A stretch of DNA of 64,000 nucleotides from Promethearchaeota archaeon (GTDB lineage: Archaea; Asgardarchaeota; Lokiarchaeia; Sigyniarchaeales; SOKP01), in contig JBHLOC010000019.1 of NCBI GenBank assembly GCA_048940925.1, positions 1 to 64,000 on the forward strand, read 5' to 3'. Position numbers and translations under genes: made by a program. Positions 1 through 64,000 of the stretch are shown here, one piece after another. How positions within the stretch are numbered: position 1 is the first letter of the stretch; the number at the start of each line of letters is the position of its first letter. The notes under the pieces are model-generated. The model worked only from the letters and a program-made list of their open reading frames with translations, did no database searches and was not told where the DNA came from.

Positions 1-456
1 AAAATTGGATTGATCTTTCAATTTTATAATCTTTTTCCAATTCTTTCAGCATATGAAAATGTTGAACTTCCAATGATAATCTTAAAGAAAAATTCTGTCG
101 AAAGAAAAAAACGAGTAGAAGAATTACTTAATTTAGTTGGACTAGGAAAGCGGATGCATCATCTTCCTTCTCAACTTTCAGGGGGAGAAATGCAACGGGT
201 GGCTATAGCTCGTTCTTTAAGTAATAAACCATCGATTCTAATTGCTGATGAGCCAACAGGGGAACTTGACACAGAAACAACTACACAAATAATAAAAATA
301 TTTTTAGAATTAAAAAATGCAGGACAATCAATTCTTATGGTGACTCATAATAGAAGAATAGCTGAAACCGCAGATAGGATTATAACTTTAAAAGATGGTG
401 AAATTATAAACCAAAGAAAAGGTGGAAAACCTTTAGAAGATATTTGGGAAAATTAA
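1..456 (+). CDS. ABC transporter ATP-binding protein (LolD/MacB type), 5' end outside window
   Basis: LSGGEMQRVAIAR signature, IADEPTG Walker B, VTH switch; frame is open from position 1. Confidence 0.95.
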   Translation, partial: KIGLIFQFYNLFPILSAYENVELPMIILKKNSVERKKRVEELLNLVGLGKRMHHLPSQLSGGEMQRVAIARSLSNKPSILIADEPTGELDTETTTQIIKIFLELKNAGQSILMVTHNRRIAETADRIITLKDGEIINQRKGGKPLEDIWEN

Positions 457-475
457 AAATTAAATGTGATGAAAA

Positions 476-1195
476 ATGTTATCAAAACAAAAAATTGATG
501 AATCTTTGAAATCTCCAATTAGTTCTGATACGATTATAGAGGTTGTTAATTTAACAAAAAAATATAAAGTAGGTGGTACAATTATTCATGCTTTAGATGG
601 GATTACCCTAAAAATCAATAGAGGTGAGTTTGTTTCTATAATGGGGCCTTCAGGTTCTGGGAAAACAACTCTTCTTAATATGATTGGAGCTCTTGATAAC
701 CCAACGAGCGGAAAAGTTTTTGTTAATGGAATCAACATTGCAAAAATGAATGATAATCAACGAACAAATCTTAGACTTAGAAATATTGGCTTTATTTTTC
801 AATTTTATAATTTAGTCCCTGTACTTTCCGCTCTAGAAAATGTTGAACTTCCACTAGTTTTCGCTCGAGAACCAAAAAAAATACGTCTGAAAAAAGCAAA
901 AAGACTTTTAGAAGTTGTAGGTCTTTCTAATCGATTGCATCATCTCCCAGGTGAGCTTTCAGGAGGAGAACAACAGAGGATTGCGATTGCAAGGTCCTTA
1001 TGTAATGAACCAGCAATACTTATAGCAGATGAACCTACAGGAGAACTTGATACAAAATTGGGTCGTGATATAATTAATTTGCTCCGAGATCTCAATCGAG
1101 AATTGAATCAAACGATATTAATGGTGACTCATGATCCTGATGTTGGAGAATTAGCGGAACGATGTTTAAGAATGAAAGATGGAAGAATTATTTAA
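476..1195 (+). CDS. ABC transporter ATP-binding protein (LolD/MacB type)
   Basis: GPSGSGKT Walker A, LSGGEQQR, DEPTG, VTHD. Confidence 0.97.
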   Translation: MLSKQKIDESLKSPISSDTIIEVVNLTKKYKVGGTIIHALDGITLKINRGEFVSIMGPSGSGKTTLLNMIGALDNPTSGKVFVNGINIAKMNDNQRTNLRLRNIGFIFQFYNLVPVLSALENVELPLVFAREPKKIRLKKAKRLLEVVGLSNRLHHLPGELSGGEQQRIAIARSLCNEPAILIADEPTGELDTKLGRDIINLLRDLNRELNQTILMVTHDPDVGELAERCLRMKDGRII

Positions 1196-1439
1196 TTCTT
1201 TTTACATCTACATAATTTTAAAATGTTGGCATAATTTTATAGAAGAGATTAATAACTTCAATTTATTTAGTTGATATAATATTATTTTTTATAGATTTAT
1301 TTAACCTATTCTTTCTCTATATATAATCTATTATTATTAGTTAAAAACTGGTCTATAAAATATTCTTATTTAATAAATGAAATTCGTTTTATAACCAAAT
1401 TTATATAGAAGATTATAAAAAAAGAGATATGATAATAAT

Positions 1440-4400
1440 ATGGCAATATATTTAAAAATTGCATTTCGTAATATAAAACGACGGAAATCTCGTTTCATTT
1501 TAACTACGATTACATTAATTATTGGAGTTGCGTTGTTTGGAGGTATTTTAATTACTAATGATTCATTAAGTGAATTTTTTGTCAAGAGTCTCGATGATCA
1601 ATATGGTAGTGCAGACATTCTTATGAGGAATGATAATTCCAGCGATGGATGGTTTAATTCAGTAGAATTAGATGGAATTATGGATGAAATCAGAGATATT
1701 GACTCAATATCATATAGAATATCCGGATTCGGTGTATTTTTGAGTGATACAGATAAAGGTAATCAGATTGAAAATAGTACTTATACTGCGGTATATGGTA
1801 TTGATATTAAGGATACCGCAGAAAAAGAACTTGGAAAAAATCCTGAAATTATAGAATCTATAGTTGAAGGAGATAGCATTGAAGATTTACTTGATTATAA
1901 AAGTATTGAAACAGGAGATAAAGTAATTGTAATATCTGAGGCATTAAAGTATTACTTGGGTAATGTTGATGCTGGAGATAATGTATGGGTTTTACCTAAA
2001 GATGGTGAAAAGACTATTAATGCAGATTTAGAGAATACAGGTACATGGATTAAATACACTATTGTTGCTATAGTAAAAGATTATGGTGAAGCAGTTGATT
2101 TCGATCCTAAAGTAATAGATAAGAAAAGTAACGAAGATCATGATGAAAAAGTGTTAGTTTCTCAAGGACCTTGTATATTTGTAAATATAAATAATGCTCA
2201 TGAACTTGTTGATGGAATACACAGTGCTACTGGTAATTATAACTTAGCTGTTATAGGCGTAAATAACATCAGAAATATTGCCAAGATAAAAAAAATTCTA
2301 GAAGAGAAATATGAATTATCTGGATGGGAAATATGCGATCTTAAAACTGGATTACTTGATGAAATAGAAAGTTCCGTTGGAGTGTTAATAATGATGTTAA
2401 TGATGTTTGCTTTAATTGCACTTATTTTATCTATTGTGTTAATCATGAATATTTTTGATGTAATAAAGAAGGAACAAGAATATGAAACTGGAATGTATCA
2501 GGCTATTGGTGTATCTAAAACGGAATCATTTAAACTATTTTTATGTCAAGGTCTGATTATAGGAATTATTGGCTCGATAATAGGAACCTTTTGTTCTATA
2601 CTCGTTTCAGATTTCCTTTTTAAAGTATCGCAAAATATGATGATAGAAGGTTCACCAAATTCTATAAAAAATTATGGAATTGTGTTATATCCAAATACTC
2701 TAATAATAACATTTATTGTAGGTTTGATTACTACTATGATAGCTTCAATCTATCCAAGCTGGAAGGCAACTCGTAAACCTATAATAGAGTGCTTAAATCC
2801 ACATGCAGAAAATATCAATAGAAAAAACAGAACTTCTCGACGAAGAAAAATGTATTGGGTTGTAAGTTTATTTCTATTAATTACAGGAGTACTATTGATG
2901 ATTGCTGGAAGTTCTAGTTCTGTTAAGGGAGAAGGACAAATAAAAACGCCAACAGCAGGAGAATCAACAGTAATGATGATGGCCTCAACTCTTATATTAC
3001 TTGGATTTATAGCATTAATGGCGTTAATAATAAGTCCTCTTGTAAGGATAATTTCTTCTGTTTTTTTACCTTATTTACGACAAACTAGAGGTTTAACTCA
3101 GAAAAATATTTTAAGAAATCGTAAAAGGACAACATTGACTTTTTCAATGGTTGCATTAACACTCAGTTTTCTAATAGGGATGACTATTTTATTTGATTCA
3201 ATGAATGCTGGTTTTGTTTATACGGCTGATGAAATGTTGGGCTGTGATATACAATTATATACAGGAAATACACCCATAGATTTTAAAGAAGATTTAAAAG
3301 CTTATGAAGAAATTGATAATGTTATGGGAGTCAAAAGTATTGATATTTCCATTAAAAATGAGAATGAATGGGTAGGTCATGATGATAATATTATAGCCAA
3401 TATAATGGATATGGACTCATGGAAAAGATCAATAGATAAAATAAATATTATTAAATCAAATGGTTTATCTACTCATGAATTAATGGATAAATTAAATGAA
3501 GGGTATAATACAATTATAACTGAAGCATTGGCAGAAGAATTAGATATTCAGATAGAAGATATAATAGAGGTAAATTTCTCGATAGGAAAAGAATTTGCTA
3601 ATCAAAGTGCGATTCTCGAAGGTAATAGCTTTAATTCTAGAAATACGTATGTTTTAGAAAATTTCACGGTTATAGCTATTGTTAAGAATGCACCAGGATT
3701 TTCAAGTTCTGGCTTTGATGTAGTAAGAAAACTATATGATATCTTTATTTCGTGGAAAAATTATGAAAAAATTGCACAAAAAGAATTACCTGGAAATGGT
3801 ATCGATATTATACTTAGACAACAGCCAGAAACGGGAGATACACAGTTTAACAATATGTATCCTGAATGGTTTAAAATTTCAGAAGTCATGCCAGTATTGG
3901 ATGATATTTCGGGGATACAAGATTATACAACAAGAATGGAGTACGTAACAGGAACCCAGGTTGGAGAGATCGTGGATATGGATATTGCTGTTGTAGGTAT
4001 AAGAAATGATTCTTATGATAAATTATTATCGGATGATCAGTTTGGTTCACATACTATCCTTGAAAAAGATGAGTCATATATAGGAAATAGTATGGAAGAA
4101 CTATTAAGTACCAATGAGAATGTATGTGTGGTCCATCAATATTACATAGACGAACAAATTAAGAGAGGTCATATTGATTTTGGTATTGGATCAGAAATAA
4201 TAATTTATAGTGATCAAATGATACCTCATATTTTTACAATTGTTAGCATTTTAGAAAATCCTTTATTATATAATAGTGAAAGATTTAACTGGTATGCTGG
4301 CTATGAAATTGGTGTTGATAGTATAGGGACGGAAAAAACAATTTATATCAATTATAATAAAGCACGGGAATTAATCTATACAACTCATCAAGGATCTGAT

Positions 4401-5114
4401 GCCTTAAATGATGAAGTGACTTCCCTTCTCATTAGATGTGAAGACTCTACCCAAATCCCACAAATTACCCAACAATTAAAAATTAATTTAGAAGATGTTG
4501 TAGGAGGGAATTGGAGTATAGTAGACCTTAAGACTCGTACATTAGAACACAGATATAGTATTTATCAATGGTTTATATGGTTGGAAGATGGAGAAAAGGA
4601 TGAGGAAGTCGTTAAAATTATATCTGATTACATTGAATCTGAGGGGTTTATCCTCTTTAGTAGTGTTACAAAGACTTTTATACTCAAATCATTTGGTACT
4701 GTAATGGATTATATTACTACAATTATCTCAGGCGTTTTAATTTTTGCAATTATAATTTCAATGATAGGTCTAACACTTCATTGCCTTGTTTCGACGATGA
4801 CACGTAGAAGAGAAATTGGTATGCTTCGCTCTATAGGATTAACTAAAGGTGGTGTTATTAGAACGATATCTGGTGAGACTATACTTGTTGCATCATTAGG
4901 ATCTGTTGTCGGAACAATAGGTGGTTTAATCTTAGGAATTCTTTTAGCAATGTATGGTCCTGGCACAACTTTTGTAGCATTTAAACTCGCAATATCTTGG
5001 ATAAAAATATGGATAATTATTTTGATTACTCTACTTACTGCGCTTTTAGGTTCAGTATTTACATCAAGATGGGCAGCTAATATTAATATAATCGAAGCAA
5101 CAAGAACAAGATAA
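1440..5114 (+). CDS. FtsX/MacB-like ABC permease (large, two FtsX modules)
   Basis: N-terminal AFRNIKRRKSR plus TM; ETGMYQAIG and RRREIGMLRSIG FtsX motifs; many TM helices; adjacent ATPases. Confidence 0.9.
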   Translation: MAIYLKIAFRNIKRRKSRFILTTITLIIGVALFGGILITNDSLSEFFVKSLDDQYGSADILMRNDNSSDGWFNSVELDGIMDEIRDIDSISYRISGFGVFLSDTDKGNQIENSTYTAVYGIDIKDTAEKELGKNPEIIESIVEGDSIEDLLDYKSIETGDKVIVISEALKYYLGNVDAGDNVWVLPKDGEKTINADLENTGTWIKYTIVAIVKDYGEAVDFDPKVIDKKSNEDHDEKVLVSQGPCIFVNINNAHELVDGIHSATGNYNLAVIGVNNIRNIAKIKKILEEKYELSGWEICDLKTGLLDEIESSVGVLIMMLMMFALIALILSIVLIMNIFDVIKKEQEYETGMYQAIGVSKTESFKLFLCQGLIIGIIGSIIGTFCSILVSDFLFKVSQNMMIEGSPNSIKNYGIVLYPNTLIITFIVGLITTMIASIYPSWKATRKPIIECLNPHAENINRKNRTSRRRKMYWVVSLFLLITGVLLMIAGSSSSVKGEGQIKTPTAGESTVMMMASTLILLGFIALMALIISPLVRIISSVFLPYLRQTRGLTQKNILRNRKRTTLTFSMVALTLSFLIGMTILFDSMNAGFVYTADEMLGCDIQLYTGNTPIDFKEDLKAYEEIDNVMGVKSIDISIKNENEWVGHDDNIIANIMDMDSWKRSIDKINIIKSNGLSTHELMDKLNEGYNTIITEALAEELDIQIEDIIEVNFSIGKEFANQSAILEGNSFNSRNTYVLENFTVIAIVKNAPGFSSSGFDVVRKLYDIFISWKNYEKIAQKELPGNGIDIILRQQPETGDTQFNNMYPEWFKISEVMPVLDDISGIQDYTTRMEYVTGTQVGEIVDMDIAVVGIRNDSYDKLLSDDQFGSHTILEKDESYIGNSMEELLSTNENVCVVHQYYIDEQIKRGHIDFGIGSEIIIYSDQMIPHIFTIVSILENPLLYNSERFNWYAGYEIGVDSIGTEKTIYINYNKARELIYTTHQGSDALNDEVTSLLIRCEDSTQIPQITQQLKINLEDVVGGNWSIVDLKTRTLEHRYSIYQWFIWLEDGEKDEEVVKIISDYIESEGFILFSSVTKTFILKSFGTVMDYITTIISGVLIFAIIISMIGLTLHCLVSTMTRRREIGMLRSIGLTKGGVIRTISGETILVASLGSVVGTIGGLILGILLAMYGPGTTFVAFKLAISWIKIWIIILITLLTALLGSVFTSRWAANINIIEATRTR

Positions 5115-5178
5115 TTCTTTTTTTTTAATTTTTATTTTTATATATTAGATAATAATCTAATAATTAATCCTAATATAC

Positions 5179-5440
5179 TTAAAGCATTAAAGATATTGGA
5201 TTAAATATTTCTTCATATTTACCTCTAGGAGTAGACAGTCCTTTCCATTTTTTTTCTGCTAAGGAAGAAAATTGACCCGATGTGAGAGCATACACGCTGT
5301 TATTATATAAAATATATATCATACCTTGATTTCTTTTTGCTCTGAATATTGTGTGTGCTAATCTTTCCTTAAGCCATACCATCCCATGAAAAATTGATAA
5401 TTTTTAGATCTGGATTTGCAATTTTTGTACCTTCTGAATT
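5179..5440 (-). pseudogene. Frameshifted internal fragment of a 2-oxoacid:ferredoxin oxidoreductase beta subunit
   Basis: Nucleotide-level similarity to ~7490-7745; YILYNNSVYALTSGQFS vs YILHNNSVYALTTGQFS; TPP motif region broken. Confidence 0.9.
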
Positions 5441-5529
5441 TAAACTTTGAATTTTCTATTAACTTTTTATTGATGTTATTACTCTCTTGATTATAAATTG
5501 TTTTAATATGATAGCAAAGGAGTTTTAAA

Positions 5530-6867
5530 ATGCAAAAGCCATGTATTTCTGTAATTGGAATGGGATTTGTAGGATTAATTTCTGCCACATGTTTTGCTAA
5601 TAGAGGTTATAAAGTTATTGCTACTACTTTAGAAAAAAAAGTCGTAGAATTAGTAAATAGGGGAAGAAGTCCTTTTTATGAAAAGGATTTGGATGATTTA
5701 TTAAAACGAGCTATCGATTCTAATAATTTGATTGCCTCTTTAGATAATCACAAAGCTGTATTAAATTCAGATATCTCTTTTATTTCAGTAGGTACACCTA
5801 TGTTAGAAGATAAAAATATAGATTTATCGTATATCAATAATTGCTCTATTGAGATTGGAAAGGCATTAAGTACTAAAGCAAAGTATCATCTAATTGTAGC
5901 TAGAAGCACAATTGTTCCTGGAACTACTAAAATCTTGATTGGAAAAAATATAGAGAAATATAGTGGTAAAAAAATGGGGCTTGATTTTGGCCTTTGTATG
6001 CAACCTGAATTCTTAAAGGAAGGAAATGCAGTAAATGATACATACCATCCTAACCGAATTGTAATAGGAGAATTAGATAAAAAAAGTGGTGATATTTTAG
6101 AAAATTTATGGACTGAATTTTATAAAAGAGAAGAGATTCCCTTATTAAGAATGAATTTGGAAAGCGCTGAAATGGTGAAATATGCAAGCAATTGCTTACT
6201 CGCGACAAAAGTGAGCTTCGCTATGGATATCGCAAATATTTGTGAATTAATCCCAAATATGGATGTTGTGGATGTTATGAGGGGAGTAGGGTTTGATGAT
6301 AGAATAAGTCCAAAGTTTTTAAATGCTGGAGTCGGTTTTGGAGGCTCTTGTTTCCCAAAAGATATAAATGCAATTATAGATTTTGCAAAATCAAGAAATT
6401 TTAAACCAAAAGTATTAACAAGCGTTCTTAATGTAAATGACTATCAAGCTAAACATGTGGTTGATATCGCTGAAGATTTAGCAGGAAAATTGGAGGGTCG
6501 AAGAGTAACACTGTTAGGTTTATCATTTAAACCTAATACTGACGATATGAGAGAAGCTCCGAGTATTAGAATTGTTTCTGAGCTATTAAGTAGAGGTATT
6601 TTTGATATTGTGGGTTATGATCCCAAAGCAAAGGAAAAGGCAAAGAAAGTTTTTAGAAAAAGAATTAAATATGCTGACTCGATAGAAGAGGCATTAATAG
6701 ACTCAGAATGTGCTATTATAATAACTGAATGGGATGATTTCAAAAGTTTAACTCCAGATCATTTTAGAAAAACAATGAAGAAACCAAATTTAGTTGATGG
6801 AAGGAGACTTTTTGATTATAATAAATTTTCTAAAGAATTGAATTTCAGGGTTATTGGTCGGAAATGA
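5530..6867 (+). CDS. UDP-glucose/GDP-mannose 6-dehydrogenase family
   Basis: GMGFVG Rossmann motif, PEFLKEG, GFGGSCFPKD catalytic Cys, FKPNTDDMREAP. Confidence 0.95.
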   Translation: MQKPCISVIGMGFVGLISATCFANRGYKVIATTLEKKVVELVNRGRSPFYEKDLDDLLKRAIDSNNLIASLDNHKAVLNSDISFISVGTPMLEDKNIDLSYINNCSIEIGKALSTKAKYHLIVARSTIVPGTTKILIGKNIEKYSGKKMGLDFGLCMQPEFLKEGNAVNDTYHPNRIVIGELDKKSGDILENLWTEFYKREEIPLLRMNLESAEMVKYASNCLLATKVSFAMDIANICELIPNMDVVDVMRGVGFDDRISPKFLNAGVGFGGSCFPKDINAIIDFAKSRNFKPKVLTSVLNVNDYQAKHVVDIAEDLAGKLEGRRVTLLGLSFKPNTDDMREAPSIRIVSELLSRGIFDIVGYDPKAKEKAKKVFRKRIKYADSIEEALIDSECAIIITEWDDFKSLTPDHFRKTMKKPNLVDGRRLFDYNKFSKELNFRVIGRK

Positions 6868-6955
6868 CATATTTAATCCAATAAAAAGATAAATTTATTA
6901 CTTTAGATTTATTTTCAATAATTTTTTTAATAATCAATTATTTACACAGTTTTAA

Positions 6956-7087
6956 AAAAAAATCTCCAGTTCTAAGAATTATATCGCCTCTATCGATGAT
7001 AGTTTGAGCAGATTTCTCGATTACCTTGATAATCAAGATTTTACTAAAGAGAATCTCTCAACTTCCTTCCTGTTAAATTTAGAATAA
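6956..7087 (+). pseudogene. Possible short relic of a sulfatase-family gene
   Basis: Start-less frame reads NYIASIDDSLSRFLDYLDNQDFTKEN, resembling the sulfatase helix (SVDDxVGRLLDYLDxxGLxENT). Confidence 0.35.
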
Positions 7088-7122
7088 AATTCTGAAAAAT
7101 TATTAAAAATGAAAATATTTCT

Positions 7123-7962
7123 TTATTTTGATGTGAGAATTTTGTGGATTTTATCTAGTCGTGTATCTCTCGGCAGCCTTTTAGTAATAGGATTATATTC
7201 TCCATATAATTCCTTATGATAAACAGGTCTTGTAGTTCTATAAAATACTCCTATAGTAAACTTATGGTTCTCTTTTGCAGCTTTAATAGCTTCGAACTGA
7301 GTCTCTGGTTCATTTTCAAGATATTCAATTTGATCTCTATATTCTTCCCATTTATGATATGGGATAGCAGGCTGTAGAACTTCTATAAAGGAAAAACCTT
7401 CATGCTCTACTCCTCGTACCATAAGATCTGTTAGATGCTTTATATCCCCAGAAAAACCTCTAGCTACAAAAGTGGCTCCAGCCTCTATCATTAAAGACAT
7501 CGGGTTAAATGGTTCCTCATAGCTACCTCTGGGTGTTGAAGGTCCTTTCCACCCTTTTTCTGCTGAGGGAGAAAATTGACCCGTTGTGAGAGCATACACG
7601 CTGTTATTATGTAAAATATATGTCATATCTTGATTTCTTTTTGCTGCGAACATTGTATGCGCTAATCCTTCTCCTAATCCGTTACCATCTCCTGAAAAGT
7701 TGATTATTTTTAGATCTGGATTTGCTATTTTTATGCCTTCCGAGTTTGATGAATTTCTTCCATGTAATCCATAAATACCACTTAAATTCAAATAATCGAA
7801 AATTTTCGCATGACACCCTATTCCCGCAGTCATTACTATATTTTCCCTTTTAATGCCATTTTCCTCTAATATTGGAATTGCATTTCGTATAGCTGTGAAG
7901 ATGCCAAAGTTTCCACAACCAGGACACCATGTGATTTCAGCATATGTTTTAAGATCTTCCAC
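7123..7962 (-). CDS. korB: 2-oxoacid:ferredoxin oxidoreductase beta subunit
   Basis: WCPGCG, GIGC, GDG...NN TPP motif, LTTGQFSP. Confidence 0.95.
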   Translation of the reverse strand: MEDLKTYAEITWCPGCGNFGIFTAIRNAIPILEENGIKRENIVMTAGIGCHAKIFDYLNLSGIYGLHGRNSSNSEGIKIANPDLKIINFSGDGNGLGEGLAHTMFAAKRNQDMTYILHNNSVYALTTGQFSPSAEKGWKGPSTPRGSYEEPFNPMSLMIEAGATFVARGFSGDIKHLTDLMVRGVEHEGFSFIEVLQPAIPYHKWEEYRDQIEYLENEPETQFEAIKAAKENHKFTIGVFYRTTRPVYHKELYGEYNPITKRLPRDTRLDKIHKILTSK

Positions 7963-7963
7963 T

Positions 7964-9625
7964 TTATTTTAGCACCTCTTTAATTTTATTTGCTAATTCC
8001 ATTGGATCAAACGGACGACCATTATATTGTTTAATTGTACTTCTAATCTTTAATCCTGCTTTTTCCTGTAAAAGTTTTGTAAACTGGTTTGCTGAATTCT
8101 GTTCAATAACAATATTATCCTGCCCTTTAAACTCCTCTAATATCCATGTAGGTAATGGACTCAAATATATTGGTGCAACTGTTGTAGGATTTAAATTTCC
8201 ATATCTAAGAGCTTCTAAGATACTCATATAAGTTGAGCCATAGGTAAAAATATTAGTGGGATGTTCTCCTCGAACAATTTTTACAGTATCTTGTTCTTTC
8301 AAATAATCTTTGAGTGTTTCTAGCTTTTTATTCCTTTTATCATGCATAAATGATATCTTCTCAGCATTTTCCGTTGTTATACCAAATTCATCATGTTCAT
8401 AACTGTTCCATTTTATTATCTGATTTGATGGTGGGAATAGCATAGGAGAGATACCATCATTAGTATCTAGGTATCTTTTATAATCCCCATCCTTATGCAT
8501 TTTTGGTTTTGCCCATTTAGATTTTTCTAGATCAATTTCAACTGTCATACTACTTTCTGAAAGATGTTTTTCAGTTAGTAAGATTCCTGGTGTTTGAAAT
8601 TTCCATACTAAATCTAACATTTCAGCAGTGAGATAATATGCTTCTCTAATAGTTCTAGGGGAAGCTACAATTCTTAAAAAGTCTCCATGCCCTGCTGTTA
8701 AAGCAAAAGCTAAATCAGCTTGTTCCGTATAAGTAGGTACTCCTGTTGCTGGACCTGGTCTTTGAGATAATACAACTAGAATAGGTGCTTCTGTCATACC
8801 TGCCAAAGAAAAACCTTCTGTCATAAGAGCAAAACCACCTCCACTTGTTCCTACCATAGCTCTTGCTCCTGTGAATGTCGAACCGATTCCCATATTAATA
8901 ACTGCTATTTCACTCTCAGCATGAACCACTGCTAATCCAAAATTTTCAGCTTCTTGAGCTAAAAAATGTAAAATACTTGAAGCAGGAGTCATTGGATACC
9001 CATAATAGGTATCCAATCCTCCAGCTATAGCTCCTAAACATATTGACTCATTTCCTGTGATTATCGGTCTCTCATTGTCCCCCTTCTCCAAGATAAATCT
9101 CTTTCCACATTTGGGATAAACCATGTTATAGATTGTATCTGCAAAGGTGATATTGTCTTCAATTCCTCTCGGATAATCTTCTTTAATAATTTGATTCATT
9201 TCTTCTTTTTCAAAGCCAATGGTCGCAGCTAATATCGCTACAGCTCCAACTCCATACATTAATTCTTTCATCGGATATTTTTCTGTTTCTGAGGTTAAAG
9301 GAATTCCAATACCTTTTTCATGTACTTGTTCATCTGAATTAAAAAACATAATCCCGTTCTCAGCGATATCATTCACATGAGTATCACAGCTTCTTTTATC
9401 AAAATTTATTACTAAATTAGCTTTCATATAATGGCTACTAATCCATCTAGGCGCTGTGCTTACTACAGAAAAATTGTGCCCTCCCCGTATTAAACTCATA
9501 TAATCATCTATTTGAAATACATGACGTCCCAGATTTGAAAATATATGTGCTGCTACTGAACCCGCCTTTTTTACGCCTTCTCCTGCTTTACCTCCTACGA
9601 GAAATGTAAATACATCAAAAACCAT
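7964..9625 (-). CDS. korA: 2-oxoacid:ferredoxin oxidoreductase alpha subunit (gamma-alpha fusion)
   Basis: GGKAGEG, IRGGHN, YPMTPAS, ESEIA, TSGGGF, QRPGPATG. Confidence 0.95.
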   Translation of the reverse strand: MVFDVFTFLVGGKAGEGVKKAGSVAAHIFSNLGRHVFQIDDYMSLIRGGHNFSVVSTAPRWISSHYMKANLVINFDKRSCDTHVNDIAENGIMFFNSDEQVHEKGIGIPLTSETEKYPMKELMYGVGAVAILAATIGFEKEEMNQIIKEDYPRGIEDNITFADTIYNMVYPKCGKRFILEKGDNERPIITGNESICLGAIAGGLDTYYGYPMTPASSILHFLAQEAENFGLAVVHAESEIAVINMGIGSTFTGARAMVGTSGGGFALMTEGFSLAGMTEAPILVVLSQRPGPATGVPTYTEQADLAFALTAGHGDFLRIVASPRTIREAYYLTAEMLDLVWKFQTPGILLTEKHLSESSMTVEIDLEKSKWAKPKMHKDGDYKRYLDTNDGISPMLFPPSNQIIKWNSYEHDEFGITTENAEKISFMHDKRNKKLETLKDYLKEQDTVKIVRGEHPTNIFTYGSTYMSILEALRYGNLNPTTVAPIYLSPLPTWILEEFKGQDNIVIEQNSANQFTKLLQEKAGLKIRSTIKQYNGRPFDPMELANKIKEVLK

Positions 9626-9753
9626 TTATTTATAAACCTCTTCTAGTGAAAATTAAAAATACTTTAAAATACGATTTAATATTTGATTTTGCCCTAAATT
9701 ATTTAAATGTATGTTTTATAAATTGTTAGTATAAATACGGGAATTTCAGAAAT

Positions 9754-10292
9754 ATACTTGAAGGAATAATCATAATTTTGAAGGCAATAGAACAAGAAGA
9801 TGTCTCTTTTTAAAAAGAGTGATTAACAAACCAGAAATATTTGGAGTGTAAAATCCACTAGTACAAATTTCAAAACAAATGGTTAAGAAAATCATAAATG
9901 AATTATCTGCAGATTTTCAAGTGTTTATTATTTAGAAAAAAGATAGACCAAGGATAGGATCCGTAATATTCTTTATCGTTAAGACTAGACCATACGAATT
10001 ACTAGAAATAGGATTTTTCCTGATTCCATCTGCGCACAAATAAGGTTTTTGCACAGAGACAGTCAAGATTTTTGTGGATTTTATATTTCTTTCAAAAGAA
10101 ATTATACGTATCCATGCTGTATCAAATATAAAAAATTATGCTTCTCAAAAAGTTCTTGAAAAATCAGGATTTACAAAAGAAGGAATTATTCGTAAAATGA
10201 TGTTTAATTGAGGTGATTGGAGAGATTGTGCACTTTTTAGCATACTTAGAGAAGAGTGGAAGGCGCCGCAAATTCTGAAAATTCAAGACTAA
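9754..10292 (+). pseudogene. RimJ/RimL-type GNAT acetyltransferase pseudogene
   Basis: LEIGFFLIPSAHK*GFCTETVK...NYASQKVLEKSGFTKEGIIRK...DCALFSILREEWK; several in-frame stops and a frameshift. Confidence 0.85.
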
Positions 10293-10343
10293 AATGCTAA
10301 AGATTTTTTTATTTTTGGGAGTTGATTATCCATTCTACTGCTT

Positions 10344-11366
10344 TTAAGTTTGTGTTAAGCTACTTTTTAGTTTTTTATATTTTGAAATTTTGGTTTTTAT
10401 TAGCTTCAAGCAAAAAATTACCCAAAGGAGTATAGGTAGAGCTAAAAAAAACATAAATGGTCCAGTTGTGAAACTAAAGAGAATGCTAACAAAAGAAACT
10501 TCTAGAAATACGAATATCAATAAAATAATTAGAATTAACTGATAATCACGGCTCTTAATCAAAATATTCTCTTTAAAAGCTAAACCGCATGAACGACAGA
10601 ACTTATCTTCGAGAATTCTTTTAGAACCACAGGCTTGACAATTGAATAAATTTTTTCGTGTGAAGTAGAACATTAAAATCAATAATGATAAAACGATAAT
10701 TGTGGAAATAATTGTAGTATATGAAAGAATGATTTTTTTATAAGTCCATATGAGACCAAAATCATCTATATATGCACTAGTGTTTAACTCTTCATTATTT
10801 TCTGTAATATTTAGGCAAAAACTTATATCTTTAGATTCTCCTACATTTATTAGCTCTGTTATACTTACAGCTCTTTCAAAATTATAGTGTGTTACAAAAG
10901 GATATTGATAAATGTCAGTGATATTTAAAGTAGCTATGATCCCTTCATGTTTAGGCTTATTATTCCAAGTAATTTTAGAATCAGTCCAATTCGATTCTAC
11001 TAATATAATATTTATTTCAATATCATCCACCGCAGATTCATCATTATGCTCAAAGTAAAAAAATTGTAGGAAAAAATAAATCTCTTCTGTTCTTATTGGC
11101 AACTTTTCAAGATTAAATTTAATATAAACTTCCGAATAATTTCCTATATATGGGCCTTCATAATTATCAGCATAATTTTTATCAGGATTACTTTTATTAA
11201 CATATACTTCTGAATCTGAAAATATAGCACCAGTAAATCTTCCGTCTATTCCAGCATCAATTATAAATACAGGAATAAAATTGATTATTAATAAAAAAAT
11301 TGAAATTATTCCTGCAATTATATATATAGATTTAGTTAGTATATCCTTATTTTTTTGTTCTTTCAT
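10344..11366 (-). CDS. Membrane protein with extracellular DNRLRE/CBM96-like domain and zinc ribbon
   Basis: N-terminal TM; YVNKSNPDKNY, YIKFNL, WTDSKITWNNKP pattern; CQACG/CRSCG; C-terminal TMs. Confidence 0.65.
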   Translation of the reverse strand: MKEQKNKDILTKSIYIIAGIISIFLLIINFIPVFIIDAGIDGRFTGAIFSDSEVYVNKSNPDKNYADNYEGPYIGNYSEVYIKFNLEKLPIRTEEIYFFLQFFYFEHNDESAVDDIEINIILVESNWTDSKITWNNKPKHEGIIATLNITDIYQYPFVTHYNFERAVSITELINVGESKDISFCLNITENNEELNTSAYIDDFGLIWTYKKIILSYTTIISTIIVLSLLILMFYFTRKNLFNCQACGSKRILEDKFCRSCGLAFKENILIKSRDYQLILIILLIFVFLEVSFVSILFSFTTGPFMFFLALPILLWVIFCLKLIKTKISKYKKLKSSLTQT

Positions 11367-11377
11367 TTTAGATCTTT

Positions 11378-12721
11378 TTAGGGAGTTTTATTTAATTGAT
11401 ATTTTTCAAGAGATAAAATTGGTTTGAGCTGGATTAAATTTTCTTTCCTATTCTTTATCCAATTTAACTCTAATTTTATATCCTTTCTAATTTGAACTTT
11501 ATTTTGAAGTGAGGTTATACTTAACAACTTTAAAGTTTTTTTATAATATCTAATTGCTTTTTGTTTTGAATTTAGTTTAGCAAAAACTTTTGCTAAATTC
11601 CAAAAATATAGAAAATCGTCTCTATACAATTTTATCGCATTCAAGAATAGCCCTAATGATTGTGTATAATTTTTATTATGATATTCTTTAATACCTCGAT
11701 AGAAATAATCTAAAGAATCTCTCTTAACGATGTTAGTTGAAAAAAAAGATATATTTTCTTGTTTAATACTTTCACATAATTGATTCAAGTCATTTATTAT
11801 TTTAGATTTTTCGATTTTATCATGTAAAAATTTATCGATAAAGGCACGGCCATATGATTCAATAGAGGAAAATATAACTTTTTGACTACCAGGGATAATA
11901 GGGGCATTTTTTAAAAGATTGTATAAGATAGTCTGTAATTTAAATTTAATTAAGTATTCAACAACTTCTAAAATATGATTTCTTTCAATTTTAAAAGCGT
12001 AATTTTTAGATAACATTTCAGTTAAGTAAATTTTAACTATTTGGGGGGATTGGATTAGTGCCTTATCAATGAATTTATAGTCTTTATTCTTATTATTTCT
12101 AACTTTTAATGTCTCAATTAACAAAAAATTTAAAAGATCTTCTTGTTCTTTTGTTAGAAATAAGTTTTTGAAGTTAACTATTTTTTCCGATAACATCCTT
12201 TTACGAATAGATGAGAATATTTGAAATATGTTAAGATAATTATTATGCTCAGGTTTATTACACGTTAATCTTACAGAAGGTATTGATTCGTGATTATAAA
12301 AATTAGTTTGAATTATTTTTTCGAATCCGATCTTTTCCAAAATTTCCTTCAACAGTTTAGGAGGAAAGCAGAATTTATGTTCTAAGCCCTCATGAGGAAG
12401 TCCATAAATCCAACGTAATATGTCCTTCTTTTGTTCATAATTTGAGCCTAAATAAGCACGGAAAGCTTTTTCTAAATCGGGAGTTTCTAAAATTAATTTT
12501 CCATTTGGTTCTAAAACTCTGAAAAACTCGCTAAGTGCATAGATTGATTGGTAGAATCCTAAATGTTCAATTAAATGTATAGCTTTAATTTCTTCAGAAG
12601 AATTATTTGAGATTTCGAGATCAAAAGCTGACATTATCTTATCAGAGACCAAATTATCATATAAATCTATATTATAATAATCTGGTTCAAACTTTTTTCC
12701 ACAACCAATATTTAACTTCAT
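11378..12721 (-). CDS. Class I SAM-dependent methyltransferase-like domain fused to C-terminal TPR repeats
   Basis: LNIGCG, HLIEHL, FRVLEPNGKL; TPR-like helices (YFWNLAKVFAKL..KQKAIRYYKK). Confidence 0.8.
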   Translation of the reverse strand: MKLNIGCGKKFEPDYYNIDLYDNLVSDKIMSAFDLEISNNSSEEIKAIHLIEHLGFYQSIYALSEFFRVLEPNGKLILETPDLEKAFRAYLGSNYEQKKDILRWIYGLPHEGLEHKFCFPPKLLKEILEKIGFEKIIQTNFYNHESIPSVRLTCNKPEHNNYLNIFQIFSSIRKRMLSEKIVNFKNLFLTKEQEDLLNFLLIETLKVRNNKNKDYKFIDKALIQSPQIVKIYLTEMLSKNYAFKIERNHILEVVEYLIKFKLQTILYNLLKNAPIIPGSQKVIFSSIESYGRAFIDKFLHDKIEKSKIINDLNQLCESIKQENISFFSTNIVKRDSLDYFYRGIKEYHNKNYTQSLGLFLNAIKLYRDDFLYFWNLAKVFAKLNSKQKAIRYYKKTLKLLSITSLQNKVQIRKDIKLELNWIKNRKENLIQLKPILSLEKYQLNKTP

Positions 12722-12978
12722 TTTCTATCTTTAAAATTTTTTAGACTAACACTTGAATATAAAGCTCCTTCAGGATAAACAGGTTCAGTGCTTCTCATAT
12801 ATAATATTAACGCTATATTCCAAAATAAAACAGTAAAAACAGTTAAAATGATAATTACCATTAATGCAAGAATTAATGGCAATCTATTTTTGAATAGAAG
12901 AACACTATTGATATCTTTACGTGATAATCCTAATTCTTTTCCAATATTATATAGTTGAAAAATTTCTTTAAAAATCAA
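12718..12978 (-). CDS. Small single-TM protein, paralog of 12985-13269
   Basis: Near-identical TM segment; conserved YPxGAxYSS tail; overlaps the next gene by 4 nt. Confidence 0.8.
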   Translation of the reverse strand: MIFKEIFQLYNIGKELGLSRKDINSVLLFKNRLPLILALMVIIILTVFTVLFWNIALILYMRSTEPVYPEGALYSSVSLKNFKDRK

Positions 12979-12984
12979 TTTTTA

Positions 12985-13269
12985 TCACCTTATTCTTTTA
13001 ATTTTAATTCTTTTCTTTTTCTTAAAATCTTTTATACTAATACTAGAATATCTAGCTCCACTAGGATATGTTGACTCAGTTGATCTTGTATAGAGAATTA
13101 AAGCTATATTCCAAAATAAAACAGTAAAAACAGTTAAAATGATAATTACCATTAATGCAAGAATTAATGGAAATCTATTTTTAAAAATAAGAACACTATT
13201 GATTTCTTTACTTGATAACCCTAATTCTTTCCCAATTTTATAAAGTTCAAAAATATTTTTAATAACCAT
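12985..13269 (-). CDS. Small single-TM protein, paralog of 12718-12978
   Basis: Tandem duplicate; basic C-terminus. Confidence 0.8.
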   Translation of the reverse strand: MVIKNIFELYKIGKELGLSSKEINSVLIFKNRFPLILALMVIIILTVFTVLFWNIALILYTRSTESTYPSGARYSSISIKDFKKKKRIKIKRIR

Positions 13270-13299
13270 ATTTTTCTCTACAATTTTTTTTTTTCAATT

Positions 13300-14424
13300 T
13301 TATTTCAATATAATTTTTTGATATAAGTATTTATATTTTGAAATTTTAGAATCAATTTTCCACCTAAATGGCAGAGATTCATTTTTAAATAATTTTTTCT
13401 CAATCGCTCTTAAACAATATGGATTATTAAAAGAATTCAAAGCTAACTTCGTACCTAAACATCCACCTTTACACTTTTTAAACATTTTACATGTGAAACA
13501 ATAATCTTGTGGGTTTATTTTATGAAAATATTGATTGTACTTTATATCTAATCTAGAATTTATGATATCAGAAAGATTTGAGGTCCTAACATTACCTACA
13601 ATAAAATCATCTGATAAAGTTAGACATCCTTTAACATTTCCATTGCTTTGAATTCCTAAAACTGATCTGCCTGCTTGACAACCAATCCAAGGTTCTAATC
13701 CTAATTCAGGTAAAATTATTGAAAAATATCCCAAACAATGTGCACCTATTAATGGTAATTCTCTTATTGAGTATTTTTTGAGATTTGATGCTATGAACAT
13801 AGCAACTCCATAAAATTGTTCTCTAGAAATCATCAAATCTCTTGGAAATCTTCCAATTGGGACTGCTATTTGAATTTGCCATGCTATTTTTTTATTGATT
13901 AATAAATCTCGTATCAAATTTAGTTCTTTAATATTAATTTTATTAACCGTAGTTATGACACTTATCGGCAGCTTCTCTTTTCTAAGAATTTTTATCACGT
14001 GTAATACTTTATCAAAAGCACCTTTAATTCCCCTTATGTAGTCATGAGTTTTAGAGGTTCCACCATCTAAACTTAAAGAAATACAATCTGTTTGTAAAGT
14101 TTTTAATTTTTGAATTTGATTTGTTATATTTAATCCATTAGAAACAATTGTTAGTTTCATTTGATTTTTTTTAATTTCTTGAGCAACTTCAAACCAATCA
14201 TCTCGTAAAAAGGGTTCACCCCCCATTAAAGCTATCCCATCATATCCACAAGAATTTAAGTCATTTACTAATTTTAAGGCTTCCTCAGTATTAAGCTCAT
14301 CTGATCGGGATTTACCTGCTGATGATCCGCAATGGATACATTTACTATTACATTTTAAAGTGAATTCCCATACAGCACATTTATGTTTAAAGATATGGGA
14401 CAATTGATATTTTATATTTGACAT
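13300..14424 (-). CDS. Radical SAM/SPASM domain protein
   Basis: CNSKCIHC (CxxxCxxC), GGEP; SPASM cysteines CQAG, GCL, CFTC..CKGGC..C. Confidence 0.93.
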   Translation of the reverse strand: MSNIKYQLSHIFKHKCAVWEFTLKCNSKCIHCGSSAGKSRSDELNTEEALKLVNDLNSCGYDGIALMGGEPFLRDDWFEVAQEIKKNQMKLTIVSNGLNITNQIQKLKTLQTDCISLSLDGGTSKTHDYIRGIKGAFDKVLHVIKILRKEKLPISVITTVNKINIKELNLIRDLLINKKIAWQIQIAVPIGRFPRDLMISREQFYGVAMFIASNLKKYSIRELPLIGAHCLGYFSIILPELGLEPWIGCQAGRSVLGIQSNGNVKGCLTLSDDFIVGNVRTSNLSDIINSRLDIKYNQYFHKINPQDYCFTCKMFKKCKGGCLGTKLALNSFNNPYCLRAIEKKLFKNESLPFRWKIDSKISKYKYLYQKIILK

Positions 14425-14550
14425 AGAAATGGGATTTCAAGATAATTTCAAATACTAATATTAATGATCCAAATTCTTAATAAAAATGTTTTCAAAAAAG
14501 ATATTGATTTTAGATTAATAAAAGTTTAAGGTGCACTTTTCAAACAATCG

Positions 14551-15666
14551 CTAAAAAAGAATAAAGTTGCAAGAGGGGCATTTCTTCTTATCACCAATTA
14601 TGATTCGACTACAATTCGGACATATAATAACCCTTTTCTGCAGTGTCCTTTTTTGACTGGATTCTTTAATCTCGACGCCTATTGGTACTTTTGCATGAAT
14701 TATTTTAGGTTTTTCCTTAGCTTCTAATTCGTGCAAATATTCAATAATGTTCTTTTTTTCCATCTTTTTTAATTCTGCGATAGATGGAATTTTTCCTGCT
14801 TGCACATCATAGACAAAATTTTCATCGAGTTTTAATATGTTAAAACAATTATGACACCGAAATACATAAGGAATGCCAATATTAGTAGTTTTAGCCCATT
14901 GAGCCCAACAAATTTTATGTGCCACTGTCTCGCAAGAAGGACATTGAACAATACCATGATCATCTCTATTAAAACAAATCGAACATGTTGCCTCTTTATT
15001 TAAAATTATAGGTTCATCGGCCAAATTTAAGTAAAAAAGTTGATTATCTTTGAGAATCATTCTTATTTGGGATTTTATAAAAGAAGGCTCAGAAATATAC
15101 TTTTTTTCAGATAATTTTGATAATAAAGGATTTAAATTGCGAAGTTGATCAATCTCATGGAATTCTCCATTACATAAATGAGCTAAATTCTCCAATTTTC
15201 TGCTTTCCTCCGAATTACCAATTCCAATACGTATAATATCGATAAAAAATGGAAAGTCCTTCACAACTTTAATCAATTCTACTATAGGTGGTAAATATTC
15301 TTCGGGAATTTCATAAGTTCCCTCATCAACTAAGATTAACAAGCGAAATACTTTTTCAGAAATTTTCTTAAAAACATCAATAATAAATGTAATCGCTATA
15401 AAGATCCCCCCAGCAACATTCGCTCGCACAATATCATCCTTTAGTGATTTTAATGTATCTAAAATATGATCTGGATCAAATGTAAAATGATCTAAATAAT
15501 TTGGTCCATCTTCTTGAAATATTATAAGATTATATCTACCAGAAGGATCATTAGCTCGCTTATTTTTTATAAAATTTTCGATCGAGGGATAAACTTGTTT
15601 GAATTTAATAATTTCTGGTGAAAAACCATAAAAAATAAGACAATCTTCACTCTTCGTAGTTTCCAT
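14551..15666 (-). CDS. vWA-like domain + C4HC3 (RINGv/PHD-type) finger + C-terminal zinc ribbon
   Basis: vWA-like strands RLLILVD and FFIDIIRIG, LAHLCNGEF; CSIC..CPSC..HKICWAQW..CHNC; CPNC..CPSC. Confidence 0.7.
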   Translation of the reverse strand: METTKSEDCLIFYGFSPEIIKFKQVYPSIENFIKNKRANDPSGRYNLIIFQEDGPNYLDHFTFDPDHILDTLKSLKDDIVRANVAGGIFIAITFIIDVFKKISEKVFRLLILVDEGTYEIPEEYLPPIVELIKVVKDFPFFIDIIRIGIGNSEESRKLENLAHLCNGEFHEIDQLRNLNPLLSKLSEKKYISEPSFIKSQIRMILKDNQLFYLNLADEPIILNKEATCSICFNRDDHGIVQCPSCETVAHKICWAQWAKTTNIGIPYVFRCHNCFNILKLDENFVYDVQAGKIPSIAELKKMEKKNIIEYLHELEAKEKPKIIHAKVPIGVEIKESSQKRTLQKRVIICPNCSRIIIGDKKKCPSCNFILF

Positions 15667-15991
15667 GTTAATTTATGATAATTAAAGTATTGATGAATTA
15701 TAATTACATTTAATATAAAATTTGTATAAAAGTTAATAAGTTTAAGGATAAACTAAATTTAGATATCAATTCTGGATGCTAAGAACCACTCTCCTTTATA
15801 AAGATTAAAAGCTTAATTTTGATTCGCTTAATATATATTCCTCATTATATTATCATACAACAAATTTTTTATAAAAACAACCTTTCTACCATTTAAGTTA
15901 TGAAAGGTAATATCAAAACATTATAGAAGAGCAGATTTTTTACGCTTATGTATATGTTTTAATTGATTCCAATTAATAACGAGGAAATAAA

Positions 15992-16249
15992 ATGCAAATA
16001 TACCGATTAAAAATAAATAAAAACATTTGTATCGGTTGTAATGATTGTGTTGTTAGCTGCCCATTGAATTTCCAACAATTAAAAGAGAATGGATATTTGA
16101 CTGAAGAAAACGCAGTAGTATTGGTTAAAAATGGAACGGCTTACGATATCTATGATGAAAGTAGAGATGTAAACTGTGATGGTTGTGGTGTCTGCTTGAA
16201 ATTCTGCCCGGTATCAGCTATAGAATTACAGTTAATTGAAGTTAAATGA
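15992..16249 (+). CDS. fwdG: Formylmethanofuran dehydrogenase 2[4Fe-4S] subunit (FwdG-like)
   Basis: Two CxxCxxCxxxCP motifs; first gene of the fwd operon. Confidence 0.75.
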   Translation: MQIYRLKINKNICIGCNDCVVSCPLNFQQLKENGYLTEENAVVLVKNGTAYDIYDESRDVNCDGCGVCLKFCPVSAIELQLIEVK

Positions 16250-16259
16250 GGGAGAAAAT

Positions 16260-16985
16260 ATGTCATTTCCAAAAATTTCACGTTCAATAAGTAAAGATCT
16301 TGAACACGTAAAAGTTCAATTCCTTACAGAAAGTTTGGAACTTATTTTGGATAGAACCAAATGTGTTGGTTGCGGTACATGCGCTAGAGTTTGCCCCAAG
16401 GAAGCTATTTCACGTGGACCAGTAGCGGCAGCTCGTCGGTTCCCAACTATGGAAGAGATTATTCCAGAAATATATGATCCTGAAAAATGCGTGTTTTGCG
16501 GGACATGTGTGACTATGTGTCCATTTAGTGCTTTAACGCTTAAAAAAGATGGGCAAACGATAGAGTTAGAAAATATTCAAATTGTAAAAGAAAATGTTGT
16601 TCCCAAACTCGAATTTGAGGCAAAAAAAGTAATTGATAATGCGGGAGTGGAGAGGATCGCGAAAAAATATGCAGAAGCTGAAATAGAAGTAATTGATGAG
16701 AAATGCCCTCAAGGATGTGGTTCATGTGCTGAAGTATGTCCAACAGGTACAATTATAATAGCAAAAAGACCCGAACATGGTTGGGAAATGTCAAAAAACG
16801 TTGAAGTAGCTGATTCAGATGCATGTGTCGCTTGTGGGGCATGTGACAACGCCTGTCCGTCAGGTGCTCTTCAATTAAAAATAACTGAAGTAAAAACTTC
16901 AGGAGAATTCAGTGAGTTGTTCTGGGAACCACTTTTAGAAAGATTAAAAACGTTAAGATGGAGCGAATCAAAAGAGGAGTCATAA
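16260..16985 (+). CDS. fwdF: Formylmethanofuran dehydrogenase polyferredoxin subunit (FwdF-like)
   Basis: Four ferredoxin motifs; likely ATG at 16260 after GAGGGAG. Confidence 0.8.
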   Translation: MSFPKISRSISKDLEHVKVQFLTESLELILDRTKCVGCGTCARVCPKEAISRGPVAAARRFPTMEEIIPEIYDPEKCVFCGTCVTMCPFSALTLKKDGQTIELENIQIVKENVVPKLEFEAKKVIDNAGVERIAKKYAEAEIEVIDEKCPQGCGSCAEVCPTGTIIIAKRPEHGWEMSKNVEVADSDACVACGACDNACPSGALQLKITEVKTSGEFSELFWEPLLERLKTLRWSESKEES

Positions 16986-16986
16986 G

Positions 16987-17382
16987 ATGATTATGAATAA
17001 TTTGATATTGATAACGTGTCGAACAATTAATCAAGGTATTGCTCTAGAAGGCGGAAAGAACACTCGTGAAAACGTTCGAGCAGCTGCTATATGTGCTTTT
17101 GATAAAGATGATTTTAGGAAGTTGGATTGTCTTGTGGGGACACCAGTTAAGGTATCGACAAATTACGGTGAGGTGATGGTATATTCTACTATTTCAGAAG
17201 AAGGACCTCATCCGGGAATTATTTTTATACCTATGGGACCCTGGGCAAATCAAGTTGTTAATCCTGATTCTCAATCATGTGGGACTCCTACATATAAAGG
17301 TATGAAGGCAAGTGTAGAAGCGGTTCCAAATGGAAAAGTATTGGATGCAGTAGAACTAATTAGTACATTAAGGGAGGCATAA
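16987..17382 (+). CDS. fwdD: Formylmethanofuran dehydrogenase subunit D
   Basis: TCRTINQG, IFIPMGPWAN, GTPTYKG. Confidence 0.93.
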   Translation: MIMNNLILITCRTINQGIALEGGKNTRENVRAAAICAFDKDDFRKLDCLVGTPVKVSTNYGEVMVYSTISEEGPHPGIIFIPMGPWANQVVNPDSQSCGTPTYKGMKASVEAVPNGKVLDAVELISTLREA

Positions 17383-17384
17383 AA

Positions 17385-18716
17385 ATGGTATTAAAAAATA
17401 TAAAAACTATAACTGACGTAATTTGTCCTTTCTGTGGTACTTTATGTGACGATCTTGAAGTAGATGTAGATACTAGCGAACAGAAAGTTATAGAAGTAAG
17501 AAATGGATGTCAAATTGGAACAAAGAAATTTTTTTCATCAAATACAAGTGAACATCGATATGAAAAACCATTGATTAAAGATAATGGGGCTTATAAAGAA
17601 ATTTCATGGGATGAAGCTTTAGATAAAGCAGCAGATATTCTAATTAAAGCGAAAAGACCTTTATTATATGGTTTTTCGAGTACAGAGTGTGACGCACAGG
17701 GTAAAGGTGTGGAATTAGCTGAAATATTAGGAGCAATTTTAGATAATACATCTTCAGTATGTCATGGACCATCATTGTTAGCAATTCAAGATGTGGGAGC
17801 ACCTACTTCAACTTTAGGGGAGTATAAAAACAGAGCTGATCTCGTAATATTTTGGGGATCGAATCCTGTTCATGCACACCCACGACATCTTGGGAGATAT
17901 AGTGAATTTGTACGGGGTTATTTTAGAAAAGACGGGCGAAATGATAGATTCATTATAGTTATAGATCCTAGAAACACAAATACAGCTCAAATCGCTGATT
18001 TATATATACAAGTCAAACCTAACGAAGATTATGAGTTAATTAACGCAATTAGAGCACTGTTAAGAGGGGCAGATTTAGATGAAGAAGAAGAAATATCAGG
18101 AGTTCCTATGGACAAAATTAAAGAATTGGTAGAAAAACTAAAATCTTGTAATTTTGGGGTCATCTTTTTTGGTATGGGATTAACCCAATCATTATCACAC
18201 CATCGAAATATTGATGCTGCTATAAGTCTAGTACGAGAACTGAATGATCATACTAAATTTTTATTAACTCCTATGAGAGGACATTACAATGTAGCGGGTG
18301 CAAACCAAGTTTTTACTTGGCAAACAGGCTATAATTATTCTATAGATTTTTCTAAAGGTTATCCCCGATATAATCCGGGAGAATTTTCTTCTGTTGATGT
18401 TTTGATAAGAGATGAAATTGATGCTTCATTAATAGTTGCCTCAGACCCTGCTAGTAACTTTCCAGCACCAGCAGTAAAGAATATGTTTAAGCATCCTTTA
18501 ATTTCCATTGAACCTCATCACACTCCAACCTCTGTAAATGCAGATATAATTTTACCACCTGCTATAGCTGGAATAGAGTGCGAAGGAACTGCATATCGTA
18601 TGGATAATGTTCCTTTAAGATTGAGAAAAGTTAAGGATGCGCCAGGAGAATGTTTAACTGATCATGAGATTCTAGAAAGATTAATAGAAGTAGTTAAAAA
18701 GAAAAAGGGAGAGTAG
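17385..18716 (+). CDS. fwdB: Formylmethanofuran dehydrogenase subunit B (Cys form)
   Basis: CPFCGTLCDD, SVCHGPS, HAHPRH, MRGHYNV, GTAYRMD. Confidence 0.96.
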   Translation: MVLKNIKTITDVICPFCGTLCDDLEVDVDTSEQKVIEVRNGCQIGTKKFFSSNTSEHRYEKPLIKDNGAYKEISWDEALDKAADILIKAKRPLLYGFSSTECDAQGKGVELAEILGAILDNTSSVCHGPSLLAIQDVGAPTSTLGEYKNRADLVIFWGSNPVHAHPRHLGRYSEFVRGYFRKDGRNDRFIIVIDPRNTNTAQIADLYIQVKPNEDYELINAIRALLRGADLDEEEEISGVPMDKIKELVEKLKSCNFGVIFFGMGLTQSLSHHRNIDAAISLVRELNDHTKFLLTPMRGHYNVAGANQVFTWQTGYNYSIDFSKGYPRYNPGEFSSVDVLIRDEIDASLIVASDPASNFPAPAVKNMFKHPLISIEPHHTPTSVNADIILPPAIAGIECEGTAYRMDNVPLRLRKVKDAPGECLTDHEILERLIEVVKKKKGE

Positions 18717-18719
18717 ATC

Positions 18720-19529
18720 ATGGCTGAAATCAAATTAAAATTAAAAAAAGAACCAGAATTTCCATTAGAGGCAGAATCGATTACACCTGATAATTTTGCA
18801 GGTAAAACTCAGGCAGATATAAAAAAATTGATAATTTTTCATGGTAATGAAGAAAAAACAATAGGAGATTATTTTGAGCTTTCAGGTAAATCAGGAGATA
18901 TTAATGAATTAACCATTATAATTGAAGGAAACTTATCATCCGTTAAACGTATTGGAGAAAAGATGAGTGGTGGTGAAATTATCATCAATGGAAATGTAGG
19001 GATGCATGTCGGAAATAATATGACAGGAGGTAAAATTACGGTTAATGGAAATGCTGATGATTGGGCCGGTGCAATGTTAAAAGGAGGGGAACTTGAGATC
19101 AATGGGAATGCGGGTCATTATGTTGGCGCTGCTTATCGAGGATATTGGCAAGGTATGGAGGATGGTGTTATAATAGTTAAAGGAAAAGTTGGGAATGAAT
19201 CTATGTTATGGGCGCGAAATTCAAAAGGAGCTAATAAATGGCCTAAATTAATATGTGGAAGTGCATCTTCATTTTTAGGAATGCATAATCATGGTGGAAC
19301 AATTATAGTAGAAGGTGATTGTGATCGATGTGCAGGTGCAGATCAAGCATGGGGTAATATTGTTATAAAAGGTAAAGTTTCAAGAAGATTACCATCTTAT
19401 AAGAAAGTTGGAGAAGTAAACAGTGTTGAATTGCCTAATGGTGATAAGATTAATGGAAAATTTATTGAGTATTCAGGAGACCATTCTGTAAGAAAAGAAA
19501 CCAATGGCAGATTATTTATTGCTGTGTAA
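18720..19529 (+). CDS. fwdC: Formylmethanofuran dehydrogenase subunit C
   Basis: PLEAESITPD and repeated MxGGxIxIxGN beta-helix units. Confidence 0.95.
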   Translation: MAEIKLKLKKEPEFPLEAESITPDNFAGKTQADIKKLIIFHGNEEKTIGDYFELSGKSGDINELTIIIEGNLSSVKRIGEKMSGGEIIINGNVGMHVGNNMTGGKITVNGNADDWAGAMLKGGELEINGNAGHYVGAAYRGYWQGMEDGVIIVKGKVGNESMLWARNSKGANKWPKLICGSASSFLGMHNHGGTIIVEGDCDRCAGADQAWGNIVIKGKVSRRLPSYKKVGEVNSVELPNGDKINGKFIEYSGDHSVRKETNGRLFIAV

Positions 19530-19688
19530 ATTTATTTCTTATTATCCTATTTTTATCTTATAAATATAAATAGATATTTACTTTCCTTTTTTATAGTATT
19601 ATTTGTTATATATTTGACATTTTCACAATAAAAATTAAATAACTATTATTTCAATAAAAATTAATTATATTTAGTTTAAGGATTAAAA

Positions 19689-20504
19689 TTGTTTAAGCGA
19701 AAGATAAATATAACGAGGATCAACAAATCGAATAAAGAAGAAATAGTCGATGTTATTCTTTATGAAAGCGCAATTGATATATTTGTAAATTCTAAGCCAC
19801 TTGTAAATATTATATGTTTACCAAATAATTTAAAAGAACTAGCAGTAGGATTCTTATTTTCAATAGGAATTATTAATTCGATCAATGATCTTGAGGTAAT
19901 TGACGTTAATGAACTGGAATATTCCATAAATGTCAAATTAAGTGAAAATTTAGAATTTGACATTGAAAAACTCGATCTTAACTCAGTAAGTCGTGTTATT
20001 GATACTACTTGCGGTATACCATCACCTTGGCGCAATATCATTAAAAGAAAGTTGGATGAGGCTACATTTAATAATCCTATTAAATCTAAAACTGATATAA
20101 AATTAAACTCTAATCTTATTTTTTCTGCAATTAAAAAAATGCAAAAGTCTACCCCACTTTATCGCGAGACTGGAGGATGTCATGGGGCTGCCATGTTTGA
20201 CTTTGAAGGAAATTTAATAAGTAGTATGGAAGATATTGGGAGACATAATGCAATTGATAAAGTTATAGGAGATATGATTTTAAAAGAAACTCCCATAAAA
20301 AATATGTTTCTTACTTCAACAGGAAGACTAACGGGTGATTCTGTCTTAAAAGCAATAAGAGCAAAGATTCCTATTGTTGCATCTCTATCAGCAGCAATAG
20401 AATCGGGTATTAAGCTGGCTTTTGCATATGGTATTACTTTAATAGGATTTGCTAGAGGAAGCAGAATGAATATCTATACTCATCCTGAAAGAATTGAAAT
20501 TTAA
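19689..20504 (+). CDS. fdhD: Formate dehydrogenase accessory sulfurtransferase FdhD
   Basis: TGGCHGAA, EDIGRHNAIDK, TLIGFARG..NIYTHPERI. Confidence 0.95.
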   Translation: MFKRKINITRINKSNKEEIVDVILYESAIDIFVNSKPLVNIICLPNNLKELAVGFLFSIGIINSINDLEVIDVNELEYSINVKLSENLEFDIEKLDLNSVSRVIDTTCGIPSPWRNIIKRKLDEATFNNPIKSKTDIKLNSNLIFSAIKKMQKSTPLYRETGGCHGAAMFDFEGNLISSMEDIGRHNAIDKVIGDMILKETPIKNMFLTSTGRLTGDSVLKAIRAKIPIVASLSAAIESGIKLAFAYGITLIGFARGSRMNIYTHPERIEI

Positions 20505-20701
20505 ATTTATTTAGTTATTATAACATAATGATTAATCTTGTTCATATTTATAATAAAAATTAATTCTATGAAATCCTAATGGAATTCTGTCAAATTTAAA
20601 TTATTTATAAAAATAAGGTTAATAAAGGATTATTTTATTTCAAAAATTAATTAAATTGAATTGGAATTTAAATAACAATTAGAGCATAAAAGGTATTCAA
20701 A

Positions 20702-21517
20702 TTGATTTATCAAAATTTTATTGACATTATTTTTTCATGGTTTTCTGATAATTGGGTAAATATTGTAGTGGTAGCTCTTTCAATAATAGTCGGATGGTTA
20801 ATTTATTTAATTATCAAAAAACAATTAAAAAGACTCCAAAGAATTGGAAAATTAGAGATTCAAACAACTCGAAATTTACAAAAGCTTTTTAAATTTCTAA
20901 TTGGACTAATTATCATCAGTACTATTTTGATTCAATTTGTTGAAGCTATTGGATTGATCACATCGTTATTTACCCTAATGGGCGGCACTATCGTAGGTTT
21001 TGCGGCTATAAATACAATAGGAAACATGCTTGCTGGAATAATCATAATGATTAGTAGACCTTTTACTGTTGGAGATTATGTGGTTTACAAAGATAAAATT
21101 GCGAAAATTCAGGAAATTAAGCTAATTTTCACAATTTTGAAAGATTTAGATGGAATAAAAATTTCAGTTCCTAATCAAAAATTAATAACTGAAGATACTG
21201 AAAATCTTGGAAAAACTGACATAATCCGTAGAAAAATAAGCATTACAGCAGATTATCAAGAAGATAATGAAAAAGTTAAAAATGCTCTGTTAGAAGCAGC
21301 TAAATTAGTACCAGAAGTTTTAGAGGATCCCGAACCTTATGTGTGGATAACTAATTTTCTAAATTTTGCTGTAGAATATACTCTTTTTATTTTTATAAAC
21401 GATATTAAGCGAATTTCTATAATTGAAGCAAATTTGCGACAGAACATTCTTAATATTGTTGGTAAATACAATATTGATATCAGTACACCATCACTCGTTA
21501 AAAGTTTGGATAAATAA
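20702..21517 (+). CDS. Small-conductance mechanosensitive channel MscS family
   Basis: GFAA..IGNMLAGI..SRPFTVGD, SVPN, C-terminal IDISTP. Confidence 0.92.
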   Translation: MIYQNFIDIIFSWFSDNWVNIVVVALSIIVGWLIYLIIKKQLKRLQRIGKLEIQTTRNLQKLFKFLIGLIIISTILIQFVEAIGLITSLFTLMGGTIVGFAAINTIGNMLAGIIIMISRPFTVGDYVVYKDKIAKIQEIKLIFTILKDLDGIKISVPNQKLITEDTENLGKTDIIRRKISITADYQEDNEKVKNALLEAAKLVPEVLEDPEPYVWITNFLNFAVEYTLFIFINDIKRISIIEANLRQNILNIVGKYNIDISTPSLVKSLDK

Positions 21518-21650
21518 ATATTTCTATATTATTTTTTACAGGGATATAGATTAATAAAGTAAGCAAACATTGAAATTATTATTATAATCTGCCTTGTAAA
21601 TTTAGAGCTACAAAAAAATAATTGATTATGGTGAGCTTCTAATTACATAT

Positions 21651-22721
21651 ATACCAAGAAGAATTCTGAAACTAAAAAAGAAAAAAAAAGTAGGAGTTCC
21701 TCCTGGAACCCTCATATATACTGGAGAAAAACCAAAGATAAAAACTAAAATAAAAATTATTGATTATGATTCAGAAAATTTTTCTATTGAAGAAATTAAA
21801 GATTTCAATAATAATTTAGCAAAAATTGATCAAAATAAAGTTAGATGGATAAATATTACAGGATTATCAGAAATAGATATTATAGAAAAAATTGGAGAAA
21901 TATTCCATCTCCATCCCCTTGTGTTGGAAGATATTTTAAATCCTAATCAACGTCCAAAATTTGAAGATTATGAAGATTACATCTTTATTGTATTAAAAAT
22001 ACTCATTTGGAATCAGGAAGATGAAGTTTTCGAAACTGAACAAATAAGTTTTATCTTAGGTATAAATTTTGTAATATCTTTTGTAGAACAAGAGAGCAAT
22101 ATTTTCAATCCAATAATTGAAAGAATAGAATTTAAAAAAGGACGGATCAGAGGAATGAACGCTGATTACTTAATTTATGCATTAATAGATGTAATTGTAG
22201 ATGATTATTTTATAATTTTGGAACTTATAGGAGAGACTATTGAGGAGATTGAAGATAATTTAATTAAGAATCCTGAACCTGAAGTCTTACAATCTATTTA
22301 TCAACTGAAAAGGAATAGTATAGATGTAAGAAAATCAATTTGGCCTTTAAGAGAAGTTATTAATAAGTTGATACGAGTGCAATCAAATTTGTTTTCTGAT
22401 GAATTACAAATCTACACAAGAGATCTTTATGATCACATTTTTCGTATCAGCGATCTATTAGAAAACTATAGAGATATAATATTTGGAATGTTAGATATGT
22501 ATCTTTCGAGTGTTAGTAATAGAATGAATGAAATTATGAAAGTCCTTACAATTATCTCAACAATATTCATCCCATTATCGTTTTTAGCTGGTTTTTATGG
22601 AATGAATTTTATCTATATGCCCGAACTTAAATCTCCACTAGCATATCCAATGCTTATTTTAATAATGAGTTTGATTGCTACTGTTATGATAATGTTTTTT
22701 AGGAGAAAAAAATGGATTTAA
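21651..22721 (+). CDS. corA: Magnesium/cobalt transporter CorA; the real N-terminus extends ~90 codons upstream of the called ORF, with an ATA at the expected start
   Basis: Same frame upstream reads IPRRILKLKKKKKVGVPPGTLIYTG..RWINITGL..FHLHPLVLEDI; GMN signature (FYGMNF), MPEL. Confidence 0.9.
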   Translation: MPRRILKLKKKKKVGVPPGTLIYTGEKPKIKTKIKIIDYDSENFSIEEIKDFNNNLAKIDQNKVRWINITGLSEIDIIEKIGEIFHLHPLVLEDILNPNQRPKFEDYEDYIFIVLKILIWNQEDEVFETEQISFILGINFVISFVEQESNIFNPIIERIEFKKGRIRGMNADYLIYALIDVIVDDYFIILELIGETIEEIEDNLIKNPEPEVLQSIYQLKRNSIDVRKSIWPLREVINKLIRVQSNLFSDELQIYTRDLYDHIFRISDLLENYRDIIFGMLDMYLSSVSNRMNEIMKVLTIISTIFIPLSFLAGFYGMNFIYMPELKSPLAYPMLILIMSLIATVMIMFFRRKKWI

Positions 22722-22819
22722 CAAAACCTTTATAAATTTGAATTTAATCTTTTTTTATCAAAAACATTATAAAAAAAGGAAACTATAGAATTTTAACAAA
22801 AACACATCAAAAATGAAAA

Positions 22820-23011
22820 ATGATACCAAAAAAAGTAATTGAAAATTTAATAAATAACTACATATATGTTTACGTTAAAAATATTAACAAAGAATTTGCT
22901 GGAAAAATTATTTCTATAACGGATGCTGATGTACTAGTCTTAGAAGATAAAAATAATAACCTTGTCAATATTCCAATTTCAGAAATAAGTGTAATTACAG
23001 AGAGAAGATAA
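22820..23011 (+). CDS. Small Sm/Lsm-like fold protein (tentative)
   Basis: 63 aa; helix followed by beta strands with GKI and IPISEI. Confidence 0.55.
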   Translation: MIPKKVIENLINNYIYVYVKNINKEFAGKIISITDADVLVLEDKNNNLVNIPISEISVITERR

Positions 23012-23046
23012 GATTTTCTTATGCATATATAATCCAATGATAACTC

Positions 23047-23649
23047 TTGCTAATCAGTATATCGCATATTGTAATGTTTTATAATAATGGAACTGTTTTT
23101 CAAACTACATTTGAGCAAGAAATTAATGGTCCAAAATTAGGTGAAAATTTAGCCGAATTTTTAACTCCCATAAGAAATGTATATAACATTTGTAATTTCA
23201 AATCAGAAGATTAGAAAAAACTAATTTTTGAGACCGATGAGATATCTACAATAATTTTAAAGCTTGGAGAAGATAGTAATATTCCTTTATTTTTTAAAAA
23301 AGAAGAAGTAAAAGATATAAAATTGAGTTCCATCAGACGCTATTTAACTAGAATAGAAGAACTAATTGATATGGATGAAAAAGAAATTATTCTTCAAGAA
23401 ATATTAAATAAAGAAGACCAATTAACAAAAATGCAAGAATTTCTCCAACCCAATCAACAAACTATTCAAAATTTACATGAAGAATTAAAGAATCTGGATT
23501 CAAGTGAACTCCAAGAAGAATTTAAAAGGGTTGAAGAAGAAATAAATTCTCTAGAAGAAGATTGCATAAAGTTAAGAAAAGAGATTACTAATAATAATGA
23601 ACAGATTCTAAATTTAAAAGAAATTATTAAAAAAGGTAAAAATCCTTAG
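23047..23649 (+). pseudogene. Roadblock/LC7-like domain plus coiled coil, interrupted by an in-frame TAG at 23212
   Basis: One frame reads ISHIVMFYNNGTVFQTT..KLGENLAEFL..SED*KKLIFETDEISTIILKLGEDSN and continues into ORF 23323-23649. Confidence 0.6.
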
Positions 23650-23790
23650 ATTTTGTTACCAAATTTAAATATTTCAGATTGTAAAATTAAAAATTAATCA
23701 TTTATAAATTAGATATCAGTATAATTTATATTAGCAATATATTGTTTAAAAATTCAAATCTTTTAAAATTAATATAAAGGTGATTATCAT

Positions 23791-24459
23791 ATGCAAAATT
23801 TAAAACAAATTGAAAAAGAAGCTCAAGAACATCGTAAAATAGCTCAGCATGAAAAAGACGTTGCCCAAAAATTAAAAATGAGTGCTTCAACTGAAATTAA
23901 AAAATCCAAAGCTAGAGAAACTTTAATGAAAATTGAATATAAATTAGCAGATATAAAACAAGATTTGGCAGAAAAAAGAAATAACTTAGCGAAAGAAAAG
24001 ACAGAAATCAAAAATAATAAGATTTTAGATTTTTCTGAAGAGGAATTAAAAATTGAAAGAGATTATGCTATATATAATGAAAAAATAGCTAAAAATCAAA
24101 AAGAGATTGCTGAAATCAATAAAAAAATAGCTATAGCTGAGAAAGAAATAGCTGAACAAAAAGTAAAATTAGCAAAAGAAAAATTAAACCTAGCTAAAAC
24201 AAGAGAAGAACTAGCGAAAAAACAATTAGCTTTTATCAAGATAGCACAAACTCAGGCTTCAGATGATAAAATTTTGAAAGCTAAAAATAATGCAGAAAAG
24301 CAAAAAGAAGAACTAATTAAAAAAAAAAATGAAATAATAGATTCAGAAAAAAAAGTGAAGAAAAGAGAAAATAAACTCGCTAATTTAAAGAAAGATTTAT
24401 CCTTAAAACTTGCTGAAAGAGAAAAAATTAGACATCCTGGAGTGATTGTAGCGGGATAA
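23791..24459 (+). CDS. Long coiled-coil protein, paralog of 25560-26216
   Basis: K/E-rich heptads; shared KAREx L, AIYNEK and LKKxLSxKLAEREKIR; AGGTGA RBS. Confidence 0.85.
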   Translation: MQNLKQIEKEAQEHRKIAQHEKDVAQKLKMSASTEIKKSKARETLMKIEYKLADIKQDLAEKRNNLAKEKTEIKNNKILDFSEEELKIERDYAIYNEKIAKNQKEIAEINKKIAIAEKEIAEQKVKLAKEKLNLAKTREELAKKQLAFIKIAQTQASDDKILKAKNNAEKQKEELIKKKNEIIDSEKKVKKRENKLANLKKDLSLKLAEREKIRHPGVIVAG

Positions 24460-24573
24460 TTTTTGAGCTTTTATATATACTTTAGAAAATCCCTTTTAGC
24501 TGAATTTTCATTAAAGTTTTAATTGAATTTTATATGGTTTAGATTATTAATTTGAAGTTCTTAATTTATTTTT

Positions 24574-25143
24574 TTATTTAAGGTTAAATTCTAAATGAAT
24601 CAAATTTGATGTTTTTTCTTCTATTGTGATAACAAACTCCAAATTGAAATACTCGGATAAGAGATATTTATAAAATTTAGAAAAAAAATTCGAAAATATC
24701 TCATCTAGATCATGTAAACCTCTAAAAGTATATATTGTATCTTGGATTTGAATATCAAGAGTATTAAACCATTTTAATCCGTTTTTACCAAAAAAATTGA
24801 TTGAAAAAATAGCATAAGCTTTCAATGACTCATCATTCATCGTTTTAGCTACTAAAAATTTCATTATATTTGAGAATAGATCAGCAGAATCCTTAGCAAT
24901 TATATTTAAATCCTCTTCCTCTAAGTTAGAAAGGATCTTAGAAAAAACCGTTTTAGATATCATAATCATCTCGTTAGTTTGATTGAATAATTCTAAGTTC
25001 AACCATTGTTCAATAGCATCCTTCGCGACCAAACCACGTGTTTTATTATCCTGTTTTGCAAGTAGATCCAATTTATAAAGTATTTCTTCTGACAGTCTAA
25101 ATCCGAGAAAATTGCTTTTTTTTGCTTTTTTTGCCATTGTCAA
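24574..25143 (-). CDS. Ribbon-helix-helix transcriptional regulator with C-terminal ligand-binding-like domain
   Basis: FLGFRLSEEILYKLDLLAK..KTRGLVAKDAIEQWL RHH pattern. Confidence 0.7.
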   Translation of the reverse strand: MTMAKKAKKSNFLGFRLSEEILYKLDLLAKQDNKTRGLVAKDAIEQWLNLELFNQTNEMIMISKTVFSKILSNLEEEDLNIIAKDSADLFSNIMKFLVAKTMNDESLKAYAIFSINFFGKNGLKWFNTLDIQIQDTIYTFRGLHDLDEIFSNFFSKFYKYLLSEYFNLEFVITIEEKTSNLIHLEFNLK

Positions 25144-25173
25144 ATCGTTTGTTGTTAATCGAATCCTAAAACA

Positions 25174-25254
25174 TTTTCAATGTATATAATTAGTTTTCAA
25201 TGTATTTAAAGTTGTCGATCAAAGCTATTGTTTTCAAATGAAAACATTTAAATA
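25174..25254. promoter_or_regulatory. Candidate operator and promoter between the RHH gene and the divergent acidic-peptide/coiled-coil genes
   Basis: Direct repeats TTTTCAATGTAT at 25174 and 25194; palindrome TGTTTTCA-AA-TGAAAACA at 25229-25246 directly before TATA-like TTTAAATA. Confidence 0.6.
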
Positions 25255-25313
25255 TAATGAAATCTTCATTGCGAATTATAGTTCAAATATTTAAAAATTA
25301 GGAGGAATAAAAA

Positions 25314-25478
25314 ATGAATCAAGAAATAAATTCAAAAAAGAAGAAAAAATATGATGAAGATGAAGATTATGATGAAAATAATGATGGATACTACGAAGAT
25401 GAAGATGACGAAGATGATTGGGATTATGATGACGATGAAAAAGAAGAAATAGATGATTATGATGAAATCTATAGTTAA
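25314..25478 (+). CDS. 54-aa extremely acidic peptide (not in ORF track)
   Basis: AGGAGG RBS before ATG; MNQEINSKKKKKYDEDEDYDENNDGYYEDEDDEDDWDYDDDEKEEIDDYDEIYS. Confidence 0.75.
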   Translation: MNQEINSKKKKKYDEDEDYDENNDGYYEDEDDEDDWDYDDDEKEEIDDYDEIYS

Positions 25479-25559
25479 TTCCATTAGAATCATAATAAAT
25501 AGATTTTAAAAAAAAAATATAAAAAAAATTAAATAAATTAAGTATAGAGGTGTGTATAA

Positions 25560-26216
25560 ATGGAAGAAGTCAAAAATGTAGAAAAGTTAGCTCTTGAAAA
25601 TTCAAACATAGCAAGAGATGAAAAATTAACAGCAACGGAAATGAAAACTTTAGCAAAACAAGAAGTAAAAAAAGCGAAAGCAAGAGAGATGCTAGTTAAA
25701 AATGAAATTGAACTAACGAAGATAAGAGAAAGATTAGCTGAAAAAGGCAAGAAATTAGTGGAGCGAAAAGAAAAAGTAAAAGACATTTTAAAATTTTCTG
25801 CAGAAAGTTTGAAAGCTGAGAAAAATCAAGCAATCTATAATGAAAAGGTTGCTGAGGTGCAGAAAAAAGTAGCTGAAATTCAACGAAAAATTGCTCAAGC
25901 TGAAACTGATGTTGCAGAAGTAAAGGTTAAACTGGCTAATAAGAAACTTGATGAAACTAAAGAAAGAACAAATTTATCAAAAAAGCAATATGCATATGTT
26001 AAATTAGTAAATAGTAGCGCTCCTGCAGAAAAAATCACAAAAGCTGAAGAAACGTATCTAAAACAACAGAAAGGTCTAACCAGATTTGAAACTGATGCGA
26101 TGGAAATCAATAAAGAGATTGTAGATAGACAGAATAAATTAGCTGATCTTAAAAAAGAACTCTCAGAAAAATTAGCAGAAAGAGAAAAAATCCGACCAGC
26201 AGGAAGCACGCTGTAA
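25560..26216 (+). CDS. Long coiled-coil protein, paralog of 23791-24459
   Basis: Heptad-rich; GAGGTG RBS; shared C-terminal motif. Confidence 0.85.
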   Translation: MEEVKNVEKLALENSNIARDEKLTATEMKTLAKQEVKKAKAREMLVKNEIELTKIRERLAEKGKKLVERKEKVKDILKFSAESLKAEKNQAIYNEKVAEVQKKVAEIQRKIAQAETDVAEVKVKLANKKLDETKERTNLSKKQYAYVKLVNSSAPAEKITKAEETYLKQQKGLTRFETDAMEINKEIVDRQNKLADLKKELSEKLAEREKIRPAGSTL

Positions 26217-26318
26217 AGAATGATTCAAAAAAGAGAATATATTTCAACAAAATAATTTTTTTTTCTATTCATAGTAAATACTGAAGAAAATGGGCAGAAT
26301 AGAATTTAGGTTTTTTAA

Positions 26319-26513
26319 ATGATGTTAAATCAAATAATAATTCTAATCATTCTTTTATTTGGTGTTTTAATAGTATCTTTTATATTAGTAATCAGTTTAT
26401 TTATCAATGCATTAAAAGAAAAGTCAGATAACCTTTATTTCTTCATCTCTTTATTAGGACTTGTAATTATATTCGTAATACCTGTTATTTTAGGATTGAT
26501 CCAAGAATTGTAA
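26319..26513 (+). CDS. Small two-TM membrane protein
   Basis: Two hydrophobic segments in 64 aa. Confidence 0.55.
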   Translation: MMLNQIIILIILLFGVLIVSFILVISLFINALKEKSDNLYFFISLLGLVIIFVIPVILGLIQEL

Positions 26514-26725
26514 AAATAAAATTATTTCTTATTAGTTTAAATTAAAGAAAGAATAAAATATTGAAGGAACAAATATACCATTTTTTTATTCATTTTAATT
26601 TAATTATAATAAAACATTTATAGATTTATTTAACAAATTTTTTAATTTACTTTTAATAGATCTAAATATTACGATATAAAATTGCATAATCATTTAATAT
26701 TAATATAAAAGAAGTGGAATTGTTA

Positions 26726-27610
26726 ATGGCTAAGGCGGAAGAATATAAAATGTTCCAAGGTTGCGTTATCGGCAACAGAATTCCTTTCATTGAAGCCTCT
26801 GCTAGAAAGGTATTTGACAAACTCGGGATAAAAACATCGGATGCAGCTTTTGCATGTTGTCCAGATCCTGTCGGATTCAATAGTACTGATCATCTTAGCT
26901 GGATGGCAATGGGGGCGAGAAATCTTACTCTAGCAGAAAATGATGGAAAAGATATCATCTCACTGTGTAATGGATGTTTTCAAACATTAAAACTTGTTAA
27001 TGAAGAATTAAAGCATGATGATCATGAAAAAGAAAGCATTAATAAGATTTTAAAAACAGTTGGTAAAGAATTCAAAGGGACTATTAATGTGAAGCATTTT
27101 GTAGAGGTTTTACATGACTATGTTGATAAAATAAAGGAGAATGTAAAAAATGAGCTGAGCGGATTGAAAGTGGCATGTCACACGGGATGTCACTATAATA
27201 GACCTTCAGAGAAAATGCAAACAGATGATCCTATGAATCCAGTGAAATTGAGAGAAATTGTGGCAGCAACAGGAGCTACTCCAGTCGATTATGAAGAAGA
27301 GATGCTATGCTGTGGTTCAGGAGTTGGGAATGCAGAAGAAGAGCCAGCAATGCAAATTTTATCAAATAAGTTGACAAGTGCTATGAATGCTGGAGCTGAA
27401 GCAATGATCGTTAATTGTCCTGCATGTTTTCAACAATTTGATAACAATCAGAAGAAGGCTAGTGAAGTTAGTGGAAAGACATTTAATATTCCTGTGTTGT
27501 ATGTAACTGAATTACTTTCTCTTGCTTTTGGTGAACAACCAGATGATTTAGGACTAAAGTTTCACCGTACAAGGTTAACAGCTTTTTTGGGAAAGCATGG
27601 ATTTAAATAA
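26726..27610 (+). CDS. hdrB: Heterodisulfide reductase subunit B (CCG domain)
   Basis: FQGC, ACCPDP, LCNGC, HTGCHY.RP, LCCG, NCPACFQQFD; likely ATG at 26726. Confidence 0.93.
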   Translation: MAKAEEYKMFQGCVIGNRIPFIEASARKVFDKLGIKTSDAAFACCPDPVGFNSTDHLSWMAMGARNLTLAENDGKDIISLCNGCFQTLKLVNEELKHDDHEKESINKILKTVGKEFKGTINVKHFVEVLHDYVDKIKENVKNELSGLKVACHTGCHYNRPSEKMQTDDPMNPVKLREIVAATGATPVDYEEEMLCCGSGVGNAEEEPAMQILSNKLTSAMNAGAEAMIVNCPACFQQFDNNQKKASEVSGKTFNIPVLYVTELLSLAFGEQPDDLGLKFHRTRLTAFLGKHGFK

Positions 27611-27643
27611 TTTAACTTTTTATTTTCCTAATACTTGTTTTAA

Positions 27644-28828
27644 CTAAGAAACATACCTATTTAATAGTAATAGTTCTATTTCTGCTATGAGATCTTCAGG
27701 CATCTGTGTTAAATAACCTTGGGAAGATTTAGGGCTTCCACCACCCTTCCCACCAAATTTGTTTATTAATTTTTGTAGAAGGTCATTCGAATTTATTATT
27801 TCATTTAAAGAAAGTATTCTTATTTTATTATTTTCAAATTTGAAAATCAGAAGTGAATTTAAAGGAAAATTATCTAATGATTTGTTTATAGTCTTAATAT
27901 CGACTTCAAAATTGATTAGAAAGAGTGGAATTTCATTAATTAATTTTAAAGGAGATTTAGAAATCAATTCTAATAGCTTAAAAGATAATTCATTGTTTTG
28001 ATTTTGAATTTTTTTTATTAATCCTAACCGTTTTTTAAGTAATTCTTTCAGTTTTATTATAGAAGAGTTGATATCATTAGCCAGATCAATTAGATCTATA
28101 TTTAAATTTGTACTCATTTCTAAAGCTTTATTACCTACGACGTATTTAATCTCTTTTCCCTTTTTAAATTCATAGATTAATAACGCGCCAATTTCTGTAG
28201 TATTCTTTACATGGGTTCCTCCACAACATACTAGATCTAAATCTTGAATTTCCATTAACCGTATATTAGAATTATCAGGAATAACACTTCTTATTTTCTC
28301 AGAATTTTTTACAGCTTCTTCACGCGGAATTATTTTTGCATTCATTTTGAAATTTTGAGTAGTACAGATTTTATTAACTTCAGTTAAAAGCTCATTCAAT
28401 TGCTTATAATTTACTTTTTGAGAAAATTCAATGAAAACATCTTCAAAACTGAGATTCGCGCGTTCAGTATCGATATCATATTTTTTTTTAATAACTGCTG
28501 AGAAAATATGTTGAGAAGTATGAGCTTTCATTATACCATAACGAAATTTCCAATCAATTTCCCCCTCAACCTGATCTCCAATATTAAAATTTTTTATACT
28601 GTTAGGTGATACTTGATGTAAAATATCTTCTCCATCCTTAACAACATGAAAAACTTCAATTTTTAGATCCTTAATGCGGAAATATCCACGATCACTTATT
28701 TGATTGCCACTTTCAGGATAAAATAAAGTTTTATCTAACACAATACCATTTTCTCTAATAACTTCAATTTTTGCTCTAAACTTGGTTTCATAAGGTGTTT
28801 TCCAATACAGTTTTTGGGTCATTTTCAA
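27644..28828 (-). CDS. Alanyl-tRNA editing protein with C-terminal DHHA1 domain (AlaX-L type)
   Basis: TLFYPESG.Q..D, HTSQH, CGGTH, GGKGGG. Confidence 0.9.
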   Translation of the reverse strand: MKMTQKLYWKTPYETKFRAKIEVIRENGIVLDKTLFYPESGNQISDRGYFRIKDLKIEVFHVVKDGEDILHQVSPNSIKNFNIGDQVEGEIDWKFRYGIMKAHTSQHIFSAVIKKKYDIDTERANLSFEDVFIEFSQKVNYKQLNELLTEVNKICTTQNFKMNAKIIPREEAVKNSEKIRSVIPDNSNIRLMEIQDLDLVCCGGTHVKNTTEIGALLIYEFKKGKEIKYVVGNKALEMSTNLNIDLIDLANDINSSIIKLKELLKKRLGLIKKIQNQNNELSFKLLELISKSPLKLINEIPLFLINFEVDIKTINKSLDNFPLNSLLIFKFENNKIRILSLNEIINSNDLLQKLINKFGGKGGGSPKSSQGYLTQMPEDLIAEIELLLLNRYVS

Positions 28829-28951
28829 ATTTCTCTTGAAAAGATTATTATGAGATTAAGTCAATAAATATTGTCACATATTTCAAAATATAATATACTT
28901 ATAATAATATGGCGTATAATTTTGACTTATTTTTCCATTTACTTCTATTTT

Positions 28952-30268
28952 TCAATCGATTAATTTTCCGAATAAATTAAAACCATTTATATATACGATT
29001 TTTACTCTTACAAATTTACCAAATTTTCCTTTATAATCATCTATAAAAACATTTTTATAGGCATAATTTCTACCAAAAGCTTGATGCCTTTCTGAGCCTT
29101 CATGCAATAATAATACTTCACCCTTCCAATCCTTCCATTTATCGTTAATATGCTCCAGATTATTTTTAAAAACTTTTGATAATCTTATTGATCTTTGTTT
29201 TATTGTTTGACTATCGATTTGTTTCATTTTCTTTGCTTTTGTACTTGGACGAGCTGTGAACTTTGAAATATTTAAAATCTCAGGTTTTAACCATTTTATA
29301 AAATTAATAGTTCTATAGAAATCATATTCCGTTTCACTAGGAAAACCACAAATTATATCTGTAGCTATTGTAAGACTTGGATAATGCATTCTTAATGTTT
29401 CAATTTTATCAATAATTTCTGAAATTAAATACTTTCTTTCCATTGTTTTTAGGATATTATTACTCCCTGACTGAATTGGGATGTGTAAAAACTGATAAAT
29501 TTTTGGGAGTTTAAAAATTGAAATCAACTGTTCAGAATTATTAATTAAAAAACTGGGATTAATCATTCCTACCCTCAAAAAGAACTTAAACTTCAAGCTT
29601 GTAATTTTATTAATTAAATTATATAATGAAATTCCATTTGATTGATATACACTGCAATCTTGTGAAGTTAAATATATTTGTTTAATCCCTTGTTTCAATT
29701 GATACTTAACATTCTGAATTATATTATTAGGATTATAACAGTTTAATGTTCCCCTAGCATTCTTTACACAGCAATAAGTACAAGATCCTTCACATCCTTC
29801 TGAAATTGGAATAATTCCAGTTATTTTTCCCTGACGATGATTAATAAGTATTTCTGCTTTATCAATTGAATGTTCTGATTTAAATATTAAATTTTTTCCA
29901 TCCTTTTTAATTTCCTTAAATATTTCAGGAAGTTGAGTAATATTATCTAAATCTATGATAGCTGAAAATGAAGGGATCACTCTTTTAATTACTTTTATAT
30001 AATTTGGAGCTATATGCGGTAAACAACCCGCAATTATAATATACTTATTGGCTATAGATTGATAAAGTTGATTTAATTCCTTCAAACGAGCTTTAATTTT
30101 ATTTTCAGTTTGTTCCTTGACTCCACAAGTATTTATAATGACAAATTGAGCCTCTTCTTGAGATGCTTTGAAATAATTCGAATTTAACAAAGTATTTTCG
30201 ATTATATATGAATCAGCTTTATTTGAAGCGCATCCATAGGTTTCTATATAAAACGAATTCTCTAGCAA
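28952..30268 (-). CDS. mtaB: tRNA t6A37 methylthiotransferase (MiaB-like, archaeal MtaB type)
   Basis: ETYGC, INTCGVK, AGC, CEGSCTYC, HIPIQSGS, DIICGFPSE, C-terminal TRAM. Confidence 0.88.
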   Translation of the reverse strand: MLENSFYIETYGCASNKADSYIIENTLLNSNYFKASQEEAQFVIINTCGVKEQTENKIKARLKELNQLYQSIANKYIIIAGCLPHIAPNYIKVIKRVIPSFSAIIDLDNITQLPEIFKEIKKDGKNLIFKSEHSIDKAEILINHRQGKITGIIPISEGCEGSCTYCCVKNARGTLNCYNPNNIIQNVKYQLKQGIKQIYLTSQDCSVYQSNGISLYNLINKITSLKFKFFLRVGMINPSFLINNSEQLISIFKLPKIYQFLHIPIQSGSNNILKTMERKYLISEIIDKIETLRMHYPSLTIATDIICGFPSETEYDFYRTINFIKWLKPEILNISKFTARPSTKAKKMKQIDSQTIKQRSIRLSKVFKNNLEHINDKWKDWKGEVLLLHEGSERHQAFGRNYAYKNVFIDDYKGKFGKFVRVKIVYINGFNLFGKLID

Positions 30269-30383
30269 AACTTTTCATTTAAAAAGAATATAATACTTTA
30301 TAAAAACACCTTGATTATTGACTAATAATACTTTTTTAAATTAAAATAAACTAGCATATTTTAAACAAAAAAGTTGGGTAGAG

Positions 30384-30821
30384 ATGTCCAAAAAAGTCAA
30401 ATATGCATATTGTAAAGTATGTAAACATGAAGTAGAAAATGCTACTAAAAAGCCAATGACTACAAGTCAAAAAATTGGCTGGTTAATTGGTATTGTAGGT
30501 ACTTTAGGAATTGCTGCTATTGTTTTGGCAATCATTCAATCAAACAAACCTAAAAATTATTGTCCTTACTGCTACTCTAAATTAGAATACTCAGATGAAC
30601 CATTTGAAAAACCAAAAAAGAAACCTGAAAAAATGACATCAAAAGAAAAATTACTTGAAAAAGCTGGAATTGAAGAAGAACCAAAAGAAAAGTCAGAACG
30701 AGAAAAACCTTCAAAGAAGAAAACTGAAGAAGTAAAGAAGATATACTGCCCTTATTGTGGAGAAGAACTAGACGAAAAGTATCCAACTTGTCCATTTTGT
30801 CAGTCTGTTATAGAGTTTTAG
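30384..30821 (+). CDS. LITAF-like zinc-binding membrane protein with second C-terminal zinc ribbon
   Basis: CKVC - hydrophobic helix - YCPYC; then CPYC..CPFC. Confidence 0.65.
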   Translation: MSKKVKYAYCKVCKHEVENATKKPMTTSQKIGWLIGIVGTLGIAAIVLAIIQSNKPKNYCPYCYSKLEYSDEPFEKPKKKPEKMTSKEKLLEKAGIEEEPKEKSEREKPSKKKTEEVKKIYCPYCGEELDEKYPTCPFCQSVIEF

Positions 30822-30956
30822 TTTCAAGTATTATAACTCGAATAGATTTTCATATCAATAAAATAATAAAAATAAATAATAGAATAACTAATAATAAAAG
30901 TATATAATTTTGAAAATCTAAATTTAATTTTATTAAAAAAAATAGTTGAGAAAATT

Positions 30957-31739
30957 ATGCCGAGAGCAGGAAGGAGAGCACCCGAGAGAGAATCCCATCC
31001 ACTTGATGTATATAGTGCGTGGGATCTTCGTTTTGCCAAAGTAATATATTATGGGCTTATACTTGCTACTGTGATAGTAGTATTAGGAGTGTGGGGGGTA
31101 ATTATAGGACTCTTGATTCCCGGAGGTGCATGGGAAGCTTTTTTGGAACTTGATCTTGGATATCAGATAGCTATCATTGCTGGAGCAATCACAGGTCATT
31201 TATTCTTATTAGTTCTCTTTTATACAGTCTTTCGTGGGGGAATGGTGCGTCTATGTCAGGTAATGTTTAAAGATCGAGCTATTGCGAGTAAATGGCAGGA
31301 TTATTATGGCTTAAGAATGCTAATAGGAGTTGCTCTTATGGGGTTATATGTTACAATCATAAGTTTGATTATAGGTTTACTCCCAGCTACATTTGCAGAT
31401 TTTGTAAAAGATGTTTGGAAGGCGCAAGTGCAAACCTTTAATGAATTTCCAGGATTGTGGATTATGTGGGTAGGGGGAATTGTTTTTCTTATAGTTGGCA
31501 TTATATTTTTGGGATTTTTTATTTGGAATCATGGAGTTTTTTGGGTTCTAAGACATGTTAAAGAAATAGAAGAAGAAATTGAAATTGATGATCGTATTAA
31601 AAAAGAAGCTATCCAAAAAGCTGATGAAAGAGCACTTAGAGACATTTATAAAAAAGAAACAGGGCAAAAAGCAATATATCGAGGAAAAGAAACTACCGGT
31701 TATGTAGCGTGGAAGAAAGAGCAAGGTGTAAAAAAATAA
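30957..31739 (+). CDS. Four-TM membrane protein of unknown function
   Basis: Four hydrophobic helices and a charged C-terminal tail. Confidence 0.8.
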   Translation: MPRAGRRAPERESHPLDVYSAWDLRFAKVIYYGLILATVIVVLGVWGVIIGLLIPGGAWEAFLELDLGYQIAIIAGAITGHLFLLVLFYTVFRGGMVRLCQVMFKDRAIASKWQDYYGLRMLIGVALMGLYVTIISLIIGLLPATFADFVKDVWKAQVQTFNEFPGLWIMWVGGIVFLIVGIIFLGFFIWNHGVFWVLRHVKEIEEEIEIDDRIKKEAIQKADERALRDIYKKETGQKAIYRGKETTGYVAWKKEQGVKK

Positions 31740-31782
31740 AACTTTAAAAATAAAATAGTAATTTAAAAATTTTTTTTATTTC

Positions 31783-32715
31783 TTATCTTCTCATCATTCT
31801 TGGATTTCTAAACAAAGATAGTTCTTGTCTGGGCATTTTATAGTCTGTAGTTGCTGTCTTTTTCATTTGTTTGTATAACTTTTTAATCATCTTTTCAGCA
31901 TCTCTCATAAAATTACAAATACATCCAAAAATTATCATATAGAGTATAAAGGTTTTATCTTTTGCATAAGTTTCATCTGCAATCTGAATTTCAAAATTCT
32001 TTTGAATTCTTTGCCCATCTACTCGAGCAACTTTTTGCTGACCAATATATATCCAATAATTTCTTCCTGGGCCTACTATTCCTTTAGCATGAACTATTTG
32101 AAGTTTATCATCCTTCTGTTCTGGTAGAAGCGGCCAAGTCCAACGTGTCCCTAATAATCTCCACCCTCGCACAACTCGTGCTAGATAAATCATTCGTGGT
32201 ACTTGCATAAAAAATACAGGAGCAGGATGTTTAATTTCATAACTCTGAATTAATGAGTGAGCAACACTTAATTCAAGACCCCCCTTAAAATTACCTCCTT
32301 TAGGTTGAGCATCCATTGTTTCCTCCATAATGGTAAAGATACGGCACGAAAGATGTCTTTCTTCAAGTGGCTTTTCTTCCCAATCATCCTTACTAAAAGC
32401 AATAATATATTTTTTCTCTCCATCAACTTCTACTACGCCTTCAATATCAAAATTTTTGGAAAACCAACGAGTTTTAGCTTGATATTTAAGTTGTTGATGT
32501 ATTCCTAATTCTTCATCATGTAATCGTGTTCTCCAAAAGTTAACTTTCATTTTTTTGTATACTGCTTTCTTTGGTGCTATGGGTTTTTCAGGAGTAGCTG
32601 GTGCTTTAGAAGGTTTTTTAACTTTCTTTTTTGCTGGAGTCGTTCTTGATTTTTCTCTAGGCTTTGCTTTTTTTGCCGCTTCTTCTATTTCTTCTACTGG
32701 ATCTTCTTCTGACAT
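31783..32715 (-). CDS. Hypothetical protein, possible Tubby/LURP-one/scramblase-like fold
   Basis: Disordered K/P-rich N-terminus, beta-rich core, terminal NYWIYIG..KVARVDG..FEIQI..DKTFILYMIIFG helix. Confidence 0.55.
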   Translation of the reverse strand: MSEEDPVEEIEEAAKKAKPREKSRTTPAKKKVKKPSKAPATPEKPIAPKKAVYKKMKVNFWRTRLHDEELGIHQQLKYQAKTRWFSKNFDIEGVVEVDGEKKYIIAFSKDDWEEKPLEERHLSCRIFTIMEETMDAQPKGGNFKGGLELSVAHSLIQSYEIKHPAPVFFMQVPRMIYLARVVRGWRLLGTRWTWPLLPEQKDDKLQIVHAKGIVGPGRNYWIYIGQQKVARVDGQRIQKNFEIQIADETYAKDKTFILYMIIFGCICNFMRDAEKMIKKLYKQMKKTATTDYKMPRQELSLFRNPRMMRR

Positions 32716-33051
32716 AACTAATCACATTTCCAAAATAAATTTTAAAATTTTTTTTGTTTTAAAATTAAATCTTTTTATTTCATTTTTAATTTTTTCTAAT
32801 AATAAGTTTAGTAATAAACTAATCATCACGTATTTATATTTTTATTTATATGGAATTAATATTCTTATTTTTATATGATTAAAAACGACATAAATTAGAG
32901 ATATAATTATTAAATTATTTCTAAGACTTAAAGTGGAAAATTATTATCTCTGAATTTCCCTATGCAGATTTCTACTTTTTAACAAAAATATCAAGTTTCG
33001 AAAAATAAAAAATGATTCAAAAAAGCAGATAGATATAAAATTTTAATAAAT

Positions 33052-35307
33052 TTATTTTTCGATATCGAATCTTACTTCACATCTATCTGAGTCACAGAAT
33101 TTCTCACCTATGGCTCTATCTCTTGTCTCATCTAAGTTAAATGAAGTAATTCGGTGTATCATTTCTTCATATTGCTCTAAAGTAATTTCTTCATATGGAG
33201 CTTGCCTATAACCATGTTCTTTTATTGGCAGAAAACTTACGCTTTTTAGTTTATCTTCACAAAATTGCAGAACATGTTCAATTTGATTTGCTTCTTCTTC
33301 CTTGAATGTAATTGTAATACTAACTTGATTGTCGCTCCACCTCGCTTGATAATCAATAGCATTAGCTGCTTGTTCCCAAATAGTGACTCCATTTTTAGAA
33401 CGATCGAAATATTTCTCATGAATTGGGAACTCTGCAACTACAGTATTAGGCGAATATAAATCATCTTCAATTTTATAGCCAGCATTTTTTATTGGTTGAA
33501 TTAAATCAGAATTTTTTGAGATTCTAATTCGTCGTATATAATATTCTGAATGTGGATAATGAATTCCAGGTGGAACCCCCGGTAATAGGCTAACAGTTCC
33601 ACTAGGTTTAACTGTGGTTATTTTTATAGATTTAGGAATACATAACCAATCAGAGTAGGTTTCATCTAATTCCCTTAAATAGTTGTATCCTTTATCGCAC
33701 CATTCTAACATCGTTCTTCTCCCATGTTTTACAAATGCTTCAATAATACCAGTTTGTGAAATACCCATCCTTCGATTTTTTAACATAACAGCGTTAGTTT
33801 CTTTCCAATGGGTATTGACTAATGTAACTGACTTTGCATATAAGTAAGCATATTTTAAAGTTTCCTGAAATTCTTCATAAGACTCATGTCTTGAAGGAAA
33901 GGTTTCGACGAGACAACAAAGTTCAAAACTCTCAAGGGTTTGTTCTCCACATGGATTAACTCCTGCTGCTTTTTTATCTTTATAATTTGGGAGGTCTCCC
34001 ATCCTTCCATAATCTCTTGCATTTTCTAACCAAAAAACTCCAGGTTCTCCATTTACTGCAATTTGATTTGCTATGAAAGAATAATCTAGACCTTTAACTG
34101 CAAAAACAGAATTATTGCTTGCCCATCGATGAGAATATAATGCTTCCTCATCTTGCTTAGATGTAACAAAATTTAAATCTGTTGGATCACCCAAGGCGAT
34201 TTCAGCACTTCTCCGAACATTGCCCGCAACTACACATTTACCAATGTGATTCATAATGTCTAAAATATCAATAGATGTTATTTTTTGTCCTATTCTTGTT
34301 TCTAAGATTTTTTGTATATCTTCTAGCATTTTTTTTAATGGTGCTGGACCAGATGCTATTCCTCCAAATCCTCTAATGGGTTTACCCGCAGGCCTAATCT
34401 CTGAAAAATCGTAATTTGGAACTTGTTTACCTAGAAAATAAGCTTCTAAAATCAATTTTAAAGCCTCAACCCAACCTTCCCTACTATCAGGAATTCGGAA
34501 ATCAAAATGACCTTCTTTTGGTCTCTTAATTGTAATTTTACCAGCCCCTTTTGTATCGAAACCTACCCCTACTCCAAGCATTAATGCATCCATTACAAAT
34601 TCAAATGCTTTTGAGTGTTTTAGGTTGATATCTTCAGTAGAGGCGAAACCACAGTTGTTTAAAGACATAGAACCGTGACGAGCAATGAATTCTGTTCCCA
34701 TCATCCATAATCCTCTTCCTGGTGGTAAAAATTTGAAGTTCCAAATTTTCTTGAACATTATTTGAGCAGATTTTTGAGCTTTTTGATCACTCCAAGGAAG
34801 ACTTAACTTCATACAATGTTCTTTTTGAATGGAATAACAACCTTCCACCACACGACGAACAGTTTCCCAAAATTCTTCTTTACGATTTTCACCCTCAATA
34901 ATTCTGGCATAAGTTCGCTTATATGTGATATAGCCAAGAGGCCCCCACATAGGATGCTTTCCTTTATAATTTTTTATAAATTCTTCATCAAGTTTGAATC
35001 CGATACTTTCTAAATTAATAGCTCTTGCAAATAAGTTTCTATATTTATTCAAACCCCGTTGAGTAAGTTCTACACATACTAATTCCCTTATATAATTTGT
35101 AGTAATCTCGTCCATACCAAGGCCAATTATTGTTCGAATAACATCTTCTGCCACTTTCTCAGCAATATGGATATCAAGACCTGTTTCTTTGTTTAATATT
35201 TTAGCTATACTATTCTCATCAAATTTTTTCTTCTCACCCTTGGAATTAATGACATATTTTGGGTACAAATCTATTAACGAGAATGAATTATCGGTCATGA
35301 TTTCCAT
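33052..35307 (-). CDS. nrdJ: Adenosylcobalamin-dependent ribonucleoside-triphosphate reductase (class II, monomeric RTPR type) with N-terminal ATP cone
   Basis: ITYKRTYAR, LPPGRGLW, LNNC, VAGNVRRSA, NPCGEQ, TVKPSGT, C-terminal CDSDRC. Confidence 0.95.
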   Translation of the reverse strand: MEIMTDNSFSLIDLYPKYVINSKGEKKKFDENSIAKILNKETGLDIHIAEKVAEDVIRTIIGLGMDEITTNYIRELVCVELTQRGLNKYRNLFARAINLESIGFKLDEEFIKNYKGKHPMWGPLGYITYKRTYARIIEGENRKEEFWETVRRVVEGCYSIQKEHCMKLSLPWSDQKAQKSAQIMFKKIWNFKFLPPGRGLWMMGTEFIARHGSMSLNNCGFASTEDINLKHSKAFEFVMDALMLGVGVGFDTKGAGKITIKRPKEGHFDFRIPDSREGWVEALKLILEAYFLGKQVPNYDFSEIRPAGKPIRGFGGIASGPAPLKKMLEDIQKILETRIGQKITSIDILDIMNHIGKCVVAGNVRRSAEIALGDPTDLNFVTSKQDEEALYSHRWASNNSVFAVKGLDYSFIANQIAVNGEPGVFWLENARDYGRMGDLPNYKDKKAAGVNPCGEQTLESFELCCLVETFPSRHESYEEFQETLKYAYLYAKSVTLVNTHWKETNAVMLKNRRMGISQTGIIEAFVKHGRRTMLEWCDKGYNYLRELDETYSDWLCIPKSIKITTVKPSGTVSLLPGVPPGIHYPHSEYYIRRIRISKNSDLIQPIKNAGYKIEDDLYSPNTVVAEFPIHEKYFDRSKNGVTIWEQAANAIDYQARWSDNQVSITITFKEEEANQIEHVLQFCEDKLKSVSFLPIKEHGYRQAPYEEITLEQYEEMIHRITSFNLDETRDRAIGEKFCDSDRCEVRFDIEK

Positions 35308-35853
35308 CCAATATTATTTAATTTATTAATTTTTAAATTTTATCGGCTATTTTAATTCTATACTAATTAATGATGCCTTAACCGTCCTATAAATTTATAA
35401 TTTCTTTTCATTTAAAATTAATGGATAATTTATATTAAGCTATTGATTAATTTCTTTAATTTTAGATTATTTATGTCTTGACAAATCTATGGAATATACA
35501 CAAATTAGTAAATATATTTTTATTGGTTTTGTTTAATAAAATTTTAGAAATTTTTTAGTCGAAATTATGTCGGTAATTATTTATTATTATAAATAGTCAA
35601 ATATTTTTAAACAAATATTCATATTAGATTTATTAATTTTAAATTATGATTTTAATAGACAAAAGATAATAAAATAAAAGGGAAACTTAAGTTTAAATAA
35701 TAATTTTAGATCAATTTTGTAATACCAAAATACCATTATTTTTGATTTGATTTTTAATCTGAAAATTTTTAAATACTCAAAAGTATATAAATCAAGAAAA
35801 AAGCAAGAAAATAGGCAAAACATAAATTATATTTTTGTAAGGTAGACATATTA

Positions 35854-36780
35854 GTGGAACTTCAAGAATCTAAAAGCCAAAAAGAAAATAATTCCAATGA
35901 TATTATTAAAGAAGAAATTAAATTGCAGCTACACTTATGGTTACCCGCGTTCTTTATTATCTATTTTTGCTCCTTTTTAATACCAGCCGGAATTTTTATG
36001 ATATTCATTATGTTGTTTTATTTACCAAATTTCTTAGAGATAAGAAATTTTATTTCTCTTTTGACTAATTTACCTTCACTTATTGCAGCTTTGACGCTAC
36101 CTATTGTAATAATAATGTGCTATTTAATACACTTATTTATCGTAGCGTTAATTACTCGGTGGTTTTGGAGATATTCAGAAAAAAAATCTCCTTCCAAATC
36201 GGGTATTATTCCTAGAAACATTCCTAGTAAAACCTTAAATTTTTACCATTTTCGTTCATTTATAATAAAATATCCCAAAAATGCTTTTTCAAGAGGTCCT
36301 TTCCCTTGGCTCCTAAAGTGGATGTATAATTTTGTTGGTTCTAACAAGATTGGGAAAGGTTCTGTCATTGAAGAGCAACTCGCAGGTGATAGGTTTGTAG
36401 AAATAGGTGAAAATTCATATATAGGGATTAATGCAGGTGTTAGTTCACATGCTGTTGAAGGGATATTTGGAAATATTTCATTTGCAAAGATAAAAATCAG
36501 AAATAATTTTACTGCAGCGGCATTTAATTGTATTGCCCCAGGAGTTGATACCGGAGATAATTCATGGTGGTTACCAATGACAGGAGCAACAAAATACAAT
36601 ATTCTAAAAGGGGACAATTTTTATTTTGGTACACCTCTGAGGAAAATTTTTAAAAGAAAAGTTATGGATTATCTACAAATAACAGAGGACGATTTAAAAA
36701 GAGCGGAAAATCTAAATAAAAAGCTAAGTATATCAGGACAGATAAAAAATAAAACGGAGAATAATAACTCTAATGAGTGA
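35854..36780 (+). CDS. Membrane-anchored left-handed beta-helix (hexapeptide) protein, module type A
   Basis: Two TMs, SPSKSGIIPRN, IGKGSVI/IGENSYIG hexapeptides, SSHAVEG, FGTP. Confidence 0.85.
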   Translation: MELQESKSQKENNSNDIIKEEIKLQLHLWLPAFFIIYFCSFLIPAGIFMIFIMLFYLPNFLEIRNFISLLTNLPSLIAALTLPIVIIMCYLIHLFIVALITRWFWRYSEKKSPSKSGIIPRNIPSKTLNFYHFRSFIIKYPKNAFSRGPFPWLLKWMYNFVGSNKIGKGSVIEEQLAGDRFVEIGENSYIGINAGVSSHAVEGIFGNISFAKIKIRNNFTAAAFNCIAPGVDTGDNSWWLPMTGATKYNILKGDNFYFGTPLRKIFKRKVMDYLQITEDDLKRAENLNKKLSISGQIKNKTENNNSNE

Positions 36781-37669
36781 AAGTCAAGCTTCTGAATCAA
36801 AAAGAGTCAAAGTTGGAAAAGTGGATTATACTATTGATTTTGTAACAAGTAGTGCTATTAGCAGAATTAGCCTTAAGTTTCTTATTCTTTATATACCAAT
36901 TCTCTGGATTTCAGGATATATGTCTGTAGCCGTTTTTTTCGACATTTCTAGATTAATTAATAATTGGATAATTACAATGTTTCTATTACCTGTATGGTTA
37001 TTCATCCTTTATTTTATTTTTATTTTCGGTGTAGCTATTTTTACAAAAGCATTCCTTCTAATAATTAACATGATTCATAGACCAAAGGAAGGAATATTTA
37101 AAGCAGAAGAAGGCGATAAAGATTATGAATTTTGGAGATTGAGAGTAGAATTGAAGAAATTGGTATTCTGGTTGATGAATAATGGACCATTATCATGGGT
37201 TATAATGTGGGGTTTTCGATGGATGGGTATTCACGTAGATTTCTCTAGTCATATGCAAGATGCTTGGTCAGATGGCGGATTTATTGAATTTGGTCGAAAT
37301 ATAACAGTTGGACAAGGCGCTGTAGTAATGAGTTCAATGGTTGTAGGGAAATATTTAATAATTAAAAAAGTCATTTTTGGAGATTATACAGTTGTTGGTG
37401 GTGTTTCAAATATTTCTCCAGGTACTATATTGGGTAACGAATCGGTAATTGGTGCGTTTTCTACTACAATTCCAAATCAACTTATTGAAGCGGGTTGGAT
37501 TTATTTAGGCCAATTCGCGAGGAAACTTAAACGAAATAAATATGCTCAGCAAAGAAGAGATTTAATTTATGAAAAGGTTGTAGATGAAGAAATAAAGTAT
37601 GAAGTTCAACGAGAGGTTAATATTGATGAAGATAAAAAAGCATTGCTAAATAATAATAAGGAGGGATAA
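36773..37669 (+). CDS. Membrane-anchored LbH protein, module type B
   Basis: IDFVTSSAISRI, two TMs, HRPKEG, FGRNITVGQGAVV, GDYTVVG. Confidence 0.85.
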   Translation: MSESQASESKRVKVGKVDYTIDFVTSSAISRISLKFLILYIPILWISGYMSVAVFFDISRLINNWIITMFLLPVWLFILYFIFIFGVAIFTKAFLLIINMIHRPKEGIFKAEEGDKDYEFWRLRVELKKLVFWLMNNGPLSWVIMWGFRWMGIHVDFSSHMQDAWSDGGFIEFGRNITVGQGAVVMSSMVVGKYLIIKKVIFGDYTVVGGVSNISPGTILGNESVIGAFSTTIPNQLIEAGWIYLGQFARKLKRNKYAQQRRDLIYEKVVDEEIKYEVQREVNIDEDKKALLNNNKEG

Positions 37670-37675
37670 AGAAGC

Positions 37676-38524
37676 ATGTCAGTACCCTCAAGTTTAAAGG
37701 TTGGTCCAAACACTACTCTCACCCTAGTCAAGATGAGGTATTTAACTTTTTATATATTTCTAATTTGGATTTCCATTTTTACAATCCAATTTGAATTTTG
37801 GGTATTTTGGGGACTTTATGAGTCGAAATTTATCCAGTTCTTGTTTTTTCTCCCACTTTTAATTTTTATTATGTATTTAACATCGATATTAATATCTTTA
37901 ATCTTTGCTAAAATATTTCTCATTCTAGTAAATTTAATTCATAAGCCACGTGAGGGAGTTTTTCTTAGACATTCTTCTGATAAAGATTATAAATATTGGA
38001 GTTTAAGGAGTGTTATTAAGAAATGGCCATTATGGTTGTCACATAAATTTCCTTTTCCCTTTATGGATAATATTTGTTTAAAAATGTTTGGTATAAAAAC
38101 AAAATTTGCAAATTCTCTTTTTGAAGGATTTATTGATACTGAATTTATAGAGTTTGGTGAAAATGTGATTGTTGGGCAAAGTGCGATTGTTCAATCAGCG
38201 GTCATAGTTGGAAATCTCTTTATTATTAGAAAGACTATTATTGAGGACAACGCTGTAATTGGTGCTCATAGTATTGTAATGCCGGGATCTCATATTAAGA
38301 AAAACTCAATTCTAGCTGGAAGCTCTCTGACTACAGTTGGCCAAGAGCTAGAAGAAAATTGGGTGTATTTAGGTGCTCCTGCTAAAAAATATAAACCTAA
38401 TGTGTTTTTTGAAGATAATCTAGAAGATATAATTAGCAAGCAAGGAGAAATGGAAAAAATCTTAGAAAGCGTCTATGAAGATTTATATACAATCCGAAAG
38501 GATAAACATAAAAAAGTTGAATAA
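37676..38524 (+). CDS. Membrane-anchored LbH protein, module type C
   Basis: MSVP start, two TMs, HKPREG..DY.YWSLR, FGENVIVGQ, YLGAPA. Confidence 0.85.
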   Translation: MSVPSSLKVGPNTTLTLVKMRYLTFYIFLIWISIFTIQFEFWVFWGLYESKFIQFLFFLPLLIFIMYLTSILISLIFAKIFLILVNLIHKPREGVFLRHSSDKDYKYWSLRSVIKKWPLWLSHKFPFPFMDNICLKMFGIKTKFANSLFEGFIDTEFIEFGENVIVGQSAIVQSAVIVGNLFIIRKTIIEDNAVIGAHSIVMPGSHIKKNSILAGSSLTTVGQELEENWVYLGAPAKKYKPNVFFEDNLEDIISKQGEMEKILESVYEDLYTIRKDKHKKVE

Positions 38525-38576
38525 AAAAAAATCCCTCATCCTATTATTTAAAAAATTAAATAAATGCTGATTAAAT

Positions 38577-39365
38577 ATGAAAGTTGGTTATATTCAAACC
38601 TCTCCAATTTTTGGGGAGAAGGAGCAAAATTTAGAAGAAATTGAAAAATTAACAAATAATTTGAAAGCAGATCTAATCGTTTTACCTGAGTTATTCGCAA
38701 CAGGATACACATTTACTTCAAAGAAAGAAGCTAAATCTTTAGCAGAAGGGTTTAAAGAAGAAACAGCTCGATTTATGATTAATTTATCAGAAAAAACTAA
38801 TTCCATAATTGTTGGAGGATTTATTGAAGCTGAAAATAATAATATCTTCAATTCCTCTATGATAGTGTCCAATTCAAAAGTATTGGGAACATACCGTAAA
38901 ATTCATTTATATTATAAGGAGAAACTATGGTTTTCTCCTGGAAATCGACCTCCTCAAATATTTAGCATTAATGGTGTCAATATCGGGATAATGATTTGTT
39001 TTGATTGGATCTTTCCAGAAACAGCTCGGACTCTCGCTCTTTTGGGTGCAGATATAATAGCTCATCCCGCTAATCTAGTTCTTCCTTATTGTCAGAAGGC
39101 AATGGTTACACGATGTCTTGAAAATCGAATCTTTGCTGTAACTTCAAATAGATTTGGTGAAGAAAACAGAGGATCTGATAACTTTAAATTTACAGGTCAA
39201 AGTCAAATAACTTCTTACAACGGGGAAATTTTATCTTTGGCTCCTAAAGATAAAATATATGTAGATATAATAGATGTTGATATCAATAAAGCAAGGAATA
39301 AAAAATTAAACGAATATAATGATATAATAGATGATAGAAGAGAAGACTTTTACTATAAAAAGTAA
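38577..39365 (+). CDS. Carbon-nitrogen hydrolase (nitrilase superfamily)
   Basis: Catalytic triad LPE, YRKIHL, MICFD. Confidence 0.95.
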   Translation: MKVGYIQTSPIFGEKEQNLEEIEKLTNNLKADLIVLPELFATGYTFTSKKEAKSLAEGFKEETARFMINLSEKTNSIIVGGFIEAENNNIFNSSMIVSNSKVLGTYRKIHLYYKEKLWFSPGNRPPQIFSINGVNIGIMICFDWIFPETARTLALLGADIIAHPANLVLPYCQKAMVTRCLENRIFAVTSNRFGEENRGSDNFKFTGQSQITSYNGEILSLAPKDKIYVDIIDVDINKARNKKLNEYNDIIDDRREDFYYKK

Positions 39366-39392
39366 AAAAAAAAAAAATAAAATATTAAAATA

Positions 39393-40199
39393 TTAAGGCT
39401 GTAAAATACCTCCAAAAGCTAGCCATGCCAACAACGATTTAGCTACTAAACTTAATATTATATAAACACGTTCACCAAAAAGATAATCTTTCCAAGGACC
39501 GACTCCTTTATATTGAAGCACCATGTTAATTGCAAAAGTATTAAATAAAATTAAATAGGTATAAAATATCCAATAGACAAAGTCAGGTATGCCCTCAGCA
39601 TCTACTCCATAAAAGTAGCCAAAAATTACAATCCATGGAATTGCTCCAGATATACATCCCATTATAAAAGGCTTCCAGTTTGTTTTTTCAGTGTATTGAT
39701 TAACTAATTCCATTACATAACCAAACATTATCATCGTTGCATTTAATACAAAGATCATAACCAAAGACCATACATCCCATACACCAAAAAGCAGTGAAAT
39801 GAATACGATCATCACCGAGCTAGAGAAAGCATATTCATACCAACGGTATGGGTTGAATCCTTTCTTTAAATTTTCATTATATCTTTTATTAAGCGGATAT
39901 GCAATTAAAAGATGGGCTAATGCTGACATTAATAGAAAAGACGCTAATATAGCTCCAACATATGAAATTGTAAATATGGCCTCAGGATTGGGATAAATGT
40001 TAAAGGTATCTGGAGAAATTACCTCATAAGTCAAATAAAAGGTATAAATATCTCTAGAGAAATCTAAGATTAGACCTACAGTTAACATTAGTATACCTTG
40101 TATCAAATGGAGGATTCCCATGTTTCTATTAAATTTCTTCAAATAATCGAATGATATATCTGAATTGGCAATAATTTCTTGTCGTTCTTTATAATTCAT
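39393..40199 (-). CDS. heR: Heliorhodopsin
   Basis: N..MGILHLIQG, SALAH, NPYRWYEYAFSSSVM, YIILSLVAKSLLAW with retinal-binding Lys; seven TMs. Confidence 0.95.
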   Translation of the reverse strand: MNYKERQEIIANSDISFDYLKKFNRNMGILHLIQGILMLTVGLILDFSRDIYTFYLTYEVISPDTFNIYPNPEAIFTISYVGAILASFLLMSALAHLLIAYPLNKRYNENLKKGFNPYRWYEYAFSSSVMIVFISLLFGVWDVWSLVMIFVLNATMIMFGYVMELVNQYTEKTNWKPFIMGCISGAIPWIVIFGYFYGVDAEGIPDFVYWIFYTYLILFNTFAINMVLQYKGVGPWKDYLFGERVYIILSLVAKSLLAWLAFGGILQP

Positions 40200-40506
40200 T
40201 TTAATTGTTTTTTTGTGTAAATTTTATAATATCATTTAACCCAAAAATAAACTTAAATTGTTTCTATATTAATTATTAAAATTTCATAAGAAGTAATTTT
40301 AGAATAATTGGAAAATTCTTTAATTTTTAATATTTTATTAACGATGATAAATGTGAAATTCAATATTATTGAGTTTTAATCGAGAGATGTTTACTGCCAA
40401 ATTTTTATTTGAAATTGTTTTAAGTATTAATTTTAATTTAGAATAAAAAAAAATAATTAAATCAAAACAATAAAATAAGTTTCTTTTTTTAGTTGAATTT
40501 CGGGAT

Positions 40507-41049
40507 TTAATTATGTTCTACAATACCATAAAGACCTGTCAGAGGATCTTGAAACATAGGTAAATGTGGTGGTAAATAAGTAAATAACATAAAAATTAAA
40601 CCTAAAGTTATAAAAATAATCCATGAGAAAATTATTATTAATTTTGGTACCTTGGATATAGTTAAAATTTTATAACTTATTAATTGGCCAACTGCAACTC
40701 CAACAATAAAGGAAGAAATATCAATTATTAAGATTTCTGTTTTAAGAATTGCTGTATATGTATAAAATGTAATAATTATAATAACTATGCTTATCAACGC
40801 AGCTAACGTTTTTCCAACAATAAAGTTGTTTGTTCCTTCTTTTATATATTGATATTCAATTAATGAAAAGATTATAAGTGGCCAATATGGTAATTTCAAG
40901 TGTTCCCAAACACTCTCATTAACAGGAAAAAATCCTCCGATATATTCCCAGTGTCCTAACCATTCAAAAACAAAGTGAAATAGAGCCCCTACAAGGCTTA
41001 TAAAAATAATACCACCAATTTCCCATTTTAGTATCGAATTTTTTAACAT
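40507..41049 (-). CDS. DUF6512-like membrane protein
   Basis: G.LFHF.FEW, PVNESVWEHLKL, FTYLPPHLP.FQDP. Confidence 0.75.
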   Translation of the reverse strand: MLKNSILKWEIGGIIFISLVGALFHFVFEWLGHWEYIGGFFPVNESVWEHLKLPYWPLIIFSLIEYQYIKEGTNNFIVGKTLAALISIVIIIITFYTYTAILKTEILIIDISSFIVGVAVGQLISYKILTISKVPKLIIIFSWIIFITLGLIFMLFTYLPPHLPMFQDPLTGLYGIVEHN

Positions 41050-41482
41050 AGTTATATTAACACATTGTAATTTAATTGGATTTTTATTAAATTAATATGA
41101 ATTTCAAATACTATATTTTTAATTAAATATGTTTAGGAATAATTAAAATAACTTAGGTTTATTGAATATAAATCAAATTTGCTTTGACTTTTTTTATACC
41201 ATAAATTTTTAATTTTTTTTTATAATTTAGAGTATTTTTTAAATAACTTCTAAATCCTTAAAAAAAACAGAAATTTTGAACAAGTAAAGAAATTCATCTT
41301 TAAAATAAAAATAGTTAAAAATATAAACTTGAATATAACAAAACAATAAGAAAGTTTTTAAAATTTTTTGAATTCGACTCCAGCTATTAATTCTAAGAAA
41401 GGTTAAAAATATAAAGTAATTTATAATAATACTTTTTAACGACTTTAAAGTTAAATAAAAATATTAAAGTTGTGTCTAAAAG

Positions 41483-42853
41483 ATGAAAATCAATTCAACT
41501 AATTTAATAGGTTTATTAATAATACTGATCTTAGGAGTTTTGGTTGGGATCCCAACATTCAAAGTAGACAATTCATTTAAAAGTTTCAATAAAATAAATC
41601 CAAAATTATCAGAACCAAATGAACTATTTAGTCTTGCGTTTTCAGACGGCAGCGAAGTAGATCTAAAGTTATGGGCTCGAAAGACACGTCCTTTACCAGT
41701 GGAAGAATGCCTTGTTGATATTACTCAGATTAGCCCTACACAATATCGTTATAATTTTGAAGATATGCCGGATAATCCTGATGATTTTAATGATGTTGTA
41801 GTAATCCTTTCTATTATATCTAATAATTCTAATTCTCCTCAAATTAAAATCGAGATCCAATCAAGTTCAACTGCAAGAGACGATGATTTATTATTAACTT
41901 TTAATACTACTTTTGGAATTGATATTATTTATACTGATACATTAACTGGAAAGGGTTATTTAAAAGTATCCACTCAACCTTGGTTGATATATCAAGAAGT
42001 TGAAGAGAAAGTTGGAAATAATATACTTATTTCGTTGAAGAAATCAAATCCGGGATTTAGTCTTGCATTTTCAGACGGCAGCGAAGTAGATCTAAAGTTA
42101 TGGGCTCGAAAGACACGTCCTTTACCAGTGGAAGAATGCCTTGTTGATATTACTCAGATTAGCCCTACACAATATCGTTATAATTTTGAAGATATGCCGG
42201 ATAATCCTGATGATTTTAATGATGTTGTAGTAATCCTTTCTATTATATCTAATAATTCTAATTCTCCTCAAATTAAAATCGAGATCCAATCAAGTTCAAC
42301 TGCAAGAGACGATGATTTATTATTAAATTTCTCGACAATTTACGACGTCAATGTGGAATACGTAGATAGTTTTTCTGGAATAGGTAATTTTAAAATTGAA
42401 AATGAATCTTGGTTGATATATCAAGAAGTTGAAGAGAAAGTTGGAAATAATATACTTGTTTCATTACAAAAACCAGAAATGGTTCCTAATATTACTATTA
42501 ATACACCTTATAAATATGAAATATTTGGGATTAATGCTCCAAAATATAATATATCAATTGCAGGTTTATATGATACTCTCTGGTACACAATTGACGAGGG
42601 AATTACCAATTTAACTATAAATCTGTTGACAGGAACAATTGATCAGACTGAATGGGAAAAACTCATGGATGGTATTGTAAATATAACATTCTATGCAAAT
42701 AACTCTGAAGGTTTTACTGCGAATGCAAAAGTTATGGTAATTAAACATGTAATGGCGAAGGAGCCACCTGCAATCCCAGGATATAATTTAATTATATTTA
42801 TTGGAATATTATCTTTAATAACGTTCCTTATTATAAAGAAAAAAACTACTTAA
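41483..42853 (+). CDS. Cell-surface protein with two tandem 143-aa domains and Loki-CTERM-like anchor
   Basis: Signal/TM; FEDMPDNPDDFNDVVV twice; C-terminal IPGYN + TM + KKK. Confidence 0.85.
   Translation: MKINSTNLIGLLIILILGVLVGIPTFKVDNSFKSFNKINPKLSEPNELFSLAFSDGSEVDLKLWARKTRPLPVEECLVDITQISPTQYRYNFEDMPDNPDDFNDVVVILSIISNNSNSPQIKIEIQSSSTARDDDLLLTFNTTFGIDIIYTDTLTGKGYLKVSTQPWLIYQEVEEKVGNNILISLKKSNPGFSLAFSDGSEVDLKLWARKTRPLPVEECLVDITQISPTQYRYNFEDMPDNPDDFNDVVVILSIISNNSNSPQIKIEIQSSSTARDDDLLLNFSTIYDVNVEYVDSFSGIGNFKIENESWLIYQEVEEKVGNNILVSLQKPEMVPNITINTPYKYEIFGINAPKYNISIAGLYDTLWYTIDEGITNLTINLLTGTIDQTEWEKLMDGIVNITFYANNSEGFTANAKVMVIKHVMAKEPPAIPGYNLIIFIGILSLITFLIIKKKTT
41626..42457 (+). repeat. Intragenic tandem duplication, period 429 nt
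   Basis: 41626-41897 matches 42055-42326 with one mismatch seen; a second shared block lies at ~41979-42028 vs ~42408-42457. Confidence 0.95.
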
Positions 42854-43318
42854 ATTAATGTTAAAATTTATACACTGTAAAAGATTAAATTATTTCTTTT
42901 ATTATCTTAATTTTTTTTTTTAATTAGGTAAAAATTTATTAAAACATTAATTTAAAGCGGAAATTCTATTAATAGTCAAATTTTTACTAAAAAATTCAAA
43001 TTTAGAATGAAGAAATGAACCGATTAGAAATACAAAAATTAAACTGATTTTTACTCTTTATAAATTCTTAACTCAAAATTTCACATTTTAATCAAATTAA
43101 CTAAATTTTGATAAAATTTTATTGAATTGGTATGAACTTAAAATCAGTAATATATATTTAGATAGGATATGGTATAATTAAAATAGCTCAAGTTGTTAAC
43201 TAAAACTAACAGACCCACTACAATCTCAAACACAACTCTTAATAAATTTAACTTTTAGTTTTATATAATTAAGATATTATTGGAATAAGTTCTAAATACT
43301 TTGATATACAATAGTTAA

Positions 43319-44329
43319 ATGATGAAAGCTGCAATTTATGATGGAAAAGAATTATCCATTAATGAAATTCCTAGACCAGAACTTTCAGCAACTCAAGTTC
43401 TTATTCAAGTTAAAGCAGTTGGGATATGTGGAACTGATTTAGCTATTATAAATGGTTCATTACCGACACCTACTCCTATTATTCTTGGTCATGAATTATC
43501 TGGGGAAATTCTAGAAATTGGAGATAAAGTTGATCCGAAATGGATTAATAAAAAAGTTACTTGCGAAATTAATAGCAATATTGATTTTGATTGTTATTAT
43601 TGCAAGCAGAAGCAATATTCACAATGCATTTCTCGAAAAGCATTAGGAATAGATATTGATGGAGCACTTGCTGAATATATCGCTGTAGAATCTTATCTAC
43701 TGCACGAAATCGCTGAAAATATTTCATTTGAAGAAGCTACTTTTATCGAACCTTTAGCTGCTGCATATCAAATATTCGAGATGATGCCACTGGATGAGAA
43801 TGATAAAATAATAGCAATCTATGGACTTGGTAAATTGGGGATGCTTATAACACAAGTTGCGTTAAAAAAAGGACTAAAATTGATTGTTGTTGATGGATCT
43901 CATGAAAAAATTAATTTAGCAAAAAATTTTGGTGCTCAATTTCAAATAAACAGATTTGATGGTATTAATGTCCCTGATTCAATAAAAACTTATACTAATG
44001 GTTTAGGAGCTGATATTGTTATCGATGCGACTGGTAACCCTTTAGCTTTAAAGGATGTGATAGCTTCATGTAGAACAAGAGGCAAAATCCATGTAAAAAG
44101 TACACATGGCGTTGACACACCCATAAATTTAACTGATCTAGTTGTTCGCGAATTGACTCTTTATACAAGTCGTTGTGGACCATTTAAAAAAGCTATCGAG
44201 GGATTAAAATCAGGAGACATAAAAGTTGATAAATTAATTACTAAAAAATTTGACTTAAAAGACATTGAAAAAGCTGTAAATTTTCATATGAAAAACCCAG
44301 AACATATTAAAGCTATTATTCGAATATAA
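43319..44329 (+). CDS. Zn-dependent medium-chain dehydrogenase (threonine/sorbitol dehydrogenase-like)
   Basis: GICGTD, GHE, structural Zn Cys cluster, EPLAAA, GLGKLG. Confidence 0.93.
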   Translation: MMKAAIYDGKELSINEIPRPELSATQVLIQVKAVGICGTDLAIINGSLPTPTPIILGHELSGEILEIGDKVDPKWINKKVTCEINSNIDFDCYYCKQKQYSQCISRKALGIDIDGALAEYIAVESYLLHEIAENISFEEATFIEPLAAAYQIFEMMPLDENDKIIAIYGLGKLGMLITQVALKKGLKLIVVDGSHEKINLAKNFGAQFQINRFDGINVPDSIKTYTNGLGADIVIDATGNPLALKDVIASCRTRGKIHVKSTHGVDTPINLTDLVVRELTLYTSRCGPFKKAIEGLKSGDIKVDKLITKKFDLKDIEKAVNFHMKNPEHIKAIIRI

Positions 44330-44362
44330 ATCATATATTGAGTATTTATAGATAAGATTAAA

Positions 44363-46159
44363 TTGCAATCAAGTGAAAATATTTCAGAAGAAGAAGTTAT
44401 AAAAGAAGAAATTAAATTTCAATATTTTTGGTATTTGTTTGTGTTTTTTTCAATATATTTAATTTCATTAATCATCCCTGCTATTTTATTTATAGCTTAT
44501 ATCTTTTTGTTCTTTTTACCCTATTTTTTAGAAATTTCAAATTTTTTTGCAATTTTTACCGAATTTAAATCCCTTATAGCATTAATTTCCATGCCCATTG
44601 TTATTATTGGTTGTTACCTTATCCGATTATTTTTCGTAGGCTTAATTACGCGTGGTTTTTGGAGTCTTAGTGAAAAAAAATCACCAAGTAAAAATGGTAT
44701 CATACCACGAAACATCCCAAGTAAAACATTGAATTATTATCACATAAGAAGCTTTATGATCAAATATGGAAAAAACTCTTTTACAAAAGGAGCTTTTCCT
44801 TGGCTCTCTAATTGGTTTTTTAACTTTGTAGGGTCAAGTAAGATTGGAAAGGGAACAACATTAGAAGAAAGTATAGTGAATGATAAATTCATAAATGTAG
44901 GTAAAAACTGTTATTTTGGAGTAAATTCTGCCTTAGCAAGCCATATGGTTGATGGAACCTTTGGAAACATTAATTATTTCAAGATAAACATAGGAAATAA
45001 TGTTACAAGTGCAGGATTAAACCTAATTGCAGCAGGATCTGAGGTACGTGATAATTCATATTTACTTCCACTAGCTTCAACTGCAAAACATAGTATACTT
45101 AAAGGAGGTAATTACTATTGGGGATTACCATTAAGAAAAATATTTAGAAGAAAAATCTTGAAATTTCTTGACTTAACTCCTAAGAATTTAGAGATAAATG
45201 AAAATATTGAGGGATATAAAGATAAACATTTATTAAAAGAGTTAAAAACTAAGAAAATTTTAGCCCAATCTATTAAAAAGTTAGGAAATAACCAATTTCA
45301 AAATAATCTTCATGAGGAAAAAATCGATTTGAATAATTTAACAGAAAAAGATTTAGCAATTGATTTCACAACAAGTAGCGCAATTGCGAGAATAAACATA
45401 AAATTCTTAGCAGTTTATATTCCAATTTTCTGGTTATCTGGCATGATAATCACCATTATTTTTTATACCTTTACGTACTATGTCCAGAATATGGTTTTAA
45501 TGGCTTTTTTACTTCCAGCAATGTTAATATTCATGTGGTTTATTTTTATATTAGGTTGTTTTTTCTTTAGTAAACTGTTTTTAATTCTAATTAATTTAAT
45601 TCATAAACCAAAAGAAGGTATATTTAAAGCAGAGATTGGAGATACTGATTTTGAGTTTTGGTGCTTAAGAACTGAATTAAAAAAAATTGTCTTATGGCTT
45701 ATAAGAAATTGGCCTCTTCCTTGGATGGATATATTGGCTTTCAAATGGTTTGGAGTAAAGATGACTTTATCAAGTTCTTTATATGATTCTTGGTGTGATG
45801 GAGAATTTATTACCTTTGGTAGACGGGTACTTTTAGGTCAAGGTGCTACTATCATGTCGAGTATGGTAGTTGGTCGATATTTATTCATAAAGAATGTAAT
45901 ATGCGGTGATTATTCACTTATCGGCGGACACACCACTATCGCACCAGGAACAGTAATTGGGGAAGATACTTTTGTCAGTGCTATTTCGAATACATTATAT
46001 AATCAAATTCTTGAACCTGGATGGATCTATATGGGAATACCAGTCGTTAAACTTAAAGAAAATAAATATGCTAAAGAAAGAAGAGATATAATAATGAAAA
46101 GAGATGTAGATAAAGAGCAAAAGTTCGAAGTTGAACATGAAGTAAACATTGATAAATAA
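44363..46159 (+). CDS. Membrane LbH protein, fusion of modules A+B
   Basis: N-half homologous to 35854-36780, C-half homologous to 36773-37669. Confidence 0.88.
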   Translation: MQSSENISEEEVIKEEIKFQYFWYLFVFFSIYLISLIIPAILFIAYIFLFFLPYFLEISNFFAIFTEFKSLIALISMPIVIIGCYLIRLFFVGLITRGFWSLSEKKSPSKNGIIPRNIPSKTLNYYHIRSFMIKYGKNSFTKGAFPWLSNWFFNFVGSSKIGKGTTLEESIVNDKFINVGKNCYFGVNSALASHMVDGTFGNINYFKINIGNNVTSAGLNLIAAGSEVRDNSYLLPLASTAKHSILKGGNYYWGLPLRKIFRRKILKFLDLTPKNLEINENIEGYKDKHLLKELKTKKILAQSIKKLGNNQFQNNLHEEKIDLNNLTEKDLAIDFTTSSAIARINIKFLAVYIPIFWLSGMIITIIFYTFTYYVQNMVLMAFLLPAMLIFMWFIFILGCFFFSKLFLILINLIHKPKEGIFKAEIGDTDFEFWCLRTELKKIVLWLIRNWPLPWMDILAFKWFGVKMTLSSSLYDSWCDGEFITFGRRVLLGQGATIMSSMVVGRYLFIKNVICGDYSLIGGHTTIAPGTVIGEDTFVSAISNTLYNQILEPGWIYMGIPVVKLKENKYAKERRDIIMKRDVDKEQKFEVEHEVNIDK

Positions 46160-46189
46160 TAAATAGATTGGTTAAAATCCTATCACATT

Positions 46190-46585
46190 TCATTTTATGG
46201 TCAAGTGTAATTCTATTTTTAAGAAATTTTTTAACCTTTTACAATTTTTTTTAAATTCTTGCTTATCCTGATAAAAGAGATTAAGTCTAGGACAATCTTT
46301 ATCAAAAGTACAAATATTCTGGGTGACATCATAGATTAAAGGATAAAATTTACACCCTTGGGGTCGATATTCATAAATCATACACTTTTTAGAAAAAAAG
46401 TCTAAAAACACGCAGTGATTTGCAGAATTTTTTAACTGTAAAAATCCTTTTTTGTTTTTAAAGAGAAAATCCTTTCTTTTTATTTTCTTAGGAAAGTTTT
46501 TGATTATTAGATCAACATCTTGTTGAGATAATATCATTTCTGTCCTAATACAACATTCTCCACAATTCGCACATTTGTTGACCAT
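46190..46585 (-). CDS. YkgJ/CxxCxxCC family metal-binding protein
   Basis: CANCGECC, CVFL..CMIYEYRPQGCKFYP. Confidence 0.9.
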   Translation of the reverse strand: MVNKCANCGECCIRTEMILSQQDVDLIIKNFPKKIKRKDFLFKNKKGFLQLKNSANHCVFLDFFSKKCMIYEYRPQGCKFYPLIYDVTQNICTFDKDCPRLNLFYQDKQEFKKNCKRLKNFLKIELHLTIK

Positions 46586-46718
46586 AGTAAATTAGTATTT
46601 TTGTTTAAATCTCATAAATTTTAAAGGAAGAAAAATATCTATTAAAGTATAATAAGCATCATTTACTTTTTAATAGGGTAAAAATTACAGAAAAGTAACG
46701 ATAAAATTTCATTAAACC

Positions 46719-48599
46719 ATGAATGAGGATATAAAAGAAACTGAACTGTTAAATTTTAATGAAAATAACAATGAAATTTTAAAAGAAGAAATTAGTCTAC
46801 AATTTCATTTATATATTTTAATTTTTGCTATAATTTATTATATTTCATGGGTAATACCTGGATTTGTATTTTGGTTATACTTTATGATACCTTTCCGTAT
46901 TTACTTCTTAGAAAATCTAAATTTTGTATCAATTTTTACTAATTTTAATTCACTAATAACACTTTTAATCATGCCAATTATCCTTATTGGTTGTTATTTA
47001 CTTCATCTATTTTTAATCGGTTTAACTACTCGAATTATTTGGAAAATTACTGAAAAAATTTCGCCATCAAAATCAGGAGTAATCCCTAGAAATATAAGAA
47101 GTAGAGCAGCAAATTATTATCACATCAGGAGTTTTATGATAAAGTATGGTAAAAACACTTTTACAAAAGGTATCTTTCCTTGGCTCTCTAATTGGTTTTT
47201 TAATTTGGTAGGATCAAACAAAATCGGTAAAGGTACAACTTTAGAAGAATCTGTTGGTAATGACAAATTTATTAATATTGGAGAAAACTGTTATATAGGA
47301 GTAAATTCTACTTTAGCCAGTCATTTAATCCAAGGAATTTTTGGAAATATTTCTTATTTCAAAATAAATGTAGGAAATAACGTGACTACAGCTGTAATGA
47401 ACCAAATCGGTCCAGGAACAGAACTTCATGATAATTCCTTTTTATTACCGTTAGCTTCTACCAGCAAACATAGCATAGCGAAAGGAGGTAAAAACTACTA
47501 TTTTGGAATTCCTTTTAGAAAAATCTTCAGAAAAAAAATTATAAAGTATCTGGATATTACTCCAAAAGATTTAGAAATAAATGAAAACATTGAAGGTTAT
47601 AAAGACAAGGCACTTTTAAAAAAGATAAAGAAGAAAAATGATGTAAAGAAAAAAGTTGATTCTGCTCCTGAAAAAAGTTTGAGAGGTAATGAATCTAAAG
47701 TAGAAAAAGTAAATTATTCTGATTTATCAGAAGAAGATTTAACAATTGATTTTGCTACAAGCTCTGCAATAAGTAGGATTAACATAAAGTTTTTAGCAGT
47801 CTATTTACCAATTTTATGGCTAGCAGGGCTACTTGCTACTATAATTTGGTATTGGTATTCAGAAGATGTAATGAGTTCAATGAAATTTCAATGGGCATTT
47901 TTTCTTTTCTTTCCATTTATATTATTTGGTTTGATCTATATCTTTATTATTGGATGTCTTCTTTTTAGTAAATTATTTTTAATGTTAATTAATCTTATTC
48001 ATAAACCGAAAGAAGGAGTTTTTAAAGCAGAAATAGGAAATACTGATTTTGAATTTTGGATGTTAAGAACTGAGTTAAAGAAAATTGGGTTATGGTTTAT
48101 GAGAAATTCTCCCTTACCTTGGACTGATGTAGTGACCTTAAAATTAATGGGCGTTAACATGGATTTCTCAAGCCATTTACCAGACGCATGGTGTGATGCC
48201 GAATTCATCAAATTTGGACGCAAGAATCTAATTGGTCAGGGAGCTTTAATAATGTCGAGTATGGTAATTGGCCGATATTTAATAATAAAGCAGGTATTTT
48301 TAGATGATTATGTAATGGTTGGAGGTCACACAACTATTTCTCCAGGTACATTAATAGGTAAAGAATCTGTGATAGGTGCACTTAGTTCTACAACTCTTAA
48401 TCAAGTTTTAGATCCTAAGTGGGTTTATTTTGGATTTCCAGCAATTAAGCTTAAAGAGAACAAATATGCTGAGGAGAGGAGAGATATTATATTCAAACGT
48501 GATGTAGATGAAGCGAAAAAATTTGAAACAATTCACGCAGTTAATATTGATGAAGATAAAAAAAGATTAATTAAAATAGAAAATGAGGAGGAAAAATAA
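46719..48599 (+). CDS. Membrane LbH protein, fusion of modules A+B
   Basis: Close paralog of 44363-46159. Confidence 0.88.
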   Translation: MNEDIKETELLNFNENNNEILKEEISLQFHLYILIFAIIYYISWVIPGFVFWLYFMIPFRIYFLENLNFVSIFTNFNSLITLLIMPIILIGCYLLHLFLIGLTTRIIWKITEKISPSKSGVIPRNIRSRAANYYHIRSFMIKYGKNTFTKGIFPWLSNWFFNLVGSNKIGKGTTLEESVGNDKFINIGENCYIGVNSTLASHLIQGIFGNISYFKINVGNNVTTAVMNQIGPGTELHDNSFLLPLASTSKHSIAKGGKNYYFGIPFRKIFRKKIIKYLDITPKDLEINENIEGYKDKALLKKIKKKNDVKKKVDSAPEKSLRGNESKVEKVNYSDLSEEDLTIDFATSSAISRINIKFLAVYLPILWLAGLLATIIWYWYSEDVMSSMKFQWAFFLFFPFILFGLIYIFIIGCLLFSKLFLMLINLIHKPKEGVFKAEIGNTDFEFWMLRTELKKIGLWFMRNSPLPWTDVVTLKLMGVNMDFSSHLPDAWCDAEFIKFGRKNLIGQGALIMSSMVIGRYLIIKQVFLDDYVMVGGHTTISPGTLIGKESVIGALSSTTLNQVLDPKWVYFGFPAIKLKENKYAEERRDIIFKRDVDEAKKFETIHAVNIDEDKKRLIKIENEEEK

Positions 48600-49546
48600 T
48601 GTCAGTTCCTAATACTATGCGTGTAGGACCTTTTTGTCCTACTGTTCTTGTAAAAAAGCGCTATTTAATATTCTATTTTTTTCTTATATGGATAAGTATA
48701 ATTCCGTTACTTTTGGAATTTTGGGTTTATTGGAGGTTATTATGGAATTATGAGAGACCAATTCATTTTTATACCTTTCTTCCACTTCTTTTCTTTGGTA
48801 TGTATGTATCCATCGTCTTCTTTTCTATATTTTTTGCAAAAATCTTATTAATTATAGTTAATGCATTCCATAAACCTCGAGAAGGTATATTTTTACGGCT
48901 TCCAGAAGATAAGGATTATAGGTATTGGAGTCTTCGTAGTACGATTAAAAGATGGCCAGTATGGCTTGCACATAAATTTCCTTTTCCTTTCTTAGATAAT
49001 ATTTGCTTTAAGGCTTTTGGTGTGAAAACGAAATTTTCAAACTCACTCTTTGAAGGATGGGTGGATACTGAATTTATAGAATTTGGTAAGGATGTTGTAA
49101 TCGGTCAAGGTGCTATTGTCCAATCTGCAGTAATAATTGGAAATTTACTGATAATTAGAAAAACAGTTATAGAAGATAGTGTGAGAATAGGTTCTCATGC
49201 AATAGTTATGCCAGGAACTCATATAGGTAAGAATTCAATACTAGCGGCAAATTCAGTAACTACTGTAGGGCAAACTTTAGAAAGAATGTGGGTATATGTT
49301 GGTATTCCAGCAAAAAAATTTAAAAAAAATTATTTTTTTGAAGATGGATTGGAGGATAAGATAGGGCAGGTTGAAGATGTTGAAGCTTTAAGAAAAAAAT
49401 ATGAAGAAATCTATACAAAGCGTTATGATGAGTTGACTCTTAAAGAACGTAGAGAACTTAAAAAAGAAAAGAAAGAAAAAGAAAAGAAGAGATTTGATGC
49501 TGAAACAGAGGAATGGGAAGAATTTGATGATGGTTTTAATATATAA
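48599..49546 (+). CDS. Membrane LbH protein, module type C
   Basis: Paralog of 37676-38524; TAATG stop/start coupling. Confidence 0.88.
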   Translation: MSVPNTMRVGPFCPTVLVKKRYLIFYFFLIWISIIPLLLEFWVYWRLLWNYERPIHFYTFLPLLFFGMYVSIVFFSIFFAKILLIIVNAFHKPREGIFLRLPEDKDYRYWSLRSTIKRWPVWLAHKFPFPFLDNICFKAFGVKTKFSNSLFEGWVDTEFIEFGKDVVIGQGAIVQSAVIIGNLLIIRKTVIEDSVRIGSHAIVMPGTHIGKNSILAANSVTTVGQTLERMWVYVGIPAKKFKKNYFFEDGLEDKIGQVEDVEALRKKYEEIYTKRYDELTLKERRELKKEKKEKEKKRFDAETEEWEEFDDGFNI

Positions 49547-49578
49547 CAGAAATATTATGATTTAATTAACTAAATCAA

Positions 49579-50292
49579 TCAATTTTCTTTTAAGATAAAA
49601 TAAATTCTTCTATTATTCTTTCCTTTATTTACTGTCTTAATAAGTTCTATTTTACCGATTTCTTTAAGGTGGTTAATGTGAGTACCCCCATCAACTTGTT
49701 CATCGATATCTCCAATTCTCACAATACGGAATTCTTTAATATTTTCAGGTAATCCTATTGCTAAGCGAGCTAATTCAGGTTTCCCTAACACTTCTTCTCT
49801 TGACATATAATCTATTGTAATTGGTAAATCTTGTTCAATAATATTGTTTGCTTCATCTATAAAAGCACTTAATTTTTCAGGAGAATAATCCTGCATTGAG
49901 AAATCCATTCTAGTTTTATCAAGGTCTATTTGATTCCCAGTAATTTTTGCATTGGCTCTTCTATAAAGAATATTTGAAATAAGATGGGAAGCTGTATGAT
50001 ATCGCATGTATGTATATCTTCTTTCCCAATCAAGTTCACAAGATACTTTATCTCCTTCTTTTAATCCAGGTTTATCAACTTCATGGCTAATATCCCCTGA
50101 GAATTTTCCAACATATACAACTTTGTATTTTTCATTACCCTTGAAAAGATACCCCTCATCCCATGGTTGACCTCCTCCTTTCGGATAAAAAGCAGTGTTA
50201 TCAAGTGTGATATATTTTCCATCTTTAACACTCTTAACTTTAGCATCAAATTTTTTAAGATATGAATCATCCATATATAATGCTCTTACCAT
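49579..50292 (-). CDS. alaXM: Alanyl-tRNA editing protein AlaX-M
   Basis: TAFYPKGGGQPWD, MRYHTASH, DGGTH, NKGKNNRRIY. Confidence 0.93.
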   Translation of the reverse strand: MVRALYMDDSYLKKFDAKVKSVKDGKYITLDNTAFYPKGGGQPWDEGYLFKGNEKYKVVYVGKFSGDISHEVDKPGLKEGDKVSCELDWERRYTYMRYHTASHLISNILYRRANAKITGNQIDLDKTRMDFSMQDYSPEKLSAFIDEANNIIEQDLPITIDYMSREEVLGKPELARLAIGLPENIKEFRIVRIGDIDEQVDGGTHINHLKEIGKIELIKTVNKGKNNRRIYFILKEN

Positions 50293-50330
50293 AAAGAGTA
50301 AAAAGGTAAATAAATTTAAAATTTTAACCT

Positions 50331-50483
50331 TTAATCCTTTTCATGAATTTCAGAAGGCTTAACGCCATCAAATAATTCTAATTTCAAAAATTTTAAATAT
50401 TTTTTACATTGGGGGCAATAATAGTATCCTTGCTCCCTATTTTCAAAAGAAAAACCACATTCCATACATACTGCGTAAAACAT
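50331..50483 (-). CDS. 50-aa zinc-ribbon protein (not in ORF track)
   Basis: MFYAVCMECGFSFENREQGYYYCPQCKKYLKFLKLELFDGVKPSEIHEKD. Confidence 0.8.
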   Translation of the reverse strand: MFYAVCMECGFSFENREQGYYYCPQCKKYLKFLKLELFDGVKPSEIHEKD

Positions 50484-50510
50484 GATATAAAAAGAAATAT
50501 GTGTTATTAT

Positions 50511-50663
50511 TTAATTTCCATCATAAAGTTCACTTGGTTTTGTACCACAAAAAACCTTAAATTTAATAACTTTATCTTGTTTTTGGCATTGTGGACAATA
50601 ATATAAGCCAGATTGTTTATTTTCAATAGAATATCCGTATTTTTTACAAAGAATAACAATCAT
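50511..50663 (-). CDS. 50-aa zinc-ribbon paralog (not in ORF track)
   Basis: MIVILCKKYGYSIENKQSGLYYCPQCQKQDKVIKFKVFCGTKPSELYDGN; colinear with its neighbour. Confidence 0.75.
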   Translation of the reverse strand: MIVILCKKYGYSIENKQSGLYYCPQCQKQDKVIKFKVFCGTKPSELYDGN

Positions 50664-50839
50664 ATTAATATTACATTGGAATAGATTTTAATATGTTATA
50701 ATTATAAACTAGAAAGTATCGAGGTTCTATTAAAACCTTATATAAATTTTTACTTAAGATAATACATAAATTAGAAGTTAGGCATAATAATTTATATTGA
50801 ATTATAGATAGTTATTATTATTCAAAAACCATTTATATT

Positions 50840-51886
50840 GTGAATTCTATGAAATCTGTGGAAGTAGCGGGAGTTGAATATGAAATTCAAAATGGGTTTC
50901 TCGATTTAGGTTTATTAGGTATAAAAAATATTACTGAAATAATAGGTTTATCAAAGCTTAAAGGTCTCAAAAACTTAGAACTCAGTTCAAATGACATAAC
51001 CTATATCAACGGGTTAGAGGATCTTACAGAATTAGAAATCCTCAATCTAGGTAGTAATAACATAATTGAAATAAAGGGATTTGATTCTTTAGTTAATCTA
51101 AAAATTTTACATTTAATAACCAATCAAATAAAAGACATTAAAGGATTAGAAAACTTAATTAACTTAAAAGAATTGTATCTTAGGGGAAATCAAATAAAAG
51201 AAATAAGAGGATTGGAAAATCTTAATTCTCTTGAACGATTAGATTTATCTTGGAATGAAATTTCAGAAATTAAGGGACTTGAAAGCCTAGTAAATCTTAA
51301 AGTTCTATGGATCGCAAGTAATCAAGTACTTAATATAAATAATTTGGAACACTTGGAAAAATTAGAAGTATTAAATCTTGCTGGAAATCAAATTTCTAAA
51401 TTAGAAGGGTTAGAAAATCTAAAAAATTTAAAGAGTCTTTATCTAAATAATAATTCAATTCAAGAAGTAGAAGGTTTAGATTCTTTAAATAATTTAGAAA
51501 CATTATGGTTGAATACAAATCACCTATCGGATATTAAAGGATTAGAGAATTGTATAAAATTGAAAATTTTAAATTTAAAACAAAACAACATAAAACATAT
51601 TAAAGGATTATATCCACTGACAGAATTAGAAAATCTATTTCTTTCTGAAAATAATATCGGTGAGATAAAAGGTCTTGAAACTTTAACAAAATTAGAAACA
51701 CTTGATTTAAATCAAAACCGTATTATACAGATAAAGGGTTTAGAATCTTTACTAAACTTAAAAGATTTATGGCTTAAGGATAATTTAATTCCAGAAAAGA
51801 TTTTAGACCAGTTGGGAGGATTAGATTCAGGGGGATGTGCGATTGATCCCCTTAAATTTGTCCAATATTGTCTTGTAAATCTATAA
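50840..51886 (+). CDS. Leucine-rich repeat protein (22-aa SDS22/internalin-like repeats)
   Basis: About 12 LxxLxxLxLxxNxIxxIxGL repeats. Confidence 0.95.
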   Translation: MNSMKSVEVAGVEYEIQNGFLDLGLLGIKNITEIIGLSKLKGLKNLELSSNDITYINGLEDLTELEILNLGSNNIIEIKGFDSLVNLKILHLITNQIKDIKGLENLINLKELYLRGNQIKEIRGLENLNSLERLDLSWNEISEIKGLESLVNLKVLWIASNQVLNINNLEHLEKLEVLNLAGNQISKLEGLENLKNLKSLYLNNNSIQEVEGLDSLNNLETLWLNTNHLSDIKGLENCIKLKILNLKQNNIKHIKGLYPLTELENLFLSENNIGEIKGLETLTKLETLDLNQNRIIQIKGLESLLNLKDLWLKDNLIPEKILDQLGGLDSGGCAIDPLKFVQYCLVNL

Positions 51887-52049
51887 TTTTAATAGTGAGA
51901 CAACATTTTTTTAGTTTTTATTATATTCCGCTTCAGTAATAATTTTATTTCCAAACTCTTACGATTTTTAAAAAGTTATATATTTTATTTTAAAAAATAC
52001 ATTAATTAGATCAATTTAAAATTAGTTTTCTTTAAAAAGGTAAAAACTG

Positions 52050-53300
52050 ATGAAACTAAATGCTTTTGATGTGGCTAGAAAGCAAATTGATATTGTAGCT
52101 GAAGAAATAGGATTAGATCCCAATATCACAAAATATATCAAGAGAGTAGAGCGATCATTAATAGTTACTATTCCAATTGTTATGGATGATGGGAGACTTG
52201 AGATTTTCGAAGGATATCGTGTTCATCATTCAACTGTTAGAGGGCCTGGAAAAGGAGGTATGAGATTTTCCCCAGAAGTCACATTAGATGAGGTTAAAGC
52301 TTTAGCTACATGGATGACATGGAAATGTAGTCTTTTGAATTTGCCCTTAGGTGGTGCTAAGGGAGGTGTTTGTGTAGATCCTAGAAAATTATCAAGAAAC
52401 GAAATAGAACGCCTTACAAGACGATATACTTCTGAGATAATTAATATCATAGGACCTGATATTGATATTCCAGCTCCAGATGTGAATACTAATGCTCAAG
52501 TAATGGCCTGGATGATGGATACATATAGTATGAACAAAGGAAGGTCTATCCCAGGAGTTGTAACTGGAAAACCTATAGAAATAGGAGGATCAGTCGGAAG
52601 GGATTCAGCAACAGGAATGGGATTATTTTATGTGTTAAACGCTATGTGTGAAAAAATAAAAATCGATTTAAAAACCCAATCAATAATTATTCAAGGGTTT
52701 GGTAATGTGGGGGGATGGATTGCACATATATTATTTGAATATGGGTGCAAAATATTAGCAGTATCAGATATTTCAGGGGGATTATATTGTTCAGATGGAT
52801 TAGAAATAGAAAAATTATTAGAATGGACTCAACATGGCAAATATTTAAAAGATTATAAAGATAAGAGATATAAACTAATTACAAATGAAGAATTACTTAC
52901 AAGTGAATGTGATGTTTTAATCCCTGCTGCTCTTGAAAATCAAATTACGAGAGATAATGCAATAGATATAAAATGTAAAATTGTATTAGAAGGAGCTAAT
53001 GGTCCAACCACACCAGAAGCAGATAAGATTCTCTTTGATAAGGGTACACATATCCTTCCTGATATCTTAGCTAACGCCGGTGGTGTTTGTGTATCTTATT
53101 TCGAATATGTCCAAGATATTCGCGCCTACTTTTGGGATTTAGATAGAATTAATAAAGAATTGAAAAAAATTATTATCAGGGCATTTGAAGAGGTATATAC
53201 ACTTTCAAAACAAAGAAATATTTCACTTCGTACAGCTGCATATGTTATTGCTGTAACAAGAATCGCAAAAGCAATTGAGTTAAGAGGATTCTTTCCTTAA
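52050..53300 (+). CDS. gdhA: Glutamate dehydrogenase
   Basis: GPGKGG, GGAKGG, DIPAPDV, TGKP, QGFGNVG, EGANGP, NAGGV..SYFE. Confidence 0.97.
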   Translation: MKLNAFDVARKQIDIVAEEIGLDPNITKYIKRVERSLIVTIPIVMDDGRLEIFEGYRVHHSTVRGPGKGGMRFSPEVTLDEVKALATWMTWKCSLLNLPLGGAKGGVCVDPRKLSRNEIERLTRRYTSEIINIIGPDIDIPAPDVNTNAQVMAWMMDTYSMNKGRSIPGVVTGKPIEIGGSVGRDSATGMGLFYVLNAMCEKIKIDLKTQSIIIQGFGNVGGWIAHILFEYGCKILAVSDISGGLYCSDGLEIEKLLEWTQHGKYLKDYKDKRYKLITNEELLTSECDVLIPAALENQITRDNAIDIKCKIVLEGANGPTTPEADKILFDKGTHILPDILANAGGVCVSYFEYVQDIRAYFWDLDRINKELKKIIIRAFEEVYTLSKQRNISLRTAAYVIAVTRIAKAIELRGFFP

Positions 53301-53422
53301 AACAGAATTTTTATACAATAATTTAAAAAAAAGTTTTTAAAGAATTAATCTAAATCCATATTAATTTTAATTTGTAAACAATTAAAGTCAATGGAAAAGA
53401 GCATACGAGGTTTAATCTTAAA

Positions 53423-53791
53423 ATGATATTTGCTTGGTGGGATTTAGGTTTAGGTATAACTGGACTTATCATATTTATTATACTTGTTATTGTTATTTCG
53501 CTAATTTTTGAAACTATATTTCTGAAAATTTCATTGAGTTTATTTAAAGCAAAGCATACGGATTTTGGAGAAGTATTTGTAACAGCATTAATTAATGCTT
53601 TGCTTGGTTGGATCCCATGTATCGGATGTATTTTAAGTTGGGTAGTTATTAATTCACGACATGATACTGGATTTGGAACAGCAATAGTTGTATGGCTTCT
53701 AGCGATTATAATAGGATTAGTCATTACGGTCCTTATATTAATAGCCATTCTAGGTCTATTTGGTATAGCTTTAACTTTACCTTGGCCTTAA
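53423..53791 (+). CDS. Small multi-TM membrane protein
   Basis: Highly hydrophobic 122 aa; WIPCIG. Confidence 0.75.
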   Translation: MIFAWWDLGLGITGLIIFIILVIVISLIFETIFLKISLSLFKAKHTDFGEVFVTALINALLGWIPCIGCILSWVVINSRHDTGFGTAIVVWLLAIIIGLVITVLILIAILGLFGIALTLPWP

Positions 53792-53853
53792 ATAAATTAA
53801 TAAATAAATTTTTTATCTTTCTTTTAATTTTATTTTTTTTATCAACAATGATA

Positions 53854-54474
53854 TTATGAATTCCTCTCATTTTTTTTCGACAGGTCAAATAAATTTGGAA
53901 GATTATTAGCCTTACAATATTCAAAAAGTAATTTGAATCCTGGGCAATTCTCCCAATCAAGTGAAAATTCACATTTTTTACAAGTCCTATATAAGCTAAA
54001 TGCATGATAAGCATTCACTAAAGCTAATGCTATGCCAAATATAAGAAAAAATAATAAAAAATTAATAAAGAAATGATTCGGTAATGTAAAAATCCACCAA
54101 AATAAAAAGGCTCCTCCAAGATTGAACAAAATCTTTTGAACAATTTTTATAACTTTGATCCTTGTAAATTTTAGAGGGCTAAGAAGGAAAGTGGACATTA
54201 AAATTATACCTGTAGTAAACAGTAGGGTTGATCCCATAACACTGATCAGATTTAAAAAGAAAATTAAAAGAACTCCCATTATAGCAACTGGATATCCAAT
54301 AAAACATCCAATACAAAAGCGATATTTTCCAATTTTAAAAGTATGTTCTTTAAATTCTTTACAATTTGGGTGATGGCTTAAAATAATTGGCTTAAGACTT
54401 CGTATATACAAAATAAGTTTTTGTATTAATCTAATGTTATTATTTTTATTAGAATTTAAATTTAGATCCGACAA
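53854..54474 (-). CDS. Cys/His-containing membrane protein (DUF2085-like, tentative)
   Basis: LSHHP.C..H..IG.YRFCIGC, four TMs, CKKC..C. Confidence 0.65.
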   Translation of the reverse strand: MSDLNLNSNKNNNIRLIQKLILYIRSLKPIILSHHPNCKEFKEHTFKIGKYRFCIGCFIGYPVAIMGVLLIFFLNLISVMGSTLLFTTGIILMSTFLLSPLKFTRIKVIKIVQKILFNLGGAFLFWWIFTLPNHFFINFLLFFLIFGIALALVNAYHAFSLYRTCKKCEFSLDWENCPGFKLLFEYCKANNLPNLFDLSKKNERNS

Positions 54475-54623
54475 ATTTTAATCATCAATTATTTTTAAAT
54501 TAAACTTTTTATGAGAGTTACTCGTCCTAAGGGTTGAATTAATATTATATTATAACATTTAAGTCATTAAAAGGTTTTAATATAAAAAAAAAAAAAGAAT
54601 GAAAATAAGTTTTAATATATTTT

Positions 54624-55709
54624 TTAACTACTCTTCCCATCTATATTTATATTTCCTGTTGTAGTCTCCAAATCAAGGGTGTAAGTATAATTAGCACTAC
54701 TATAATCAAGAGAACGAAATGCAGTAGTTCCTATAACTTCAAATCCTCCTGAGTTAGAAGGTTTAAAACTTCCTGTTGTCATAGTGCCTGAAAATGAAGC
54801 ACCTACTGTGGATAGATTGTCTATATAATCTATATTTATATTGCCTGTAGTCACTTCCCAATTACCTTGAATATTTCCTCCCAGATCTACATTTTGAATA
54901 ATACTACAATGGATACTTCCTGTTGTTGTAGTGAGATCCCAGGTTGAATCACCAGTTATTCTGGTATTATAAGAATTAAAATATAAATTACCAGTGGTTA
55001 CCTCTCCATCTATTTTACCTCCAAGTAAACAACTAGATAGATTCAATCTTAGATTACCTGTAGTAGCCTCCGCAATTATACCTGATGTTAAATTAACTTT
55101 TTTAGCGTAAATACTTGGATTACCTGTTGTAGCTTCAACTTGAAAATTCCCAATCGATAGTTCTTCTAAAGATGTTATTGAATTTCCAGTAGTTGTTTCA
55201 ATATATAGAGAATCAACATCTGAGTTTTTAGGAATTGTGGTTACAACATTCCCTGTAGTAGCATATATTTCAAGTGCATATTTAATATCAGATCTAAGCG
55301 TTACCTCAATTTCGATTTGTTTTACTGAAAACCACGTAGAAGGATCAATCCAAAGATCTCGTTTAGTTCTTAAATAAAAAACTGTTTTGTCGTCAGAAGT
55401 TAAATTGTGCCATTCAATTGTAAAAAAATCCGAAAATGACTTTTCTATCATGTAAGTTCCCTTAACTTTAACTTCATAATCAATTTTAGCTAAATAAGGG
55501 GTTGCAGAAGTGTTATAATTAATATCAATATTTCCTACATCTGTCCGTATAACAATAGGTTCTGGATCTGAAGCCGTTGTGGGCTGATAATAACGAGTGC
55601 CAGATGATTCTATTGTTCCTTGAGTAAGAAAACCAATTAAGAAAAAAGTTCCTAATGCTCCGACAATTATAACTGCTAGAACAATTCCAATAACTTTACC
55701 TTTTCCCAT
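54624..55709 (-). CDS. Membrane-anchored DUF4097-type beta-strand repeat (adhesin-like) protein
   Basis: N-terminal TM; repeated xTTGN/S motifs. Confidence 0.8.
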   Translation of the reverse strand: MGKGKVIGIVLAVIIVGALGTFFLIGFLTQGTIESSGTRYYQPTTASDPEPIVIRTDVGNIDINYNTSATPYLAKIDYEVKVKGTYMIEKSFSDFFTIEWHNLTSDDKTVFYLRTKRDLWIDPSTWFSVKQIEIEVTLRSDIKYALEIYATTGNVVTTIPKNSDVDSLYIETTTGNSITSLEELSIGNFQVEATTGNPSIYAKKVNLTSGIIAEATTGNLRLNLSSCLLGGKIDGEVTTGNLYFNSYNTRITGDSTWDLTTTTGSIHCSIIQNVDLGGNIQGNWEVTTGNINIDYIDNLSTVGASFSGTMTTGSFKPSNSGGFEVIGTTAFRSLDYSSANYTYTLDLETTTGNINIDGKSS

Positions 55710-55818
55710 TTTTCTAAATCACTTTTTTTTATAGATTTATTTATATAAATATTTCTATTCATATATAAAACAAATTTAGTCTAATTTTTGTAAAATAGAA
55801 AAAATTAAAAGATTCCTT

Positions 55819-56331
55819 TTATAATTTATTGATTATTGATCGAGCAAAATTTTTAGCATTTTCAAGGTCTTCTTCATTAGGTCTTCCTTTAAGCCATTTT
55901 TTGTGTTCTTCAGCTTCTTTTCGCTTCTCAGGTGGTATCCTTTCTAACATTGCTTTTTGAATTTCTTCAGATATACCAATATTATCTCCACAACAATCAA
56001 ACTCTGCTATTATACTTGAAGAATCCCCAATCTTTCTTTTCACTACTTTAAATCCATCCTGGTAACCCACTTTACTCGCATGAGTATTAAAAAATACAAA
56101 TTTGGATGGTAATTCTTGAGCAGCAACTATTAAATCTGAAAGTGATTTGTGCACTCGACTAGCATAAATACCTGATCCTAGAAACACGAGATCATATAAC
56201 TTTAATTTAGTTGGTTCAATTTCATTAACAGGAAGGAGATCTACTTGATGTCCTGTTATACCCTTTTTTATAGCTTTAGCAATTTTCTCTGTATTACCTG
56301 TTTGGGAGAAATATGATACTAAAATTTTCAT
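55819..56331 (-). CDS. Flavodoxin family protein
   Basis: YFSQTGNTEKIA, YDLVFLGS, RPNEEDLENAKNF. Confidence 0.9.
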   Translation of the reverse strand: MKILVSYFSQTGNTEKIAKAIKKGITGHQVDLLPVNEIEPTKLKLYDLVFLGSGIYASRVHKSLSDLIVAAQELPSKFVFFNTHASKVGYQDGFKVVKRKIGDSSSIIAEFDCCGDNIGISEEIQKAMLERIPPEKRKEAEEHKKWLKGRPNEEDLENAKNFARSIINKL

Positions 56332-56404
56332 TAATTACACCTTTTCAGGTTTTTTATACAAAATTAGTTTAAGTAATTGAAAATAAAATTTCTTTTTAAT
56401 ATTT

Positions 56405-57319
56405 TTAATACGTTATTTTTAAACTAAAAAATTTTTTAGCATTTTCAACTGTTATTTCACTTACCTGTCTTTGAGATATTTTATGAGAAAAAGCAATAGC
56501 TGCTATGCCATACCTTACATTAGAAGGGACATTTATAGGTCCTCTTTTATATGGATGTTGATAATATGCATCTGTTTCCGTAACAAGCGATTCCAATTTA
56601 GAGAATCTTGATGCCTTGCGCCATCGGTCAAATCCATAAGCAGAACTTGGCACAGAAAGCATAAAACCTTGATTAGATAATGTTTTACTATATTCCTCCG
56701 GTCCTGAAAAACAGTGCCATAAGACTCTTTTAGGACTTATATTATATTCTTTTAAAATTCTGAGAATTTCTTTATTAGCCCCATCTTTTTTATTGAATCT
56801 ATGTTTTGGATTTTGTCTATCAAATTCATGTTCAGCAGCATTTCTTACATGCAAAATATAAGGCTTATCAAGGTTTTTTGTTAGATCTAGTATTTGCCTA
56901 AAAACATCCACTTGATGGTTTCTCTTAGCTAGTGTTTTTGCATGATGAAAATCTAATCCGATTTCTCCTATTCCTAAATATTCATCTGAGTTATTTAAGA
57001 TAAAATTAATCCAGTTTTGCCATTCTGACTCATATTTGTTTTTAGGAGTATAAGTTACCGTCTGAGGGGCCCAGCCACATGTAAACCCGAAACCGAAATT
57101 ATTTTCAAGATTTTTAATAAAACTTTGAGTAAGTTTTAACGTATGAATATCTATTGTGCTTGTAATCAGGTATTGACCACCCATTTTAAAAAAATTCTTA
57201 TACTGTTCCCTATCTGAAGGTAAGTGATCATTTTTAGGTCGTGGAAAAGGTAAGTGACAATGAACGTCAATAAAATGGAGTCCTTCCTCAGGTTCAGGAA
57301 CAATAATCTTTCTCGGCAT
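56405..57319 (-). CDS. tatD: TatD family metal-dependent hydrolase/nuclease
   Basis: DVHCH, GEIGLD, LHVR, HCFSG, ETD. Confidence 0.92.
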   Translation of the reverse strand: MPRKIIVPEPEEGLHFIDVHCHLPFPRPKNDHLPSDREQYKNFFKMGGQYLITSTIDIHTLKLTQSFIKNLENNFGFGFTCGWAPQTVTYTPKNKYESEWQNWINFILNNSDEYLGIGEIGLDFHHAKTLAKRNHQVDVFRQILDLTKNLDKPYILHVRNAAEHEFDRQNPKHRFNKKDGANKEILRILKEYNISPKRVLWHCFSGPEEYSKTLSNQGFMLSVPSSAYGFDRWRKASRFSKLESLVTETDAYYQHPYKRGPINVPSNVRYGIAAIAFSHKISQRQVSEITVENAKKFFSLKITY

Positions 57320-57440
57320 ATTAATCTATTACAATATTCCAGCTATCTTTAATATTTGAAAATAAACTTACGATCTATTTTTTTTAATCTTGTATGGCTT
57401 ATAATAATTCTTTAAATAAAGCCTTTTATTTAAGAGTATT

Positions 57441-57854
57441 ATGATTGATCAACTAAACTCTAAACTTGAAGATTTAGAATTAAAAAAGCAAGATATAAAG
57501 CCTAAGATTGATGAGATTAATGCTAGAAGGGAAAAAGAACTCCAAGATGTAAATAAAAAATATGACCACTTGATTTCTGAAATTAGTTTTGAGATTGAAA
57601 AATTAGAGAATGATCTTAATAATGAACTAATTCAATCTTTTGAGGAAGCAATAATGCAAGAATTTGATGCTAAGAGAAGTAATTCAATGTATGAAGTTAC
57701 TTCTGTATTTAAAGAATATCGAAACTCAATAACTAAATTTAGTATGTTTCCTAAAGAATTACTTGAGAAGTTAGATAAAATAATAGAAGGTGATCTTATA
57801 GATAATCTTGCTTATAATCTTGAAAATATCAAAGCAAAATATATGAAATCCTAA
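57441..57854 (+). CDS. Hypothetical coiled-coil protein
   Basis: Heptad-rich 137-aa ORF. Confidence 0.7.
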   Translation: MIDQLNSKLEDLELKKQDIKPKIDEINARREKELQDVNKKYDHLISEISFEIEKLENDLNNELIQSFEEAIMQEFDAKRSNSMYEVTSVFKEYRNSITKFSMFPKELLEKLDKIIEGDLIDNLAYNLENIKAKYMKS

Positions 57855-57989
57855 ACTTCTCAGTCTTATATTTAAAGATACTATTAAAAGATAGTACTAG
57901 TTTTATTTTAACTAAAAGATTATAAATAGTGGATATTCGAATATGATGATAATTGTGGTCTGAGTAAAAATCAATCAATTTTTTCCGTG

Positions 57990-58248
57990 ATTTTGGAGCA
58001 GAGATCTGAATTCGAATATCCTAAATATTATCTCGATATTACACTGATAAATATGTTGTATTGAATCTCTTGGAATATAGGAAAATAGATGAGGTAATAA
58101 CAAATTGGAACTTTTTGAAGAAGAAGTTGAGATATATAATTCTAAATTACGAGCTCTAAACTGGCTGTACAATGAACTAAAGCTCCAACCAGATAGTCTA
58201 AGAGAAATTATTAATGAAATGGGTCAGAAATTACCAATTAATCTTTAG
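57990..58248 (+). pseudogene. Probable degraded gene remnant
   Basis: Protein-like tail NNKLELFEEEVEIYNSKLRALNWLYNELKLQPDSLREIINEMGQKLPINL* preceded by several stops. Confidence 0.35.
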
Positions 58249-58255
58249 AATACAA

Positions 58256-58819
58256 TTAATTCTTCTTAAAGTACATCTTAATTACTACTCTTATTATTTC
58301 TTCGATCTTTTTAAGACAAATAGAGAATTCTAAATTCTGAGGTATATGAATAAAAACTACGGGATATTTATTCTTAGCGAAAATAAGTGCCCAGTAATAA
58401 ATATAATTACACATATAAGTTCCTGCAAAATAGGATATTGAAACATTTGTCTTATCCTTAAGATTAAAATACAATTCATTTACATCTAAAATGGTTTTTT
58501 TGTAAAGTGGAAATCTCCACCTAATGAACCCAAATTTAACTTTTCTCTCGACATCTTTACCAAATACTACATTCCAACCATACTTTTCTATATTTATACG
58601 ACTTTCCGAATGAATACCTAACAAAAACACTAACTCAAGTTGTGAACTTAACATTTCAATCGTGTGTCTATAATATTCTTTACTCTTCTTCCAACTAACA
58701 GGTAATATCCTTTTTATTATATTGTAATTGTTGATTTCTGACGCAATTTTTCTTGTAATTTCACAGCTAAGATTTTTTGTAATATTTCCAAATGGCCCAA
58801 AACCAGTTAATAATATCAA
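58256..58819 (-). CDS. pcp: Pyroglutamyl-peptidase I (C15 family)
   Basis: LLTGFGPF, LPVSW, AGTYMCNY, FIHIP. Confidence 0.88.
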   Translation of the reverse strand: MILLTGFGPFGNITKNLSCEITRKIASEINNYNIIKRILPVSWKKSKEYYRHTIEMLSSQLELVFLLGIHSESRINIEKYGWNVVFGKDVERKVKFGFIRWRFPLYKKTILDVNELYFNLKDKTNVSISYFAGTYMCNYIYYWALIFAKNKYPVVFIHIPQNLEFSICLKKIEEIIRVVIKMYFKKN

Positions 58820-58900
58820 TAGTTAAGCCCAAAATATCATTTATTCAAAAAATTAAGAATTTAATAAATAAAAAAAAAAATACTGTAGGAATTAAAGAGC

Positions 58901-59338
58901 TTATTCTTCTGCTGCTCTCGCAGCTTCAGCTGCTGCTCTTGCCTTTTCTTTTTCTATAGCATTTAATTGCTTTTGTAAGGATTTAATTTCTACTTGCACT
59001 TCTTTAATTTTTGTCTTCTTTTCTCCGGTAATTTCTTTTAATTTTAGGTTTAATGCTTTTTCTTTCTCCTTTTTAAGAGTAGAAAGTTCTTTACTTGCTT
59101 CTTTAGCAGCAGTTGTTTTTGCTTTCTTTTTCGCTGTCCAATCTGCTGCTTTTTCTATAGCTTCATCTCGTAGAGACTCTTCTTCTGCTAATTTGGCTTC
59201 AGCAGCATCAATTTTTGGATTAAATTCTCCTTCAATTTCCGTTTCTGCTGATGCTTCCTTCTTTGAAGCATCCTCTTCAATTCGAGTTATTTCATCTTCT
59301 TTGGCACTAATTTGGCCTCTAATATTTTCTTCAGACAT
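58901..59338 (-). CDS. E/K/A-rich coiled-coil protein
   Basis: Low-complexity all-helical 145-aa ORF. Confidence 0.8.
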   Translation of the reverse strand: MSEENIRGQISAKEDEITRIEEDASKKEASAETEIEGEFNPKIDAAEAKLAEEESLRDEAIEKAADWTAKKKAKTTAAKEASKELSTLKKEKEKALNLKLKEITGEKKTKIKEVQVEIKSLQKQLNAIEKEKARAAAEAARAAEE

Positions 59339-59602
59339 AAAACATCAGTTTTAATTAATCTTTATAATTAATTTTTTTTTTTTTTGATATTTTTGTAAAT
59401 TATTTAGTTATTATAAATTATTGGCTTGTTATAGTTGATTTAAGATAGGCATCTTTTTAAACTTTCTTTCCCCCACTTTTTGAGAGTTTTCTATGTTTTC
59501 TATTCTCAGCTACTCCAAACTAATTTTACTCTGATCCTCAAATTTGGCGAGATCCAAACTAATTCGTATTGATTTCAACATGAACCATTCCTATGAATAG
59601 GA

Positions 59603-60153
59603 TTATACATTTTGTTTAATCGTAAATTCCCAAGCACACCAATAATTATCAGGGTGAGGATCTGGAGGACAGGCTATACATTTTGTTTTAATTCTTGGGT
59701 CAATCGTTTTGGCAAAAAGGCCATACTCTATTATACCCACTTGCTTACAAGGAAAGTCTAGGAGTCCCCTTCGTTTTCTAGCAGATTGTACTCGGCAGTT
59801 ATTCATTCTAAAAACACATTTTTTCTCTGTAACTTCAATGGTCTCTTGAATATTTATATTAGCATATATTCTATATTTTAATGCTTTAATTAAAGCGGGA
59901 ATTCCTCCATTTTCAGGAATATTAAATCGTTGCATAATTCTTTTAGCTTCTATTACAGTGAATCTCTTCCATTGTTTTACATCTAATTCAATAGCTTTAT
60001 CAAGGCCATATTCTGATTCAACAACCTGAAACCAGGTTATAGGTTTAAAGGACTTCTTTAAAACTTTCCATCTATGGCTAGCCAGTTTTTAGAGATATCT
60101 TCAATATAATTCAATAATTCTTCCTTTGATAAATTTAACAAATCTTCTCTCAT
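59603..60153 (-). CDS. DUF6125-like protein, 173 aa when spliced: exon 1 60153-60066, exon 2 60036-59603
   Basis: Exon 1 MREDLLNLSKEELLNYIEDISKNWLAIDG joins exon 2 (T)WFQVVESEYGLDKAIELD..EAKRI..CRVQSARKRRGL..FPCK..CIACPPD..WCAWEF. Confidence 0.88.
60037..60065 (-). other. Putative 29-nt bulge-helix-bulge intron in a protein-coding gene
   Basis: AGUUUUAAAGAAGUCCUUUAAACCUAUAA; central helix AUGG/CUAU, bulges AAA and AAC; removal restores the frame. Confidence 0.8.
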
Positions 60154-60156
60154 AAT

Positions 60157-61044
60157 TCAATTCGAATGTTTTATTTTTTTATGAAAATTTTTCATACTTT
60201 TTGTATTTAATCTCTGGTCATATGAAGAAAATCTTTTACGTTTTCTTTGAAGACTTTCAGAGTAATTATCAAGCAACTCATTAATGAGATTTCCACCTAT
60301 ATACATAATATAAGCACACCCCTTGTATATCTTATTTTTAACTTTAAAGAGAGATTCAACTTTTTTTGGATTATATTGTATTTTGAATTTGTGTTTTAAT
60401 TGTTTTAGGAACAATAAGCTAGCTGTGGTTATTCTAGTTGTATTAGCTGTTCCATCACCATCAAAAAATCCTAAAAGGAATGCTAAATATAGTGTTTTTA
60501 AATGAAATCTTGGCAATTTTATATGATAAGTTTTCCTTTTTCCTACGATCATTCCATGCCTGATTAAATGTTTGCAAAATCCATTTGAATTGATACTAAT
60601 TCTCCAAAAATTACGTTCCTTCCTTTTTCTAATATATTTATTTTCAAAACCAATGATTTTTGATAATTTTAATAAAAGAATTTTATCTTTTAATGAAAAA
60701 CCAATTTCAAAAGTTAATCGGTTATTAGATTTATAACTAATTGATCCATCAGCAAAAATAAGTCCTAAGAAATATGCTTTCTGCTTTGTATCAATATTTT
60801 CAAAATAATTAATCTTAATATTTGGATGATAAAAATAGATTTTATGATTTCTATCTCTAATTAAATGATTATCCTCATACAAATTAAACAATTTAAGAAC
60901 TTCTTGCGTTAAACATCGGTTTAATCTCAAATGTTGTTTCATTTTTGCTAAATCTTTCTTTGAAAAATAGTAATTAGGATTCTCTCTGCATATAGACATT
61001 TTATATTTAAAATAAGATTTATTTCGACTTACTAAAATTCCCAA
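60157..61044 (-). CDS. Free-standing two-motif LAGLIDADG homing-endonuclease-like protein
   Basis: YFLGLIFADGS and AFLLGFFDGDG; very basic; frame stays open upstream to 61158 without an ATG. Confidence 0.88.
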   Translation of the reverse strand: MGILVSRNKSYFKYKMSICRENPNYYFSKKDLAKMKQHLRLNRCLTQEVLKLFNLYEDNHLIRDRNHKIYFYHPNIKINYFENIDTKQKAYFLGLIFADGSISYKSNNRLTFEIGFSLKDKILLLKLSKIIGFENKYIRKRKERNFWRISINSNGFCKHLIRHGMIVGKRKTYHIKLPRFHLKTLYLAFLLGFFDGDGTANTTRITTASLLFLKQLKHKFKIQYNPKKVESLFKVKNKIYKGCAYIMYIGGNLINELLDNYSESLQRKRKRFSSYDQRLNTKSMKNFHKKIKHSN

Positions 61045-61342
61045 TTTGTTGTAAGAATATCGATTTCCATGTAATTTATATCCCTTTTCTCGATAATAAT
61101 TACCTATTATACACCTTAGAGTTTCAATAAAGGATAAAGTTTGATTTATTTTTCCCCTCTATTTTAGCTTAAAAATAGTAATTGAATCAATTTTAATAAA
61201 TACTATGAGAGACTTGAATTACAAATATAGACTGAAATTTCTTGAAAAGAGGAGTAGATACTTCTATTTGCATATTTTCTTTACATAAAATTAAATATCC
61301 GAGTTAAATTTAAATTAAAAGGAAAAATTTTAACTAGAGTTT

Positions 61343-61474
61343 GTGAAAATTGGAGCTAAACGTGTTATAGATGCAGGGTTCGTAATAGGAATAGTCTCCT
61401 CTGTGATCGGAGGAGTAGCTGTAGTCTGTGCTGTTTCATATTACTATATGGAGAAACAGAAAACACTTGTGTGA
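61343..61474 (+). CDS. 43-aa single-TM peptide (not in ORF track)
   Basis: GTG start; MKIGAKRVIDAGFVIGIVSSVIGGVAVVCAVSYYYMEKQKTLV; GC-richer than its flanks. Confidence 0.5.
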   Translation: MKIGAKRVIDAGFVIGIVSSVIGGVAVVCAVSYYYMEKQKTLV

Positions 61475-61597
61475 AATTTAAAATAATTATAAATCCTTCT
61501 TTTTAAATTCTTACAAAAGCAAAATTAAAAAGATTTTATACTAATTATCATTTATATCTAATTCTAAAAGAAAAAGAAGTTATCATAGTGGAATAAA

Positions 61598-63526
61598 ATG
61601 GGAAAAACTCTTACTGAAAAAATATTAGAAAAACACTTGATTGAAGGTACAATAGAAAAAGGGACAGATATAGCGATCAAGATTGACCAAACTCTCACAC
61701 AAGACGCTACAGGGACAATGACTTACCTACAATTTGAAGCAATAGGAATACCGAGAGTACAGACAGAATTATCTGTAAGTTATGTTGATCATAATACTTT
61801 ACAAACTGATTTTAAGAATCCTGATGATCATAGGTATCTACAAAGTATTGCTGCTAAATATGGACTTTATTTTTCACGTCCAGGCAATGGAATATGCCAT
61901 CAACTACACTTAGAACGCTTTGCAAGACCTGGAAAAACATTACTTGGTTCAGATAGCCATACTCCAACGGGTGGTGGTGTAGGGATGATAGCAATAGGAG
62001 CAGGAGGTCTTGATGTTGCAGCTGCGATGGCGGGAGAAACATTTAGACTAAAAATGCCTAAAGTAGTAAATGTATATTTGACAGGAAAATTACCGGACTT
62101 CGTATCCGCAAAAGATATTATATTAGAAGTTTTGAGGAGAATAGGTGTTAAAGGTGCTGTAAACAAAGTCTTGGAATATACAGGTCCAGGAATAAAAACT
62201 CTTACTGTTCCAGAAAGGGGAACAATTACAAATATGGGAACTGAAACTGGAGCAACAACCTCAATCTTTCCCTCAGATAATATTACAAAAGAGTTTTTAG
62301 AAGCTCAAGAGAGAGGAGATCAATGGATTCTCTTAGAGCCAGATGATGATGCTATATATGATGAAAAAATTGAGATTAATTTAAATGAATTGGAACCCCT
62401 TATTGCACTTCCACATAGTCCAGGAAATGTAAAAACTATCGAAGAAGTTAAGGGATTACAGGTAGATCAAGTCTGTATTGGAAGTTGTACAAATTCTTCT
62501 TTAAGAGACTTGAAAATAGTAGCAAATATTTTGAAAGGAAAAACTATTAATGAACATACCGTTCTAACTGTCTCACCAGGCTCTCGTCAGGTAGTAACTC
62601 ATATGGTTAAATCTGGGGAAATGGCATTTTTAGTCGAAGCAGGAGCCAGAATTCTTGAAAATGCTTGTGGTCCATGCATAGGTATGGGACTTGCTCCTAA
62701 AAGTGACGCAATATCATTACGAACTTTTAATAGGAACTTTCTCGGAAGAACAGGAACGAAAAGTGCCCAAGCATACCTCGTTAGTCCTGAAACTGCTGCA
62801 GTATCTGCTATTGAAGGGAAAATTACAGATCCAAGAAGCTTTGGAAAATTACCTCAAATTGAAATGCCTAAAAAATTCATAGTAAATGATAATATGATTA
62901 TACCACCATTATCTCCAGAAAAAGCAAATTTGATTACAATTGTTAGAGGTCCAAATATTAAACCTTTACCTGAATTTAAACCTTTACCCGATAAATTGGA
63001 AGGAGAAGTACTTCTTAAGGTTGAAGATGACATAACCACAGATCATATAATGCCAGCAGGAGCAAAAATTCTTCCTTTAAGATCTAATATCCCTGAGATT
63101 AGCAAATATGTTTTTAATGTTATTGATGATCGTTTCCATGACAGATCTTTGGAAAAGGGGGGTGGTTTTATAGTTGGAGGAGAGAATTATGGTCAAGGTT
63201 CCAGTAGAGAACATGCAGCAATAGCACCTAAATATTTGGGAATTAAAGCAGTTATAGTTAAATCATTCGCACGTATTCATTTAGCAAATCTTATCAACTT
63301 TGGAATTGTACCTCTAACTTTTGCTAACAAAAACGATTATGATAAAATCACGCAGGGAGATCGATTTGAAATTAATCTTAATACCTTGGAATCTGGTAAA
63401 GTAATATTAAAGATTTTAAATAAAAATTTAGAAATCCCTTTGACTCATTCTCTAAGTTCACAGGAAATTGAAGAATTAAAAGAAGGTGGAAAACTTACTT
63501 TAATTAAACAAAAACACAAAAAATAG
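61598..63526 (+). CDS. Aconitate hydratase (single-chain aconitase family)
   Basis: QDATG, DHN, GICH, GSDSHT, IGSCTN, CGPCIG, TFNRNF, TTDHI, GQGSSREHA. Confidence 0.95.
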   Translation: MGKTLTEKILEKHLIEGTIEKGTDIAIKIDQTLTQDATGTMTYLQFEAIGIPRVQTELSVSYVDHNTLQTDFKNPDDHRYLQSIAAKYGLYFSRPGNGICHQLHLERFARPGKTLLGSDSHTPTGGGVGMIAIGAGGLDVAAAMAGETFRLKMPKVVNVYLTGKLPDFVSAKDIILEVLRRIGVKGAVNKVLEYTGPGIKTLTVPERGTITNMGTETGATTSIFPSDNITKEFLEAQERGDQWILLEPDDDAIYDEKIEINLNELEPLIALPHSPGNVKTIEEVKGLQVDQVCIGSCTNSSLRDLKIVANILKGKTINEHTVLTVSPGSRQVVTHMVKSGEMAFLVEAGARILENACGPCIGMGLAPKSDAISLRTFNRNFLGRTGTKSAQAYLVSPETAAVSAIEGKITDPRSFGKLPQIEMPKKFIVNDNMIIPPLSPEKANLITIVRGPNIKPLPEFKPLPDKLEGEVLLKVEDDITTDHIMPAGAKILPLRSNIPEISKYVFNVIDDRFHDRSLEKGGGFIVGGENYGQGSSREHAAIAPKYLGIKAVIVKSFARIHLANLINFGIVPLTFANKNDYDKITQGDRFEINLNTLESGKVILKILNKNLEIPLTHSLSSQEIEELKEGGKLTLIKQKHKK

Positions 63527-63658
63527 ATTGGTATATTTTTTTTTTCTTTATTTATTACCTAATAATCTTAAATCCTTTAATTTAGTAATTATGTTGAACT
63601 TTGTATAATTAAGAATTTTTTAAAAATTACAAATAATAAACGTCATAAAGAAAGAAAA

Positions 63659-64000
63659 ATGCCAATAATTTCGATTGAAGTTGATGGAAAGATTAAAGCT
63701 CCTAAGATTGAACCCTCAAGTTGGATTTCAGAATCAGCATGGATAATCGGTGATGTTACGATGGGTTCTGAAAATGTTGTATATCAGGGAGTAATAATAC
63801 GAGGAGATTTTGCCAAAATTGAAATTGGAGATAAGAATGTCTTTCAAGATGTATGTATTATAAACACTGCTGAAGGATTTAAAACTAATATCGGTAACAA
63901 TAATTTAATAGGATTTGGAGCTATAGTTCACGGAGCGACTCTAAAAAACAACACTGTAATAGGCATCCGATCCGTGTTGATGATCAATACGATAGTTGAA
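63659..64000 (+). CDS. Gamma carbonic anhydrase-like (CaiE/PaaY) LbH protein, 3' end outside window
   Basis: MPIISIE..IIGDVTMG..IIRGD..IEIGDKNVFQD..IGFGAIVHGA. Confidence 0.85.
   Translation, partial: MPIISIEVDGKIKAPKIEPSSWISESAWIIGDVTMGSENVVYQGVIIRGDFAKIEIGDKNVFQDVCIINTAEGFKTNIGNNNLIGFGAIVHGATLKNNTVIGIRSVLMINTIVE

Follow-up and report, generated by a model that had tools for sequence, protein, structure and literature searches.

Six genes encode eight homologous modules of three types

The window (the whole stretch of DNA that was analyzed, 64,000 nucleotides) comes from a Loki-type Asgard archaeon. Six of its open reading frames, all on the plus strand, are composed of eight homologous modules laid out as A,B,C, then A-B, then A-B,C. 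In the first set, each module is a separate gene. A1 (35854..36780, +; 308 amino acids, GTG start) has a His at residue 199 (P0001; codon 36448-36450) and is, from its sequence, the presumed catalytic subunit. It overlaps by 8 nt with B1 (36773..37669, +; 298 amino acids), which has MSSMV, no catalytic His, and HRPKEG after the second transmembrane segment (TM2). C1 (37676..38524, +; 282 amino acids), with QSAVI, no catalytic His, and HKPREG after TM2, follows B1 after a 6-nt gap. The A2-B2 fusion (44363..46159, +; 598 amino acids, TTG start) is without an adjoining C gene. Its A half spans approximately 44363-45262, with His194 (P0004) at 44942-44944, and its B half approximately 45263-46159. 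The A3-B3 fusion (46719..48599, +; 626 amino acids) has an A half at approximately 46719-47708, with His202 (P0005) at 47322-47324, and a B half at approximately 47709-48599, with HKPKEG at residues 428-433. The start of C3 (48599..49546, +; 315 amino acids) overlaps the A3-B3 stop by 1 nt, and homologues 70-92% identical to C3 occur in many Promethearchaeota metagenome-assembled genomes (MAGs). Neighboring genes of one set share bases or are separated by 6 nt, which suggests translational coupling. The window has two full sets (A1B1C1 and A3B3 plus C3) and an A2B2 fusion that would require a C module from elsewhere.

A MAFFT alignment sorted the eight modules into three types and had 14 invariant columns. 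Type A modules are 48-54% identical to one another and approximately 20% identical to B and C. A hidden Markov model (HMM) built from the eight modules recovered each of them at E values of 1e-109 to 1e-125, and therefore their homology is far above chance. Thus, the preliminary description of six genes with eight modules of three types was accurate. Every module begins with two hydrophobic stretches. After TM2, B and C have HKPxEG, within an HxPxEGxF motif that is conserved in B/C modules, and A has SPSKSG. The hexapeptide region has Pfam Hexapep matches, with the A modules under the Pfam cutoff, and the C-terminal end of the module is YxGxP.

Only type A modules keep the His of classical acetyltransferases

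The three A modules have their His in the contexts SSHAVEG, ASHMVDG, and ASHLIQG, whereas the equivalent site is MSSMV in B and QSAVI in C, as had been noticed previously. In a profile alignment to 1kqa, this residue aligned with the catalytic residue His115 of Escherichia coli LacA. The equivalent of His115 was present in A modules only and missing from B and C. Of 66 A-like modules, 60 retained it. A Lys of the A modules aligned with the LacA VTK motif and was invariant in an alignment of 29 A-like modules. There is a second His approximately 23 residues downstream in two of the three B modules and in both C modules (GGH, GAH, and GSH). LacA carries the equivalent of this motif (IGSH), in which the residue is noncatalytic.

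Elsewhere in the source genome, the His occurs in two modules of a third set, which is located on contigs C27 and C19. We counted this observation against a single-active-site A:B:C explanation.

The module fold resembles that of MAT and GAT

A natural C-A-B fusion (P0008; 797 amino acids) is encoded in another Promethearchaeota MAG. Its AlphaFold2 (AF2) model had a mean pLDDT of 80.8 and a pTM of 0.79. The secondary structure of this model places TM1, TM2, a strand, two helices, and a beta-helix in each module. This anatomy agrees with the published model of the PosA terminal domain, in which each module has a transmembrane hairpin, a strand, two helices, and a left-handed beta-helix of approximately five turns (PMC10522769). 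The pTM and secondary structure suggest that the three modules of P0008 might pack with threefold pseudosymmetry. The AF2 model of the A3-B3 fusion was poor (pLDDT of 64 and pTM of 0.56, with the A beta-helix at 50-65), and we set it aside because of this uncertainty.

The part of the module beyond the hairpin, which the positive-inside rule predicts to be cytoplasmic, was compared with 3nz2, 3hjj, 1ocx, and 1kqa by VIA-align. The Z scores were 14.0-14.6, with root mean square deviations of 2.7-2.9 Å over 147-150 residues. The alignment covers nearly the whole chain of the maltose and galactoside O-acetyltransferases (MAT and LacA/GAT), with which the module shares N-terminal helices as well as the left-handed beta-helix, and Foldseek gave a TM-score of 0.62 on the MAT/GAT target. 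Sequence and fold searches of the PDB returned soluble beta-helix enzymes only, and the matches in the ESM Atlas were Promethearchaeota clusters annotated only as "hypothetical" or "acetyltransferase."

Homology to the Pls/PosA terminal domain is distant, and the triplication appears to be independent

The Pls/PosA family consists of single-module nonribosomal peptide synthetases that make epsilon-poly-L-lysine and delta-poly-L-ornithine. We know of no established catalytic residues in their polymerizing end. In the literature, we found no account of Pls-like domains that stand alone or are split, no solved structure of the Pls terminal domain, and no publication on the archaeal A/B/C system.

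TIGR02353, the model of this terminal domain (TM1-6 with C1-C2-C3), was the top NCBIfam match for five of the six proteins (23.6-47.4 bits; A1 had no match). None of the six reached its curated cutoff of 423.1 bits. In hhalign comparisons with the Pls/PosA terminal domain, the probability was 96-98.5%. Judged by these profiles, the homology is real but distant. In Pls-type synthetases, the equivalent of LacA His115 was found only in the third module (Pls C3, motif LQTHL), in 10 of 10 cases. Therefore, the resemblance to the Pls terminal region that had been proposed for these genes was upheld, as distant homology with the same anatomy and one His in three modules. However, their description as a "split" Pls domain was not. 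The archaeal A, B, and C modules formed one clade (SH-aLRT of 97) apart from Pls C1-C3, and an approximately unbiased (AU) test rejected the grouping of A and Pls C3 as one clade (P = 0.006). Because of this separate clade and the AU test, the phylogeny indicates that the archaeal triplication arose independently of Pls, as a parallel invention. An orthology of A/B/C with C1/C2/C3 was rejected by the same tree and test.

Pfam and NCBIfam searches detected no adenylation or thiolation domain (AMP-binding or PP-binding) in the six proteins. As the preliminary description had stated, no such domain was found in the window, and a stand-alone adenylation-thiolation (A-T) didomain was also absent from the genome. 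There are 26 AMP-binding genes in the genome, none of them on a module-bearing contig, and its sole PP-binding protein is a 3517-amino-acid megasynthase of the PKS/FAS type.

Modules occur as triads with one cyclic order

We typed every module in six genomes, the sixth of which (G008) is interrupted by contig ends. The A/B/C counts were 5/5/5, 4/4/4, and 4/4/4 in three relatives, in line with the 1:1:1 ratio expected earlier; they were 6/6/5 in another genome and 5/5/4 in the source genome. All linked sets share one cyclic order, which appears as [A][B][C], [A-B][C], [C-A][B], or [B][C] with a remote A. The known fusions are A-B, C-A, and C-A-B. Together, the triads, the common order, and the fusions support the earlier proposal of A+B+C heterotrimers. 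All 15 genomes sampled from the family had the system. Each gave 2-17 module matches at E ≤ 1e-10, and the five that were resolved in full gave 12-17.

The orphan A2-B2 fusion is kept in two relatives (G049 and G109). Because it is conserved and the genome has five A, five B, and four C modules, it is plausible that A2-B2 borrows a C subunit. No longer protein with the A-B protein as a fused part was found in a search for such forms, which we rate as weak evidence, and no recognizable domain was found in the N- or C-terminal extensions of relatives.

Modules that occur singly would speak against the heterotrimer. We did find single, dispersed modules, but only in distant Asgard families, and the His was kept in all 12 of those checked. 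Because of this, we regard them as a different subfamily, presumably a homotrimeric one.

Conserved neighbors are confined to one family

A carbon-nitrogen hydrolase gene (archaeal nitrilase-like; 38577..39365, +) lies 52 nt downstream of C1 and is syntenic with an ABC set in three relatives. A Zn-dependent alcohol/threonine-dehydrogenase-like gene (43319..44329, +), which is syntenic within the family, precedes A2-B2 by 33 nt. The interval that separates the two A-B fusions contains, on the opposite strand, a gene for a CxxCxxCC (PF03692) protein (46190..46585, -), and its position is kept in relatives. The synteny of these three genes is confined to one family. At other sets, a 533-amino-acid metallophosphoesterase that is not LpxH-like follows the pair on contig C19 of the source genome and is beside the pair in three of four relatives. 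The solitary A module of the third set has an ADP-forming acyl-coenzyme A (acyl-CoA) synthetase as its neighbor in three of five genomes. In three genomes, one of them the source genome, a GPH sugar symporter is close to the set on contig C55. The gene for an AlaXM editing protein adjoins C3 on the opposite strand, which is probably a coincidence. We found no neighbor that is conserved beyond the family and indicates a substrate, no respiratory-complex genes nearby, and no match in a PADLOC search for defense systems.

Discussion

We think it probable that these genes encode membrane-embedded A:B:C heterotrimeric acyltransferases of the left-handed beta-helix class, with one active site and an acyl-CoA as the likely donor. 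Each module would combine a transmembrane hairpin with an entire MAT/GAT-like acetyltransferase subunit, which comes after the hairpin and faces the cytoplasm. The beta-helices of three different modules would pack together with pseudo-threefold symmetry, and their six transmembrane helices would form a bundle in the membrane below, as in the model of the PosA terminal domain. We infer that the heterotrimer is a physical complex, with one active site per complex because only A keeps the His and the Lys. This site would be at an A interface, with the His as general base and the VTK-type Lys from the same subunit. B and C would be conserved noncatalytic partners that form the neighboring wall of the A site and bring the HxPxEGxF motif to the membrane surface. 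An acyl-CoA is the probable donor because the genome has no A-T didomain; two aligned residues and general knowledge of the MAT/GAT family point the same way. The acceptor may be embedded in the membrane or threaded through the transmembrane bundle.

A different function, which we regard as unlikely, is that of a Pls-like polymerase that is carrier independent or loaded in trans. It would polymerize an activated amino acid or a comparable monomer, supplied as aminoacyl-CoA, aminoacyl-tRNA, or by a carrier protein in trans. The chain would leave through the bundle of six helices, a mechanism that has been proposed for the epsilon-poly-lysine and delta-poly-ornithine synthetases. The homology, module anatomy, and one-His-in-three pattern common to the Pls/PosA terminal domain are consistent with this, as are the several paralogous sets in the genome and, if it is more than coincidence, the AlaXM gene beside C3. 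However, carrier domains are confined to the PKS/FAS-like megasynthase and no A-T didomain exists genome-wide. The failure to find a longer fused form points weakly in the same direction. Furthermore, an independent triplication means that the function need not be shared with Pls, and the residues of acetyl-CoA-dependent MAT/GAT enzymes that A keeps (its His and VTK-type Lys) favor a simple acyl-CoA transferase. In a more novel form, which we consider quite doubtful, the A:B:C ring would be a carrier-free archaeal counterpart of the Pls polymerization machine that uses an activated monomer (e.g., aminoacyl- or acyl-CoA) directly. If that were true, a polymer or lipid-linked product would be built or translocated through its own six-helix bundle, and the four to six paralogous sets that a genome has would provide Lokiarchaeia with different products, either at the surface or secreted.

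It is very unlikely that the A, B, and C modules build three separate homotrimers that differ in function, and that tandem duplication alone accounts for their adjacency. Classical beta-helix acyltransferases are homotrimers, other Asgard families have single modules, and the A-B fusion alone gave no confident fold. Even so, the 1:1:1 stoichiometry and fixed cyclic order hold across old paralogous sets, and three identical two-module fusions such as A-B or C-A cannot close one threefold ring. The C-A-B fusion, the high conservation of B and C despite their missing catalytic His, and the suggested translational coupling also argue for one complex. A nonenzymatic membrane scaffold or sensor of degenerate beta-helix subunits, comparable to the gamma-carbonic-anhydrase-like heterotrimer that plant and protist complex I carries on its membrane arm, is most improbable: subunits of that complex (CA/CAL) were among the weak PDB sequence matches (7ar9, 7tgh, and 8iuf) and two of three subunits have lost the catalytic His, but the A His and Lys are conserved, the structures that match best are those of active MAT/GAT acetyltransferases rather than of carbonic anhydrases, and respiratory-complex genes are absent from the vicinity.

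In the archaeal triads, nature has taken the Pls/PosA-type architecture apart into separate subunits. They point to one His-bearing module as the catalytic one, which provides a testable hypothesis for the Pls C3 His. They also suggest that evolution proceeded in steps, with a homotrimer of His-bearing singletons first, then a heterotrimer, and then a fused pseudotrimer, a path that would have been taken at least twice independently. This is a conserved, multicopy family of Asgard membrane enzymes, and it could bear on envelope or lipid chemistry.

Known systems share parts of this design. The gamma-carbonic-anhydrase(-like) proteins of mitochondrial complex I also assemble as a heterotrimer on a membrane complex, and they too are beta-helix paralogues whose sites are degenerate. 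However, this is an analogy only, because they have Zn-site chemistry, lack a transmembrane hairpin of the archaeal kind, and have an unrelated genomic and evolutionary context. MAT and LacA/GAT have the fold of the predicted cytoplasmic part, and their LacA His115 and VTK correspond to the His and Lys of A. They are soluble enzymes in which one subunit type forms a homotrimer and all three active sites are alike, whereas the archaeal modules have a transmembrane hairpin and three types, two of which lost the His. Bacterial stand-alone triples (approximately 650-690 amino acids; e.g., P0086 and P0105) have three transmembrane-plus-beta-helix modules, one of them His bearing, and no adenylation or thiolation domain, as in the archaeal modules. 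One of them (P0114) is fused to an SDR domain. By hhalign they are the nearest bridge between the archaeal modules and Pls, but they are single polypeptides and cluster with the Pls modules, not the archaeal ones, in the tree. The Pls/PosA terminal domain itself also has three different modules of a transmembrane hairpin and a beta-helix, with one His-bearing module per three. In Pls/PosA, these are in one chain together with adenylation and thiolation domains, whereas the archaeal modules are without such domains and are divided between polypeptides as 1+1+1 or 2+1. The His-bearing module is the third in Pls but the first (or second) in the archaeal sets.

Window genes and their modules

All six open reading frames of the preliminary description are on the forward strand, and their coordinates match exactly: A1, B1, and C1 (35854-38524), an A2-B2 fusion (44363-46159), and an A3-B3 fusion plus C3 (46719-49546). 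Their translations contain eight modules of ~280 to 320 residues, and an HMM built from the eight matched each of them with an E value of 1e-109 to 1e-125. A1 and B1 overlap by 8 nt, a 6-nt gap separates B1 from C1, and A3-B3 overlaps C3 by 1 nt. Therefore, the sets are tight operons. In every module, two hydrophobic stretches at the N terminus (~40 residues for the second) precede a juxtamembrane motif, which reads HKPxEG in B and C and SPSKSG in A. A region of hexapeptide repeats (Pfam Hexapep) and a charged tail follow. When the eight modules were aligned with MAFFT, the three A modules were 48 to 54% identical to one another and ~20% identical to B and C. The earlier observation that only type A has the His was also correct for these modules.

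Upstream, a class II (B12-dependent) ribonucleotide reductase gene with an ATP-cone (33052-35307, minus strand) is divergent from A1, an adjacency kept in three relatives (G049, G109, and G113). A heliorhodopsin gene (PF18761, E = 1e-95; 39393-40199, minus strand) lies between beta-helix gene sets, and its copy in G049 is 62% identical and in the same position. Convergent to C3 is a gene for an AlaXM alanyl-tRNA editing protein (49579-50292, minus strand; 298.6 bits, just below the 300-bit cut-off), followed by one for a 348-aa leucine-rich-repeat protein (50840-51886, plus strand).

Distribution and stoichiometry of the modules

The source genome (G000; 4.8 Mb, 90 contigs) encodes leucine-rich-repeat proteins and Gtr1/RagA-type GTPases, and the proteins most closely related to its own carry Promethearchaeota annotations. 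The host is a Loki-type Asgard archaeon. An exhaustive profile search (E <= 1e-30) returned 107 representative clusters, whose proteins have one to three modules each. C3 has hundreds of homologues at 70 to 92% identity, annotated solely as DapH/DapD/GlmU-related or hypothetical, and our literature searches found no paper describing these A/B/C module proteins. When 121 Asgard genomes were searched (E <= 1e-10), each of the 15 relatives sampled from the window's family, like G000 itself, had 2 to 17 module matches. Distant Asgard families had one to six single modules, which were dispersed.

G000 has 14 modules: the eight in the window, a C-A fusion and a B on contig C55, and a third set made of a B-C pair (contig C19) and a lone A (contig C27). 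We typed all modules of six genomes with type-specific HMMs. One of these, G008, is broken up by contig ends; in the other five, the A/B/C counts were 5/5/5 (G104), 4/4/4 (G040), 4/4/4 (G030), 5/5/4 (G000), and 6/6/5 (G049). The sole exception to the 1:1:1 ratio is the orphan A-B fusion, which is itself kept in relatives. Every linked set had the cyclic order A>B>C, as [A][B][C], [A-B][C], [C-A][B], or [B][C] with A elsewhere, and the reverse order was found in no linked set of the six. Furthermore, other Promethearchaeota MAGs encode a natural C-A-B fusion of 797 aa (P0008). The ratio, the cyclic order, and this fusion are expected if three different subunits form a ring in a fixed order, and they are hard to reconcile with A, B, and C as three separate homotrimers. 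The sequences thus agree with the A+B+C heterotrimer proposed earlier.

The third set and the C55 set have other neighbors. A gene for a 533-aa calcineurin-like phosphoesterase (C19:29645-31246, plus strand; L009:8646-10247) overlaps the end of the B-C pair. It is beside that pair in three of four relatives (two directly downstream on the same strand, one on the opposite strand), and NCBIfam gave it no LpxH likeness. Nearby is a Gtr1/RagA- and Arf-like small GTPase gene (L009:10841-11779, plus strand), kept in all four relatives checked. On C55, a 1225-aa protein (L010:2620-6297, minus strand) has an SBP_bac_5 solute-binding domain and a C-terminal TIR domain.

Active site, donor, and acceptor

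A profile of 29 A-like modules was aligned to E. coli LacA (1kqa). The near-invariant A His aligned to His115, the catalytic base of this enzyme, and the A Lys, which is invariant, aligned to the LacA VTK motif. This His is kept in 60 of 66 A-like modules, in 12/12 dispersed singletons of distant Asgard families, and in ~230-aa single-module representatives. In the window and C55 sets, the same column is Ser or Asn in B and Ala in C. Where TM2 ends, B and C instead have in common a strongly conserved HxPxEGxF motif. In the simplest reading, singletons would assemble as homotrimers and have three active sites, and triads would assemble as heterotrimers and have one, with the caveat that the third set of G000 has two His-bearing modules.

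A search for a stand-alone A-T partner had been proposed earlier; genome-wide AMP-binding and PP-binding domain searches found none in G000. None of its 26 AMP-binding genes is on a contig bearing A/B/C modules, and PP-binding domains occur solely as the three tandem ACPs of one 3517-aa ER-KS-AT-ACP3-KR-DH-PPTase megasynthase. The latter is PKS/FAS-like with an NMO-type ER (C46:17991-28541, minus strand; L020:2992-13542), and an assembly contamination estimate of 8.4% clouds the origin of its contig. With no A-T partner and a MAT/GAT-type His and Lys, acyl-CoA would be the favored donor. An ADP-forming acyl-CoA synthetase alpha-type gene (C27, L011:2223-3725, minus strand), convergent to the lone A in three of five genomes, may link the system to acyl-CoA supply.

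By the positive-inside rule, we infer that the N terminus and beta-helix are cytoplasmic. The MAT/GAT acceptor site is at the N-terminal end of the beta-helix. This end abuts the membrane in A/B/C modules, so by analogy the acceptor could plausibly be embedded in the membrane or translocated. Neighboring genes of the sets in G000 and relatives point to no settled acceptor.

Predicted fold

In an AF2 model of P0008 (mean pLDDT, 80.8; pTM, 0.79), each module runs from TM1 and a long TM2 through a short strand and a pair of helices into the beta-helix. From the end of TM2 on, the module superposes on nearly the whole maltose/galactoside O-acetyltransferase chain (Z, 14; rmsd, 2.8 Å; ~149 residues), a match also seen with Foldseek. 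The A3-B3 fusion of the window was poorly modeled (pLDDT, 64), for which the absent third subunit or a shallow alignment may account. The terminal domain of the delta-poly-L-ornithine synthetase PosA has been modeled with AlphaFold/RoseTTAFold as six bent membrane helices beneath three packed beta-helices, with approximate threefold symmetry (Patel and Gulick; PMC10522769). The P0008 model has the same module anatomy, and similar threefold packing of the archaeal modules is probable.

Relationship to Pls-type synthetases

TIGR02353, which covers the Pls/PosA terminal domain, was the best NCBIfam match for five of the six window proteins, at 23 to 47 bits against a cut-off of 423, and some alignments ran into the TM region. 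The archaeal profile matched bacterial stand-alone three-module proteins (P0086, P0105, P0151, and P0114, the last with an SDR domain) at 1e-24 to 1e-37, and these triples scored 157 to 184 bits against TIGR02353. They bridge the archaeal modules and Pls. We also cut Pls/PosA-family synthetases (P0284 to P0296) into three modules each. By hhalign, archaeal A, B, and C had probabilities of 96 to 98.5% against Pls modules and 98.5 to 99.6% against bacterial triples, with alignments reaching the linker helices in several pairs. The resemblance to Pls noted earlier is therefore upheld.

However, its description as a split Pls-like terminal domain is not. In an IQ-TREE phylogeny (LG+C20), archaeal A, B, and C modules formed one clade (SH-aLRT, 97), with the His-bearing singletons outside it but within the archaeal half, and all Pls and bacterial-triple modules lay across a branch of support 94. 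The AU test rejected a grouping of archaeal A and Pls C3 as a clade (delta lnL, 46; p = 0.006). The LacA-His115 column has a His in only the third module of Pls-type proteins (10/10; motif LQTHL) and in the second module of bacterial triples, so a one-in-three asymmetry is common to the archaeal system and Pls. Together, the tree and AU test indicate that the archaeal triad arose when a membrane-anchored beta-helix acyltransferase was triplicated in parallel, and not by fragmentation of a Pls domain.

What the first reader, a model, noticed from the sequence alone, without database searches (positions are those of the whole stretch)
60037..60065. Bulge-helix-bulge intron in a protein-coding (DUF6125-like) gene of a probable Asgard archaeon
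Seen: the minus strand reads ..GCC AUAG AUGG AA^A GUUUUAAAG AAGUC CUUUAAAC CUAU AA^C CUGG UUU CAG... AUGG pairs with CUAU (4 bp, one G-U), flanked by 3-nt bulges AAA and AAC on opposite strands. The inner stem is GUUU(U)AAAG/CUUUAAAC and the outer exon stem is AG/CU plus AGCC/GGUU. Cutting after the second base of each bulge removes exactly 29 nt and joins GGA A|CC UGG, giving W-L-A-I-D-G-T-W-F-Q and one 173-aa frame. Unspliced, the frame stops after 31 aa (G-K-F-stop), while both exons are otherwise intact. Established: BHB motifs are cut by the archaeal tRNA splicing endonuclease EndA and ligated by RtcB; the well-documented mRNA case is crenarchaeal cbf5. Inference: this is an EndA-spliced mRNA intron in an unrelated gene, possibly a splicing-dependent expression switch comparable in logic to IRE1/RtcB splicing of XBP1. 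Standard gene callers would miss it. I cannot confirm novelty without a literature search.
Basis: partly seen in the sequence, partly recalled or inferred. Interest (0 to 1): 0.95.

Follow-up and report, generated by a model that had tools for sequence, protein, structure and literature searches.

The report
tRNA-type mini-intron in Asgard protein gene
A 29-base insert shaped like a tRNA intron splits a conserved protein gene of an Asgard (Hodarchaeota-group) archaeon, and comparative evidence says it is cut out of the mRNA, a process so far confirmed in archaea only for the cbf5 gene.

Summary
On the minus strand, a 29-nt insert (60037-60065) splits a DUF6125 gene. Exon 1 matches Pfam profile positions 2-24 and exon 2 matches 26-164. 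Removing the insert gives one 173-aa frame reading ..AIDGTWFQ.., as in uninterrupted orthologues.

Five independent alleles carry a 29-nt insert at the same site: this genome, a congeneric Hodarchaeota MAG and three metagenome contigs.
- All keep intact exons (dN/dS 0.06-0.09 where computed).
- The introns differ at 1-6 of 29 positions, while synonymous sites differ at 23-80%.
- One stem pair covaries (A-U, G-C, G-U).

The genome encodes two EndA paralogues and RtcB. I confirmed similar 30-31-nt BHB inserts in its purA, rpoN and rnhB genes.

The intron's distribution on the gene tree is patchy. One allele is a mosaic, which suggests the intron moved by recombination together with exon 1.

No RNA data exist, so splicing is inferred, not shown. 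There is no evidence for an XBP1-like switch. This scan has already noted similar mRNA introns on other DNA, including in this genome. I rate it a new member of a known kind.

The parts
60066..60153 (-). Exon 1 of the DUF6125 gene: ATG at 60153, 29 codons plus the first base of the Thr codon
   Evidence: 31-aa ORF 60058-60153. (Pfam PF19620 profile positions 2-24). (tblastn residues 1-29).
60037..60065 (-). The 29-nt BHB intron. It holds the in-frame TAA at 60060-60058. Because of AA at both borders, three cut registers give the same product.
   Evidence: The same 29-nt insert occurs in L012, L069, L070 and L072.
59603..60036 (-). Exon 2 of the DUF6125 gene. It includes the stop codon at 59603-59605.
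   Evidence: PF19620 profile positions 26-164, E = 2e-70..
60032..60077 (-). The whole BHB motif. Outer helix: 60077-60072 with 60035-60032. Central helix: 60071-60068 with 60042-60039. Bulges: 60067-60065 and 60038-60036. Inner hairpin: 60064-60043.
   Evidence: Sequence reading. Strict-motif scan hit (L039 row). Pair counts on four alleles show 96.7% of cells paired, against 23-48% in slid registers.
60157..61044 (-). Neighbouring free-standing two-motif LAGLIDADG ORF. It ends 3 nt before the DUF6125 start codon. It is context only and is not shown to be part of the intron system.
   Evidence: Pfam PF14528 and PF00961. It is absent from all 29 other orthologous loci and from the other four intron-bearing alleles.

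Best explanation
The 29 nt at 60037-60065 are an archaeal bulge-helix-bulge intron inside the coding sequence of a DUF6125 gene.

Proposed mechanism:
1. The pre-mRNA folds so that exon-1 bases AUGG pair with intron bases CUAU. This presents two 3-nt bulges on opposite strands.
2. The genome's two-subunit splicing endonuclease (EndA) cuts after the second base of each bulge.
3. RtcB joins GGA-A to CC-UGG, creating the Thr codon of the conserved DGTWFQ motif.
4. Only the spliced mRNA encodes the 173-aa protein. The unspliced mRNA gives a 31-aa stub.

Shown here:
- the motif and the exact junction
- conservation of exons and intron
- presence of the enzymes
- sister introns in the same genome

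Inferred, not shown: the cleavage and ligation themselves.

The intron is inherited vertically in places, was lost precisely at least once, and in one lineage seems to have arrived by DNA recombination together with exon 1.
For: 1. Exact junction. Pfam profile positions 2-24 and 26-164 abut across the insert. 28 of 30 orthologous loci are contiguous there, reading DGTWFQ. 118 of the 120 best database homologues carry a contiguous DG(T/A)WFQ motif, 111 of them as AIDGTWFQ.

2. BHB geometry. The cbf5 cut rule (between bulge bases 2 and 3, PMC2738675) gives the right codon here. It also does so in purA, rpoN and rnhB of the same genome.

3. Five alleles from independent data sets have a 29-nt insert at the same site, and each gives an intact ORF once it is removed.

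4. Purifying selection on the exons. dN/dS is 0.09 and 0.058 against intron-less sisters and 0.064 between two intron alleles.

5. The intron is far more conserved than synonymous sites: 1-6 of 29 differences against pS 0.23-0.80. Binomial P is 1e-7 to 1e-14 for most pairs.

6. One inner-stem pair reads A-U, G-C, G-C, G-U across alleles. 96.7% of cells are paired.

7. The machinery is present. Two EndA paralogues exist, one closest to the catalytic subunit of the Aeropyrum heterotetramer. RtcB is present. Asgard (alpha-beta)2 EndA with the broad-specificity L1 loop is described in PMC5829648.

8. The insert is present in DNA contigs of three other samples.
Against: No RNA evidence exists. No spliced junction, circular intron or cleavage assay is available.

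The outer exon helix is weak (2-4 pairs, with alternative registers).

In the G010 allele the central helix has an A.C mismatch.

MFE folding of the G000 sequence prefers other exon pairings.

With only five related alleles, covariation is not statistically significant on its own (242 of 500 shuffles reach it).

The exon-2 frame is open through the insert in all alleles, so a frameshift route is not formally excluded.
Confidence: 0.8

Rival explanations
1. Programmed -1 ribosomal frameshifting at GGA-AAG reads through the insert. This would make a protein with ten extra residues (KVLKKSFKPI) between DG and TWFQ, with no RNA splicing.
For: The exon-2 frame is open through the insert in all five alleles. 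A hairpin follows the possible slip site. Four of the six G000/G010 intron differences fall on third positions of that frame (my reading).
Against: The slip site is not a canonical X-XXY-YYZ heptamer, and the hairpin starts 1 nt after it instead of 5-9 nt.

None of the 120 best homologues has any insertion at DG|TWFQ.

The third-position excess (4 of 7 variable sites) is not significant.

In the same genome, the rnhB insert carries an in-frame TAA, and frameshifting over the purA insert would replace the Asp codon of the WGDEGKGK motif that exact excision restores. Frameshifting cannot be the general rescue for these look-alike inserts.

Frameshifting also does not explain why BHB cut sites restore the junction exactly.
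Confidence: 0.05
2. The gene is a pseudogene, or a gene disabled by a small palindromic insertion. The BHB-like shape is coincidental.
For: The insert shifts the frame and brings a stop after 31 aa. Only 2 of the 37 genus genomes that hold the gene carry it. No expression data exist.
Against: Exons of the intron alleles evolve at dN/dS 0.06-0.09, like the intact orthologues.

Five alleles separated by saturated synonymous divergence keep exactly 29 nt and intact frames.

The insert is more conserved than synonymous sites.

The strict BHB motif has a chance frequency of about 3e-4 per position.
Confidence: 0.03
3. The two parts are expressed separately. Alternatively, only exon 2 is translated from an internal start, giving an N-terminally truncated DUF6125 protein. 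The insert would then act as a spacer or regulatory hairpin.
For: Gene callers do produce such truncated models, for example P0012, 160 aa, starting MASHRWKVLKKSF... A TTG inside the insert opens a 156-aa ORF in L070.
Against: In G000 the first ATG of the exon-2 frame lies 34 codons inside conserved sequence (ORF 59603-59935).

Possible start codons differ between alleles.

Exon 1 stays under selection and matches the family profile.
Confidence: 0.05
4. The insert is removed from the RNA, but by a mechanism other than EndA/RtcB. Alternatively, the ribosome bypasses it by hopping, as in T4 gene 60.
For: Take-off codon GGA, a stop soon after and a hairpin resemble gene 60 superficially.
Against: No matching landing codon is in the right frame. 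Landing on the GGU of CCUGGUUUC would give the wrong frame and not TWFQ (my reading).

The BHB geometry and the shared cut rule in four genes point to EndA.
Confidence: 0.04

Closest known systems
cbf5 pre-mRNA BHB intron of Crenarchaeota (Desulfurococcales and Sulfolobales; Watanabe 2002, Yoshinari 2006, Yokobori 2009, PMC2738675)
   Same: Both are short introns inside a protein-coding sequence with a relaxed BHB motif. In both, predicted cuts fall between bulge bases 2 and 3, the host has a hetero-oligomeric EndA, and the intron is patchily distributed with gains and losses among relatives.
   Different: The host gene differs (DUF6125, function unknown) and so does the lineage (Asgard, Hodarchaeota group). 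There is no sequence relationship to the cbf5 intron. Splicing is not confirmed experimentally here. One allele shows a mosaic exon 1, which suggests transfer by recombination. Many other genes of the same genome seem to be interrupted too.
Archaeal tRNA and rRNA BHB introns, including the intron-rich tRNA genes of Asgard archaea (bioRxiv 10.64898/2026.10.13.758758)
   Same: The motif, size class (about 30 nt) and presumed enzymes are the same. The same genomes carry heavily interrupted tRNA genes: ARAGORN calls introns in 22 of 34 tRNAs here.
   Different: The substrate is an mRNA. The exon half of the motif is made of codons, and the ligated product must keep a reading frame. The tRNA preprint does not treat protein-coding genes.
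IRE1/RtcB unconventional splicing of XBP1/HAC1 mRNA
   Same: Both involve a frame-changing short intron removed by an endonuclease, with RtcB-type ligation.
   Different: IRE1 is a stress-regulated kinase-RNase that recognises paired stem-loops, not a BHB motif. Nothing here indicates regulation. I found no evidence for a switch.
Collaborative homing of a free-standing homing endonuclease with an ORF-less intron, described for phage group I introns (recalled from memory, not checked in the library)
   Same: In G000 a free-standing two-motif LAGLIDADG gene abuts the intron-bearing gene, about 90 nt from the intron.
   Different: The other four intron alleles have no LAGLIDADG gene nearby. No orthologue of this endonuclease was found in 53 congeners, where the best identity is 46%. 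The link is unsupported.

Membership tests
Archaeal BHB intron (EndA substrate) | [quoted passage not shown] | tested here: met
   AUGG/CUAU with bulges AAA and AAC. Strict-motif scan hit. The helix is kept in 4 of 5 alleles; G010 has one A.C mismatch.
Archaeal BHB intron (EndA substrate) | Flanking helices: inner (intron) h' and outer (exon) h | tested here: met
   The inner helix has 7-8 pairs and is 100% paired across alleles. The outer helix is weak, at 3-4 pairs in two alternative registers. This is the relaxed form that (alpha-beta)2 EndA accepts (PMC5829648).
Archaeal BHB intron (EndA substrate) | Cuts between bulge bases 2 and 3 yield a functional joined product | tested here: met
   Exactly 29 nt are removed. 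The result is a 173-aa ORF, contiguous with the Pfam profile and the orthologues. The rule is taken from PMC2738675.
Archaeal BHB intron (EndA substrate) | The host encodes a splicing endonuclease and an RtcB ligase | tested here: met
   Two EndA paralogues at C58 and C18. RtcB at C40.
Archaeal BHB intron (EndA substrate) | Excision and ligation observed in RNA or in vitro | not testable with these tools
   No RNA run holds the locus. Only DNA contigs could be laid on it.
Archaeal BHB intron (EndA substrate) | The structure is maintained in homologous introns (conservation or covariation) | tested here: inconclusive
   96.7% of cells are paired and one pair covaries (AU/GC/GU), but with 4-5 related sequences shuffles match this. 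Strong sequence constraint on the intron is shown separately.
cbf5 intron lineage | Located in cbf5, at the codon of the catalytic Asp | tested here: not met
   The host gene is DUF6125. It is the same kind of intron but not the same intron.
Programmed -1 frameshift site | Slippery heptamer X-XXY-YYZ with a downstream structure after a 5-9 nt spacer | tested here: not met
   U-GGA-AAG is not a canonical heptamer, and the hairpin begins 1 nt downstream.
Mobile intron encoding a homing endonuclease | The endonuclease ORF lies inside the intron | tested here: not met
   The 29-nt intron has no ORF. The LAGLIDADG ORF lies outside it and occurs only in G000.
XBP1/HAC1-type regulated splicing | A regulated (IRE1-like) endonuclease and condition-dependent splicing | not tested
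   No expression data exist, and I did not search for IRE1. No evidence bears on regulation.

The most novel reading that the evidence does not exclude
Members of this Hodarchaeota-group genus run a genome-wide mRNA splicing system. Many protein genes, including essential ones such as purA, rpoN and rnhB, would carry about 30-nt EndA/RtcB introns. These mini-introns would be heritable, selectively maintained, precisely lost, and laterally mobile as DNA by recombination that drags flanking exon sequence along. That would be an archaeal precedent for interrupted protein genes in the group of archaea regarded as the closest prokaryotic relatives of eukaryotes.
Probability: 0.4. Interest if true: 0.85.

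Novelty: new member of a known kind. Interest (0 to 1): 0.62.

Why it matters
In the library I could search, archaeal pre-mRNA splicing is confirmed only for cbf5 of some Crenarchaeota.

A second, well-supported class of cases in Asgard archaea would show three things:
- the tRNA-splicing machinery routinely services mRNAs there
- gene callers systematically truncate or split such genes; the database copy of one allele starts inside the intron
- intron gain, precise loss and lateral spread can be studied in a prokaryote related to the eukaryotic ancestor

The mosaic allele gives a concrete, testable route for how such introns arrive. A recent survey of Asgard tRNA introns left that question open.

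Tried and rejected
**RNA evidence.** No RNA holder is listed for the locus. Only DNA contigs could be laid.

**Thermodynamic folding.** The MFE fold of the 66-nt region recovers the inner hairpin but not the full BHB in G000 (z = -1.3). The hand-built BHB scores only -3.7 kcal/mol.

**Genome-wide scan for BHB motifs whose excision merges ORFs.**
- Two versions were run.
- About 1% of random positions pass the ORF test, because of gene starts and gene junctions.
- Observed counts equal expectation, so the scan cannot count introns without homology data.
- It did yield a few convincing candidates and one false positive inside the window, at 63587, which lies in an intergenic region.

**Collection pattern scans.** The first scans used a mis-specified pattern (one N too many) and found nothing. 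The corrected pattern worked.

**LAGLIDADG link (collaborative homing).**
- The ORF is unique to G000 at this locus.
- It is absent near the other four intron alleles.
- It has only distant relatives in congeners.
- A crude search downstream of 30 LAGLIDADG loci was too noisy to show an association.
- One paralogue does sit upstream of the intron-bearing rpoN. I leave this as an unexplained coincidence.

**RNA family search.** Rfam gives no match in the window or at the locus.

**Function of DUF6125.** No NCBIfam match and no solved structure.

**Translational bypass.** Rejected because no landing codon restores the conserved frame.

**Literature.** Four searches found no paper describing BHB introns in Asgard protein-coding genes.

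Full report
**What is there**

On the minus strand, an ATG at 60153 opens a frame that stops after 31 codons at ..AIDGKF*. A second frame runs from 60034 to 59606 and matches Pfam DUF6125 (PF19620) at profile positions 26-164 with E = 2e-70. The 29 residues of the first frame match positions 2-24. Removing 60037-60065 (29 nt) joins GGA-A to CC-TGG and gives a 173-aa protein with ..NWLAIDGTWFQVVE...

**The fold**

- The central helix is AUGG (60071-60068) with CUAU (60042-60039).
- The bulges are AAA and AAC.
- The inner hairpin has 8 pairs with one bulged U and the loop AAGUC.
- The outer helix is weak: UAG/CUG in this genome, or CCAU/AUGG in the other alleles.

MFE folding finds the hairpin but not the full motif (z = -1.3). 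This is not unusual for a protein-recognised motif, but the fold alone proves nothing.

A strict BHB definition hits 2.7e-4 of positions at this intron length. A random 29-nt insert would therefore rarely fit.

The cut rule comes from the cbf5 work (between bulge bases 2 and 3; PMC2738675). It predicts exactly the junction that homology demands.

**Not an artefact, not a pseudogene**

DNA contigs from three other samples cover the insert with no difference.

Of 30 orthologous loci fetched from relatives, 28 are uninterrupted and read DGTWFQ. One congener (G010) has a 29-nt insert at the same codon. Across the 54 genomes of the genus, 37 hold the gene. Only these two have the shortened open frame.

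A pattern scan found G010 again, titled "Candidatus Hodarchaeota archaeon", a phylum of the kingdom Promethearchaeati. It also found two metagenome contigs, L069 and L070. A database protein that starts inside the intron led to a fifth allele, L072.

All five alleles give intact frames of about 171-173 aa after removing 29 nt.

- dN/dS is 0.09 and 0.058 between intron alleles and their intron-less sisters.
- dN/dS is 0.064 between G000 and G010.
- Intact pairs give 0.11-0.13.

The introns differ at 1-6 of 29 positions, while synonymous sites of the same pairs differ at 23-80%. Binomial P is 1e-7 to 1e-14 for most pairs. Both the exons and the intron are therefore under selection.

On an alignment of four alleles, 96.7% of the proposed pairs are standard pairs, against 23-48% for slid registers. 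One stem pair reads A-U, G-C, G-C, G-U. With so few related sequences this is consistent with the fold but not significant.

**Machinery and sister cases**

The genome (4.8 Mb, 90 contigs) has two EndA paralogues.
- One is closest to the catalytic chain of the Aeropyrum pernix heterotetramer.
- The other is closest to the Methanocaldococcus enzyme.

It also has RtcB. The literature describes Asgard EndA as (alpha-beta)2 with the loop that confers broad specificity (PMC5829648).

Following leads from earlier notes of this scan, I checked three other genes of this genome myself.
- purA has a 31-nt insert inside WG|DEGKGK, with helix GGGG/CCCC.
- rpoN has a 31-nt insert in MIV|SHVDLIDELL, with bulges AAA and AAG.
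- rnhB has an in-frame 30-nt insert with a TAA inside GIDEAGR|GSVLGP.

In all three, the same cut rule restores the conserved motif. Each family gave a single match in this genome, and these genes are generally indispensable. The organism must therefore remove such inserts. One shared mechanism is the simplest reading.

My ORF-level scan also points to an EF-2-like gene (C32:27895-27924) and a gene on C30 (66095-66124). ARAGORN finds only 34 tRNAs, 22 of them with introns. This fits the reported intron load of Asgard tRNA genes.

**History of the intron**

On the gene tree, the five intron alleles sit in three places.
- G000 groups with intron-less G018 and intron-bearing L072.
- G010 is sister to intron-less G023.
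- L069 and L070 branch deeply.

Holding the five together is rejected (p-AU 2e-11). At least three to four gains or losses are needed. G018 is nested between two intron alleles and reads GATGGAACTTGG. This looks like a precise loss.

G010 is a mosaic.
- Its exon 1 differs at 10-11 of 88 positions from L070 and L069, but at 23 of 88 from its sister G023.
- Its exon 2 differs at 34 of 419 positions from G023, but at 101 from L070.
- Fisher P is about 1e-6.

The simplest reading is that exon 1 and the intron entered the G010 lineage together by homologous recombination from an L070-like donor. G023's exon 1 is also unusually close to other congeners, so a replacement on that side cannot be excluded.

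**The LAGLIDADG neighbour**

A two-motif LAGLIDADG ORF (60157-61044) ends 3 nt before the start codon. It is unique to G000 among 30 orthologous loci and is absent near the other four intron alleles. Congeners hold only distant relatives, many of them apparently inside larger ORFs. One paralogue lies just upstream of the intron-bearing rpoN. I could not show a link.

**Rivals**

- A -1 frameshift through the insert is formally possible, because the exon-2 frame is open through it. However, it would add ten residues in a motif that never carries an insertion. It lacks a canonical slip site. It cannot rescue rnhB, and in purA it would replace the Asp of the restored WGDEGKGK motif.
- Pseudogene, split gene and ribosome hopping fit worse still.

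**Comparison and novelty**

This works like the cbf5 intron of Crenarchaeota, but it is a different intron in a different gene and lineage. In the library searched, only cbf5 is confirmed. Yokobori et al. noted predictions in other genes. The recent Asgard tRNA-intron preprint does not treat protein genes.

This scan has logged many similar candidates, several in this same genome. One note mentions a 28-nt intron in a DUF6125-like gene of another genome, which I did not check.

I therefore rate this finding as a new member of a known kind. Its particular value is the evidence for selection on the intron and for its spread by recombination. Nothing supports the XBP1-like switch idea. Splicing remains inferred until RNA is examined.

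Noticed in passing
window 60157-61044 (-): A free-standing two-motif LAGLIDADG ORF (295 aa) ends 3 nt before the DUF6125 start. It is present only in this genome at this locus. Three paralogues lie elsewhere in the genome (C57, C17, C26). The C26 copy sits directly upstream of the intron-bearing rpoN.
   Followed up: partly
G000 C41, about 44590-44630 (-) (L036): purA carries a 31-nt BHB insert inside the P-loop motif WG|DEGKGK, with central helix GGGG/CCCC.
   Followed up: yes
G000 C26:36792-36822 (+) (L037): rpoN carries a 31-nt BHB insert. Excision restores ..CCKRMIV|SHVDLIDELL.
   Followed up: yes
G000 C40, within 190286-190915 (-) (L038): rnhB carries an in-frame 30-nt insert with a TAA stop inside GIDEAGR|GSVLGP. 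The central helix is UGGC/GUUA and the bulges are AGA and AAA.
   Followed up: yes
G000 C32:27895-27924 (-) and C30:66095-66124 (+): Two further 30-nt candidates with 9-bp inner hairpins. Excision joins long ORFs: an EF-2-like GTPase of about 750 aa, and a 459-aa protein. They were judged at ORF level only.
   Followed up: partly
G000, whole genome: ARAGORN finds only 34 tRNA genes in a genome rated 100% complete, and calls introns in 22 of them. None lies in the window. Many tRNA genes are probably too interrupted to be detected.
   Followed up: no
L008 (G018:C31), junction region: The nearest intron-less allele is nested between two intron-bearing alleles on the gene tree and reads GATGGAACTTGG. 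This looks like a precise intron loss.
   Followed up: partly
L049 about 2575; L061 about 2660 and 2977; L040 about 3540 (oriented with the LAGLIDADG match on +): Congeners show further 30-32-nt BHB-like inserts with near-perfect inner hairpins, in genes next to or containing LAGLIDADG domains.
   Followed up: no
G028:C53:26088-26432: The DUF6125 orthologue of this congener has TGA and TAA stops inside the match and lacks the first 26 residues. It may be a real pseudogene.
   Followed up: no
window 58256-59338 (-): The order DUF6125, then a 145-aa coiled-coil protein, then pyroglutamyl peptidase is conserved across the genus.
   Followed up: partly
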